From: Auanema rhodensis
Lineage: Eukaryota > Animalia > Nematoda
Direction of reading: 5' to 3'
Length of the DNA: 64,000 nucleotides
Assembly: GCA_964057225.1 (NCBI GenBank)
Contig: OZ059898.1
Location: forward strand, 1,984,001-2,048,000
The notes under the pieces were generated by a model. It ran no database searches. It worked only from the letters and a program-made list of their open reading frames with translations, and was not told the origin of the DNA. Below are positions 1 to 64,000 of the stretch, in pieces (positions within the stretch are counted from its first letter, which is position 1; the number at the start of each line of letters is the position of its first letter). Made by a program: the position numbers and the translations under genes.

Positions 1-3000
1 GAAAAAATTTTTGTCAAAATGTTTTTGGAAGCAATGTTGAGTGTACATGGAAACTCAACATACACTAATGCATCATTTTTCAAACGATCATAACTAATTT
101 TTGTATTAAGCGTTTCTCAATGTAGTATAGTGCATTCGATGCGGATTTTTAAGTTGCGTCGATCTGTGTTATCAGATTTGCGCTAGCTTAAAAATGCACC
201 GAGATATTAACTGATATAAGTTCACACTTATATCCTCGATTTTCACCCTGAAGAATTAATTTTTTCGTTGAATAACATTGTCCATCGTCTTTGCCTTGAA
301 AAAAGGAATCTAAAAACATCTACTTTTTGCTAAATTATTTTGAAATTTTTCGAAAAAATTTTTGTCAAAATGTTTTTGGAAGCAATGTTGAGTGTACATG
401 GAAACTCAACATACACTAATGCATCATTTTTCAAACGATCATAACTAATTTTTGTATTAAGCATTTCTCAATGTAGTATAGTGCATTCGATGCGGATTTT
501 TAAGCTGCGTCGATCTGTGTTATCAGATTTGCGCTAGCTTAAAAATGCACCGAGATATCAACTGATATAAGTTCACACTTATATCCTCGATTTTCACCCT
601 GAAGAATTAATTTTTTCGTTGAATAACATTGTCCATCGTCTTTGCCTTGAAAAAAGGAATCTAAAAACATCTACTTTTTGCTAAATTATTTCGAAATTTT
701 TCGAAAAAATTTTTGTCAAAATGTTTTTGGAAGCAATGTTGAGTGTACATGGAAACTCAACATACACTAATGCATCATTTTTCAAACGATCATAACTAAT
801 TTTTGTATTAAGCGTTTCTCAATGTAGTATAGTGCATTCGATGCGGATTTTTAAGCTGCGTCGATCTGTGTTATCAGATTTGCGCTAGCTTAAAAATGCA
901 CCGAGATATCAACTGATATAAGTTCACACTTATATCCTCGATTTTCACCCTGAAGAATTAATTTTTTCGTTGAATAACATTGTCCATCGTCTTTGCCTTG
1001 AAAAAAGGAATCTAAAAACATCTACTTTTTGCTAAATTATTTCGAAATTTTTCGAAAAAATTTTTGTCAAAATGTTTTTGGAAGCAATGTTGAGTGTACA
1101 TGGAAACTCAACATACACTAATGCATCATTTTTCAAACGATCATTACTAATTTTTGTATTAAGCATTTCTCAATGTAGTATAGTGCATTCGATGCGGATT
1201 TTTAAGCTGCGTCGATCTGTGTTATCAGATTTGCGCTAGCTTAAAAATGCACCGAGATATTAACAGTTCACACTTATATCCTCGATTTTCACCCTGAAGA
1301 ATTAATTTTTTCGTTGAATAACATTGTCCATCGTTTTTGCCTTGAAAAAAGGAATCTAAAAACATCTACTTTTTGCTAAATTATTTTGAAATTTTTCGAA
1401 AAAATTTTTGTCAAAATGTTTTTGGAAGCAATGTTGAGTGTACATGGAAACTCAACATACACTAATGCATCATTTTTCAAACGATCATAACTAATTTTTG
1501 TATCAAGCATTTCTCAATGTAGTATAGTGCATTCGATGCGGATTTTTAAGCTGCGTCGATCTGTGTTATCAGATTTGCGCTAGCTTAAAAATGCACCGAG
1601 ATATCAACTGATATAAGTTCACACTTATATCCTCGATTTTCACCCTGAAGAATTAATTTTTTCGTTGAATAACATTGTCCATCGTCTTTGCCTTGAAAAA
1701 AGGAATCTAAAAACATCTACTTTTTGCTAAATTATTTCGAAATTTTTCGAAAAAATTTTTGTCAAAATGTTTTTGGAAGCAATGTTGAGTGTACATGGAA
1801 ACTCAACATACACTAATGCATCATTTTTCAAACGATCATAACTAATTTTTGTATTAAGCGTTTCTCAATGTAGTATAGTGCATTCGATGCGGATTTTTAA
1901 GCTGCGTCGATCTGTGTTATCAGATTTGCGCTAGCTTAAAAATGCACCGAGATATTAACTGGTATAAGTTCACACTTATATCCTCGATTTTCACCCTGAA
2001 GAATTAATTTTTTCGTTGAATAACATTGTCCATCGTTTTTGCCTTGAAAAAAGGAATCTAAAAACATCTACTTTTTGCTAAATTATTTTGAAATTTTTCG
2101 AAAAAATTTTTGTCAAAATGTTTTTGGAAGCAATGTTGAGTGTACATGGAAACTCAACATACACTAATGCATCATTTTTCAAACGATCATAACTAATTTT
2201 TGTATTAAGCGTTTCTCAATGTAGTATAGTGCATTCGATGCGGATTTTTAAGCTGCGTCGATCTGTGTTATCAGATTTGCGCTAGCTTAAAAATGCACCG
2301 AGATATTAACTGATATAAGTTCACACTTATATCCTCGATTTTCACCCTGAAGAATTAATTTTTTCGTTGAATAACATTGTCCATCGTCTTTGCCTTGAAA
2401 AAAGGAATCTAAAAACATCTACTTTTTGCTAAATTATTTTGAAATTTTTCGAAAAAATTTTTGTCAAAATGTTTTTGGAAGCAATGTTGAGTGTACATGG
2501 AAACTCAACATACACTAATGCATCATTTTTCAAACGATCATAACTAATTTTTGTATCAAGCATTTCTCAATGTAGTATAGTGCATTCGATGCGGATTTTT
2601 AAGCTGCGTCGATCTGTGTTATCAGATATGCGCTAGCTTAAAAATGCACCGAGATATCAACTGATATAAGTTCACACATATATCCTCGATTTTCACCCTG
2701 AAGAATTAATTTTTTCGTTGAATAACATTGTCCATCGTCTTTGCCTTGAAAAAAGGAATCTAAAAACATCTACTTTTTGCTAAATTATCTTGAAATTTTT
2801 CGAAAAAATTTTTGTCAAAATGTTTTTGGAAGCAATGTTGAGTGTACATGGAAACTCAACATACACTAATGCATCATTTTTCAAACGATCATAACTAATT
2901 TTTGTATTAAGTGTTTCTCAATGTAGTATAATGCATTCGATGCGGGTTTTAAGCTGCGTCGATCTGTGTTATCAGATTTGCGCTAGCTTAAAAATGCACC

Positions 3001-6000
3001 GAGATATCAACTGATATAAGTTCACACTTATATCCTCGATTTTCACCCTGAAGAATTAATTTTTTCGTTGAATAACATTGTCCATCGTCTTTGCCTTGAA
3101 AAAAGGAATCTAAAAACATCTACTTTTTGCTAAATTATTTTGAAATTTTTCGAAAAAATTTTTGTCAAAATGTTTTTGGAAGCAATGTTGAGTGTACATG
3201 GAAACTCAACATACACTAATGCATCATTTTTCAAACGATCATAACTAATTTTTGTATCAAGCATTTCTCAATGTAGTATAGTGCATTCGATGCGGATTTT
3301 TAAGCTGCGTCGATCTGTGTTATCAGATTTGCGCTAGCTTAAAAATGCACCGAGATATCAACTGATATAAGTTCACACATATATCCTCGATTTTCACCCT
3401 GAAGAATTAATTTTTTCGTTGAATAACATTGTCCATCGTCTTTGCCTTGAAAAAAGGAATCTAAAAACATCTACTTTTTGCTAAATTATCTTGAAATTTT
3501 TCGAAAAAATTTTTGTCAAAATGTTTTTGGAAGCAATGTTGAGTGTACATGGAAACTCAACATACACTAATGCATCATTTTTCAAACGATCATAACTAAT
3601 TTTTGTATTAAGTGTTTCTCAATGTAGTATAATGCATTCGATGCGGGTTTTAAGCTGCGTCGATCTGTGTTATCAGATTTGCGCTAGCTTAAAAATGCAC
3701 CGAGATATCAACTGATATAAGTTCACACTTATATCCTCGATTTTCACCCTGAAGAATTAATTTTTTCGTTGAATAACATTGTCCATCGTCTTTGCCTTGA
3801 AAAAAGGAATCTAAAAACATCTACTTTTTGCTAAATTATTTCGAAATTTTTCGAAAAAATTTTTGTCAAAATGTTTTTGGAAGCAATGTTGAGTGTACAT
3901 GGGAACTCAACATACACTAATGCATCATTTTTCAAACGATCATAACTAATTTTTGTATTAAGTGTTTCTCAATGTAGTATAATGCATTCGATGCGGATTT
4001 TTAAGCTGCGTCGATCTGTGTTATCAGATTTGCGCTAGCTTAAAAATGCACCGAGATATCAACTGATATAAGTTCACACTTATATCCTCGATTTTCACCC
4101 TGAAGAATTAATTTTTTCGTTGAATAACATTGTCCATCGTCTTTGCCTTGAAAAAAGAAATCTAAAAACATCTACTTTTTGCTAAATTATCTTGAAATTT
4201 TTCGAAAAAATTTTTGTCAAAATGTTTTTGGAAGCAATGTTGAGTGTACATGGAAACTCAACATACACTAATGCATCATTTTTCAAACGATCATAACTAA
4301 TTTTTGTATTAAGCATTTCTCAATGTAGTATAGTGCATTCGATGCGGATTTTTAAGCTGCGTCGATCTGTGTTATCAGATTTGCGCTAGCTTAAAAATGC
4401 ACCGAGATATCAACTGATATAAGTTCACACTTATATCCTCGATTTTCACCCTGAAGAATTAATTTTTTCGTTGAATAACATTGTCCATCGTCTTTGCCTT
4501 GAAAAAAGGAATCTAAAAACATCTACTTTTTGCTAAATTATTTCGAAATTTTTCGAAAAAATTTTTGTCAAAATGTTTTTGGAAGCAATGTTGAGTGTAC
4601 ATGGAAACTCAACATACACTAATGCATCATTTTTCAAACGATCATAACTAATTTTTGTATTAAGCGTTTCTCAATGTAGTATAGTGCATTCGATGCGGAT
4701 TTTTAAGTTGCGTCGATCTGTGTTATCAGATTTGCGCTAGCTTAAAAATGCACCGAGATATTAACTGATATAAGTTCACACTTATATCCTCGATTTTCAC
4801 CCTGAAGAATTAATTTTTTCGTTGAATAACATTGTCCATCGTCTTTGCCTTGAAAAAAGGAATCTAAAAACATCTACTTTTTGCTAAATTATTTTGAAAT
4901 TTTTCGAAAAAATTTTTGTCAAAATGTTTTTGGAAGCAATGTTGAGTGTACATGGAAACTCAACATACACTAATGCATCATTTTTCAAACGATCATAACT
5001 AATTTTTGTATTAAGCGTTTCTCAATGTAGTATAGTGCATTCGATGCGGATTTTTAAGCTGCGTCGATCTGTGTTATCAGATTTGCGCTAGCTTAAAAAT
5101 GCACCGAGATATCAACTGATATAAGTTCACACTTATATCCTCGATTTTCACCCTGAAGAATTAATTTTTTCGTTGAATAACATTGTCCATCGTCTTTGCC
5201 TTGAAAAAAGGAATCTAAAAACATCTACTTTTTGCTAAATTATTTCGAAATTTTTCGAAAAAATTTTTGTCAAAATGTTTTTGGAAGCAATGTTGAGTGT
5301 ACATGGAAACTCAACATACACTAATGCATCATTTTTCAAACGATCATAACTAATTTTTGTATTAAGCGTTTCTCAATGTAGTATAGTGCATTCGATGCGG
5401 ATTTTTAAGCTGCGTCGATCTGTGTTATCAGATTTGCGCTAGCTTAAAAATGCACCGAGATATTAACTGATATAAGTTCACACTTATATCCTCGATTTTC
5501 ACCCTGAAGAATTAATTTTTTCGTTGAATAACATTGTCCATCGTCTTTGCTCTGAAAAAAGGAATCTAAAAACATCTACTTTTTGCTAAATTATTTCGAA
5601 ATTTTTCGAAAAAATTTTTGTCAAAATGTTTTTGGAAGCAATGTTGAGTGTACATGGAAACTCAACATACACTAATGCATCATTTTTCAAACGATCATAA
5701 CTAAATTTTGTATTAAGCGTTTCTCAATGTAGTATAGTGCATTCGATGCGGATTTTTAAGCTGCGTCGATCTGTGTTATCAGATTTGCGCTAGCTTAAAA
5801 ATGCACCGAGATATTAACTGGTATAAGTTCACACTTATATCCTCGATTTTCACCCTGAAGAATTAATTTTTTCGTTGAATAACATTGTCCATCGTTTTTG
5901 CCTTGAAAAAAGGAATCTAAAAACATCTACTTTTTGCTAAATTATTTTGAAATTTTTCGAAAAAATTTTTGTCAAAATGTTTTTGGAAGCAATGTTGAGT

Positions 6001-9000
6001 GTACATGGAAACTCAACATACACTAATGCATCATTTTTCAAACGATCATAACTAATTTTTGTATCAAGCATTTCTCAATGTAGTATAGTGCATTCGATGC
6101 GGATTTTTAAGCTGCGTCGATCTGTGTTATCAGATTTGCGCTAGCTTAAAAATGCACCGAGATATCAACTGATATAAGTTCACACTTATATCCTCGATTT
6201 TCACCCTGAAGAATTAATTTTTTCGTTGAATAACATTGTCCATCGTCTTTGCCTTGAAAAAAGGAATCTAAAAACATCTACTTTTTGCTAAATTATTTCG
6301 AAATTTTTCGAAAAAATTTTTGTCAAAATGTTTTTGGAAGCAATGTTGAGTGTACATGGAAACTCAACATACACTAATGCATCATTTTTCAAACGATCAT
6401 AACTAATTTTTGTATTAAGCGTTTCTCAATGTAGTATAGTGCATTCGATGCGGATTTTTAAGCTGCGTCGATCTGTGTTATCAGATTTGCGCTAGCTTAA
6501 AAATGCACCGAGATATTAACTGATATAAGTTCACACTTATATCCTCGATTTTCACCCTGAAGAATTAATTTTTTCGTTGAATAACATTGTCCATCGTCTT
6601 TGCTCTGAAAAAAGGAATCTAAAAACATCTACTTTTTGCTAAATTATTTCGAAATTTTTCGAAAAAATTTTTGTCAAAATGTTTTTGGAAGCAATGTTGA
6701 GTGTACATGGAAACTCAACATACACTAATGCATCATTTTTCAAACGATCATAACTAAATTTTGTATTAAGCGTTTCTCAATGTAGTATAGTGCATTCGAT
6801 GCGGATTTTTAAGCTGCGTCGATCTGTGTTATCAGATTTGCGCTAGCTTAAAAATGCACCGAGATATTAACTGGTATAAGTTCACACTTATATCCTCGAT
6901 TTTCACCCTGAAGAATTAATTTTTTCGTTGAATAACATTGTCCATCGTTTTTGCCTTGAAAAAAGGAATCTAAAAACATCTACTTTTTGCTAAATTATTT
7001 TGAAATTTTTCGAAAAAATTTTTGTCAAAATGTTTTTGGAAGCAATGTTGAGTGTACATGGAAACTCAACATACACTAATGCATCATTTTTCAAACGATC
7101 ATAACTAATTTTTGTATCAAGCATTTCTCAATGTAGTATAGTGCATTCGATGCGGATTTTTAAGCTGCGTCGATCTGTGTTATCAGATTTGCGCTAGCTT
7201 AAAAATGCACCGAGATATCAACTGATATAAGTTCACACTTATATCCTCGATTTTCACCCTGAAGAATTAATTTTTTCGTTGAATAACATTCTCCATCGTC
7301 TTTGCCTTCAAAAAAGAAATCTAAAAACATCTACTTTTTGCTAAATTATTTCGAAATTTTTCGAAAAAATTTTTGTCAAAATGTTTTTGGAAGCAATGTT
7401 GAGTGTACATAGAAACTCAACATACACTAATGCATCATTTTTCAAACGATCATAACTAATTTTTGTATTAAGCGTTTCTCAATGTAGTATAGTGCATTCG
7501 ATGCGGATTTTTAAGTTGCGTCGATCTGTGTTATCAGATTTGCGCTAGCTTAAAAATGCACCGAGATATTAACTGATATAAGTTCACACTTATATCCTCG
7601 ATTTTCACCCTGAAGAATTAATTTTTTCGTTGAATAACATTGTCCATCGTTTTTGCCTTGAAAAAAGGAATCTAAAAACATCTACTTTTTGCTAAATTAT
7701 TTTGAAATTTTTCGAAAAAATTTTTGTCAAAATGTTTTTGGAAGCAATGTTGAGTGTACATGGAAACTCAACATACACTAATGCATCATTTTTCAAACGA
7801 TCATAACTAATTTTTGTATTAAGCGTTTCTCAATGTAGTATAGTGCATTCGATGCGGATTTTTAAGCTGCGTCGATCTGTGTTATCAGATTTGCGCTAGC
7901 TTAAAAATGCACCGAGATATTAACTGATATAAGTTCACACTTATATCCTCGATTTTCACCCTGAAGAATTAATTTTTTCGTTGAATAACATTGTCCATCG
8001 TCTTTGCCTTGAAAAAAGGAATCTAAAAACATCTACTTTTTGCTAAATTATTTTGAAATTTTTCGAAAAAATTTTTGTCAAAATGTTTTTGGAAGCAATG
8101 TTGAGTGTACATGGAAACTCAACATACACTAATGCATCATTTTTCAAACGATCATAACTAATTTTTGTATCAAGCATTTCTCAATGTAGTATAGTGCATT
8201 CGATGCGGATTTTTAAGCTGCGTCGATCTGTGTTATCAGATTTGCGCTAGCTTAAAAATGCACCGAGATATCAACTGATATAAGTTCACACATATATCCT
8301 CGATTTTCACCCTGAAGAATTAATTTTTTCGTTGAATAACATTGTCCATCGTCTTTGCCTTGAAAAAAGGAATCTAAAAACATCTACTTTTTGCTAAATT
8401 ATCTTGAAATTTTTCGAAAAAATTTTTGTCAAAATGTTTTTGGAAGCAATGTTGAGTGTACATGGAAACTCAACATACACTAATGCATCATTTTTCAAAC
8501 GATCATAACTAATTTTTGTATTAAGTGTTTCTCAATGTAGTATAATGCATTCGATGCGGGTTTTAAGCTGCGTCGATCTGTGTTATCAGATTTGCGCTAG
8601 CTTAAAAATGCACCGAGATATCAACTGATATAAGTTCACACTTATATCCTCGATTTTCACCCTGAAGAATTAATTTTTTCGTTGAATAACATTGTCCATC
8701 GTCTTTGCCTTGAAAAAAGGAATCTAAAAACATCTACTTTTTGCTAAATTATTTTGAAATTTTTCGAAAAAATTTTTGTCAAAATGTTTTTGGAAGCAAT
8801 GTTGAGTGTACATGGAAACTCAACATACACTAATGCATCATTTTTCAAACGATCATTACTAATTTTTGTATTAAGCATTTCTCAATGTAGTATAGTGCAT
8901 TCGATGCGGATTTTTAAGCTGCGTCGATCTGTGTTATCAGATTTGCGCTAGCTTAAAAATGCACCGAGATATCAACTGATATAAGTTCACACTTATATCC

Positions 9001-12000
9001 TCGATTTTCACCCTGAAGAATTAATTTTTTCGTTGAATAACATTCTCCATCGTCTTTGCCTTGAAAAAAGGAATCTAAAAACATCTACTTTTTGCTAAAT
9101 TATTTCGAAATTTTTCGAAAAAATTTTTGTCAAAATGTTTTTGGAAGCAATGTTGAGTGTACATAGAAACTCAACATACACTAATGCATCATTTTTCAAA
9201 CGATCATAACTAATTTTTGTATTAAGCGTTTCTCAATGTAGTATAGTGCATTCGATGCGGATTTTTAAGTTGCGTCGATCTGTGTTATCAGATTTGCGCT
9301 AGCTTAAAAATGCACCGAGATATTAACTGATATAAGTTCACACTTATATCCTCGATTTTCACCCTGAAGAATTAATTTTTTCGTTGAATAACATTGTCCA
9401 TCGTCTTTGCCTTGAAAAAAGGAATCTAAAAACATCTACTTTTTGCTAAATTATTTTGAAATTTTTCGAAAAAATTTTTGTCAAAATGTTTTTGGAAGCA
9501 ATGTTGAGTGTACATGGAAACTCAACATACACTAATGCATCATTTTTCAAACGATCATAACTAATTTTTGTATCAAGCATTTCTCAATGTAGTATAGTGC
9601 ATTCGATGCGGATTTTTAAGCTGCGTCGATCTGTGTTATCAGATTTGCGCTAGCTTAAAAATGCACCGAGATATCAACTGATATAAGTTCACACTTATAT
9701 CCTCGATTTTCACCCTGAAGAATTAATTTTTTCGTTGAATAACATTGTCCATCGTCTTTGCCTTGAAAAAAGGAATCTAAAAACATCTACTTTTTGCTAA
9801 ATTATCTTGAAATTTTTCGAAAAAATTTTTGTCAAAATGTTTTTGGAAGCAATGTTGAGTGTACATGGAAACTCAACATACACTAATGCATCATTTTTCA
9901 AACGATCATAACTAATTTTTGTATTAAGTGTTTCTCAATGTAGTATAATGCATTCGATGCGGGTTTTAAGCTGCTTCGATCTGTGTTATCAGATTTGCGC
10001 TAGCTTAAAAATGCACCGAGATATCAACTGATATAAGTTCACACTTATATCCTCGATTTTCACCCTGAAGAATTAATTTTTTCGTTGAATAACATTGTCC
10101 ATCGTCTTTGCCTTGAAAAAAGGAATCTAAAAACATCTACTTTTTGCTAAATTATTTTGAAATTTTTCGAAAAAATTTTTGTCAAAATGTTTTTGGAAGC
10201 AATGTTGAGTGTACATGGAAACTCAACATACACTAATGCATCATTTTTCAAACGATCATTACTAATTTTTGTATTAAGCATTTCTCAATGTAGTATAGTG
10301 CATTCGATGCGGATTTTTAAGCTGCGTCGATCTGTGTTATCAGATTTGCGCTAGCTTAAAAATGCACCGAGATATCAACTGATATAAGTTCACACTTATA
10401 TCCTCGATTTTCACCCTGAAGAATTAATTTTTTCGTTGAATAACATTCTCCATCGTCTTTGCCTTGAAAAAAGGAATCTAAAAACATCTACTTTTTGCTA
10501 AATTATTTCGAAATTTTTCGAAAAAATTTTTGTCAAAATGTTTTTGGAAGCAATGTTGAGTGTACATAGAAACTCAACATACACTAATGCATCATTTTTC
10601 AAACGATCATAACTAATTTTTGTATTAAGCGTTTCTCAATGTAGTATAGTGCATTCGATGCGGATTTTTAAGTTGCGTCGATCTGTGTTATCAGATTTGC
10701 GCTAGCTTAAAAATGCACCGAGATATTAACTGATATAAGTTCACACTTATATCCTCGATTTTCACCCTGAAGAATTAATTTTTTCGTTGAATAACATTCT
10801 CCATCGTCTTTGCCTTGAAAAAAGGAATCTAAAAACATCTACTTTTTGCTAAATTATTTCGAAATTTTTCGAAAAAATTTTTGTCAAAATGTTTTTGGAA
10901 GCAATGTTGAGTGTACATAGAAACTCAACATACACTAATGCATCATTTTTCAAACGATCATAACTAATTTTTGTATTAAGCGTTTCTCAATGTAGTATAG
11001 TGCATTCGATGCGGATTTTTAAGTTGCGTCGATCTGTGTTATCAGATTTGCGCTAGCTTAAAAATGCACCGAGATATTAACTGATATAAGTTCACACTTA
11101 TATCCTCGATTTTCACCCTGAAGAATTAATTTTTTCGTTGAATAACATTGTCCATCGTCTTTGCCTTGAAAAAAGGAATCTAAAAACATCTACTTTTTGC
11201 TAAATTATTTTGAAATTTTTCGAAAAAATTTTTGTCAAAATGTTTTTGGAAGCAATGTTGAGTGTACATGGAAACTCAACATACACTAATGCATCATTTT
11301 TCAAACGATCATAACTAATTTTTGTATCAAGCATTTCTCAATGTAGTATAGTGCATTCGATGCGGATTTTTAAGCTGCGTCGATCTGTGTTATCAGATTT
11401 GCGCTAGCTTAAAAATGCACCGAGATATCAACTGATATAAGTTCACACTTATATCCTCGATTTTCACCCTGAAGAATTAATTTTTTCGTTGAATAACATT
11501 GTCCATCGTCTTTGCCTTGAAAAAAGGAATCTAAAAACATCTACTTTTTGCTAAATTATCTTGAAATTTTTCGAAAAAATTTTTGTCAAAATGTTTTTGG
11601 AAGCAATGTTGAGTGTACATGGAAACTCAACATACACTAATGCATCATTTTTCAAACGATCATAACTAATTTTTGTATTAAGTGTTTCTCAATGTAGTAT
11701 AATGCATTCGATGCGGGTTTTAAGCTGCGTCGATCTGTGTTATCAGATTTGCGCTAGCTTAAAAATGCACCGAGATATCAACTGATATAAGTTCACACTT
11801 ATATCCTCGATTTTCACCCTGAAGAATTAATTTTTTCGTTGAATAACATTGTCCATCGTCTTTGCCTTGAAAAAAGGAATCTAAAAACATCTACTTTTTG
11901 CTAAATTATTTTGAAATTTTTCGAAAAAATTTTTGTCAAAATGTTTTTGGAAGCAATGTTGAGTGTACATGGAAACTCAACATACACTAATGCATCATTT

Positions 12001-15000
12001 TTCAAACGATCATTACTAATTTTTGTAGTAAGCATTTCTCAATGTAGTATAGTGCATTCGATGCGGATTTTTAAGCTGCGTCGATCTGTGTTATCAGATT
12101 TGCGCTAGCTTAAAAATGCACCGAGATATCAACTGATATAAGTTCACACTTATATCCTCGATTTTCACCCTGAAGAATTAATTTTTTCGTTGAATAACAT
12201 TCTCCATCGTCTTTGCCTTGAAAAAAGGAATCTAAAAACATCTACTTTTTGCTAAATTATTTCGAAATTTTTCGAAAAAATTTTTGTCAAAATGTTTTTG
12301 GAAGCAATGTTGAGTGTACATAGAAACTCAACATACACTAATGCATCATTTTTCAAACGATCATAACTAATTTTTGTATTAAGCGTTTCTCAATGTAGTA
12401 TAGTGCATTCGATGCGGATTTTTAAGTTGCGTCGATCTGTGTTATCAGATTTGCGCTAGCTTAAAAATGCACCGAGATATTAACTGATATAAGTTCACAC
12501 TTATATCCTCGATTTTCACCCTGAAGAATTAATTTTTTCGTTGAATAACATTGTCCATCGTCTTTGCCTTGAAAAAAGGAATCTAAAAACATCTACTTTT
12601 TGCTAAATTATTTTGAAATTTTTCGAAAAAATTTTTGTCAAAATGTTTTTGGAAGCAATGTTGAGTGTACATGGAAACTCAACATACACTAATGCATCAT
12701 TTTTCAAACGATCATAACTAATTTTTGTATTAAGCATTTCTCAATGTAGTATAGTGCATTCGATGCGGATTTTTAAGCTGCGTCGATCTGTGTTATCAGA
12801 TTTGCGCTAGCTTAAAAATGCACCGAGATATCAACTGATATAAGTTCACACTTATATCCTCGATTTTCACCCTGAAGAATTAATTTTTTCGTTGAATAAC
12901 ATTGTCCATCGTCTTTGCCTTGAAAAAAGGAATCTAAAAACATCTACTTTTTGCTAAATTATTTCGAAATTTTTCGAAAAAATTTTTGTCAAAATGTTTT
13001 TGGAAGCAATGTTGAGTGTACATGGAAACTCAACATACACTAATGCATCATTTTTCAAACGATCATAACTAATTTTTGTATCAAGCATTTATCAATGTAG
13101 TATAGTGCATTCGATGCGGATTTTTAAGCTGCGTCGATCTGTGTTATCAGATTTGCGCTAGCTTAAAAATGCACCGAGATATCAACTGATATAAGTTCAC
13201 ACTTATATCCTCGATTTTCACCCTGAAGAATTAATTTTTTCGTTGAATAACATTGTCCATCGTCTTTGCCTTGAAAAAAGGAATCTAAAAACATCTACTT
13301 TTTGCTAAATTATCTTGAAATTTTTCGAAAAAATTTTTGTCAAAATGTTTTTGGAAGCAATGTTGAGTGTACATGGAAACTCAACATACACTAATGCATC
13401 ATTTTTCAAACGATCATAACTAATTTTTGTATTAAGTGTTTCTCAATGTAGTATAATGCATTCGATGCGGGTTTTAAGCTGCGTCGATCTGTGTTATCAG
13501 ATTTGCGCTAGCTTAAAAATGCACCGAGATATTAACTGATATAAGTTCACACTTATATCCTCGATTTTCACCCTGAAGAATTAATTTTTTCGTTGAATAA
13601 CATTGTCCATCGTCTTTGCCTTGAAAAAAGGAATCTAAAAACATCTACTTTTTGCTAAATTATTCTGAAATTTTTCGAAAAAATTTTTGTCAAAATGTTT
13701 TTGGAAGCAATGTTGAGTGTACATGGAAACTCAACATACACTAATGCATCATTTTTCAAACGATCATAACTAATTTTTGTATTAAGTGTTTCTCAATGTA
13801 GTATAATGCATTCGATGCGGGTTTTAAGCTGCGTCGATCTGTGTTATCAGATTTGCGCTAGCTTAAAAATGCACCGAGATATCAACTGATATAAGTTCAC
13901 ACTTATATCCTCGATTTTCACCCTGAAGAATTAATTTTTTCGTTGAATAACATTGTCCATCGTCTTTGCCTTGAAAAAAGGAATCTAAAAACATCTACTT
14001 TTTGCTAAATTATTTTGAAATTTTTCGAAAAAATTTTTGTCAAAATGTTTTTGGAAGCAATGTTGAGTGTACATGGAAACTCAACATACACTAATGCATC
14101 ATTTTTCAAACGATCATTACTAATTTTTGTATTAAGCATTTCTCAATGTAGTATAGTGCATTCGATGCGGATTTTTAAGCTGCGTCGATCTGTGTTATCA
14201 GATTTGCGCTAGCTTAAAAATGCACCGAGATATCAACTGATATAAGTTCACACTTATATCCTCGATTTTCACCCTGAAGAATTAATTTTTTCGTTGAATA
14301 ACATTCTCCATCGTCTTTGCCTTGAAATAAGGAATCTAAAAACATCTACTTTTTGCTAAATTATTTCGAAATTTTTCGAAAAAATTTTTGTCAAAATGTT
14401 TTTGGAAGCAATGTTGAGTGTACATAGAAACTCAACATACACTAATGCATCATTTTTCAAACGATCATAACTAATTTTTGTATTAAGCGTTTCTCAATGT
14501 AGTATAGTGCATTCGATGCGGATTTTTAAGTTGCGTCGATCTGTGTTATCAGATTTGCGCTAGCTTAAAAATGCACCGAGATATTAACTGATATAAGTTC
14601 ACACTTATATCCTCGATTTTCACCCTGAAGAATTAATTTTTTCGTTGAATAACATTGTCCATCGTCTTTGCCTTGAAAAAAGGAATCTAAAAACATCTAC
14701 TTTTTGCTAAATTATTTTGAAATTTTTCGAAAAAATTTTTGTCAAAATGTTTTTGGAAGCAATGTTGAGTGTACATGGAAACTCAACATACACTAATGCA
14801 TCATTTTTCAAACGATCATAACTAATTTTTGTATTAAGCATTTCTCAATGTAGTATAGTGCATTCGATGCGGATTTTTAAGCTGCGTCGATCTGTGTTAT
14901 CAGATTTGCGCTAGCTTAAAAATGCACCGAGATATTAACTGATATAAGTTCACACTTATATCCTCGATTTTCACCCTGAAGAATTAATTTTTTCGTTGAA

Positions 15001-16842
15001 TAACATTGTCCATCGTCTTTGCCTTGAAAAAAGGAATCTAAAAACATCTACTTTTTGCTAAATTATTTCGAAATTTTTCGAAAAAATTTTTGTCAAAATG
15101 TTTTTGGAAGCAATGTTGAGTGTACATGGAAACTCAACATACACTAATGCATCATTTTTCAAACGATCATAACTAAATTTTGTATTAAGCGTTTCTCAAT
15201 GTAGTATAGTGCATTCGATGCGGATTTTTAAGCTGCGTCGATCTGTGTTATCAGATTTGCGCTAGCTTAAAAATGCACCGAGATATTAACTGATATAAGT
15301 TCACACTTATATCCTCGATTTTCACCCTGAAGAATTAATTTTTTCGTTGAATAACATTGTCCATCGTCTTTGCCTTGAAAAAAGGAATCTAAAAACATCT
15401 ACTTTTTGCTAAATTATTTTGAAATTTTTCGAAAAAATTTTTGTCAAAATGTTTTTGGAAGCAATGTTGAGTGTACATGGAAACTCAACATACACTAATG
15501 CATCATTTTTCAAACGATCATAACTAATTTTTGTATTAAGCGTTTCTCAATGTAGTATAGTGCATTCGATGCGGATTTTTAAGCTGCGTCGATCTGTGTT
15601 ATCAGATTTGCGCTTGCTTAAAAATGCACCGAGATATCAACTGATATAAGTTCACACTTATATCCTCGATTTTCACCCTGAAGAATTAATTTTTTTGTTG
15701 AATAACATTGTCCATCGTCTTTGCCTTGAAAAAAGGAATCTAAAAACATCTACTTTTTGCTAAATTATTTTGAAATTTTTCGAAAAAATTTTTGTCAAAA
15801 TGTTTTTGGAAGCAATGTTGAGTGTACATGGGAACTCAACATACACTAATGCATCATTTTTCAAACGATCATAACTAATTTTTGTATTAAGCGTTCCTCA
15901 ATGTAGTATAGTGCATTCGATGCGGATTTTTAAGCTGCGTCGATCTGTGTTATCAGATTTGCGCCAGCTTGAAAATGCACCGAGATATCAACTGATATAA
16001 GTTCACACTTATATCCTCGATTTTCACCCTGAAGAATTAATTTTTTCGTTGAATAACATTGTCCATCGTCTTTGCCTTGAAAAAAGGAATCTAAAAACAT
16101 CTACTTTTTGCCAAATTATTTTGAAATTTTTCGAAAAAATTTTTGTCAAAATGTTTTTGGAAGCAATGTTGAGTGTACATGGAAACTCAACATACACTAA
16201 TGCATCATTTTTCAAACGATCATAACTAATTTTTGTATTAAGCGTTTCTCAATGTAGTATAGTGCATTCGATGCGGATTTTTAAGCTGCGTCGATCTGTG
16301 TTATCAGATTTGCGCTAGCTTACAAATGCACCGAGATATCAACTGATATAAGTTCACACTTATATCCTCGATTTTCACCCTGAAGAATTAATTTTTTCGT
16401 TGAATAACATTGTCCATCGTCTTTGCCTTGAAAAAAGGAATCTAAAAACATCTACTTTTTGCTAAATTATTTTGAAATTTTTCGAAAAAATTTTTGTCAA
16501 AATGTTTTTGGAAGCAATGTTGAGTGTACATGGAAACTCAACATACACTAATGCATCATTTTTCAAACGATCATAACTAATTTTTGTATTAAGCGTTTCT
16601 CAATGTAGTATAGTGCATTCGATGCGGATTTTTAAGCTGCGTCGATCTGTGTTATCAGATTTGCGCTAGCTTAAAAATGCACCGAGATATCAACTGATAT
16701 AAGTTCACACTTATATCCTCGATTTTCACCCTGAAGAATTAATTTTTTCGTTGAATAACATTGTCCATCGTCTTTGCCTTGAAAAAAGGAATCTAAAAAC
16801 ATCTACTTTTTGCTAAATTATTATGAAATTTTTCGAAAAAAG
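1..16842. repeat. 351-bp AT-rich tandem satellite array, left block (~48 monomers)
   Basis: The unit GAAAAAATTTTTGTCAAAATG...TTTTGAAATTTTTC recurs at 1, 352, 703 and 1054 (period 351). Monomers differ by only a few SNPs. Some are 350 bp (GCGGGTTTTA variant) and one is 344 bp. Confidence 0.99.
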
Positions 16843-16876
16843 TATTCTATTTTACTAGTCTACGACGTTAAATAAG
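16843..16876 (-). repeat. 3' terminal extension (rE) of DIRS copy 1
   Basis: TATTCTATTTTACTAGTCTACGACGTTAAATAAG is absent from the 5' ITR but is present as its reverse complement inside the ICR (17288-17321). Confidence 0.9.
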
Positions 16877-17025
16877 AATTATATTTATTCGAAATGCTTT
16901 ATTTCGTAATAGGTCCTCACATAAAACAAACAAAAAAAAAATTCAAATTATCTCTCAGGTTCCCTTTCCCACGTTTCTTTGGGCGGGAAACAGTGAGAGT
17001 AAGCGATCGTCCTTATTCATTTCAG
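16877..17025 (-). repeat. 3' inverted terminal repeat (rITR), copy 1
   Basis: Reverse complement of 21123-21270, except for two C/T mismatches near the inner end and an A10 versus T9 run. Confidence 0.95.
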
Positions 17026-17270
17026 GTGTCCAAAAAAGGAAGAATAGAAAGGCAGCATGACAATAACAAAATAAAAGAACAATAGTAACAGAAGGAAGGA
17101 AAGGCTGCGGATAGCAGGCAGCATGCTAATTTATCTCTTGCGGTCGTAGTTGGTGCGTTGTGCAGGCTTGAATCTGGAAAGTTATGATGAAGACATCGAA
17201 AGTGGGCGAGCTCGAGTGGAAGTCCTCAGGTTGGTTAGCGGGAGCGCAGTAGGGGTGGAGGTGGGAGATA

Positions 17271-17343
17271 TTCGAATAAATATAATTCTTATTTAACGTC
17301 GTAGACTAGTAAAATAGAATAATTATATTTATTCGAAATGCTT
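17271..17343 (-). repeat. Internal complementary region (ICR), copy 1
   Basis: 17271-17321 is the reverse complement of 16843-16893, and 17321-17343 is the reverse complement of 21248-21270. It lies immediately after the YR stop codon, as in DIRS1-type elements. Confidence 0.95.
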
Positions 17344-17345
17344 CT

Positions 17346-18614
17346 TCAAAAAAGAATCTTGGACTGGAACGAGGTTCTTCGCTCATAGTGGGTGAAGAAG
17401 GTTTTTTCTGAAGCCCAGTTAGCCGCCTTGAGGATGTCGCCTATAGGTAGACCTTGCGCTAGTGCCTTCGAGGTCACAGCCGAGCGTGTTGAGTGAGCTT
17501 TGAAGGTAGTGGGTATGCCCGCGCTGTGCAGGGTCTTTCTAATCCAACCAGAAATGGTGGTGGGTTCCACTGCTGCTCCATTCTTTCTGTTAAGAAAGAG
17601 GCATCTTGTTCGGCGGAGTTCCATGGTTCGAGATAGGTATTCATTTATGCAGTTAATAGGGCACAGGTTATTGCGTTTAGGGAAGTTCTCGAACTTCGCC
17701 TCATGCGGGGGTCCCTTAGATCTGTTTTTATTGCGTTTATTTATGAAGAAAGTTAACCCTTCTGCGTCGATACGCATGTGATCTAGGGAGAAAACGGCCA
17801 ATTCGCTCACCCTCTTTGGAGAGCATAGGGCCAATAGAGTGGCTAGCTTGTGAGTGAGAGACTCTAGGCTGAGTTGGACGTTGGGGCCCAGCCTATCAAG
17901 GAAGTCCAAGACTTCGGAGGGGTCCCATGTGTCTACGTACCTAGCCCCTGAAGGCTTCTCTCTGAACAAACCCCTCATGAGGCGGAGGAGCAGCACGTTC
18001 TCCTTTAGGGAGGGGGAGACCCCTAGGTGATCGGCCAATGCGGATATCGCTACCTTGTGTATGCGTACTGTGGAGAAGGCCTTAGTTTGAGCGAGAAATG
18101 ATAGATAGTTAGCAACCGTTACTGGGTTGGGAGTAAAAGGTATCTTCTGCTCATTGCAGTAAGCTTTCCAGTTCTTGAGAGCACAGCCGTACTGTTTGCG
18201 TGTTCCTGGGGCCCAGGATTCGTTTAGGAGTCTCTTAATCTCTGCTGTTACTCCCTCAAAGGAGTTTGTTAAATCTTCCACGCTGCTAATTGGAAATTCG
18301 GCGACTGCAGGAGAGGATGTGGGTTTCCTTCCCGGTCGGACAGCAGGTTCGGGTGTTGGAGCAGCAAGGGAGGCTCCTTGGATCTCTCTTGGAGTAGGGG
18401 AAACCACATTTGGCTCTTCCAGAATGGTGCTATCACTATAGCCGACCTCTGGGAGCTGGCGAGCTTTCCTAAGGTCTTGTGCAGGAGGTGGAAAGGTGGA
18501 AATACGTAAAGTAATCCGTCTGGCAGCTGCTGCCAATTGAACAAGAGTGCGTTCACTCCTAATGCGGCGCAATCTGGAAAGAAGGAGTAGAAAAGGGCGC
18601 ATTTGGCGTTCCAA
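17346..18614 (-). CDS. Tyrosine recombinase (DIRS YR), 422-aa open frame; true start uncertain
   Basis: N-terminal SAM-like motif SWAPGTRKQY...W..YC. Catalytic motifs SPKRVSEL (R), LCPI, FKAHSTRS (HxxR, 17484-17495), ANW and FFTHY (Y). The frame opens at TTG and the first ATG is at 18602. It overlaps the Gag-Pol ORF by 346 nt. Confidence 0.95.
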   Translation of the reverse strand: MERQMRPFLLLLSRLRRIRSERTLVQLAAAARRITLRISTFPPPAQDLRKARQLPEVGYSDSTILEEPNVVSPTPREIQGASLAAPTPEPAVRPGRKPTSSPAVAEFPISSVEDLTNSFEGVTAEIKRLLNESWAPGTRKQYGCALKNWKAYCNEQKIPFTPNPVTVANYLSFLAQTKAFSTVRIHKVAISALADHLGVSPSLKENVLLLRLMRGLFREKPSGARYVDTWDPSEVLDFLDRLGPNVQLSLESLTHKLATLLALCSPKRVSELAVFSLDHMRIDAEGLTFFINKRNKNRSKGPPHEAKFENFPKRNNLCPINCINEYLSRTMELRRTRCLFLNRKNGAAVEPTTISGWIRKTLHSAGIPTTFKAHSTRSAVTSKALAQGLPIGDILKAANWASEKTFFTHYERRTSFQSKILF

Positions 18615-21091
18615 GTGGACGCGAACAGGTCTATTTTGGGTTCACCCCATTTGGAAAATATTGATCTAGTGATCTCCGGATGGAGCGACCAGTCTTCCTT
18701 CAAAATTCTGCCGCGGGACAGGCAGTCGGCAGCCGTATTGACTTTTCCCGCTATATGCGATGCTCTGATTCTGAGCTTACGGGTATCGGCAAATTGCCAT
18801 AACTCCAGTGCTAATCTAGTGCCCTTCTGGGATTGACTCCCGCCCCTACGGTTGATGTAGGCAATGGCAGAAGTATTATCTAAGAGTAAGAGAACGTCGA
18901 GATTGCGCCAAGTCTTGCCGAACTCTGTTAGACCCTTCTTTGCTGCAATCAGCTCCAGCCAGTTTATATGGTAGTTAATGCGTTCTGCCTCGGACCAAGA
19001 TCCTGACAAGGTATTACCTTCCCACGAAGCGCCAAAACCCTCCAGGGAGGCATCTGAGGTAATGGAGTATCGGGGAGAAAAGGGCGTGAACGAGGATACT
19101 TCTGATAGGCGGGGAACGTCCTTGGTTCGAAGATCCTCCAGGATCTTTCTTAACGATCGATCTATTCTTAGAATCTGAGGGAAGGCATTGGGATCATTTA
19201 CGTTCGTAATTCCTTTAAGCCGTAGGAGGAAGTGCAGTTCACGGTTTCTGAAGGAGAGGTTAGGTGCTACCAGAGACGCAAAGTTCAATTTTCCCATTAG
19301 CGAGGCTAATGCTCTTATACTCAGCTCTGATTGAGCTGTTAAACGAGTGAGAGACTCGAGCAAACCCTTTTTCTTGGCCTTTGGGAGAGACCAGCTCATC
19401 GATCTTGAATTCAGCTGAATACCAAGAAATTCTATTTCTTGTGTGGGTATCATAATTGATTTATCCCAGTTTATCGTAAAACCCGCGCGATCAAAAGTAA
19501 TTAGAATCTCTGTTAGTTGGGACCTGAGACAATCAGGATCCTCCGAGATGAACAGCCAGTCATCTAAGTAGTTGATGAGATTGATCCCTTTACCCCGAAA
19601 ATGGGATACCAGAACACGCATTAGCTTATGGAATATGTAGGGGGCGGAGCTCAGCCCAAAAGGGAGTGCTCTAAATAGGAAAGTGCGCCCCTCTGCTGTG
19701 AAAGCTAGGAAGGGTTGATCCTTCGGATCGATACTAATCGCGTGGTAGGCTGAATGGAAATCGATTTTGATCATGAAATTATCCTGTCGTAGGAGCGACG
19801 GGATGTCCCGAAGGGATTCTAGCTTGAACTTGGGTACTCGAAGAAAAGTGTTCAGGCGCTTTAAATTGAGGATGAAACGGGCCGTGCCGTCCGCCTTGGG
19901 AACGTGGAAGGTCGGGGATATGAAAACCTTCTCCCTCGGGGCGGCCTCTCGAATGGCGCCAGTGTACAGCAGTTCCTGGATATCCGACCTGGGTTGCTCC
20001 GGCAAGGTAGAGCAGATGGGTGGCAGCGATAAAGGTGGAGGTGTGCGGGCAAAGGGGAGACTATAGCCCTGAACCGCGTTAAGGATCTCCTTGTCCCTGG
20101 AGATGGACGCCCAAAAGGTTGTGGTGGAGGATACCCGGCATGCGAAAGGAAAAGTGACTAACCTCTTTCTCTGGTTAGTAGCGAACGTTGAGAAGGTAGC
20201 TTGTCTCTTGGGAGCTGAGCGTGGCCGTTGGGCATCATTCCTGCGAGGAGTTGTTCTGGAGCTTCTGGACAGTTCGGAGTACGACGATAGTTCTGCTCTG
20301 AGCTTCTTGCCAAACAGTTCGGGTGCCGAATCCTCTGGAGCGTTGTCTACCGGGATCACGGTTCCATAGATGGGAGACTTCTTGAAGCTAGGCATGGCTC
20401 GGTAGGGTTGAGAGATCTTCATCTTGGTTACAGCACACTCTCGCAAGTTGGTGCAGTGGGTCTTGATGTTAGCGCTGAGGAAGCGCTCCACTATGGCAAA
20501 GTATGCCTCCTGTTTTGTTGACAGACGAGAGTCCCTATCTATCCTGCCCAGCTTGCGAATTATCTTGATGTTAGAAAGAACGATTAGATCATTCTCGTAT
20601 GCCGTGCGTATCTCAGCTTCGGACAGACGGATAGTGGGCTTGATGTTATTGTCCACGTGAGTAGTGTAGCGGTCGTCCAAGACCGGTAGTCGAGCGAACG
20701 GTGAGTCGATATTAGGGAGTTCCGAGATGAGCTCAGCTCTCTCGGTCGAGGACATGAGCAGTCCCGAGGCGAGTCTCTCGAAATCAGCAGTCTCGGAGGA
20801 AGATAGGCGAACGAGTGGCCTAGATCTGGGTCCGTGTGCCTCCGGTGGCATGGGGACCGTTTCGTCTTCGTCGTCCTCTGAATAGAGGTCCTCTTTCTCG
20901 GGCTGGTCCGAGTTCGGAGGTGGTGGGGAAGGAGCTTCTACCCTTCTCCTCTCGACGTGTTGACGGTCGGTGGAGATAGACGTTGGAGATGTTGAGCGTG
21001 ACGATCTCGAAGAAGAAGAGCTGAAGGCTCGTACTCTTCTCGGAGAAGTTTCAGTCGGGGCTTGTCCCTGACGAGTGTGGCTTGGAGCCAT
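18269..21091 (-). CDS. Fused Gag-like / reverse transcriptase / RNase H / adenine-methyltransferase-like polyprotein, 940 aa
   Basis: ATG start. The Ser/Pro/Arg-rich Gag-like part is aa ~1-310. RT motifs: GYSLPF, FHVPKADG..RFILNLK, KIDFHSAY, LPFGLSSAP, YLDD (19559-19570), FLG. RNase H motifs: SDASLEGFG, HINWLEL, LDN, HIAGKVNTAADCLSR. DIRS MT-like motifs: IDLFAS and YVFPPF. Confidence 0.96.
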   Translation of the reverse strand: MAPSHTRQGQAPTETSPRRVRAFSSSSSRSSRSTSPTSISTDRQHVERRRVEAPSPPPPNSDQPEKEDLYSEDDEDETVPMPPEAHGPRSRPLVRLSSSETADFERLASGLLMSSTERAELISELPNIDSPFARLPVLDDRYTTHVDNNIKPTIRLSEAEIRTAYENDLIVLSNIKIIRKLGRIDRDSRLSTKQEAYFAIVERFLSANIKTHCTNLRECAVTKMKISQPYRAMPSFKKSPIYGTVIPVDNAPEDSAPELFGKKLRAELSSYSELSRSSRTTPRRNDAQRPRSAPKRQATFSTFATNQRKRLVTFPFACRVSSTTTFWASISRDKEILNAVQGYSLPFARTPPPLSLPPICSTLPEQPRSDIQELLYTGAIREAAPREKVFISPTFHVPKADGTARFILNLKRLNTFLRVPKFKLESLRDIPSLLRQDNFMIKIDFHSAYHAISIDPKDQPFLAFTAEGRTFLFRALPFGLSSAPYIFHKLMRVLVSHFRGKGINLINYLDDWLFISEDPDCLRSQLTEILITFDRAGFTINWDKSIMIPTQEIEFLGIQLNSRSMSWSLPKAKKKGLLESLTRLTAQSELSIRALASLMGKLNFASLVAPNLSFRNRELHFLLRLKGITNVNDPNAFPQILRIDRSLRKILEDLRTKDVPRLSEVSSFTPFSPRYSITSDASLEGFGASWEGNTLSGSWSEAERINYHINWLELIAAKKGLTEFGKTWRNLDVLLLLDNTSAIAYINRRGGSQSQKGTRLALELWQFADTRKLRIRASHIAGKVNTAADCLSRGRILKEDWSLHPEITRSIFSKWGEPKIDLFASTWNAKCALFYSFFPDCAALGVNALLFNWQQLPDGLLYVFPPFHLLHKTLGKLASSQRSAIVIAPFWKSQMWFPLLQERSKEPPLLLQHPNLLSDREGNPHPLLQSPNFQLAAWKI
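18574..20162 (-). other. Predicted 1,589-nt spliceosomal intron joining Gag in frame to YR (copy 1)
   Basis: Donor AAGAG|GTTAGT at the Gag/RT boundary. Acceptor CCCTTTTCTACTCCTTCTTTCCAG|A near the start of the YR frame. Both are phase 2, so the join is in frame. This is a prediction only. Confidence 0.55.
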
Positions 21092-21122
21092 GGACGATCG
21101 TATGTGAGGCTCAACGAAAAAA

Positions 21123-21270
21123 CTGGAATGAATAGGGACGATCGCTTACTCTCACTGTTTCCCGCCCAAAGAAACGTGGGAAAGGGAACCTGAGAGATAA
21201 TTTGAATTTTTTTTTGTTTGTTTTATGTGAGGACCTATTACGAAATAAAGCATTTCGAATAAATATAATT
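21123..21270 (-). repeat. 5' inverted terminal repeat (lITR), copy 1
   Basis: Reverse complement of 16877-17025. It ends 31 nt upstream of the Gag ATG. Confidence 0.95.
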
Positions 21271-24200
21271 TTTGTCAAAATGTTTTTGGAAGCAATGTTG
21301 AGTGTACATGGAAACTCAACATACACTAATGCATCATTTTTCAAACGACCATAACTAATTTTTGTATTAAGCGTTTCTCAATGTAGTATAGTGCATTCGA
21401 TGCGGATTTTTAAGCTGCGTCGATCTGTGTTATTAGATTTGCGCTAGCTTAAAAATGCACCGAGATATCAACTGATATAAGTTCACACTTATATCCTCGA
21501 TTTTCACCCTGAAGAATTAATTTTTTCGTTGAATAACATTGTCCATCGTCTTTGCCTTGAAAAAAGGAATCTAAAAACATCTACTTTTTGCTAAATTATT
21601 TTGAAATTTTTCGAAAAAATTTTTGTCAAAATGTTTTTGGAAGCAATGTTGAGTGTACATGGAAACTCAACATACACTAATGCATCATTTTTCAAACGAT
21701 CATAACTAATTTTTGTATTAAGCGTTTCTCAGTGTAGTAGAGTGCATTCGATGCGGATTTTTAAGCTGCGTCGATCTGTGTTATCAGATTTGCGCTAGCT
21801 TAAAAATGCACCGAGATATCAACTGATATAAGTTCACACTTATATCCTCGATTTTCACCCTGAAGAATTAATTTTTTCGTTGAATAACATTGTCCATCGT
21901 CTTTGCCTTGAAAAAAGGAATCTAAAAACATCTACTTTTTGCTAAATTATTTTGAAATTTTTCGAAAAAATTTTTGTCAAAATGTTTTTGGAAGCAATGT
22001 TGAGTGTACATGGAAACTCAACATCCACTAATGCATCATTTTTCAAACGATCATAACTAATTTTTGTATTAAGCGTTTCTCAATGTAGTAGAGTGCATTC
22101 GATGCGGATTTTTAAGCTGCGTCGATCTGTGTTATCAGATTTGCGCTAGCTTAAAAATGCACCGAGATATCAACTGATATAAGTTCACACTTATATCCTC
22201 GATTTTCACCCTGAAGAATTAATTTTTTCGTTGAATAACATTGTCCATCGTCTTTGCCTTGAAAAAAGGAATCTAAAAACATCTACTTTTTGCTAAATTA
22301 TTTTGAAATTTTTCGAAAAAATTTTTGTCAAAATGTTTTTGGAAGCAATGTTGAGTGTACATGGAAACTCAACATACACTAATGCATCATTTTTCAAACG
22401 ATCATAACTAATTTTTGTATTAAGCGTTTCTCAGTGTAGTAGAGTGCATTCGATGCGGATTTTTAAGCTGCGTCGATCTGTGTTATCAGATTTGCGCTAG
22501 CTTAAAAATGCACCGAGATATCAACTGATATAAGTTCACACTTATATCCTCGATTTTCACCCTGAAGAATTAATTTTTTCGTTGAATAACATTGTCCATC
22601 GTCTTTGCCTTGAAAAAAGGAATCTAAAAACATCTACTTTTTGCTAAATTATTTTGAAATTTTTCGAAAAAATTTTTGTCAAAATGTTTTTGGAAGCAAT
22701 GTTGAGTGTACATGGAAACTCAACATCCACTAATGCATCATTTTTCAAACGATCATAACTAATTTTTGTATTAAGCGTTTCTCAATGTAGTAGAGTGCAT
22801 TCGATGCGGATTTTTAAGCTGCGTCGATCTGTGTTATCAGATTTGCGCTAGCTTAAAAATGCACCGAGATATCAACTGATATAAGTTCACACTTATATCC
22901 TCGATTTTCACCCTGAAGAATTAATTTTTTCGTTGAATAACATTGTCCATCGTCTTTGACTTGAAAAAAGGAAACTAAAAACATTTACTTTTTGCCAAAT
23001 TATTTTGAAATTTTTCGAAAAAATTTTTGTCAAAATGTTTTTGGAAGCAATGTTGAGTGTACATGGAAACTCAACATACACTAATGCATCATTTTTCGAA
23101 CGATCATAACTAATTTTTGTATTAAGCGTTTCTCAATGTAGTATAGTGCATTCGATGCGGATTTTTAAGCTGCGTCGATCTGTGTTATCAGATTTGCGCT
23201 AGCTTGAAAATGCACCGAGATATCAACTGATATAAGTTCACACTTATATCCTCGATTTTCACCCTGAAGAATTAATTTTTTTTGTTGAATAACATTGTCC
23301 ATCGTCTTTGCCTTGAAAAAAGGAATCTAAAAACATCTACTTTTTGCTAAATTATTTTGAAATTTTTCGAAAAAATTTTTGTCAAAATGTTTTTGGAAGC
23401 AATGTTGAGTGTACATGGAAACTCAACATACACTAATGCATCATTTTTCAAACGATCATAACTAATTTTTGTATTAAGCGTTTCTTAGTGTAGTAGAGCG
23501 CATTCGATGCGGATTTTTAAGCTGCGTCGATCTGTGTTATCAGATTTGCGCTAGCTTAAAAATGCACCGAGATATCAACTGATATAAGTTCACACTTATA
23601 TCCTCGATTTTCACCCTGAAGAATTAATTTTTTCGTTGAATAACATTGTCCATCGTTTTTGCCTTGAAAAAAGGAATCTAAAAACATCTACTTTTTGCTA
23701 AATTATTTTGAAATTTTTCGAAAAAATTTTTGTCAAAATGTTTTTGGAAGCAATGTTGAGTGTACATGGAAACTCAACATACACTAATGCATCATTTTTC
23801 AAACGATCATAACTAATTTTTGTATTAAGCGTTTCTCAATGTAGTAGAGTGCATTCGATGCGGATTTTTAAGCTGCGTCGATCTGTGTTATCAGATTTGC
23901 GCTAGCTTAAAAATGCACCGAGATATCAACTGATATAAGTTCACACTTATATCCTCGATTTTCACCCTGAAGAATTAATTTTTTCGTTGAATAACATTGT
24001 CCATCGTCTTTGCCTTGAAAAAAGGAATCTAAAAACATCTACTTTTTGCTAAATTATTTTGAAATTTTTTGAAAAAATTTTTGTCAAAATGTTTTTGGAA
24101 GCAATGTTGAGTGTACATGGAAACTCAACATACACTAATGCATCATTTTTCAAACGATCATAACTAATTTTTGTATTAAGCGTTTCTCAATGTAGTATAG

Positions 24201-27200
24201 TGCATTCGATGCGGATTTTTAAGCTGCGTCGATCTGTGTTATCAGATTTGCGCTAGCTTAAAAATGCACCGAGATATCAACTGATATAAGTTCACACTTA
24301 TATCCTCGATTTTCACCCTGAAGAATTAATTTTTTCGTTGAATAACATTGTCCATCGTCTTTGCCTTGAAAAAAGGAATCTAAAAACATCTACTTTTTGC
24401 TAAATTATTTTGAAATTTTTCGAAAAAATTTTTGTCAAAATGTTTTTGGAAGCAATGTTGAGTGTACATGGAAACTCAACATACACTAATGCATCATTTT
24501 TCAAACGATCATAACTAATTTTTGTATTAAGCGTTTCTCAGTGTAGTAGAGCGCATTCGATGCGGATTTTTAAGCTGCGTCGATCTGTGTTATCAGATTT
24601 GCGCTAGCTTAAAAATGCACCGAGATATCAACTGATATAAGTTCACACTTATATCCTCGATTTTCACCCTGAAGAATTAATTTTTTCGTTGAATAACATT
24701 GTCCATCGTTTTTGCCTTGAAAAAAGGAATCTAAAAACATCTACTTTTTGCTAAATTATTTTGAAATTTTTCGAAAAAATTTTTGTCAAAATGTTTTTGG
24801 AAGCAATGTTGAGTGTACATGGAAACTCAACATACACTAATGCATCATTTTTCAAACGATCATAACTAATTTTTGTATTAAGCGTTTCTCAATGTAGTAG
24901 AGTGCATTCGATGCGGATTTTTAAGCTGCGTCGATCTGTGTTATCAGATTTGCGCTAGCTTAAAAATGCACCGAGATATCAACTGATATAAGTTCACACT
25001 TATATCCTCGATTTTCACCCTGAAGAATTAATTTTTTCGTTGAATAACATTGTCCATCGTCTTTGCCTTGAAAAAAGGAATCTAAAAACATCTACTTTTT
25101 GCTAAATTATTTTGAAATTTTTTGAAAAAATTTTTGTCAAAATGTTTTTGGAAGCAATGTTGAGTGTACATGGAAACTCAACATACACTAATGCATCATT
25201 TTTCAAACGATCATAACTAATTTTTGTATTAAGCGTTTCTCAATGTAGTATAGTGCATTCGATGCGGATTTTTAAGCTGCGTCGATCTGTGTTATCAGAT
25301 TTGCGCTAGCTTAAAAATGCACCGAGATATCAACTGATATAAGTTCACACTTATATCCTCGATTTTCACCCTGAAGAATTAATTTTTTCGTTGAATAACA
25401 TTGTCCATCGTCTTTGCCTTGAAAAAAGGAATCTAAAAACATCTACTTTTTGCTAAATTATTTTGAAATTTTTCGAAAAAATTTTTGTCAAAATGTTTTT
25501 GGAAGCAATGTTGAGTATACATGGAAACTCAACATACACTAATGCATCATTTTTCAAACGATCATAACTAATTTTTGTATTAAGCGTTTCTCAATGTAGT
25601 ATAGTGCATTCGATGCGGATTTTTAAGCTGCGTCGATCTGTGTTATCAGATTTGCGCTAGCTTAAAAATGCACCGAGATATCAACTGATATAAGTTCACA
25701 CTTATATCCTCGATTTTCACCCTGAAGAATTAATTTTTTCGTTGAATAACATTGTCCATCGTCTTTGCCTTGAAAAAAGGAATCTAAAAACATCTACTTT
25801 TTGCTAAATTATTTTGAAATTTTTCGAAAAAATTTTTGTCAAAATGTTTTTGGAAGCAATGTTGAGTATACATGGAAACTCAACATACACTAATGCATCA
25901 TTTTTCAAACGATCATAACTAATTTTTGTATTGAGCGTTTCTCAATGTAGTATAGTGCATTCGATGCGGATTTTTAAGCTGCGTCGATCTGTGTTATTAG
26001 ATTTGCGCTAGCTTAAAAATGCACCGAGATATCAACTGATATAAGTTCACACTTATATCCTCGATTTTCACCCTGAAGAATTAATTTTTTCGTTGAATAA
26101 CATTGTCCATCGTCTTTGCCTTGAAAAAAGGAATCTAAAAACATCTACTTTTTGCTAAATTATTTTGAAATTTTTTGAAAAAATTTTTGTCAAAATGTTT
26201 TTGGAAGCAATGTTGAGTGTACATGGAAACTCAACATCCACTAATGCATCATTTTTCAAACGATCATAACTAATTTTTGTATTAAGCGTTTCTCAATGTA
26301 GTAGAGTGCATTCGATGCGGATTTTTAAGCTGCGTCGATCTGTGTTATCAGATTTGCGCTAGCTTAAAAATGCACCGAGATATCAACTGATATAAGTTCA
26401 CACTTATATCCTCGATTTTCACCCTGAAGAATTAATTTTTTCGTTGAATAACATTGTCCATCGTCTTTGCCTTGAAAAAAGGAATCTAAAAACATCTACT
26501 TTTTGCTAAATTATTTTGAAATTTTTTGAAAAAATTTTTGTCAAAATGTTTTTGGAAGCAATGTTGAGTGTACATGGAAACTCAACATACACTAATGCAT
26601 CATTTTTCAAACGATCATAACTAATTTTTGTATTAAGCGTTTCTCAGTGTAGTAGAGTGCATTCGATGCGGATTTTTAAGCTGCGTCGATCTGTGTTATC
26701 AGATTTGCGCTAGCTTAAAAATGCACCGAGATATCAACTGATATAAGTTCACACTTATATCCTCGATTTTCACCCTGAAGAATTAATTTTTTCGTTGAAT
26801 AACATTGTCCATCGTCTTTGCCTTGAAAAAAGGAAACTAAAAACATCTACTTTTTGCCAAATTATTTTGAAATTTTTCGAAAAAATTTTTGTCAAAATGT
26901 TTTTGGAAGCAATGTTGAGTGTACATGGAAACTCAACATACACTAATGCATCATTTTTCGAACGATCATAACTAATTTTTGTATTAAGCGTTTCTCAATG
27001 TAGTATAGTGCATTCGATGCGGATTTTTAAGCTGCGTCGATCTGTGTTATCAGATTTGCGCTAGCTTGAAAATGCACCGAGATATCAACTGATATAAGTT
27101 CACACTTATATCCTCGATTTTCACCCTGAAGAATTAATTTTTTCGTTGAATAACATTGTCCATCGTCTTTGCCTTGAAAAAAGGAATCTAAAAACATCTA

Positions 27201-29694
27201 CTTTTTGCTAAATTATTTTGAAATTTTTCGAAAAAATTTTTGTCAAAATGTTTTTGGAAGCAATGTTGAGTGTACATGGAAACTCAACATACACTAATGC
27301 ATCATTTTTCAAACGATCATAACTAATTTTTGTATTAAGCGTTTCTCAGTGTAGTAGAGCGCATTCGATGCGGATTTTTAAGCTGCGTCGATCTGTGTTA
27401 TCAGATTTGCGCTAGCTTAAAAATGCACCGAGATATCAACTGATATAAGTTCACACTTATATCCTCGATTTTCACCCTGAAGAATTAATTTTTTCGTTGA
27501 ATAACATTGTCCATCGTCTTTGCCTTGAAAAAAGGAATCTAAAAACATCTACTTTTTGCTAAATTATTTTGAAATTTTTCGAAAAAATTTTTGTCAAAAT
27601 GTTTTTGGAAGCAATGTTGAGTATACATGGAAACTCAACATACACTAATGCATCATTTTTCAAACGATCATAACTAATTTTTGTATTGAGCGTTTCTCAA
27701 TGTAGTATAGTGCATTCGATGCGGATTTTTAAGCTGCGTCGATCTGTGTTATTAGATTTGCGCTAGCTTAAAAATGCACCGAGATATCAACTGATATAAG
27801 TTCACACTTATATCCTCGATTTTCACCCTGAAGAATTAATTTTTTCGTTGAATAACATTGTCCATCGTCTTTGCCTTGAAAAAAGGAATCTAAAAACATC
27901 TACTTTTTGCTAAATTATTTTGAAATTTTTTGAAAAAATTTTTGTCAAAATGTTTTTGGAAGCAATGTTGAGTGTACATGGAAACTCAACATACACTAAT
28001 GCATCATTTTTCAAACGATCATAACTAATTTTTGTATTAAGCGTTTCTCAATGTAGTATAGTGCATTCGATGCGGATTTTTAAGCTGCGTCGATCTGTGT
28101 TATCAGATTTGCGCTAGCTTAAAAATGCACCGAGATATCAACTGATATAAGTTCACACTTATATCCTCGATTTTCACCCTGAAGAATTAATTTTTTCGTT
28201 GAATAACATTGTCCATCGTCTTTGCCTTGAAAAAAGGAATCTAAAAACATCTACTTTTTGCTAAATTATTTTGAAATTTTTCGAAAAAATTTTTGTCAAA
28301 ATGTTTTTGGAAGCAATGTTGAGTGTACATGGAAACTCAACATACACTAATGCATCATTTTTCAAACGATCATAACTAATTTTTGTATTAAGCGTTTCTC
28401 AGTGTAGTAGAGCGCATTCGATGCGGATTTTTAAGCTGCGTCGATCTGTGTTATCAGATTTGCGCTAGCTTAAAAATGCACCGAGATATCAACTGATATA
28501 AGTTCACACTTATATCCTCGATTTTCACCCTGAAGAATTAATTTTTTCGTTGAATAACATTGTCCATCGTCTTTGCCTTGAAAAAAGGAATCTAAAAACA
28601 TCTACTTTTTGCTAAATTATTTTGAAATTTTTCGAAAAAATTTTTGTCAAAATGTTTTTGGAAGCAATGTTGAGTGTACATGGAAACTCAACATACACTA
28701 ATGCATCATTTTTCAAACGATCATAACTAATTTTTGTATTAAGCGTTTCTCAATGTAGTAGAGTGCATTCGATGCGGATTTTTAAGCTGCGTCGATCTGT
28801 GTTATCAGATTTGCGCTAGCTTAAAAATGCACCGAGATATCAACTGATATAAGTTCACACTTATATCCTCGATTTTCACCCTGAAGAATTAATTTTTTCG
28901 TTGAATAACATTGTCCATCGTCTTTGCCTTGAAAAAAGGAATCTAAAAACATCTACTTTTTGCTAAATTATTTTGAAATTTTTCGAAAAAATTTTTGTCA
29001 AAATGTTTTTGGAAGCAATGTTGAGTATACATGGAAACTCAACATACACTAATGCATCATTTTTCAAACGATCATAACTAATTTTTGTATTGAGCGTTTC
29101 TCAATGTAGTATAGTGCATTCGATGCGGATTTTTAAGCTGCGTCGATCTGTGTTATTAGATTTGCGCTAGCTTAAAAATGCACCGAGATATCAACTGATA
29201 TAAGTTCACACTTATATCCTCGATTTTCACCCTGAAGAATTAATTTTTTCGTTGAATAACATTGTCCATCGTCTTTGCCTTGAAAAAAGGAATCTAAAAA
29301 CATCTACTTTTTGCTAAATTATTTTGAAATTTTTTGAAAAAATTTTTGTCAAAATGTTTTTGGAAGCAATGTTGAGTGTACATGGAAACTCAACATACAC
29401 TAATGCATCATTTTTCAAACGATCATAACTAATTTTTGTATTAAACGTTTCTCAATGTCGTATAGTGCATTCGATGCGGATTTTTAAGCTGCGTCGATCT
29501 GTGTTATCAGATTTGCGCTAGCTTAAAAATGCACCGAGATATCAACTGATATAAGTTCACACTTATATCCTCGATTTTCACCCTGAAGAATTAATTTTTT
29601 CGTTGAATAACATTGTCCATCGTCTTTGACTTGAAAAAAGGAAACTAAAAACATCTACTTTTTGCCAAATTATTTTGAAATTTTTCGAAAAAAG
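21270..29694. repeat. 351-bp satellite, middle block (24 monomers, 8,425 bp)
   Basis: The same monomer resumes in register (TTTTGTCAAAATG). Length is 24x351+1, with an extra T near 23281. Confidence 0.99.
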
Positions 29695-29877
29695 TATTCT
29701 ATTTTACTAGTCTACGACGTTAAATAAGAATTATATTTATTCGAAATGCTTTATTTCGTAATAGGTCCTCACATAAAACAAACAAAAAAAAAATTCAAAT
29801 TATCTCTCAGGTTCCCTTTCCCACGTTTCTTTGGGCGGGAAACAGTGAGAGTAAGCGATCGTCCTTATTCATTTCAG
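29695..29877 (-). repeat. 3' extension (29695-29728) plus rITR (29729-29877), copy 2
   Basis: Same sequence as 16843-17025. Confidence 0.93.
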
Positions 29878-30122
29878 GTGTCCAAAAAAGGAAGAATAGA
29901 AAGGCAGCATGACAATAACAAAATAAAAGAACAATAGTAACAGAAGGAAGGAAAGGCTGCGGATAGCAGGCAGCATGCTAATTTATCTCTTGCGGTCGTA
30001 GTTGGTGCGTTGTGCAGGCTTGAATCTGGAAAGTTATGATGAAGACATCGAAAGTGGGCGAGCTCGAGTGGAAGTCCTCAGGTTGGTTAGCGGGAGCGCA
30101 GTAGGGGTGGAGGTGGGAGATA

Positions 30123-30195
30123 TTCGAATAAATATAATTCTTATTTAACGTCGTAGACTAGTAAAATAGAATAATTATATTTATTCGAAATGCTT
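30123..30195 (-). repeat. ICR, copy 2
   Basis: Same sequence as 17271-17343, complementary to both termini. Confidence 0.93.
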
Positions 30196-30197
30196 CT

Positions 30198-31466
30198 TCA
30201 AAAAAGAATCTTGGACTGGAACGAGGTTCTTCGCTCATAGTGGGTGAAGAAGGTTTTTTCTGAAGCCCAGTTAGCCGCCTTGAGGATGTCGCCTATAGGT
30301 AGACCTTGCGCTAGTGCCTTCGAGGTCACAGCCGAGCGTGTTGAGTGAGCTTTGAAGGTAGTGGGTATGCCCGCGCTGTGCAGGGTCTTTCTAATCCAAC
30401 CAGAAATGGTGGTGGGTTCCACTGCTGCTCCATTCTTTCTGTTAAGAAAGAGGCATCTTGTTCGGCGGAGTTCCATGGTTCGAGATAGGTATTCATTTAT
30501 GCAGTTAATAGGGCACAGGTTATTGCGTTTAGGGAAGTTCTCGAACTTCGCCTCATGCGGGGGTCCCTTAGATCTGTTTTTATTGCGTTTATTTATGAAG
30601 AAAGTTAACCCTTCTGCGTCGATACGCATGTGATCTAGGGAGAAAACGGCCAATTCGCTCACCCTCTTTGGAGAGCATAGGGCCAATAGAGTGGCTAGCT
30701 TGTGAGTGAGAGACTCTAGGCTGAGTTGGACGTTGGGGCCCAGCCTATCAAGGAAGTCCAAGACTTCGGAGGGGTCCCATGTGTCTACGTACCTAGCCCC
30801 TGAAGGCTTCTCTCTGAACAAACCCCTCATGAGGCGGAGGAGCAGCACGTTCTCCTTTAGGGAGGGGGAGACCCCTAGGTGATCGGCCAATGCGGATATC
30901 GCTACCTTGTGTATGCGTACTGTGGAGAAGGCCTTAGTTTGAGCGAGAAATGATAGATAGTTAGCAACCGTTACTGGGTTGGGAGTAAAAGGTATCTTCT
31001 GCTCATTGCAGTAAGCTTTCCAGTTCTTGAGAGCACAGCCGTACTGTTTGCGTGTTCCTGGGGCCCAGGATTCGTTTAGGAGTCTCTTAATCTCTGCTGT
31101 TACTCCCTCAAAGGAGTTTGTTAAATCTTCCACGCTGCTAATTGGAAATTCGGCGACTGCAGGAGAGGATGTGGGTTTCCTTCCCGGTCGGACAGCAGGT
31201 TCGGGTGTTGGAGCAGCAAGGGAGGCTCCTTGGATCTCTCTTGGAGTAGGGGAAACCACATTTGGCTCTTCCAGAATGGTGCTATCACTATAGCCGACCT
31301 CTGGGAGCTGGCGAGCTTTCCTAAGGTCTTGTGCAGGAGGTGGAAAGGTGGAAATACGTAAAGTAATCCGTCTGGCAGCTGCTGCCAATTGAACAAGAGT
31401 GCGTTCACTCCTAATGCGGCGCAATCTGGAAAGAAGGAGTAGAAAAGGGCGCATTTGGCGTTCCAA
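30198..31466 (-). CDS. Tyrosine recombinase (DIRS YR), copy 2
   Basis: Translation identical to 17346-18614. Confidence 0.95.
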   Translation of the reverse strand: MERQMRPFLLLLSRLRRIRSERTLVQLAAAARRITLRISTFPPPAQDLRKARQLPEVGYSDSTILEEPNVVSPTPREIQGASLAAPTPEPAVRPGRKPTSSPAVAEFPISSVEDLTNSFEGVTAEIKRLLNESWAPGTRKQYGCALKNWKAYCNEQKIPFTPNPVTVANYLSFLAQTKAFSTVRIHKVAISALADHLGVSPSLKENVLLLRLMRGLFREKPSGARYVDTWDPSEVLDFLDRLGPNVQLSLESLTHKLATLLALCSPKRVSELAVFSLDHMRIDAEGLTFFINKRNKNRSKGPPHEAKFENFPKRNNLCPINCINEYLSRTMELRRTRCLFLNRKNGAAVEPTTISGWIRKTLHSAGIPTTFKAHSTRSAVTSKALAQGLPIGDILKAANWASEKTFFTHYERRTSFQSKILF

Positions 31467-33943
31467 GTGGACGCGAACAGGTCTATTTTGGGTTCACCCC
31501 ATTTGGAAAATATTGATCTAGTGATCTCCGGATGGAGCGACCAGTCTTCCTTCAAAATTCTGCCGCGGGACAGGCAGTCGGCAGCCGTATTGACTTTTCC
31601 CGCTATATGCGATGCTCTGATTCTGAGCTTACGGGTATCGGCAAATTGCCATAACTCCAGTGCTAATCTAGTGCCCTTCTGGGATTGACTCCCGCCCCTA
31701 CGGTTGATGTAGGCAATGGCAGAAGTATTATCTAAGAGTAAGAGAACGTCGAGATTGCGCCAAGTCTTGCCGAACTCTGTTAGACCCTTCTTTGCTGCAA
31801 TCAGCTCCAGCCAGTTTATATGGTAGTTAATGCGTTCTGCCTCGGACCAAGATCCTGACAAGGTATTACCTTCCCACGAAGCGCCAAAACCCTCCAGGGA
31901 GGCATCTGAGGTAATGGAGTATCGGGGAGAAAAGGGCGTGAACGAGGATACTTCTGATAGGCGGGGAACGTCCTTGGTTCGAAGATCCTCCAGGATCTTT
32001 CTTAACGATCGATCTATTCTTAGAATCTGAGGGAAGGCATTGGGATCATTTACGTTCGTAATTCCTTTAAGCCGTAGGAGGAAGTGCAGTTCACGGTTTC
32101 TGAAGGAGAGGTTAGGTGCTACCAGAGACGCAAAGTTCAATTTTCCCATTAGCGAGGCTAATGCTCTTATACTCAGCTCTGATTGAGCTGTTAAACGAGT
32201 GAGAGACTCGAGCAAACCCTTTTTCTTGGCCTTTGGGAGAGACCAGCTCATCGATCTTGAATTCAGCTGAATACCAAGAAATTCTATTTCTTGTGTGGGT
32301 ATCATAATTGATTTATCCCAGTTTATCGTAAAACCCGCGCGATCAAAAGTAATTAGAATCTCTGTTAGTTGGGACCTGAGACAATCAGGATCCTCCGAGA
32401 TGAACAGCCAGTCATCTAAGTAGTTGATGAGATTGATCCCTTTACCCCGAAAATGGGATACCAGAACACGCATTAGCTTATGGAATATGTAGGGGGCGGA
32501 GCTCAGCCCAAAAGGGAGTGCTCTAAATAGGAAAGTGCGCCCCTCTGCTGTGAAAGCTAGGAAGGGTTGATCCTTCGGATCGATACTAATCGCGTGGTAG
32601 GCTGAATGGAAATCGATTTTGATCATGAAATTATCCTGTCGTAGGAGCGACGGGATGTCCCGAAGGGATTCTAGCTTGAACTTGGGTACTCGAAGAAAAG
32701 TGTTCAGGCGCTTTAAATTGAGGATGAAACGGGCCGTGCCGTCCGCCTTGGGAACGTGGAAGGTCGGGGATATGAAAACCTTCTCCCTCGGGGCGGCCTC
32801 TCGAATGGCGCCAGTGTACAGCAGTTCCTGGATATCCGACCTGGGTTGCTCCGGCAAGGTAGAGCAGATGGGTGGCAGCGATAAAGGTGGAGGTGTGCGG
32901 GCAAAGGGGAGACTATAGCCCTGAACCGCGTTAAGGATCTCCTTGTCCCTGGAGATGGACGCCCAAAAGGTTGTGGTGGAGGATACCCGGCATGCGAAAG
33001 GAAAAGTGACTAACCTCTTTCTCTGGTTAGTAGCGAACGTTGAGAAGGTAGCTTGTCTCTTGGGAGCTGAGCGTGGCCGTTGGGCATCATTCCTGCGAGG
33101 AGTTGTTCTGGAGCTTCTGGACAGTTCGGAGTACGACGATAGTTCTGCTCTGAGCTTCTTGCCAAACAGTTCGGGTGCCGAATCCTCTGGAGCGTTGTCT
33201 ACCGGGATCACGGTTCCATAGATGGGAGACTTCTTGAAGCTAGGCATGGCTCGGTAGGGTTGAGAGATCTTCATCTTGGTTACAGCACACTCTCGCAAGT
33301 TGGTGCAGTGGGTCTTGATGTTAGCGCTGAGGAAGCGCTCCACTATGGCAAAGTATGCCTCCTGTTTTGTTGACAGACGAGAGTCCCTATCTATCCTGCC
33401 CAGCTTGCGAATTATCTTGATGTTAGAAAGAACGATTAGATCATTCTCGTATGCCGTGCGTATCTCAGCTTCGGACAGACGGATAGTGGGCTTGATGTTA
33501 TTGTCCACGTGAGTAGTGTAGCGGTCGTCCAAGACCGGTAGTCGAGCGAACGGTGAGTCGATATTAGGGAGTTCCGAGATGAGCTCAGCTCTCTCGGTCG
33601 AGGACATGAGCAGTCCCGAGGCGAGTCTCTCGAAATCAGCAGTCTCGGAGGAAGATAGGCGAACGAGTGGCCTAGATCTGGGTCCGTGTGCCTCCGGTGG
33701 CATGGGGACCGTTTCGTCTTCGTCGTCCTCTGAATAGAGGTCCTCTTTCTCGGGCTGGTCCGAGTTCGGAGGTGGTGGGGAAGGAGCTTCTACCCTTCTC
33801 CTCTCGACGTGTTGACGGTCGGTGGAGATAGACGTTGGAGATGTTGAGCGTGACGATCTCGAAGAAGAAGAGCTGAAGGCTCGTACTCTTCTCGGAGAAG
33901 TTTCAGTCGGGGCTTGTCCCTGACGAGTGTGGCTTGGAGCCAT
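31121..33943 (-). CDS. Fused Gag/RT/RNase H/MT-like polyprotein, copy 2
   Basis: Translation identical to 18269-21091. Confidence 0.96.
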   Translation of the reverse strand: MAPSHTRQGQAPTETSPRRVRAFSSSSSRSSRSTSPTSISTDRQHVERRRVEAPSPPPPNSDQPEKEDLYSEDDEDETVPMPPEAHGPRSRPLVRLSSSETADFERLASGLLMSSTERAELISELPNIDSPFARLPVLDDRYTTHVDNNIKPTIRLSEAEIRTAYENDLIVLSNIKIIRKLGRIDRDSRLSTKQEAYFAIVERFLSANIKTHCTNLRECAVTKMKISQPYRAMPSFKKSPIYGTVIPVDNAPEDSAPELFGKKLRAELSSYSELSRSSRTTPRRNDAQRPRSAPKRQATFSTFATNQRKRLVTFPFACRVSSTTTFWASISRDKEILNAVQGYSLPFARTPPPLSLPPICSTLPEQPRSDIQELLYTGAIREAAPREKVFISPTFHVPKADGTARFILNLKRLNTFLRVPKFKLESLRDIPSLLRQDNFMIKIDFHSAYHAISIDPKDQPFLAFTAEGRTFLFRALPFGLSSAPYIFHKLMRVLVSHFRGKGINLINYLDDWLFISEDPDCLRSQLTEILITFDRAGFTINWDKSIMIPTQEIEFLGIQLNSRSMSWSLPKAKKKGLLESLTRLTAQSELSIRALASLMGKLNFASLVAPNLSFRNRELHFLLRLKGITNVNDPNAFPQILRIDRSLRKILEDLRTKDVPRLSEVSSFTPFSPRYSITSDASLEGFGASWEGNTLSGSWSEAERINYHINWLELIAAKKGLTEFGKTWRNLDVLLLLDNTSAIAYINRRGGSQSQKGTRLALELWQFADTRKLRIRASHIAGKVNTAADCLSRGRILKEDWSLHPEITRSIFSKWGEPKIDLFASTWNAKCALFYSFFPDCAALGVNALLFNWQQLPDGLLYVFPPFHLLHKTLGKLASSQRSAIVIAPFWKSQMWFPLLQERSKEPPLLLQHPNLLSDREGNPHPLLQSPNFQLAAWKI
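31426..33014 (-). other. Predicted Gag-YR intron, copy 2
   Basis: Same donor and acceptor as copy 1, offset by 12,852. Confidence 0.55.
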
Positions 33944-33974
33944 GGACGATCGTATGTGAGGCTCAACGAAAAAA

Positions 33975-34122
33975 CTGGAATGAATAGGGACGATCGCTTA
34001 CTCTCACTGTTTCCCGCCCAAAGAAACGTGGGAAAGGGAACCTGAGAGATAATTTGAATTTTTTTTTGTTTGTTTTATGTGAGGACCTATTACGAAATAA
34101 AGCATTTCGAATAAATATAATT
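33975..34122 (-). repeat. 5' ITR, copy 2
   Basis: Same sequence as 21123-21270. Confidence 0.93.
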
Positions 34123-37100
34123 TTTGTCAAAATGTTTTTGGAAGCAATGTTGAGTGTACATGGAAACTCAACATACACTAATGCATCATTTTTCAAACGA
34201 CCATAACTAATTTTTGTATTAAGCGTTTCTCAATGTAGTATAGTGCATTCGATGCGGATTTTTAAGCTGCGTCGATCTGTGTTATTAGATTTGCGCTAGC
34301 TTAAAAATGCACCGAGATATCAACTGATATAAGTTCACACTTATATCCTCGATTTTCACCCTGAAGAATTAATTTTTTCGTTGAATAACATTGTCCATCG
34401 TCTTTGCCTTGAAAAAAGGAAACTAAAAACATCTACTTTTTGCCAAATTATTTTGAAATTTTTCGAAAAAATTTTTGTCAAAATGTTTTTGGAAGCAATG
34501 TTGAGTGTACATGGAAACTCAACATACACTAATGCATCATTTTTCGAACGATCATAACTAATTTTTGTATTAAGCGTTTCTCAATGTAGTATAGTGCATT
34601 CGATGCGGATTTTTATGCTGCGTCGATCTGTGTTATTAGATTTGCGCTAGCTTAAAAATGCACCGAGATATCAACTGATATAAGTTCACACTTATATCCT
34701 CGATTTTCACCCTGAAGAATTAATTTTTTCGTTGAATAACATTGTCCATCGTCTTTGCCTTGAAAAAAGGAATCTAAAAACATCTACTTTTTGCTAAATT
34801 ATTTTGAAATTTTTCGAAAAAATTTTTGTCAAAATGTTTTTGGAAGCAATGTTGAGTGTACATGGAAACTCAACATACACTAATGCATCATTTTTCAAAC
34901 GATCATAACTAATTTTTGTATTAAGCGTTTCTCAGTGTAGTAGAGTGCATTCGATGCGGATTTTTAAGCTGCGTCGATCTGTGTTATCAGATTTGCGCTA
35001 GCTTAAAAATGCACCGAGATATCAACTGATATAAGTTCACACTTATATCCTCGATTTTCACCCTGAAGAATTAATTTTTTCGTTGAATAACATTGTCCAT
35101 CGTCTTTGCCTTGAAAAAAGGAATCTAAAAACATCTACTTTTTGCTAAATTATTTTGAAATTTTTCGAAAAAATTTTTGTCAAAATGTTTTTGGAAGCAA
35201 TGTTGAGTGTACATGGAAACTCAACATCCACTAATGCATCATTTTTCAAACGATCATAACTAATTTTTGTATTAAGCGTTTCTCAATGTAGTAGAGTGCA
35301 TTCGATGCGGATTTTTAAGCTGCGTCGATCTGTGTTATCAGATTTGCGCTAGCTTAAAAATGCACCGAGATATCAACTGATATAAGTTCACACTTATATC
35401 CTCGATTTTCACCCTGAAGAATTAATTTTTTCGTTGAATAACATTGTCCATCGTCTTTGACTTGAAAAAAGGAAACTAAAAACATCTACTTTTTGCCAAA
35501 TTATTTTGAAATTTTTCGAAAAAATTTTTGTCAAAATGTTTTTGGAAGCAATGTTGAGTGTACATGGAAACTCAACATACACTAATGCATCATTTTTCGA
35601 ACGATCATAACTAATTTTTGTATTAAGCGTTTCTCAATGTAGTATAGTGCATTCGATGCGGATTTTTAAGCTGCGTCGATCTGTGTTATCAGATTTGCGC
35701 TAGCTTGAAAATGCACCGAGATATCAACTGATATAAGTTCACACTTATATCCTCGATTTTCACCCTGAAGAATTAATTTTTTTTGTTGAATAACATTGTC
35801 CATCGTCTTTGCCTTGAAAAAAGGAATCTAAAAACATCTACTTTTTGCTAAATTATTTTGAAATTTTTCGAAAAAATTTTTGTCAAAATGTTTTTGGAAG
35901 CAATGTTGAGTGTACATGGAAACTCAACATACACTAATGCATCATTTTTCAAACGATCATAACTAATTTTTGTATTAAGCGTTTCTCAGTGTAGTAGAGC
36001 GCATTCGATGCGGATTTTTAAGCTGCGTCGATCTGTGTTATCAGATTTGCGCTAGCTTAAAAATGCACCGAGATATCAACTGATATAAGTTCACACTTAT
36101 ATCCTCGATTTTCACCCTGAAGAATTAATTTTTTCGTTGAATAACATTGTCCATCGTTTTTGCCTTGAAAAAAGGAATCTAAAAACATCTACTTTTTGCT
36201 AAATTATTTTGAAATTTTTCGAAAAAATTTTTGTCAAAATGTTTTTGGAAGCAATGTTGAGTGTACATGGAAACTCAACATACACTAATGCATCATTTTT
36301 CAAACGATCATAACTAATTTTTGTATTAAGCGTTTCTCAATGTAGTAGAGTGCATTCGATGCGGATTTTTAAGCTGCGTCGATCTGTGTTATCAGATTTG
36401 CGCTAGCTTAAAAATGCACCGAGATATCAACTGATATAAGTTCACACTTATATCCTCGATTTTCACCCTAAAGAATTAATTTTTTCGTTGAATAACATTG
36501 TCCATCGTCTTTGCCTTGAAAAAAGGAATCTAAAAACATCTACTTTTTGCTAAATTATTTTGAAATTTTTTGAAAAAATTTTTGTCAAAATGTTTTTGGA
36601 AGCAATGTTGAGTGTACATGGAAACTCAACATACACTAATGCATCATTTTTCAAACGATCATAACTAATTTTTGTATTAAGCGTTTCTCAATGTAGTATA
36701 GTGCATTCGATGCGGATTTTTAAGCTGCGTCGATCTGTGTTATCAGATTTGCGCTAGCTTAAAAATGCACCGAGATATCAACTGATATAAGTTCACACTT
36801 ATATCCTCGATTTTCACCCTGAAGAATTAATTTTTTCGTTGAATAACATTGTCCATCGTCTTTGCCTTGAAAAAAGGAATCTAAAAACATCTACTTTTTG
36901 CTAAATTATTTTGAAATTTTTCGAAAAAATTTTTGTCAAAATGTTTTTGGAAGCAATGTTGAGTGTACATGGAAACTCAACATACACTAATGCATCATTT
37001 TTCAAACGATCATAACTAATTTTTGTATTAAGCGTTTCTCAGTGTAGTAGAGCGCATTCGATGCGGATTTTTAAGCTGCGTCGATCTGTGTTATCAGATT

Positions 37101-40100
37101 TGCGCTAGCTTAAAAATGCACCGAGATATCAACTGATATAAGTTCACACTTATATCCTCGATTTTCACCCTGAAGAATTAATTTTTTCGTTGAATAACAT
37201 TGTCCATCGTTTTTGCCTTGAAAAAAGGAATCTAAAAACATCTACTTTTTGCTAAATTATTTTGAAATTTTTCGAAAAAATTTTTGTCAAAATGTTTTTG
37301 GAAGCAATGTTGAGTGTACATGGAAACTCAACATACACTAATGCATCATTTTTCAAACGATCATAACTAATTTTTGTATTAAGCGTTTCTCAATGTAGTA
37401 GAGTGCATTCGATGCGGATTTTTAAGCTGCGTCGATCTGTGTTATCAGATTTGCGCTAGCTTAAAAATGCACCGAGATATCAACTGATATAAGTTCACAC
37501 TTATATCCTCGATTTTCACCCTGAAGAATTAATTTTTTCGTTGAATAACATTGTCCATCGTCTTTGCCTTGAAAAAAGGAATCTAAAAACATCTACTTTT
37601 TGCTAAATTATTTTGAAATTTTTCGAAAAAATTTTTGTCAAAATGTTTTTGGAAGCAATGTTGAGTGTACATGGAAACTCAACATACACTAATGCATCAT
37701 TTTTCAAACGATCATAACTAATTTTTGTATTAAGCGTTTCTCAGTGTAGTAGAGCGCATTCGATGCGGATTTTTAAGCTGCGTCGATCTGTGTTATCAGA
37801 TTTGCGCTAGCTTAAAAATGCACCGAGATATCAACTGATATAAGTTCACACTTATATCCTCGATTTTCACCCTGAAGAATTAATTTTTTCGTTGAATAAC
37901 ATTGTCCATCGTTTTTGCCTTGAAAAAAGGAATCTAAAAACATCTACTTTTTGCTAAATTATTTTGAAATTTTTCGAAAAAATTTTTGTCAAAATGTTTT
38001 TGGAAGCAATGTTGAGTGTACATGGAAACTCAACATACACTAATGCATCATTTTTCAAACGATCATAACTAATTTTTGTATTAAGCGTTTCTCAATGTAG
38101 TAGAGTGCATTCGATGCGGATTTTTAAGCTGCGTCGATCTGTGTTATCAGATTTGCGCTAGCTTAAAAATGCACCGAGATATCAACTGATATAAGTTCAC
38201 ACTTATATCCTCGATTTTCACCCTGAAGAATTAATTTTTTCGTTGAATAACATTGTCCATCGTCTTTGCCTTGAAAAAAGGAATCTAAAAACATCTACTT
38301 TTTGCTAAATTATTTTGAAATTTTTTGAAAAAATTTTTGTCAAAATGTTTTTGGAAGCAATGTTGAGTGTACATGGAAACTCAACATACACTAATGCATC
38401 ATTTTTCAAACGATCATAACTAATTTTTGTATTAAGCGTTTCTCAATGTAGTATAGTGCATTCGATGCGGATTTTTAAGCTGCGTCGATCTGTGTTATCA
38501 GATTTGCGCTAGCTTAAAAATGCACCGAGATATCAACTGATATAAGTTCACACTTATATCCTCGATTTTCACCCTGAAGAATTAATTTTTTCGTTGAATA
38601 ACATTGTCCATCGTCTTTGCCTTGAAAAAAGGAATCTAAAAACATCTACTTTTTGCTAAATTATTTTGAAATTTTTCGAAAAAATTTTTGTCAAAATGTT
38701 TTTGGAAGCAATGTTGAGTATACATGGAAACTCAACATACACTAATGCATCATTTTTCAAACGATCATAACTAATTTTTGTATTGAGCGTTTCTCAATGT
38801 AGTATAGTGCATTCGATGCGGATTTTTAAGCTGCGTCGATCTGTGTTATTAGATTTGCGCTAGCTTAAAAATGCACCGAGATATCAACTGATATAAGTTC
38901 ACACTTATATCCTCGATTTTCACCCTGAAGAATTAATTTTTTCGTTGAATAACATTGTCCATCGTCTTTGCCTTGAAAAAAGGAATCTAAAAACATCTAC
39001 TTTTTGCTAAATTATTTTGAAATTTTTTGAAAAAATTTTTGTCAAAATGTTTTTGGAAGCAATGTTGAGTGTACATGGAAACTCAACATCCACTAATGCA
39101 TCATTTTTCAAACGATCATAACTAATTTTTGTATTAAGCGTTTCTCAATGTAGTAGAGTGCATTCGATGCGGATTTTTAAGCTGCGTCGATCTGTGTTAT
39201 CAGATTTGCGCTAGCTTAAAAATGCACCGAGATATCAACTGATATAAGTTCACACTTATATCCTCGATTTTCACCCTGAAGAATTAATTTTTTCGTTGAA
39301 TAACATTGTCCATCGTCTTTGCCTTGAAAAAAGGAATCTAAAAACATCTACTTTTTGCTAAATTATTTTGAAATTTTTTGAAAAAATTTTTGTCAAAATG
39401 TTTTTGGAAGCAATGTTGAGTGTACATGGAAACTCAACATACACTAATGCATCATTTTTCAACCGATCATAACTAATTTTTGTATTAAGCGTTTCTCAGT
39501 GTAGTAGAGAGCATTCGATGCGGATTTTTAAGCTGCGTCGATCTGTGTTATCAGATTTGCGCTAGCTTAAAAATGCACCGAGATATCAACTGATATAAGT
39601 TCACACTTATATCCTCGATTTTCACCCTGAAGAATTAATTTTTTCGTTGAATAACATTGTCCATCGTCTTTGCCTTGAAAAAAGGAAACTAAAAACATCT
39701 ACTTTTTGCCAAATTATTTTGAAATTTTTCGAAAAAATTTTTGTCAAAATGTTTTTGGAAGCAATGTTGAGTGTACATGGAAACTCAACATACACTAATG
39801 CATCATTTTTCGAACGATCATAACTAATTTTTGTATTAAGCGTTTCTCAATGTAGTATAGTGCATTCGATGCGGATTTTTAAGCTGCGTCGATCTGTGTT
39901 ATCAGATTTGCGCTAGCTTGAAAATGCACCGAGATATCAACTGATATAAGTTCACACTTATATCCTCGATTTTCACCCTGAAGAATTATTTTTTTCGTTG
40001 AATAACATTGTCCATCGTCTTTGCCTTGAAAAAAGGAATCTAAAAACATCTACTTTTTGCTAAATTATTTTGAAATTTTTCGAAAAAATTTTTGTCAAAA

Positions 40101-43100
40101 TGTTTTTGGAAGCAATGTTGAGTGTACATGGAAACTCAACATACACTAATGCATCATTTTTCAAACGATCATAACTAATTTTTGTATTAAGCGTTTCTCA
40201 GTGTAGTAGAGCGCATTCGATGCGGATTTTTAAGCTGCGTCGATCTGTGTTATCAGATTTGCGCTAGCTTAAAAATGCACCGAGATATCAACTGATATAA
40301 GTTCACACTTATATCCTCGATTTTCACCCTGAAGAATTAATTTTTTCGTTGAATAACATTGTCCATCGTCTTTGCCTTGAAAAAAGGAATCTAAAAACAT
40401 CTACTTTTTGCTAAATTATTTTGAAATTTTTCGAAAAAATTTTTGTCAAAATGTTTTTGGAAGCAATGTTGAGTATACATGGAAACTCAACATACACTAA
40501 TGCATCATTTTTCAAACGATCATAACTAATTTTTGTATTGAGCGTTTCTCAATGTAGTATAGTGCATTCGATGCGGATTTTTAAGCTGCGTCGATCTGTG
40601 TTATTAGATTTGCGCTAGCTTAAAAATGCACCGAGATATCAACTGATATAAGTTCACACTTATATCCTCGATTTTCACCCTGAAGAATTAATTTTTTCGT
40701 TGAATAACATTGTCCATCGTCTTTGCCTTGAAAAAAGGAATCTAAAAACATCTACTTTTTGCTAAATTATTTTGAAATTTTTTGAAAAAATTTTTGTCAA
40801 AATGTTTTTGGAAGCAATGTTGAGTGTACATGGAAACTCAACATACACTAATGCATCATTTTTCAAACGATCATAACTAATTTTTGTATTAAGCGTTTCT
40901 CAATGTAGTATAGTGCATTCGATGCGGATTTTTAAGCTGCGTCGATCTGTGTTATCAGATTTGCGCTAGCTTAAAAATGCACCGAGATATCAACTGATAT
41001 AAGTTCACACTTATATCCTCGATTTTCACCCTGAAGAATTAATTTTTTCGTTGAATAACATTGTCCATCGTCTTTGCCTTGAAAAAAGGAATCTAAAAAC
41101 ATCTACTTTTTGCTAAATTATTTTGAAATTTTTCGAAAAAATTTTTGTCAAAATGTTTTTGGAAGCAATGTTGAGTGTACATGGAAACTCAACATACACT
41201 AATGCATCATTTTTCAAACGATCATAACTAATTTTTGTATTAAGCGTTTCTCAGTGTAGTAGAGCGCATTCGATGCGGATTTTTAAGCTGCGTCGATCTG
41301 TGTTATCAGATTTGCGCTAGCTTAAAAATGCACCGAGATATCAACTGATATAAGTTCACACTTATATCCTCGATTTTCACCCTGAAGAATTAATTTTTTC
41401 GTTGAATAACATTGTCCATCGTCTTTGCCTTGAAAAAAGGAATCTAAAAACATCTACTTTTTGCTAAATTATTTTGAAATTTTTCGAAAAAATTTTTGTC
41501 AAAATGTTTTTGGAAGCAATGTTGAGTGTACATGGAAACTCAACATACACTAATGCATCATTTTTCAAACGATCATAACTAATTTTTGTATTAAGCGTTT
41601 CTCAATGTAGTAGAGTGCATTCGATGCGGATTTTTAAGCTGCGTCGATCTGTGTTATCAGATTTGCGCTAGCTTAAAAATGCACCGAGATATCAACTGAT
41701 ATAAGTTCACACTTATATCCTCGATTTTCACCCTGAAGAATTAATTTTTTCGTTGAATAACATTGTCCATCGTCTTTGCCTTGAAAAAAGGAATCTAAAA
41801 ACATCTACTTTTTGCTAAATTATTTTGAAATTTTTCGAAAAAATTTTTGTCAAAATGTTTTTGGAAGCAATGTTGAGTATACATGGAAACTCAACATACA
41901 CTAATGCATCATTTTTCAAACGATCATAACTAATTTTTGTATTGAGCGTTTCTCAATGTAGTATAGTGCATTCGATGCGGATTTTTAAGCTGCGTCGATC
42001 TGTGTTATTAGATTTGCGCTAGCTTAAAAATGCACCGAGATATCAACTGATATAAGTTCACACTTATATCCTCGATTTTCACCCTGAAGAATTAATTTTT
42101 TCGTTGAATAACATTGTCCATCGTCTTTGCCTTGAAAAAAGGAATCTAAAAACATCTACTTTTTGCTAAATTATTTTGAAATTTTTTGAAAAAATTTTTG
42201 TCAAAATGTTTTTGGAAGCAATGTTGAGTGTACATGGAAACTCAACATACACTAATGCATCATTTTTCAAACGATCATAACTAATTTTTGTATTAAACGT
42301 TTCTCAATGTCGTATAGTGCATTCGATGCGGATTTTTAAGCTGCGTCGATCTGTGTTATCAGATTTGCGCTAGCTTAAAAATGCACCGAGATATCAACTG
42401 ATATAAGTTCACACTTATATCCTCGATTTTCACCCTGAAGAATTAATTTTTTCGTTGAATAACATTGTCCATCGTCTTTGACTTGAAAAAAGGAAACTAA
42501 AAACATCTACTTTTTGCCAAATTATTTTGAAATTTTTCGAAAAAATTTTTGTCAAAATGTTTTTGGAAGCAATGTTGAGTGTACATGGAAACTCAACATA
42601 CACTAATGCATCATTTTTCGAACGATCATAACTAATTTTTGTATTAAGCGTTTCTCAATGTAGTATAGTGCATTCGATGCGGATTTTTAAGCTGCGTCGA
42701 TCTGTGTTATCAGATTTGCGCTAGCTTAAAAATGCACCGAGATATCAACTGATATAAGTTCACACTTATATCCTCGATTTTCACCCTGAAGAATTAATTT
42801 TTTCGTTGAATAACATTGTCCATCGTCTTTGCCTTGAAAAAAGGAATCTAAAAACATCTACTTTTTGCTAAATTATTTTGAAATTTTTCGAAAAAATTTT
42901 TGTCAAAATGTTTTTGGAAGCAATGTTGAGTGTACATGGAAACTCAACATACACTAATGCATCATTTTTCAAACGATCATAACTAATTTTTGTATTAAGC
43001 GTTTCTCAATGTAGTAGAGTGCATTCGATGCGGATTTTTAAGCTGCGTCGATCTGTGTTATCAGATTTGCGCTAGCTTAAAAATGCACCGAGATATCAAC

Positions 43101-46100
43101 TGATATAAGTTCACACTTATATCCTCGATTTTCACCCTGAAGAATTAATTTTTTCGTTGAATAACATTGTCCATCGTCTTTGCCTTGAAAAAAGGAATCT
43201 AAAAACATCTACTTTTTGCTAAATTATTTTGAAATTTTTTGAAAAAATTTTTGTCAAAATGTTTTTGGAAGCAATGTTGAGTGTACATGGAAACTCAACA
43301 TACACTAATGCATCATTTTTCAAACGATCATAACTAATTTTTGTATTAAGCGTTTCTCAATGTAGCATAGTGCATTCGATGCGGATTTTTAAGCTGCGTC
43401 GATCTGTGTTATCAGATTTGCGCTAGCTTAAAAATGCACCGAGATATCAACTGATATAAGTTCACACTTATATCCTCGATTTTCACCCTGAAGAATTAAT
43501 TTTTTCGTTGAATAACATTGTCCATCGTCTTTGCCTTAAAAATAGGAATCTAAAAACATCTACTTTTTGCTAAATTATTTTGAAATTTTTCGAAAAAATT
43601 TTTGTCAAAATGTTTTTGGAAGCAATGTTGAGTGTACATGGAAACTCAACATACACTAATGCATCATTTTTCAAACGATCATAACTAATTTTTGTATTAA
43701 ACGTTTCTCAATGTCGTATAGTGCATTCGATGCGGATTTTTAAGCTGCGTCGATCTGTGTTATCAGATTTGCGCTAGCTTAAAAATGCACCGAGATATCA
43801 ACTGATATAAGTTCACACTTATATCCTCGATTTTCACCCTGAAGAATTAATTTTTTCGTTGAATAACATTGTCCATCGTCTTTGCCTTGATAAAAGGAAA
43901 CTAAAAACATCTACTTTTTGCCAAATTATTTTGAAATTTTTCGAAAAAATTTTTGTCAAAATGTTTTTGGAAGCAATGTTGAGTGTACATGGAAACTCAA
44001 CATACACTAATGCATCATTTTTCGAACGATCATAACTAATTTTTGTATTAAGCGTTTCTCAATGTAGTATAGTGCATTCGATGCGGATTTTTAAGCTGCG
44101 TCGATCTGTGTTATCAGATTTGCGCTAGCTTAAAAATGCACCGAGAAATCAACTGATATAAGTTCACACTTATATCCTCGATTTTCACCCTGAAGAATTA
44201 ATTTTTTCGTTGAATAACATTGTCCATCGTCTTTGCCTTAAAAATAGGAATCTAAAAACATCTACTTTTTGCTAAATTATTTTGAAATTTTTCGAAAAAA
44301 TTTTTGTCAAAATGTTTTTGGAAGCAATGTTGAGTGTACATGGAAACTCAACATACACTAATGCATCATTTTTCAAACGATCATAACTAATTTTTGTATT
44401 AAACGTTTCTCAATGTCGTATAGTGCATTCGATGCGGATTTTTAAGCTGCGTCGATCTGTGTTATCAGATTTGCGCTAGCTTAAAAATGCACCGAGATAT
44501 CAACTGATATAAGTTCACACTTATATCCTCGATTTTCACCCTGAAGAATTAATTTTTTCGTTGAATAACATTGTCCATCGTCTTTGCCTTGATAAAAGGA
44601 AACTAAAAACATCTACTTTTTGCCAAATTATTTTGAAATTTTTCGAAAAAATTTTTGTCAAAATGTTTTTGGAAGCAATGTTGAGTGTACATGGAAACTC
44701 AACATACACTAATGCATCATTTTTCGAACGATCATAACTAATTTTTGTATTAAGCGTTTCTCAATGTAGTATAGTGCATTCGATGCGGATTTTTAAGCTG
44801 CGTCGATCTGTGTTATCAGATTTGCGCTAGCTTAAAAATGCACCGAGAAATCAACTGATATAAGTTCACACTTATATCCTCGATTTTCACCCTGAAGAAT
44901 TAATTTTTTCGTTGAATAACATTGTCCATCGTCTTTGCCTTGAAAAAAGGAATCTAAAAACATCTACTTTTTGCTAAATTATTTTGAAATTTTTCGAAAA
45001 AATTTTTGTCAAAATGTTTTTGGAAGCAATGTTGAGTGTACATGGAAACTCAACATACACTAATGCATCATTTTTCAAACAATCATAACTAATTTTTGTA
45101 TTAAGCGTTTCTCAATGTAGTATAGTGCATTCGATGCGGATTTTTAAGCTGCGTCGATCTGTGTTATCAGATTTGCGCTAGCTTAAAAATGCACCGAGAT
45201 ATCAACTGATATAAGTTCACACTTATATCCTCGATTTTCACCCTGAAGAATTAATTTTTTCGTTGAATAACATTGTCCATCGTCTTTGCCTTGAAAAAAG
45301 GAATCTAAAAACATCTACTTTTTGCTAAATTATTTTGAAATTTTTCGAAAAAATTTTTGTCAAAATGTTTTTGGAAGCAATGTTGAGTGTACATGGAAAC
45401 TCAACATACACTAATGCATCATTTTTCAAACGATCATAACTAATTTTTGTATTAAGCGTTTCTCAATGTAGTAGAGTGCATTCGATGCGGATTTTTAAGC
45501 TGCGTCGATCTGTGTTATCAGATTTGCGCTAGCTTAAAAATGCACCGAGATATCAACTGATATAAGTTCACACTTATATCCTCGATTTTCACCCTGAAGA
45601 ATTAATTTTTTCGTTGAATAACATTGTCCATCGTCTTTGCCTTGAAAAAAGGAATCTAAAAACATCTACTTTTTGCTAAATTATTTTGAAATTTTTTGAA
45701 AAAATTTTTGTCAAAATGTTTTTGGAAGCAATGTTGAGTGTACATGGAAACTCAACATACACTAATGCATCATTTTTCAAACGATCATAACTAATTTTTG
45801 TATTAAGCGTTTCTCAATGTAGCATAGTGCATTCGATGCGGATTTTTAAGCTGCGTCGATCTGTGTTATCAGATTTGCGCTAGCTTAAAAATGCACCGAG
45901 ATATCAACTGATATAAGTTCACACTTATATCCTCGATTTTCACCCTGAAGAATTAATTTTTTCGTTGAATAACATTGTCCATCGTCTTTGCCTTAAAAAT
46001 AGGAATCTAAAAACATCTACTTTTTGCTAAATTATTTTGAAATTTTTCGAAAAAATTTTTGTCAAAATGTTTTTGGAAGCAATGTTGAGTGTACATGGAA

Positions 46101-49100
46101 ACTCAACATACACTAATGCATCATTTTTCAAACGATCATAACTAATTTTTGTATTAAACGTTTCTCAATGTCGTATAGTGCATTCGATGCGGATTTTTAA
46201 GCTGCGTCGATCTGTGTTATCAGATTTGCGCTAGCTTAAAAATGCACCGAGATATCAACTGATATAAGTTCACACTTATATCCTCGATTTTCACCCTGAA
46301 GAATTAATTTTTTCGTTGAATAACATTGTCCATCGTCTTTGCCTTGATAAAAGGAAACTAAAAACATCTACTTTTTGCCAAATTATTTTGAAATTTTTCG
46401 AAAAAATTTTTGTCAAAATGTTTTTGGAAGCAATGTTGAGTGTACATGGAAACTCAACATACACTAATGCATCATTTTTCGAACGATCATAACTAATTTT
46501 TGTATTAAGCGTTTCTCAATGTAGTATAGTGCATTCGATGCGGATTTTTAAGCTGCGTCGATCTGTGTTATCAGATTTGCGCTAGCTTAAAAATGCACCG
46601 AGAAATCAACTGATATAAGTTCACACTTATATCCTCGATTTTCACCCTGAAGAATTAATTTTTTCGTTGAATAACATTGTCCATCGTCTTTGCCTTAAAA
46701 ATAGGAATCTAAAAACATCTACTTTTTGCTAAATTATTTTGAAATTTTTCGAAAAAATTTTTGTCAAAATGTTTTTGGAAGCAATGTTGAGTGTACATGG
46801 AAACTCAACATACACTAATGCATCATTTTTCAAACGATCATAACTAATTTTTGTATTAAACGTTTCTCAATGTCGTATAGTGCATTCGATGCGGATTTTT
46901 AAGCTGCGTCGATCTGTGTTATCAGATTTGCGCTAGCTTAAAAATGCACCGAGATATCAACTGATATAAGTTCACACTTATATCCTCGATTTTCACCCTG
47001 AAGAATTAATTTTTTCGTTGAATAACATTGTCCATCGTCTTTGCCTTGATAAAAGGAAACTAAAAACATCTACTTTTTGCCAAATTATTTTGAAATTTTT
47101 CGAAAAAATTTTTGTCAAAATGTTTTTGGAAGCAATGTTGAGTGTACATGGAAACTCAACATACACTAATGCATCATTTTTCGAACGATCATAACTAATT
47201 TTTGTATTAAGCGTTTCTCAATGTAGTATAGTGCATTCGATGCGGATTTTTAAGCTGCGTCGATCTGTGTTATCAGATTTGCGCTAGCTTAAAAATGCAC
47301 CGAGAAATCAACTGATATAAGTTCACACTTATATCCTCGATTTTCACCCTGAAGAATTAATTTTTTCGTTGAATAACATTGTCCATCGTCTTTGCCTTGA
47401 AAAAAGGAATCTAAAAACATCTACTTTTTGCTAAATTATTTTGAAATTTTTCGAAAAAATTTTTGTCAAAATGTTTTTGGAAGCAATGTTGAGTGTACAT
47501 GGAAACTCAACATACACTAATGCATCATTTTTCAAACAATCATAACTAATTTTTGTATTAAGCGTTTCTCAATGTAGTATAGTGCATTCGATGCGGATTT
47601 TTAAGCTGCGTCGATCTGTGTTATCAGATTTGCGCTAGCTTAAAAATGCACCGAGAAATCAACTGATATAAGTTCACACTTATATCCTCGATTTTCACCC
47701 TGAAGAATTAATTTTTTCGTTGAATAACATTGTCCATCGTCTTTGCCTTGAAAAAAGGAATCTAAAAACATCTACTTTTTGCTAAATTATTTTGAAATTT
47801 TTCGAAAAAATTTTTGTCAAAATGTTTTTGGAAGCAATGTTGAGTGTACATGGAAACTCAACATACACTAATGCATCATTTTTCAAACAATCATAACTAA
47901 TTTTTGTATTGAGCGTTTCTCAATGTAGTATAGTGCATTCGATGCGGATTTTTAAGCTGCGTCGATCTGTGTTATCAGATTTGCGCTAGCTTAAAAATGC
48001 ACCGAGATATCAACTGATATAAGTTCACACTTATATCCTCGATTTTCACCCTGAAGAATTAATTTTTTCGTTGAATAACATTGTCCATCGTCTTTGACTT
48101 GAAAAAAGGAAACTAAAAACATCTACTTTTTGCCAAATTATTTTGAAATTTTTCGAAAAAATTTTTGTCAAAATGTTTTTGGAAGCAATGTTGAGTGTAC
48201 ATGGAAACTCAACATACACTAATGCATCATTTTTCAAACGATCATAACTAATTTTTGTATTAAGCGTTTCTCAGTGTAGTAGAGCGCATTCGATGCGGAT
48301 TTTTAAGCTGCGTCGATCTGTGTTATCAGATTTGCGCTAGCTTAAAAATGCACCGAGATATCAACTGATATAAGTTCACACTTATATCCTCGATTTTCAC
48401 CCTGAAGAATTAATTTTTTCGTTGAATAACATTGTCCATCGTCTTTGCCTTGAAAAAAGGAATCTAAAAACATCTACTTTTTGCTAAATTATTTTGAAAT
48501 TTTTCGAAAAAATTTTTGTCAAAATGTTTTTGGAAGCAATGTTGAGTATACATGGAAACTCAACATACACTAATGCATCATTTTTCAAACGATCATAACT
48601 AATTTTTGTATTGAGCGTTTCTCAATGTAGTATAGTGCATTCGATGCGGATTTTTAAGCTGCGTCGATCTGTGTTATTAGATTTGCGCTAGCTTAAAAAT
48701 GCACCGAGATATCAACTGATATAAGTTCACACTTATATCCTCGATTTTCACCCTGAAGAATTAATTTTTTCGTTGAATAACATTGTCCATCGTCTTTGCC
48801 TTGAAAAAAGGAATCTAAAAACATCTACTTTTTGCTAAATTATTTTGAAATTTTTCGAAAAAATTTTTGTCAAAATGTTTTTGGAAGCAATGTTGAGTGT
48901 ACATGGAAACTCAACATACACTAATGCATCATTTTTCAAACGATCATAACTAATTTTTGTATTAAGCGTTTCTCAATGTAGTAGAGTGCATTCGATGCGG
49001 ATTTTTAAGCTGCGTCGATCTGTGTTATCAGATTTGCGCTAGCTTAAAAATGCACCGAGATATCAACTGATATAAGTTCACACTTATATCCTCGATTTTC

Positions 49101-52100
49101 ACCCTGAAGAATTAATTTTTTCGTTGAATAACATTGTCCATCGTCTTTGCCTTGAAAAAAGGAATCTAAAAACATCTACTTTTTGCTAAATTATTTTGAA
49201 ATTTTTCGAAAAAATTTTTGTCAAAATGTTTTTGGAAGCAATGTTGAGTGTACATGGAAACTCAACATACACTAATGCATCATTTTTCAAACGATCATAA
49301 CTAATTTTTGTATTAAGCGTTTCTCAGTGTAGTAGAGCGCATTCGATGCGGATTTTTAAGCTGCGTCGATCTGTGTTATCAGATTTGCGCTAGCTTAAAA
49401 ATTTTTAAAACGATTTTTAAAAATTTTTAAAACGATTTTCACCCTGAAGAATTAATTTTTTCGTTGAATTTTCACCCTGAAGAATTAATTTTTTCGTTGA
49501 ATAACATTGTCCATCGTCTTTGCCTTGAAAAAAGGAATCTAAAAACATCTACTTTTTGCTAAATTATTTTGAAATTTTTCGAAAAAATTTTTGTCAAAAT
49601 GTTTTTGGAAGCAATGTTGAGTGTACATGGAAACTCAACATACACTAATGCATCATTTTTCAAACGATCATAACTAATTTTTGTATTAAGCGTTTCTCAA
49701 TGTAGTAGAGTGCATTCGATGCGGATTTTTAAGCTGCGTCGATCTGTGTTATCAGATTTGCGCTAGCTTAAAAATGCACCGAGATATCAACTGATATAAG
49801 TTCACACTTATATCCTCGATTTTCACCCTGAAGAATTAATTTTTTCGTTGAATAACATTGTCCATCGTCTTTGCCTTGAAAAAAGGAATCTAAAAACATC
49901 TACTTTTTGCTAAATTATTTTGAAATTTTTCGAAAAAATTTTTGTCAAAATGTTTTTGGAAGCAATGTTGAGTATACATGGAAACTCAACATACACTAAT
50001 GCATCATTTTTCAAACGATCATAACTAATTTTTGTATTGAGCGTTTCTCAATGTAGTATAGTGCATTCGATGCGGATTTTTAAGCTGCGTCGATCTGTGT
50101 TATTAGATTTGCGCTAGCTTAAAAATGCACCGAGATATCAACTGATATAAGTTCACACTTATATCCTCGATTTTCACCCTGAAGAATTAATTTTTTCGTT
50201 GAATAACATTGTCCATCGTCTTTGCCTTGAAAAAAGGAATCTAAAAACATCTACTTTTTGCTAAATTATTTTGAAATTTTTTGAAAAAATTTTTGTCAAA
50301 ATGTTTTTGGAAGCAATGTTGAGTGTACATGGAAACTCAACATACACTAATGCATCATTTTTCAAACGATCATAACTAATTTTTGTATTAAGCGTTTCTC
50401 AATGTAGTATAGTGCATCCGATGCGGATTTTTAAGCTGCGTCGATCTGTGTTATCAGATTTGCGCTAGCTTAAAAATGCACCGAGATATCAACTGATATA
50501 AGTTCACACTTATATCCTCGATTTTCACCCTGAAGAATTAATTTTTTCGTTGAATAACATTGTCCATCGTCTTTGCCTTGAAAAAAGGAATCTAAAAACA
50601 TCTACTTTTTGCTAAATTATTTTGAAATTTTTCGAAAAAATTTTTGTCAAAATGTTTTTGGAAGCAATGTTGAGTGTACATGGAAACTCAACATACACTA
50701 ATGCATCATTTTTCAAACGATCATAACTAATTTTTGTATTAAGCGTTTCTCAGTGTAGTAGAGCGCATTCGATGCGGATTTTTAAGCTGCGTCGATCTGT
50801 GTTATCAGATTTGCGCTAGCTTAAAAATGCACCGAGATATCAACTGATATAAGTTCACACTTATATCCTCGATTTTCACCCTGAAGAATTAATTTTTTCG
50901 TTGAATAACATTGTCCATCGTCTTTGCCTTGAAAAAAGGAATCTAAAAACATCTACTTTTTGCTAAATTATTTTGAAATTTTTCGAAAAAATTTTTGTCA
51001 AAATGTTTTTGGAAGCAATGTTGAGTGTACATGGAAACTCAACATACACTAATGCATCATTTTTCAAACGATCATAACTAATTTTTGTATTAAGCGTTTC
51101 TCAATGTAGTAGAGTGCATTCGATGCGGATTTTTAAGCTGCGTCGATCTGTGTTATCAGATTTGCGCTAGCTTAAAAATGCACCGAGATATCAACTGATA
51201 TAAGTTCACACTTATATCCTCGATTTTCACCCTGAAGAATTAATTTTTTCGTTGAATAACATTGTCCATCGTCTTTGCCTTGAAAAAAGGAATCTAAAAA
51301 CATCTACTTTTTGCTAAATTATTTTGAAATTTTTCGAAAAAATTTTTGTCAAAATGTTTTTGGAAGCAATGTTGAGTATACATGGAAACTCAACATACAC
51401 TAATGCATCATTTTTCAAACGATCATAACTAATTTTTGTATTGAGCGTTTCTCAATGTAGTATAGTGCATTCGATGCGGATTTTTAAGCTGCGTCGATCT
51501 GTGTTATTAGATTTGCGCTAGCTTAAAAATGCACCGAGATATCAACTGATATAAGTTCACACTTATATCCTCGATTTTCACCCTGAAGAAATAATTTTTT
51601 CGTTGAATAACATTGTCCATCGTCTTTGCCTTGAAAAAAGGAATCTAAAAACATCTACTTTTTGCTAAATTATTTTGAAATTTTTTGAAAAAATTTTTGT
51701 CAAAATGTTTTTGGAAGCAATGTTGAGTGTACATGGAAACTCAACATACACTAATGCATCATTTTTCAAACGATCATAACTAATTTTTGTATTAAACGTT
51801 TCTCAATGTCGTATAGTGCATTCGATGCGGATTTTTAAGCTGCGTCGATCTGTGTTATCAGATTTGCGCTAGCTTAAAAATGCACCGAGATATCAACTGA
51901 TATAAGTTCACACTTATATCCTCGATTTTCACCCTGAAGAATTAATTTTTTCGTTGAATAACATTGTCCATCGTCTTTGACTTGAAAAAAGGAAACTAAA
52001 AACATCTACTTTTTGCCAAATTATTTTGAAATTTTTCGAAAAAATTTTTGTCAAAATGTTTTTGGAAGCAATGTTGAGTGTACATGGAAACTCAACATAC

Positions 52101-55100
52101 ACTAATGCATCATTTTTCGAACGATCATAACTAATTTTTGTATTAAGCGTTTCTCAATGTAGTATAGTGCATTCGATGCGGATTTTTAAGCTGCGTCGAT
52201 CTGTGTTATCAGATTTGCGCTAGCTTAAAAATGCACCGAGATATCAACTGATATAAGTTCACACTTATATCCTCGATTTTCACCCTGAAGAATTAATTTT
52301 TTCGTTGAATAACATTGTCCATCGTCTTTGCCTTGAAAAAAGGAATCTAAAAACATCTACTTTTTGCTAAATTATTTTGAAATTTTTCGAAAAAATTTTT
52401 GTCAAAATGTTTTTGGAAGCAATGTTGAGTGTACATGGAAACTCAACATACACTAATGCATCATTTTTCAAACGATCATAACTAATTTTTGTATTAAGCG
52501 TTTCTCAATGTAGTAGAGTGCATTCGATGCGGATTTTTAAGCTGCGTCGATCTGTGTTATCAGATTTGCGCTAGCTTAAAAATGCACCGAGATATCAACT
52601 GATATAAGTTCACACTTATATCCTCGATTTTCACCCTGAAGAATTAATTTTTTCGTTGAATAACATTGTCCATCGTCTTTGCCTTGAAAAAAGGAATCTA
52701 AAAACATCTACTTTTTGCTAAATTATTTTGAAATTTTTTGAAAAAATTTTTGTCAAAATGTTTTTGGAAGCAATGTTGAGTGTACATGGAAACTCAACAT
52801 ACACTAATGCATCATTTTTCAAACGATCATAACTAATTTTTGTATTAAGCGTTTCTCAATGTAGCATAGTGCATTCGATGCGGATTTTTAAGCTGCGTCG
52901 ATCTGTGTTATCAGATTTGCGCTAGCTTAAAAATGCACCGAGATATCAACTGATATAAGTTCACACTTATATCCTCGATTTTCACCCTGAAGAATTAATT
53001 TTTTCGTTGAATAACATTGTCCATCGTCTTTGCCTTAAAAATAGGAATCTAAAAACATCTACTTTTTGCTAAATTATTTTGAAATTTTTCGAAAAAATTT
53101 TTGTCAAAATGTTTTTGGAAGCAATGTTGAGTGTACATGGAAACTCAACATACACTAATGCATCATTTTTCAAACGATCATAACTAATTTTTGTATTAAA
53201 CGTTTCTCAATGTCGTATAGTGCATTCGATGCGGATTTTTAAGCTGCGTCGATCTGTGTTATCAGATTTGCGCTAGCTTAAAAATGCACCGAGATATCAA
53301 CTGATATAAGTTCACACTTATATCCTCGATTTTCACCCTGAAGAATTAATTTTTTCGTTGAATAACATTGTCCATCGTCTTTGCCTTGATAAAAGGAAAC
53401 TAAAAACATCTACTTTTTGCCAAATTATTTTGAAATTTTTCGAAAACATTTTTGTCAAAATGTTTTTGGAAGCAATGTTGAGTGTACATGGAAACTCAAC
53501 ATACACTAATGCATCATTTTTCGAACGATCATAACTAATTTTTGTATTAAGCGTTTCTCAATGTAGTATAGTGCATTCGATGCGGATTTTTAAGCTGCGT
53601 CGATCTGTGTTATCAGATTTGCGCTAGCTTAAAAATGCACCGAGAAATCAACTGATATAAGTTCACACTTATATCCTCGATTTTCACCCTGAAGAATTAA
53701 TTTTTTCGTTGAATAACATTGTCCATCGTCTTTGCCTTGAAAAAAGGAATCTAAAAACATCTACTTTTTGCTAAATTATTTTGAAATTTTTCGAAAAAAT
53801 TTTTGTCAAAATGTTTTTGGAAGCAATGTTGAGTGTACATGGAAACTCAACATACACTAATGCATCATTTTTCAAACAATCATAACTAATTTTTGTATTG
53901 AGCGTTTCTCAATGTAGTATAGTGCATTCGATGCGGATTTTTAAGCTGCGTCGATCTGTGTTATCAGATTTGCGCTAGCTTAAAAATGCACCGAGATATC
54001 AACTGATATAAGTTCACACTTATATCCTCGATTTTCACCCTGAAGAATTAATTTTTTCGTTGAATAACATTGTCCATCGTCTTTGACTTGAAAAAAGGAA
54101 ACTAAAAACATCTACTTTTTGCCAAATTATTTTGAAATTTTTCGAAAAAATTTTTGTCAAAATGTTTTTGGAAGCAATGTTGAGTGTACATGGAAACTCA
54201 ACATACACTAATGCATCATTTTTCGAACGATCATAACTAATTTTTGTATTAAGCGTTTCTCAATGTAGTATAGTGCATTCGATGCGGATTTTTAAGCTGC
54301 GTCGATCTGTGTTATCAGATTTGCGCTAGCTTAAAAATGCACCGAGATATCAACTGATATAAGTTCACACTTATATCCTCGATTTTCACCGTGAAGAATT
54401 AATTTTTTCGTTGAATAACATTGTCTATCGTCTTTGCCTTGAAAAAAGGAATCTAAAAACATCTACTTTTTGCTAAATTATTTTGAAATTTTTCGAAAAA
54501 ATTTTTGTCAAAATGTTTTTGGAAGCAATGTTGAGTATACATGGAAACTCAACATACACTAATGCATCATTTTTCAAACAATCATAACTAATTTTTGTAT
54601 TGAGCGTTTCTCAATGTAGTATAGTGCATTCGATGCGGATTTTTAAGCTGCGTCGATCTGTGTTATTAGATTTGCGCTAGCTTAAAAATGCACCGAGATA
54701 TCAACTGATATAAGTTCACACTTATATCCTCGATTTTCACCCTGAAGAATTAATTTTTTCGTTGAATAACATTGTCCATCGTCTTTGCCTTGAAAAAAGG
54801 AATCTAAAAACATCTACTTTTTGCTAAATTATTTTGAAATTTTTTGAAAAAATTTTTGTCAAAATGTTTTTGGAAGCAATGTTGAGTGTACATGGAAACT
54901 CAACATACACTAATGCATCATTTTTCAAACGATCATAACTAATTTTTGTATTAAGCGTTTCTCAATGTAGCATAGTGCATTCGATGCGGATTTTTAAGCT
55001 GCGTCGATCTGTGTTATCAGATTTGCGCTAGCTTAAAAATGCACCGAGATATCAACTGATATAAGTTCACACATATATCCTCGATTTTCACCCTGAAGAA

Positions 55101-58100
55101 TTAATTTTTTCGTTGAATAACATTGTCCATCGTCTTTGCCTTGAAAATAGGAATCTAAAAACATCTACTTTTTGCTAAATTATTTTGAAATTTTTCGAAA
55201 AAATTTTTGTCAAAATGTTTTTGGAAGCAATGTTGAGTGTACATGGAAACTCAACATACACTAATGCATCATTTTTCAAACGATCATAACTAATTTTTGT
55301 ATTAAACGTTTCTCAATGTCGTATAGTGCATTCGATGCGGATTTTTAAGCTGCGTCGATCTGTGTTATCAGATTTGCGCTAGCTTAAAAATGCACCGAGA
55401 TATCAACTGATATAAGTTCACACTTATATCCTCGATTTTCACCCTGAAGAATTAATTTTTTCGTTGAATAACATTGTCCATCGTCTTTGACTTGAAAAAA
55501 GGAAACTAAAAACATCTACTTTTTGCCAAATTATTTTGAAATTTTTCGAAAACATTTTTGTCAAAATGTTTTTGGAAGCAATGTTGAGTGTACATGGAAA
55601 CTCAACATACACTAATGCATCATTTTTCGAACGATCATAACTAATTTTTGTATTAAGCGTTTCTCAATGTAGTATAGTGCATTCGATGCGGATTTTTAAG
55701 CTGCGTCGATCTGTGTTATCAGATTTGCGCTAGCTTAAAAATGCACCGAGATATCAACTGATATAAGTTCACACTTATATCCTCGATTTTCACCCTGAAG
55801 AATTAATTTTTTCGTTGAATAACATTGTCCATCGTCTTTGCCTTGAAAAAAGGAATCTAAAAACATCTACTTTTTGCTAAATTATTTTGAAATTTTTCGA
55901 AAAAATTTTTGTCAAAATGTTTTTGGAAGCAATGTTGAGTGTACATGGAAACTCAACATACACTAATGCATCATTTTTCAAACGATCATAACTAATTTTT
56001 GTATTAAGCGTTTCTCAGTGTAGTAGAGCGCATTCGATGCGGATTTTTAAGCTGCGTCGATCTGTGTTATCAGATTTGCGCTAGCTTAAAAATGCACCGA
56101 GATATCAACTGATATAAGTTCACACTTATATCCTCGATTTTCACCCTGAAGAATTAATTTTTTCGTTGAATAACATTGTCCATCGTCTTTGCCTTGAAAA
56201 AAGGAATCTAAAAACATCTACTTTTTGCTAAATTATTTTGAAATTTTTCGAAAAAATTTTTGTCAAAATGTTTTTGGAAGCAATGTTGAGTGTACATGGA
56301 AACTCAACATACACTAATGCATCATTTTTCAAACGATCATAACTAATTTTTGTATTAAGCGTTTCTCAATGTAGTAGAGTGCATTCGATGCGGATTTTTA
56401 AGCTGCGTCGATCTGTGTTATCAGATTTGCGCTAGCTTAAAAATGCACCGAGATATCAACTGATATAAGTTCACACTTATATCCTCGATTTTCACCCTGA
56501 AGAATTAATTTTTTCGTTGAATAACATTGTCCATCGTCTTTGCCTTGAAAAAAGGAATCTAAAAACATCTACTTTTTGCTAAATTATTTTGAAATTTTTC
56601 GAAAAAATTTTTGTCAAAATGTTTTTGGAAGCAATGTTGAGTATACATGGAAACTCAACATACACTAATGCATCATTTTTCAAACGATCATAACTAATTT
56701 TTGTATTGAGCGTTTCTCAATGTAGTATAGTGCATTCGATGCGGATTTTTAAGCTGCGTCGATCTGTGTTATTAGATTTGCGCTAGCTTAAAAATGCACC
56801 GAGATATCAACTGATATAAGTTCACACTTATATCCTCGATTTTCACCCTGAAGAAATAATTTTTTCGTTGAATAACATTGTCCATCGTCTTTGCCTTGAA
56901 AAAAGGAATCTAAAAACATCTACTTTTTGCTAAATTATTTTGAAATTTTTTGAAAAAATTTTTGTCAAAATGTTTTTGGAAGCAATGTTGAGTGTACATG
57001 GAAACTCAACATACACTAATGCATCATTTTTCAAACGATCATAACTAATTTTTGTATTAAACGTTTCTCAATGTCGTATAGTGCATTCGATGCGGATTTT
57101 TAAGCTGCGTCGATCTGTGTTATCAGATTTGCGCTAGCTTAAAAATGCACCGAGATATCAACTGATATAAGTTCACACTTATATCCTCGATTTTCACCCT
57201 GAAGAATTAATTTTTTCGTTGAATAACATTGTCCATCGTCTTTGACTTGAAAAAAGGAAACTAAAAACATCTACTTTTTGCCAAATTATTTTGAAATTTT
57301 TCGAAAAAATTTTTGTCAAAATGTTTTTGGAAGCAATGTTGAGTGTACATGGAAACTCAACATACACTAATGCATCATTTTTCGAACGATCATAACTAAT
57401 TTTTGTATTAAGCGTTTCTCAATGTAGTATAGTGCATTCGATGCGGATTTTTAAGCTGCGTCGATCTGTGTTATCAGATTTGCGCTAGCTTAAAAATGCA
57501 CCGAGATATCAACTGATATAAGTTCACACTTATATCCTCGATTTTCACCCTGAAGAATTAATTTTTTCGTTGAATAACATTGTCCATCGTCTTTGCCTTG
57601 AAAAAAGGAATCTAAAAACATCTACTTTTTGCTAAATTATTTTGAAATTTTTCGAAAAAATTTTTGTCAAAATGTTTTTGGAAGCAATGTTGAGTGTACA
57701 TGGAAACTCAACATACACTAATGCATCATTTTTCAAACGATCATAACTAATTTTTGTATTAAGCGTTTCTCAATGTAGTAGAGTGCATTCGATGCGGATT
57801 TTTAAGCTGCGTCGATCTGTGTTATCAGATTTGCGCTAGCTTAAAAATGCACCGAGATATCAACTGATATAAGTTCACACTTATATCCTCGATTTTCACC
57901 CTGAAGAATTAATTTTTTCGTTGAATAACATTGTCCATCGTCTTTGCCTTGAAAAAAGGAATCTAAAAACATCTACTTTTTGCTAAATTATTTTGAAATT
58001 TTTTGAAAAAATTTTTGTCAAAATGTTTTTGGAAGCAATGTTGAGTGTACATGGAAACTCAACATACACTAATGCATCATTTTTCAAACGATCATAACTA

Positions 58101-61100
58101 ATTTTTGTATTAAGCGTTTCTCAATGTAGCATAGTGCATTCGATGCGGATTTTTAAGCTGCGTCGATCTGTGTTATCAGATTTGCGCTAGCTTAAAAATG
58201 CACCGAGATATCAACTGATATAAGTTCACACTTATATCCTCGATTTTCACCCTGAAGAATTAATTTTTTCGTTGAATAACATTGTCCATCGTCTTTGCCT
58301 TAAAAATAGGAATCTAAAAACATCTACTTTTTGCTAAATTATTTTGAAATTTTTCGAAAAAATTTTTGTCAAAATGTTTTTGGAAGCAATGTTGAGTGTA
58401 CATGGAAACTCAACATACACTAATGCATCATTTTTCAAACGATCATAACTAATTTTTGTATTAAACGTTTCTCAATGTCGTATAGTGCATTCGATGCGGA
58501 TTTTTAAGCTGCGTCGATCTGTGTTATCAGATTTGCGCTAGCTTAAAAATGCACCGAGATATCAACTGATATAAGTTCACACTTATATCCTCGATTTTCA
58601 CCCTGAAGAATTAATTTTTTCGTTGAATAACATTGTCCATCGTCTTTGCCTTGATAAAAGGAAACTAAAAACATCTACTTTTTGCCAAATTATTTTGAAA
58701 TTTTTCGAAAACATTTTTGTCAAAATGTTTTTGGAAGCAATGTTGAGTGTACATGGAAACTCAACATACACTAATGCATCATTTTTCGAACGATCATAAC
58801 TAATTTTTGTATTAAGCGTTTCTCAATGTAGTATAGTGCATTCGATGCGGATTTTTAAGCTGCGTCGATCTGTGTTATCAGATTTGCGCTAGCTTAAAAA
58901 TGCACCGAGAAATCAACTGATATAAGTTCACACTTATATCCTCGATTTTCACCCTGAAGAATTAATTTTTTCGTTGAATAACATTGTCCATCGTCTTTGC
59001 CTTGAAAAAAGGAATCTAAAAACATCTACTTTTTGCTAAATTATTTTGAAATTTTTCGAAAAAATTTTTGTCAAAATGTTTTTGGAAGCAATGTTGAGTG
59101 TACATGGAAACTCAACATACACTAATGCATCATTTTTCAAACAATCATAACTAATTTTTGTATTGAGCGTTTCTCAATGTAGTATAGTGCATTCGATGCG
59201 GATTTTTAAGCTGCGTCGATCTGTGTTATCAGATTTGCGCTAGCTTAAAAATGCACCGAGATATCAACTGATATAAGTTCACACTTATATCCTCGATTTT
59301 CACCCTGAAGAATTAATTTTTTCGTTGAATAACATTGTCCATCGTCTTTGACTTGAAAAAAGGAAACTAAAAACATCTACTTTTTGCCAAATTATTTTGA
59401 AATTTTTCGAAAAAATTTTTGTCAAAATGTTTTTGGAAGCAATGTTGAGTGTACATGGAAACTCAACATACACTAATGCATCATTTTTCGAACGATCATA
59501 ACTAATTTTTGTATTAAGCGTTTCTCAATGTAGTATAGTGCATTCGATGCGGATTTTTAAGCTGCGTCGATCTGTGTTATCAGATTTGCGCTAGCTTAAA
59601 AATGCACCGAGATATCAACTGATATAAGTTCACACTTATATCCTCGATTTTCACCGTGAAGAATTAATTTTTTCGTTGAATAACATTGTCTATCGTCTTT
59701 GCCTTGAAAAAAGGAATCTAAAAACATCTACTTTTTGCTAAATTATTTTGAAATTTTTCGAAAAAATTTTTGTCAAAATGTTTTTGGAAGCAATGTTGAG
59801 TATACATGGAAACTCAACATACACTAATGCATCATTTTTCAAACAATCATAACTAATTTTTGTATTGAGCGTTTCTCAATGTAGTATAGTGCATTCGATG
59901 CGGATTTTTAAGCTGCGTCGATCTGTGTTATTAGATTTGCGCTAGCTTAAAAATGCACCGAGATATCAACTGATATAAGTTCACACTTATATCCTCGATT
60001 TTCACCCTGAAGAATTAATTTTTTCGTTGAATAACATTGTCCATCGTCTTTGCCTTGAAAAAAGGAATCTAAAAACATCTACTTTTTGCTAAATTATTTT
60101 GAAATTTTTTGAAAAAATTTTTGTCAAAATGTTTTTGGAAGCAATGTTGAGTGTACATGGAAACTCAACATACACTAATGCATCATTTTTCAAACGATCA
60201 TAACTAATTTTTGTATTAAGCGTTTCTCAATGTAGCATAGTGCATTCGATGCGGATTTTTAAGCTGCGTCGATCTGTGTTATCAGATTTGCGCTAGCTTA
60301 AAAATGCACCGAGATATCAACTGATATAAGTTCACACATATATCCTCGATTTTCACCCTGAAGAATTAATTTTTTCGTTGAATAACATTGTCCATCGTCT
60401 TTGCCTTGAAAATAGGAATCTAAAAACATCTACTTTTTGCTAAATTATTTTGAAATTTTTCGAAAAAATTTTTGTCAAAATGTTTTTGGAAGCAATGTTG
60501 AGTGTACATGGAAACTCAACATACACTAATGCATCATTTTTCAAACGATCATAACTAATTTTTGTATTAAACGTTTCTCAATGTCGTATAGTGCATTCGA
60601 TGCGGATTTTTAAGCTGCGTCGATCTGTGTTATCAGATTTGCGCTAGCTTAAAAATGCACCGAGATATCAACTGATATAAGTTCACACTTATATCCTCGA
60701 TTTTCACCCTGAAGAATTAATTTTTTCGTTGAATAACATTGTCCATCGTCTTTGACTTGAAAAAAGGAAACTAAAAACATCTACTTTTTGCCAAATTATT
60801 TTGAAATTTTTCGAAAAAATTTTTGTCAAAATGTTTTTGGAAGCAATGTTGAGTGTACATGGAAACTCAACATACACTAATGCATCATTTTTCGAACGAT
60901 CATAACTAATTTTTGTATTAAGCGTTTCTCAATGTAGTATAGTGCATTCGATGCGGATTTTTAAGCTGCGTCGATCTGTGTTATCAGATTTGCGCTAGCT
61001 TAAAAATGCACCGAGATATCAACTGATATAAGTTCACACTTATATCCTCGATTTTCACCCTGAAGAATTAATTTTTTCGTTGAATAACATTGTCCATCGT

Positions 61101-64000
61101 CTTTGCCTTGAAAAAAGGAAACTAAAAACATCTACTTTTTGCCAAATTATTTTGAAATTTTTCGAAAAAATTTTTGTCAAAATGTTTTTGGAAGCAATGT
61201 TGAGTGTACATGGAAACTCAACATACACTAATGCATCATTTTTCGAACGATCATAACTAATTTTTGTATTAAGCGTTTCTCAATGTAGTATAGTGCATTC
61301 GATGCGGATTTTTAAGCTGCGTCGATCTGTGTTATCAGATTTGCGCTAGCTTGAAAATGCACCGAGATATCAACTGATATAAGTTCACACTTATATCCTC
61401 GATTTTCACCCTGAAGAATTAATTTTTTCGTTGAATAACATTGTCCATCGTCTTTGCCTTGAAAAAAGGAATCTAAAAACATCTACTTTTTGCTAAATTA
61501 TTTTGAAATTTTTCGAAAAAATTTTTGTCAAAATGTTTTTGGAAGCAATGTTGAGTGTACATGGAAACTCAACATACACTAATGCATCATTTTTCAAACG
61601 ATCATAACTAATTTTTGTATTAAGCGTTTCTCAATGTAGTAGAGTGCATTCGATGCGGATTTTTAAGCTGCGTCGATCTGTGTTATCAGATTTGCGCTAG
61701 CTTAAAAATGCACCGAGATATCAACTGATATAAGTTCACACTTATATCCTCGATTTTCACCCTGAAGAATTAATTTTTTCGTTGAATAACATTGTCCATC
61801 GTCTTTGCCTTGAAAAAAGGAATCTAAAAACATCTACTTTTTGCTAAATTATTTTGAAATTTTTCGAAAAAATTTTTGTCAAAATGTTTTTGGAAGCAAT
61901 GTTGAGTGTACATGGAAACTCAACATACACTAATGCATCATTTTTCAAACAATCATAACTAATTTTTGTATTGAGCGTTTCTCAATGTAGTATAGTGCAT
62001 TCGATGCGGATTTTGAAGCTGCGTCGATCTGTGTTATCAGATTTGCGCTAGCTTAAAAATGCACCGAGATATCAACTGATATAAGTTCACACTTATATCC
62101 TCGATTTTCACCCTGAAGAATTAATTTTTTCGTTGAATAACATTGTCCATCGTCTTTGACTTGAAAAAAGGAAACTAAAAACATCTACTTTTTGCCAAAT
62201 TATTTTGAAATTTTTCGAAAAAATTTTTGTCAAAATGTTTTTGGAAGCAATGTTGAGTGTACATGGAAACTCAACATACACTAATGCATCATTTTTCGAA
62301 CGATCATAACTAATTTTTGTATTAAGCGTTTCTCAATGTAGTATAGTGCATTCGATGCGGATTTTTAAGCTGCGTCGATCTGTGTTATCAGATTTGCGCT
62401 AGCTTAAAAATGCACCGAGATATCAACTGATATAAGTTCACACTTATATCCTCGATTTTCACCCTGAAGAATTAATTTTTTCGTTGAATAACATTGTCCA
62501 TCGTCTTTGCCTTGAAAAAAGGAATCTAAAAACATCTACTTTTTGCTAAATTATTTTGAAATTTTTTGAAAAAATTTTTGTCAAAATGTTTTTGGAAGCA
62601 ATGTTGAGTGTACATGGAAACTCAACATACACTAATGCATCATTTTTCAAACGATCATAACTAATTTTTGTATTAAGCGTTTCTCAATGTAGCATAGTGC
62701 ATTCGATGCGGATTTTTAAGCTGCGTCGATCTGTGTTATCAGATTTGCGCTAGCTTAAAAATGCACCGAGATATCAACTGATATAAGTTCACACTTATAT
62801 CCTCGATTTTCACCCTGAAGAATTAATTTTTTCGTTGAATAACATTGTCCATCGTCTTTGCCTTGAAAATAGGAATCTAAAAACATCTACTTTTTGCTAA
62901 ATTATTTTGAAATTTTTCGAAAAAATTTTTGTCAAAATGTTTTTGGAAGCAATGTTGAGTGTACATGGAAACTCAACATACACTAATGCATCATTTTTCA
63001 AACAATCATAACTAATTTTTGTATTGAGCGTTTCTCAATGTAGTATAGTGCATTCGATGCGGATTTTGAAGCTGCGTCGATCTGTGTTATCAGATTTGCG
63101 CTAGCTTAAAAATGCACCGAGATATCAACTGATATAAGTTCACACTTATATCCTCGATTTTCACCCTGAAGAATTAATTTTTTCGTTGAATAACATTGTC
63201 CATCGTCTTTGCCTTGAAAAAAGGAATCTAAAAACATCTACTTTTTGCTAAATTATTTTGAAATTTTTTGAAAAAATTTTTGTCAAAATGTTTTTGGAAG
63301 CAATGTTGAGTGTACATGGAAACTCAACATACACTAATGCATCATTTTTCAAACGATCATAACTAATTTTTGTATTAAGCGTTTCTCAATGTAGCATAGT
63401 GCATTCGATGCGGATTTTTAAGCTGCGTCGATCTGTGTTATCAGATTTGCGCTAGCTTAAAAATGCACCGAGATATCAACTGATATAAGTTCACACTTAT
63501 ATCCTCGATTTTCACCCTGAAGAATTAATTTTTTCGTTGAATAACATTGTCCATCGTCTTTGCCTTGAAAATAGGAATCTAAAAACATCTACTTTTTGCT
63601 AAATTATTTTGAAATTTTTCGAAAAAATTTTTGTCAAAATGTTTTTGGAAGCAATGTTGAGTGTACATGGAAACTCAACATACACTAATGCATCATTTTT
63701 CAAACGATCATAACTAATTTTTGTATTAAACGTTTCTCAATGTCGTATAGTGCATTCGATGCGGATTTTTAAGCTGCGTCGATCTGTGTTATCAGATTTG
63801 CGCTAGCTTAAAAATGCACCGAGATATCAACTGATATAAGTTCACACTTATATCCTCGATTTTCACCCTGAAGAATTAATTTTTTCGTTGAATAACATTG
63901 TCCATCGTCTTTGACTTGAAAAAAGGAAACTAAAAACATCTACTTTTTGCCAAATTATTTTGAAATTTTTCGAAAAAAGTTTTGTCAAAATGTTTTTGGA
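34122..64000. repeat. 351-bp satellite, right block (~85 monomers, runs off the window)
   Basis: The period of 351 continues. One rearranged 373-bp monomer lies at 49208-49580. Confidence 0.99.
49395..49501. other. Complex deletion, templated insertion and tandem duplication scar in one monomer
   Basis: 41 bp (GCACCGAG...ATCCT) are replaced by a 30-bp A/T-rich insert at 49403-49432, followed by a 33-bp tandem duplication (49436-49468 / 49469-49501). Net change is +22 bp. Confidence 0.9.

Follow-up and report, generated by a model that had tools for sequence, protein, structure and literature searches.

The whole of the 64-kb stretch of Auanema DNA analysed here (hereafter, the window) is a single 351-bp satellite according to TRF, in which 157 monomers were counted and from which a consensus monomer was built. 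Pairwise identity between monomers averages approximately 98.3% and is independent of lag. An array-wide higher-order repeat was considered and rejected because the mean monomer identity stays flat at this level over lags 1–59; block duplications are local only and are visible in the per-diagonal analysis. The array is broken by two GC-rich blocks. In the assembly searched (180,911,798 bases), a monomer-specific 20-mer occurs 121,224 times with at most one mismatch, which corresponds to approximately 42.5 Mb, or 23.5% of the assembly. Two copies of a retrotransposon, designated A and B, lie in the window, and their features are listed in Table 1 together with the insertion-site classes found across the genome.

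Table 1 Features of the two element copies and their surroundings in the window, and junction classes of all genomic copies (left flank, then right flank, in window orientation)
Feature	Position	Copy B	Strand	Remarks
DIRS1-like element, copy A	16843..21269		-	4,427 bp; ends defined by ICR; Pfam RVT_1 and Phage_integrase
DIRS1-like element, copy B	29695..34121		-	4,427 bp; 0 mismatches to copy A
Terminal extension outside ITR ("right extension" in element sense)	16843..16877	29695-29729	-	35 nt
ITR, 3' side in sense	16878..17025	29730-29877	-	pairs with 21123-21269
ITR, 5' side in sense	21123..21269	33975-34121	-	plus strand ends in AAT, the ATT start in sense
ICR	17271..17343	30123-30195	-	51 nt + 22 nt complementary to the two ends
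Tyrosine recombinase (YR) ORF	17346..18614	30198-31466	-	422 aa; PF00589
ORF with gag-like N-terminus and RT, RNase H-like and methyltransferase-like regions	18269..21091	31121-33943	-	one ORF of 940 aa
Left target half-site, copy A	16830..16842	29682-29694	+	ends in rare G at 16842
Right flank common by descent to A, B and the third chromosome-6 copy	21270..21568	34122-34420	+	private +80 C, +165 T
Duplication unit 1	16843..29694		.	element A + 24 monomers
Duplication unit 2	29695..42546		.	element B + 24 monomers; ends at empty consensus site, T at 42546
Empty G-variant target site	63967..63991		+	G at 63979; 2-mismatch match to left junction string
Class 1	chromosome 6, 3 copies			...AAAAAAG then TTTTGTC; satellite orientation as in window
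Class 1'	chromosome 1, 5.5 Mb, 2 copies			...CGGGAAAAT then TTTTGTC; same nucleotide as class 1, T at -1; orientation as in window
Class 2	chromosome 1 (19 Mb, 4 copies) and chromosome 4 (1 copy)			...TT(T/C)GAAAAAT then GATGCATTAG; opposite orientation
Class 3	chromosome 5, 1 copy			...GGAAGCAAT then GTTGAG; orientation as in window
Class 4	chromosome 3, 1 copy			...GCTTAAAAAT then CCGCATCG; opposite orientation

The ITRs are 94–100% complementary where 16878-17025 pairs with 21123-21269. The terminal extension lies outside this pairing, yet it is complementary to the ICR. One part of the ICR (17271-17321) is the exact reverse complement of 16843-16893 (51 nt, 100%), and the other (17322-17343) that of 21248-21269 (22 nt, 100%). 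The two parts abut, and they therefore predict a circle junction reading ...ATATAAT/TATTCT..., as the initial annotation of this locus had proposed. In the copies outside chromosome 6, the ICR match also takes in the 3 nt of the flanking AAT (54 nt, 100%), and this extension is the 3-bp overlap of the published DIRS model.

The 422-aa ORF matches PF00589 (Phage_integrase, E = 6.9e-08; 32.9 bits against a curated cut-off of 27.1), and its translation shows R...HxxR...Y-like residues. It overlaps the 940-aa ORF, which matches RVT_1 in Pfam (E = 1.1e-21). A Dam match (PF05869) on the longer ORF is weak (E = 0.0095; 16.1 bits, under the cut-off of 28.1). A methyltransferase domain of the Dam type is what sets DIRS1 and PAT apart from Ngaro and VIPER. 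In the Atlas, clusters of proteins similar to residues 600-940 include RT_RNaseH and Dam, the latter in 11–17% of members; these look-alikes make the putative RNase H part a lead. Pfam gave no rve or endonuclease match in the element. Both long frames are open in nine of the 11 full-length genomic copies.

Judged by its sequence, the element has the architecture of a DIRS1-like YR retrotransposon, including the "right extension" and the ATT start. It shares with DIRS-1 of Dictyostelium discoideum and with animal DIRS1-like families (PMC3266345) the ITRs, an ICR complementary to both termini and the terminal extension, as well as the order of a gag/RT/RNase H/methyltransferase ORF followed by a YR ORF, although the RNase H and methyltransferase parts are putative here. 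The ATT start, the NTT supplied by the target, the 3-bp circular junction and the lack of a TSD are further points of likeness. The Auanema element differs in being very compact, with gag and pol in a single frame, and in that its copies all lie in one 351-bp satellite, where the same nucleotides are hit repeatedly. Dictyostelium DIRS-1, in contrast, clusters at centromeres by inserting into other DIRS-1 copies (PMC7192593).

A DIRS1-like element is thereby placed in a nematode. The PAT-like elements, such as PAT of Panagrellus redivivus and the families of Caenorhabditis briggsae and Pristionchus, are likewise nematode YR retrotransposons with RT/RNase H/methyltransferase and YR regions. They carry split direct repeats instead of ITRs and an ICR, whereas the Auanema element has both of the latter. 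A survey of 12 nematode species in 2011 found PAT-like elements only and no DIRS1-like ones, and described the two groups as structurally unlike (PMC3266345).

Both copies in the window carry the junctions quoted in the initial annotation. The left junction string occurs exactly twice in the window (16830-16848 and 29682-29700), and so does the right one (21261-21280 and 34113-34132), against a chance expectation of fewer than 0.05 matches. When either insert is deleted, the sequence reads ...CGAAAAAAG/TTTTGTC..., which equals the consensus ...CGAAAAAAT/TTTTGTC... in length. Excision in silico thus restores a full-length monomer, with no TSD and no base gained or lost, and the proposed crossing of circle and target without gain or loss is borne out. 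Both copies indeed occupy the same monomer nucleotide. Genome-wide, removal of the element restores an uninterrupted monomer in all 12 copies, and every junction is conservative.

In element sense (minus strand), the window copies start with ATT and are followed by the target CTT, in agreement with the NTT/ATT rule invoked at the outset. The target trinucleotide is AAT (ATT in sense) at four sites and AAG (CTT in sense) in the chromosome-6 lineage. Published descriptions of DIRS1-like elements give them a circular junction of 3 bp and NTT ends, most often ATT, but no TSD (PMC3266345), and DIRS-1 cannot retrotranspose without its ICR (PMC7192593). Conservative integration of the NTT type already belongs to the textbook model of DIRS elements. 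A wider homology between circle junction and target, extending past AAT, was also considered as a determinant of the site and rejected, as the used sites rank only 100–450 of 702 in-register positions over ±12 nt.

Other details of the target had been described differently. The consensus monomer has T instead of G at -1, and G is found there in three of the 157 window monomers, namely the two occupied ones and one empty site. Among empty sites genome-wide, 1,330 carry G and 81,986 match exactly with T, which puts G at approximately 1%, and the G sites are dispersed in other arrays as well. The G is thus an ordinary satellite variant. Its origin as an element base was rejected because the ICR specifies T, and an excision footprint was rejected as a general account in view of the 1,330 dispersed empty sites. 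The A6/T5 boundary is 1 nt to the left of the junction, which had been placed at the centre of the dyad. The TTCGAA noted near both element ends is present there, but it is merely part of the ITRs and is out of register with the TTCGAA of the target.

The family comprises 12 genomic copies, 11 of them full-length and one split by two large insertions. All 12 lie within the 351-bp satellite, where they occupy four monomer positions and both orientations (Table 1); insertion is therefore not limited to a single monomer phase. Among the class-2 copies, L002, L003, L004 and L008 have elements that are 0–11 nt apart, while their flanks diverge within 4–190 nt on both sides, and a comparison of their junction monomers revealed no rare flank variants in common. 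Between L002 and L004 the element shows a single 1-nt difference and the flanks are identical only from -7 to +3, the signature expected of separate integrations at the same nucleotide. Near-identical elements in unrelated flanks indicate, on this comparison, at least three to four independent hits at one site.

Other pairs are related by descent. L002 and L007 share private flank variants and hence represent one event; the same holds for L005 and L006, which have 2 kb of left flank in common. L005 occupies the nucleotide that A and B occupy, yet its -1 base is T, its flanks are approximately 6% diverged, and its element groups with the class-2 lineage (7–11 differences, against 27–31 to the chromosome-6 copies). 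Taken together, these differences imply that this site (+14) was hit at least twice independently. Sequence comparison across the family thus points to at least five and probably eight independent integrations at four sites, two of which were hit repeatedly.

Target choice is strongly non-random. Each site follows AAT (AAG in the chromosome-6 lineage), and three of the four follow AAAAAT, although only 27 of 702 monomer positions come after AAT and eight of 702 after AAAAAT. The probability that all four used sites would be AAT sites is p ~2e-6, and that three of four would be A5T sites is p ~6e-6. Repeated use of two sites of the form T-Y-G-A5/6-T has p ~0.003 under uniform use of AAT sites. 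With random placement, the location of all five to eight events in the satellite has p ~7e-4 to 9e-6; relative to the approximately 110 Mb of eliminated DNA, of which the satellite makes up approximately 39%, the same confinement has p ~1e-2 to 5e-4.

The motif census offers a simple account of this confinement. AAAAAT occurs 1,662,597 times genome-wide and, with eight sites per monomer, approximately 58% of the occurrences fall in the 351-bp satellite. TYGAAAAAT occurs 241,244 times, compared with 8,079 for the reversed control, and with two sites per monomer approximately 97% of its occurrences fall there. Since the satellite holds most of the A5T and TYGA5T sites, confinement needs no satellite-specific recognition. 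A preference for an A-run followed by T, especially with the TYG prefix, could by itself explain why the family is restricted to this satellite. Of the earlier proposal of satellite targeting, one part stands: all 12 copies are in the satellite, and an independent lineage reuses the same nucleotide on another chromosome. The part that called for recognition of the satellite as such is not required, given the abundance of the motif. Motif preference, chromatin targeting and selective retention are inseparable at the level of sequence.

The satellite probably belongs to the DNA that this worm discards from its soma. Arrays of the 351-bp repeat lie near both ends of several chromosome-scale contigs, as terminal multi-megabase blocks, which makes it probable that this is one of the two "autosomal terminal" repeats, germline-restricted and eliminated from somatic cells. 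The sequence bears no centromere mark, and nematodes are holocentric. The satellite positions match soma-eliminated terminal blocks, and "centromere-targeting", as suggested in the initial annotation, is a poor fit in such a host. According to a preprint that makes no mention of DIRS (10.64898/2026.08.27.747507), all autosomes have terminal multi-megabase tandem-repeat blocks in common, and somatic elimination removes approximately 61% of the germline genome. A literature search found nothing tying DIRS elements to eliminated DNA, or to satellites in nematodes.

Such a genome makes it conceivable that the element uses any NTT or A-rich site and that its copies survive only where the DNA is gene-poor and probably eliminated from the soma. 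A second DIRS family, 4,436 bp long and 65% identical, bears on this point. It is found in the 351-bp satellite at an AAAAAT/ATTTTT site and also in a 200-bp satellite, with a variable NTT (ATT, TTT or GTT) on one side and ATT on the other, which fits a loose NTT rule and retention in repeat DNA. All copies of the present family are also young, so the sample is small, and the eliminated 61% of the genome is gene-poor (10.64898/2026.08.27.747507). We nevertheless regard a complete lack of targeting as unlikely, because five to eight independent events all fall in one satellite that makes up approximately 23% of the assembly, three of the four sites are AAAAAT, and two particular sites were hit repeatedly.

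Site-specific elements of other kinds, such as R1/R2 in rDNA, TRAS/SART in telomeric repeats and the LTR and LINE elements associated with satellites or centromeres, also occupy repeated targets. They use an endonuclease with TPRT, or an integrase with chromatin tethering. The Auanema element resembles them in being confined to a highly repeated, "safe" target in which the same nucleotide is reused. It differs in that its enzyme is a tyrosine recombinase acting with a 3-nt overlap on a short A-run motif, and its specificity may reflect mere abundance of that motif. The recurrence of conservative insertions at A-run+T sites in a single satellite is a genuine pattern and, among DIRS elements, a moderately novel one; motif abundance plausibly explains it. 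The target specificity of a DIRS recombinase has never been measured (PMC7192593). The family is a clean natural data set in this respect, consisting of near-identical elements with conservative junctions in a highly repeated target, where recurrent hits, T and G target variants at -1 and empty sites can be read directly.

Copies A and B are not independent insertions; they arose by a recent tandem duplication of the element together with 24 monomers. The inserts show no difference over 4,427 positions, and the duplicated unit has a period of 12,852 bp. Compared without a shift, the flanks of A and B show 16 and nine differences per 1,000, close to background, which might be taken for independence. 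That comparison was rejected as misleading, since the sharing of rare variants and a shift of 351 nt reveal common descent. The 299-nt right-flank haplotype is found in only two of the 157 window monomers, those of A and B (+80 C in two of 156), and also in the third chromosome-6 copy (L001). Beyond +300, the right flank of B is that of A shifted by one monomer, with 10 mismatches over 3,000 nt, only three of them beyond +515, and, chunk by chunk, the 24 monomers that follow B reproduce the 24 that follow A.

L001 lies 0.5 Mb from the window copies and has the same flank haplotypes. Among 157 in-phase candidates, its left flank is closest to that of A (three mismatches per 1,000; runner-up, 13) and its right flank to that of B (three per 1,000), and a private A at -20 is common to A and L001. 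The shared rare G, the private right-flank variant and the unit structure together imply that the three chromosome-6 copies go back to one ancestral integration. The initial annotation had counted A and B as two integration events, with the caveat that they might not be independent; the shared flank haplotypes and the tandem duplication confirm the caveat and overturn the count. Same-phase copies sharing their flank haplotypes, the outcome it had named as speaking against targeting, are what is found on chromosome 6.

We therefore propose that the element is a young, compact DIRS1-like YR retrotransposon that motif preference funnels into the satellite, and that A and B represent one amplified integration; taken as a whole, and resting on sequence comparison, this reading is probable. 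By analogy with the established DIRS model, the element ends would be rebuilt from the ICR into a circle junction (...ATAAT/TATTCT... on the plus strand; ...AGAATA-ATT-ATATTT... in sense). The YR would then cross this junction with a 3-nt AAT in the target (ATT in sense, loosely NTT), with neither duplication nor loss. The preference for an A-run followed by T would alone direct the family into the 351-bp satellite, and the bias may be strengthened by the survival of copies in gene-poor DNA that is probably lost from the soma. The chromosome-6 lineage would stem from one ancestral integration into a G-variant monomer (CTT in sense), or from an integration followed by a T>G change. Satellite recombination would have amplified the ancestral copy, giving an older duplicate 0.5 Mb away and, recently, the tandem pair A and B. 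The element probably resides in germline-only DNA, where a transposon pays no somatic cost. For other systems, the case illustrates that satellite targeting should not be claimed before motif occurrences have been counted and flank haplotypes compared with monomer shifts taken into account.

The position of the exchange that produced A and B deserves separate consideration. For 2,500 nt, the left flank of B matches the sequence leading up to the empty site 42546/42547, with G versus T at -1 as the sole difference, and it departs from the left flank of A from -20 outward. The exchange point falls within positions -19 to -2 of the left junction; it coincides with an empty target site, and the element retained its G. 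A breakpoint so near the junction is not expected from ordinary unequal exchange; a random unequal crossover would fall this close well under 1% of the time. The element's own recombinase might accordingly be suspected of having made the duplication, either by crossing the left junction with an empty site 24 monomers away on the sister chromatid, or through a break at the target site repaired by copying from A. We consider this origin of the pair quite unlikely. In the other tandem pairs (L005/L006 and L002/L007), the breakpoints are 345 to approximately 2,000 nt distant from the junction and resemble those of ordinary homologous exchange; conversion tracts may accumulate at the heterology border, and this is a single case.

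It is equally doubtful, at the level of a general activity, that the YR also recombines integrated junctions with empty T-Y-G-A5/6-T sites, tandemly duplicating the element and its satellite in germline-restricted arrays. If true, a transposon would be actively remodelling and expanding satellite arrays that are later discarded from the soma of the worm. A duplication made by the recombinase would mean that the element drives the amplification of itself and of the satellite.

The empty G-variant site at 63979 has a local haplotype that, from -359 to +428, equals the empty site ending unit 2 apart from the G. A short gene conversion from the left flank of B, running up to the heterology border, easily accounts for it. 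Conversion tracts can pile up at such a border. Copy B also illustrates how flank replacement can extend as far as the junction itself, and this weakens any inference of independence from flanks alone.

These same left-flank observations might be turned into an argument that separate YR hits into G-variant monomers, made by a phase-specific, G-preferring enzyme, gave rise to A, B and the third chromosome-6 copy. The left flank of B does differ from that of A from -20, and the identical haplotype also occurs empty, even with the G within the window, so that a hit into such a site combined with recombination within the element is conceivable. Such a history is very unlikely and already largely refuted by the right-flank haplotype, which carries a private variant and is unique in the window to these copies. 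Moreover, the entire 24-monomer unit after B copies that after A, only approximately 1% of sites have G, and on chromosome 1 the element went into this position in a monomer with T.

The element is found in several public runs under three organism labels, none of them an RNA run (the short Logan contigs are uninformative on expression), and the contigs carry the majority, non-chromosome-6 variant. No circle junction and no polymorphic insertion came to light in the analysis. An assembly artefact, in which the second copy or its flank joins came from collapsed or mis-threaded near-identical repeats, might be suspected from copies that are 100% identical inside a 98% homogeneous array and from read data consisting of short contigs, none spanning either copy, but it is highly improbable, because the two units differ by a monomer shift and scattered variants, unlike a duplicated assembly path, the HiFi reads described in the preprint should span a 4.4-kb element (their length being assumed), and the independent runs hold the element at a word depth of approximately 1e-4 of that of the satellite, consistent with about ten copies against approximately 1e5 monomers.

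The breakpoint of the tandem duplication that comprises the element and 24 satellite monomers lies at an empty target site, no more than 19 nt from the left junction of the element. A breakpoint so near this junction is unexpected under random unequal crossing-over. The G variant, in which the consensus T at position −1 of the target site is replaced by G, also occurs at 1,330 empty sites genome-wide. One such monomer in the window agrees fully between −359 and +428, except for the G, with the haplotype of empty sites matching the left flank of copy B. A short gene conversion from this flank, reaching the insertion border, would explain the monomer.

Locus L009, a chromosome-5 copy of the main DIRS family, has the terminal hexamer TCTTCT, whereas its own internal complementary region specifies TATTCT. 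The difference is either a post-integration change at the extreme end of the element or a trace of a crossover mismatch.

A different tandem repeat, with a period of 176 bp and one AAAAAT per unit, occupies the start of contig 1, and no copy of the main family was found within it. A second DIRS family of 4,436 bp, with approximately 65% nucleotide identity to the main family, was found in both a 200-bp satellite and the 351-bp satellite. The trinucleotide that flanks this second family on the 5' side is variable (ATT, TTT, and GTT), and the one on the 3' side is ATT in every case; this arrangement mirrors that of the main-family copies on chromosome 6 (5' ATT and 3' CTT).

Sequencing run X13, whose RNA origin is a guess, carries a 381-nt satellite contig at a depth of about 250 and nothing of the DIRS element. 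The 351-bp satellite may be transcribed, or DNA may be present in this run.

The chromosome-3 DIRS copy is in three pieces, interrupted by two insertions of approximately 17 kb that belong to one family (98–99.7% alike) and lie in opposite orientations. Each has terminal inverted repeats of approximately 640 bp and a 6-bp target site duplication (GCCGTA and ATGGAG). Their predicted products are a protein-primed PolB and an rve integrase that carries a chromodomain, and these features identify the inserts as Maverick/Polinton-like elements. Their insertion points are inside the DIRS copy and not in the surrounding satellite.

Coordinates of the features (G000:C1–C6, assembly chromosomes; L, genomic loci)
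Feature	Locus	Position
Duplication breakpoint		window 29676-29694, 42528-42546
Empty G-variant monomer		window 63967-63991
Main-family copy, TCTTCT end	L009	G000:C5:18072546-18076966
176-bp repeat		G000:C1:51-18712
Second DIRS family	L014	G000:C6:4.71 Mb
Second DIRS family	L015	G000:C4:13.62 Mb
Second DIRS family	L017	G000:C6:15.89 Mb
Second DIRS family	L016, L018	
Counterpart of X13 satellite contig		window 29244-29624
Chromosome-3 DIRS copy with inserts	L010-L012, L019-L022	G000:C3:4558492-4596808

Follow-up and report, generated by a model that had tools for sequence, protein, structure and literature searches.

Splicing of a single primary transcript is a well-known means by which retroelements obtain more than one product. 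Retroviral subgenomic mRNAs include the env mRNA and the spliced pol mRNA of foamy viruses; the unspliced transcript is the genome, and a suboptimal 5′ splice site near gag is joined to a 3′ site before a downstream open reading frame (ORF). In the 2-kb spliced gag RNA of Drosophila copia and the gag RNA of barley BARE it is pol that is spliced out and Gag alone that is made, the removal of pol from one transcript altering the ratio of the products. The arrangement that we predict here in a DIRS element shares the single transcript with both and the placing of the sites with the retroviruses, and the donors of its relatives lie just past the gag stop, as would suit an RNA in which gag is left whole. 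It differs in that the predicted intron is the reverse transcriptase (RT)/RNase H region, that the product would be a recombinase fused to Gag or to a pol-frame leader, that the acceptor is embedded in a domain whose own coding frame is a different one, and that exon 2 continues an enzyme ORF in frame; unlike retroviruses, DIRS elements also lack LTRs and a DDE integrase.

Dictyostelium DIRS-1 and other DIRS1-like elements (PMC3266345; PMC7192593) share with the present element inverted terminal repeats (ITRs), a bipartite internal complementary region (ICR), Gag, RT/RNase H/methyltransferase domains and an overlapping tyrosine recombinase (YR) ORF, but families of the DIRS-1 type differ in keeping the YR frame open over almost the whole of pol. 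Neither natural splicing of a DIRS element nor a stated mechanism of YR expression was found in a search of the full-text literature, Goodwin and Poulter 2001 and 2004 being outside its reach; 'spliced' in PMC7192593 refers to reporter introns.

The window, by which we mean the whole 64,000-nucleotide stretch of Auanema rhodensis DNA that was analysed, contains a complete 4,434-nt DIRS1-like retrotransposon in two identical copies within a 351-bp satellite. Its features are as follows.

16840..21273, minus strand: DIRS1-like retrotransposon copy 1, with ITRs, ICR, and domains for RT, methyltransferase (methyltransferase-like) and tyrosine recombinase; no difference from copy 2 along the full length
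29692..34125, minus strand: second copy, with the same sequence as copy 1 and offset by +12,852
21123..21273, minus strand: left (5′) ITR, 94-99% complementary to 16874-17025
16874..17025, minus strand: right (3′) ITR, recognised by complementarity to the left repeat; the terminus reaches 16840
17271..17343, minus strand: bipartite ICR, its halves matching both termini
18269..21091, minus strand: ORF1 (940 aa), Gag-like, RT, RNase H and methyltransferase-like, from Pfam and alignment to DIRS pol proteins
17346..18614, minus strand: YR ORF, in the -1 frame of ORF1 with a 345-nt overlap; open from 18641 when counted from the previous stop

One half of the ICR (17271-17324) is 98% complementary to the right terminus (16840-16893) and the other (17318-17343) is 96% complementary to the left terminus (21248-21273), with 17318-17324 shared between them. 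DIRS pol proteins can be aligned with ORF1 along its whole length, the DLFAS, PDP and AFPPF motifs among the matched parts; ORF1 residues 398-560 match Pfam RVT_1 (E 1e-21), and residues 798-902 give a weak match to Dam (E 0.0095, below the Pfam cut-off). Its N-terminal region is taken to be Gag from its position, and no family or homologue was matched to it by Pfam or by protein searches with ORF1 residues 1-310 and 95-312. In the YR ORF, residues 250-412 match Pfam Phage_integrase (E 6.9e-8), the conserved domain begins at about residue 105, and homologues with up to 59% identity were recovered by protein search. With a YR in place of a DDE integrase, RT/RNase H followed by a methyltransferase-like domain, and ITRs together with an ICR matching two termini, the element belongs to the DIRS order.

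The original prediction for this locus was that a donor at the end of the Gag-like region, codon 310, just before RT, is joined to an acceptor consisting of a pyrimidine tract and CAG/A, 40 nt inside the YR frame (a slash marks the splice boundary). Both are present in the minus-strand sequence, at the following positions.

20157..20164, minus strand: predicted 5′ splice site AG/GTTAGT, phase 2 (codon 310 split behind its second base), from the sequence and its conservation in four relatives (L001, L003, L004 and L005)
18574..18597, minus strand: predicted 3′ splice site, pyrimidine tract plus CAG, with exon 2 from 18573; from the sequence and a homologous CCAG/R in the four relatives
18574..20162, minus strand: predicted facultative intron of 1,589 nt, following from the two predicted sites, spanning RT and RNase H and running into the beginning of the methyltransferase-like domain
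33014 (donor GT), 31426 (end of acceptor AG) and 31425 (start of exon 2), minus strand: predicted sites of copy 2

The donor context is AACCAGAGAAAGAG/GTTAGTCAC (AG = 20164-20163, GT = 20162-20161), where ORF1 reads ...FATNQRKR-LVTF, and that of the acceptor is CCCTTTTCTACTCCTTCTTTCCAG/ATTGCGCC (AG = 18575-18574), where the YR ORF reads ...LLLLSRLRRIRSERT; neither site differs between the two window copies. The 40 nt are counted from the first TTG of the YR frame, and the distance from the preceding stop is 68 nt. The predicted junction, ...AGAAAGAG^ATTGCGCC..., joins AG to A to form AGA (Arg) in the YR frame, and when recomputed the product has the 718 aa originally given, from 309 codons plus 2 nt of exon 1 and 1 nt, 408 codons and the stop of exon 2. 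Among nine acceptor-like sites in the element, the one at 18573 alone falls within the open YR frame, precedes the YR domain and has the right phase.

Two other uses of these sites were considered and rejected. An intron of just 66 nt, with the donor unchanged and CCAG at 20097 as its acceptor, would remove the invariant Trp327 region of RT, and SL trans-splicing at 18573 would leave the YR frame without an AUG.

Homologous sites were sought in relatives. Four of these (L001, L003, L004 and L005) have ORF1 proteins 33-55% identical and carry the donor octamer unchanged and in phase 2; it forms an 8-nt island in a linker that is otherwise unalignable by blastn. In the same four, a CCAG/R acceptor of equal phase is found at the homologous 'PD/DP' motif of the methyltransferase, although the pyrimidine tract is poor in L003, and the homologous predicted introns are 1,586-1,640 nt long. 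With the window included, each predicted spliced form is a single long ORF (509-736 codons), and in all five the YR frame becomes open only 6-22 codons ahead of the acceptor, so that the opening of this frame just upstream of the acceptor, claimed from the window, is true of the relatives too. The predicted splice signals of the element are real features of the sequence, in phase and conserved at the nucleotide level. Between this clade and other families, donor phase and acceptor position are shifted jointly, with the frame kept. The relatives P0016, P0018, P0023 and P0030 are represented by protein only and lie outside the nucleotide comparison, and L002 was set aside as a frameshifted, decayed copy of a distant family.

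The same comparison makes it very unlikely that YR is translated from the ATG at 18602 on an RNA that is initiated or translated internally. This ATG is the fifth codon of the listed YR ORF, and in this frame the window element has no other ahead of the conserved core domain, but it sits upstream of the acceptor and is not conserved: the aligned place in L001 lacks an ATG and is preceded, two codons upstream, by a TAA; in 12 of 39 families the core is preceded by no YR-frame ATG; and in the others the positions of the ATGs vary.

The comparison was extended to 56 non-redundant DIRS families, some of them metagenomic loci without assigned hosts, with simple thresholds and scoring that were set in the course of the analysis. 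In the 100 nt before the RT start, GT[AGT]AGT occurs 24 times and AGGT[AGT]AG 27 times, against about 0.02-0.05 per 100 nt per locus elsewhere (Poisson 6e-15), P values here being optimistic given the lack of phylogenetic independence among the families. Before RT, a donor that agrees with the consensus in 5 or more of its 6 positions is present in 34 of the 40 families with medium pol/YR overlaps (150-900 nt), and such a sequence is found in 14 of 550 control windows (2.5%); it is absent from all seven families with very long overlaps, the DIRS-1 type. It is scarcely credible that the two sites and the open frame of the window are coincidental: GT and AG motifs are common, and the element has nine acceptor-like sites, but chance accounts neither for nucleotide conservation in four relatives nor for a more than tenfold enrichment across families.

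Strong acceptors were found at the opening of the YR frame. Many families have TTTCCNCCNTTYAG/ as the acceptor, placed at the AFPPF motif, and the Ser that follows is encoded by AGY in 26 of 30 cases, compared with 25% of Ser codons in pol overall. Stops in the YR frame number about 9.8 per 100 codons upstream of this site and none downstream, and in several families the TAG of the acceptor is itself the stop that closes the frame. Part of the acceptor conservation is at the protein level, since the motifs (F-P-P-F, P-D) are conserved and their codons are inherently pyrimidine-rich. When the best donor and best acceptor were chosen blind to phase, the pair linked pol to YR in frame for 26 of 34 families, a proportion to be read against a chance expectation that rises towards 1/2, because strong donors in an open frame fit only two of the three phases; the pairs of the other eight, among them L038 and L071, are out of phase. 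Comparable donor-acceptor pairs thus mark most DIRS families with overlaps of 150-900 nt, and the conservation of donor, acceptor and phase seen in the window clade holds in generalised form across the 56 families. Presence of a donor is not associated with presence of the AFPPF-AG acceptor alone (Fisher P = 1.0), because donors pair with other acceptor positions too.

Among 28 relatives whose gag is an ORF of its own, 24 have the donor 2-54 nt past the gag stop, so spliced RNA would keep a complete gag ORF whichever acceptor was used. This, and the coincidence of acceptor motifs with conserved protein motifs, would suit a donor that is real but unpaired with the acceptor at the YR opening, serving either a Gag-only mRNA made, as in Drosophila copia, by splicing to a site further downstream or stabilisation of the RNA by U1 snRNP, with YR translated in some other way. 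We regard such a role as improbable. It has no place for the 26 of 34 in-phase pairs, the AGY bias at the acceptor, the opening of the YR frame at or just before that site, the joint change of donor phase and acceptor position in the window clade, or the missing donors where the YR frame spans all of pol.

Ribosomal frameshifting was considered as a further route to YR. Relative to pol, the overlapping YR ORF is shifted to the -1 frame at almost every locus examined, as in retroviral gag-pol frameshifting, and relatives evidently use -1 frameshifting between gag and pol; a shift near the end of ORF1 would give a Gag-Pol-YR polyprotein, with the splice-like signals not used for YR. The candidate site in the window is the following.

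18293..18299, minus strand: GAATTTC, non-canonical, the nearest match to a -1 slippery heptamer in the overlap

The GAATTTC at 18299 and AAATTTC in L001 (position 2514) occupy homologous N-F-Q sites, which precede the pol stop by ten codons. We nevertheless consider this route unlikely. No heptamer of the canonical form X XXY YYZ (Y = A or U) lies in the pol/YR overlap of the window element, which offers just AAACCCA and looser fits like GAATTTC, and canonical heptamers are missing from 29 of 39 pol/YR overlaps (present in 10), even though these are 2.5 times longer than the gag/pol overlaps, which as a positive control have the classical TTTTTTA, AAAAAAC or TTTAAAC in 23 of 29 cases. A shift near the pol stop also leaves unexplained why the -1 frame is open for at least 100 codons upstream after about 10 stops per 100 codons before that, and frameshifting leaves the pile-up of donors before RT unexplained.

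Splicing as a route to the YR ORF, as first proposed for this locus, is thus supported by comparative evidence. The best explanation, and in our view a probable one, is that the intact element makes Gag-Pol from unspliced RNA and Gag-YR from a spliced part; the conserved signals would excise the RT region and join Gag to YR, and may explain how YR is expressed in the DIRS class. Full-length RNA would serve as both genome and mRNA for the 940-aa Gag-RT-RNase H-methyltransferase protein. In a fraction of the RNA, the weak donor AG/GUUAGU at the Gag/RT boundary would be joined to the acceptor 68 nt past the opening of the YR frame, and removal of 1,589 nt would leave an mRNA of about 2.8 kb encoding a 718-aa protein of Gag, an Arg/Pro-rich linker and the recombinase. 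Unusual as it is, the U at +3 of the donor is forced, because GUAAGU or GUGAGU in phase 2 would place UAA or UGA in the Gag-Pol frame, and a weakened donor would suit a site that needs to be skipped mostly. That the sites are used, how often, and that the fusion is the active recombinase are points that we infer.

Spliced products were also looked for directly. Three listed RNA runs, which are tiny (about 20 Mb each; word share 0.00), gave zero contigs on 16840-21273 (4,434 letters), the element being absent from these runs. Protein searches with ORF1 residues 1-310 and 95-312 and with YR returned no Gag-YR fusion; the longer matches to YR (P0003, P0009 and P0012) are methyltransferase-YR read-throughs or long alternative-frame ORFs, and two short YR contigs (L087 and L088) are both unspliced DNA. 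Neither 22-24-mers spanning the spliced junction nor RT-less copies bearing it occur in the window or in any compared locus.

A broader form of the proposal, which we consider slightly more likely than not, is that splicing out of RT, RNase H and methyltransferase is a general and ancient expression strategy of DIRS1-like elements across eukaryotes. The 5′ splice site would lie just past the gag stop, within about 55 nt, which would keep that stop from triggering nonsense-mediated decay, and the 3′ splice site would lie inside the methyltransferase coding sequence, exactly at the opening of the YR frame. A -1 frameshift between gag and pol, or a fused frame as in the window, would let unspliced RNA encode Gag-Pol, with Gag-recombinase coming from the spliced form, and families with a YR ORF open across all of pol would represent an alternative, splice-free solution.

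A conserved facultative intron, if true, would answer how a YR ORF that overlaps pol and often has no start codon is expressed, and a whole retrotransposon order would join the retroelements with subgenomic splicing. The predicted Gag-recombinase fusion is relevant to the way in which recombinase and cDNA are brought together, and perhaps to the recombinase's encounter with the satellite target; tethering to Gag might, speculatively, aid targeting. For annotators of DIRS gene models, the two sites would provide a simple rule.

Two further observations concern the donor sequence. GTNAGT occurs once on the sense strand of the 4,434-nt element, as the donor, and five times on the antisense strand; the counts are the same in L001 but 4 and 5 in L003 and 7 and 4 in L004, and sense-strand depletion was dropped as an argument, not being general. 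In L006, where the overlap is just 70 nt, the R-L-V tripeptide is encoded without a donor as CGG TTG GTT, and this use of different codons points to a possible protein-level constraint on the tripeptide.

A 351-bp satellite array (about 181 copies) fills the entire 64-kb window, and two copies of a DIRS1-like element lie within it. The features of the element are:

16840-21273, minus strand: DIRS1-like element, copy 1, 4,434 nt
29692-34125, minus strand: DIRS1-like element, copy 2, 4,434 nt
16874-17025 and 21123-21273, minus-strand element: inverted terminal repeats, about 150 nt
17271-17324 and 17318-17343: halves of a bipartite internal complementary region, matching the right and left termini and overlapping by 7 nt
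21091..18269, minus strand: ORF1, 940 aa
18614..17346, minus strand: tyrosine recombinase (YR) ORF, in the -1 frame, with a 345-nt overlap with ORF1 and a tyrosine-recombinase domain at its end

ORF1 consists of a Gag-like N-terminal region of 310 aa with no family match, followed by reverse transcriptase (RT; Pfam RVT_1, E 1e-21), RNase H, and a methyltransferase-like domain with a weak match to Dam. This is a canonical DIRS1-like retrotransposon, and apparently an intact one. The two copies are 12,852 nt apart and are completely identical across 4,434 nt; their satellite flanks differ at four sites (16777, 16792, 16814 and 16823) in the 140 nt compared past the right terminus, and at none in the 127 nt compared past the left, a pattern more consistent with recent site-specific insertion or conversion than with simple block duplication.

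The original prediction was that a minus-strand splice switches expression from Gag-Pol to a Gag-YR fusion, and its components are all present in the sequence: a donor AG|GTTAGT with the AG at 20164-20163, an acceptor in which a pyrimidine tract (21/22 pyrimidines) is followed by CAG|A, with exon 2 beginning at 18573, and a junction at which AG and A form an Arg codon in the YR frame. The predicted intron is 1,589 nt and the predicted product 718 aa. GTNAGT occurs once on the sense strand of the element, as the donor itself, and five times on the antisense strand. The element has nine acceptor-like sites; of these, 18573 alone combines a position within the open YR frame, ahead of the conserved domain, with a phase matching that of the donor. 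GTTAGT is close to the best donor that permits read-through of the unspliced RNA, because in phase 2 GTAAGT or GTGAGT would place TAA or TGA in the Gag-Pol frame. Nothing in three RNA runs (about 20 Mb each, matched by species label only) aligned to the element or shared words with it, an outcome that weighs neither for nor against the splice, and no RT-less genomic copy carrying the spliced junction is present in the window and the loci examined, a small amount of sequence. On the comparative evidence set out below, we regard the Gag-YR splice as probable in the window.

Relatives were identified by searching with both reading frames. The YR ORF search yielded a relative at 59% identity (contig L001) with the same arrangement of a fused Gag-Pol ORF and an overlapping YR ORF, and an exhaustive ORF1 search added three with available DNA (L003, L004 and L005); ORF1 identities to the window are 53-55% for L001 and 33-38% for the other three. 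Across the five elements of this clade, window included, donor, acceptor and phase are conserved, as the splice had been expected to require. In all five the Gag-like region ends in R-L-V, encoded by AG|GTTAGT in phase 2, and the sequences flanking the donor are unrelated on either side, such that blastn fails to align this stretch between the window and L001. All five have CCAG|R at the PD/DP motif of the methyltransferase-like region, 58-63 nt past the DLFAS motif and in a phase that continues the YR frame, and the stop closing that frame is 6-22 codons upstream. The predicted introns are 1,586-1,640 nt long and each predicted spliced form is a single long ORF; the pyrimidine tract of the L003 acceptor is poor. 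A further relative, L006, has a pol/YR overlap of only 70 nt and encodes R-L-V-T-F with CGG TTG GTT codons and no donor. The YR-frame linkers that the window and L001 encode in the overlap show little conservation (two translations compared by eye), which fits a spacer required merely to stay open. L005 has two GTTAGT sequences 33 nt apart, at 1088 and 1121 (K-R-L-V-T and K-P-L-V-P), with AG before the first only; the donor region may have undergone a small duplication here. In L001, ATGA at 2541-2544 overlaps the pol stop with an in-frame YR ATG, in the style of reinitiation sites; the window has AAG ATT TAA here, with no ATG.

A pattern scan of metagenome contigs provided 80 additional DIRS loci, which were anchored on the RT start and clustered at 80% nucleotide identity into 56 families, window included. 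In the 100 nt just before the RT start, GT[AGT]AGT occurs 24 times and AGGT[AGT]AG 27 times (55 families), a pile-up with a Poisson P of about 6e-15; elsewhere in the coding region, from -1500 to +2800 relative to the RT start, each 100-nt sense bin has about 0.02-0.05 per locus, as does the antisense strand, and counts of the donor hexamer go up on both strands near and past the 3′ end. Scoring as a donor any match to at least 5/6 positions of AG|GTRAGT no more than 165 nt upstream of RT, we find one in 34 of the 40 families with a pol/YR overlap of 150-900 nt, in none of the seven whose YR frame is open over almost all of pol (Fisher P 2.7e-5), and in 14 of 550 control windows of equal size within pol. 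The residues encoded over the donors vary (V-S, V-R, V-C, V-G) while GT.AG stays constant, so the constraint is on nucleotides. The seven very-long-overlap families (the L009 cluster, L011, L027, L029, L048, L056 and L076; about 2,000-2,400 nt, DIRS-1 style), with no donor consensus before RT, may have a second, splice-free route to the recombinase frame.

An excellent acceptor, TTTCCNCCNTTYAG|, lies at the AFPPF motif in more than a dozen families, 0-30 nt past the opening of the YR frame, and in several the acceptor's own TAG is the frame-closing stop. The Ser following AFPPF is encoded by AGY in 26/30 families (AGY constitutes 25% of Ser codons across pol), and YR-frame stops number about 9.8 per 100 codons just upstream of the acceptor site and zero between it and the pol stop. 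With phase ignored in the choice, pairing each family's best donor with its best acceptor near the frame opening connects the pol and YR frames in 26 of 34 families (binomial 3e-7 against 1/3, an optimistic value with related families and strong open-frame donors limited to two of three phases); the remaining eight pairs are out of phase. The window clade is a compensatory case: its donor has phase 2, not 0, and its acceptor, in the phase that matches, lies about 80 nt further upstream. L038 and L071 (also L066), with fused Gag-Pol, are exceptions to the model, having a perfect GTAG|GTGAGTA donor in phase 1, out of phase with the best YR-opening acceptor. Donors might pair with some other acceptor, for example to yield a gag-only RNA; we infer that the sites are used, that the window donor pairs with the acceptor at the YR frame opening, and that the predicted fusion would be the functional recombinase.

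Two further routes to the recombinase were considered. Internal initiation at a YR-frame ATG does not hold as a general explanation, as 12/39 families have no such ATG before the conserved core and its position varies in the others; the window ATG at 18602 is not conserved, the aligned position in L001 being TAA, with no ATG at that place. The second, -1 frameshifting from pol into YR, has an internal positive control in the gag/pol overlaps of relatives. Classical heptamers (TTTTTTA, AAAAAAC, TTTAAAC) are present in 23/29 of these (mean 144 nt), whereas a canonical heptamer of any kind is found in just 10/39 pol/YR overlaps (mean 354 nt), and in the window pol/YR overlap there is none; frameshifting therefore appears to serve gag-pol and not the recombinase.

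Among retroelements, splicing is familiar from the subgenomic mRNAs of retroviruses and from copia and BARE, which make spliced gag RNAs. The DIRS splice predicted here from sequence follows the logic of these systems; it would be a variant of a known mechanism. A review of DIRS1-like elements describes a long pol/YR overlap in half of 28 elements and mentions no mechanism, introns or splicing (PMC3266345), and a functional study of DIRS-1 mentions splicing for reporter introns only (PMC7192593). No account of natural splicing in DIRS elements turned up in full-text literature searches, and an earlier mention is possible, for example in the founding Goodwin and Poulter papers.

Where gag is a separate ORF, pol occupies its -1 frame in 25 of 28 families; together with the slippery heptamers, this suggests that DIRS elements use gag-pol frameshifting of the retroviral type. 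The predicted donor is 2-54 nt past the gag stop in 24 of 28 such families (L021, L025, L028, L031, L033, L039, L067, L077 and others); a stop this close before an exon junction is in the range that escapes nonsense-mediated decay. Spliced RNA would retain the whole of gag, and the gag-pol frameshift would then yield Gag-recombinase and not Gag-Pol; in the window family, with its gag-pol fusion, splicing would produce an RNA that encodes the Gag-recombinase fusion directly. It is plausible that the same strategy extends to much of the DIRS order. One metagenome contig (L073) carries two inverted copies of a single DIRS family, at 2221-4014 (+) and 6431-7996 (-).
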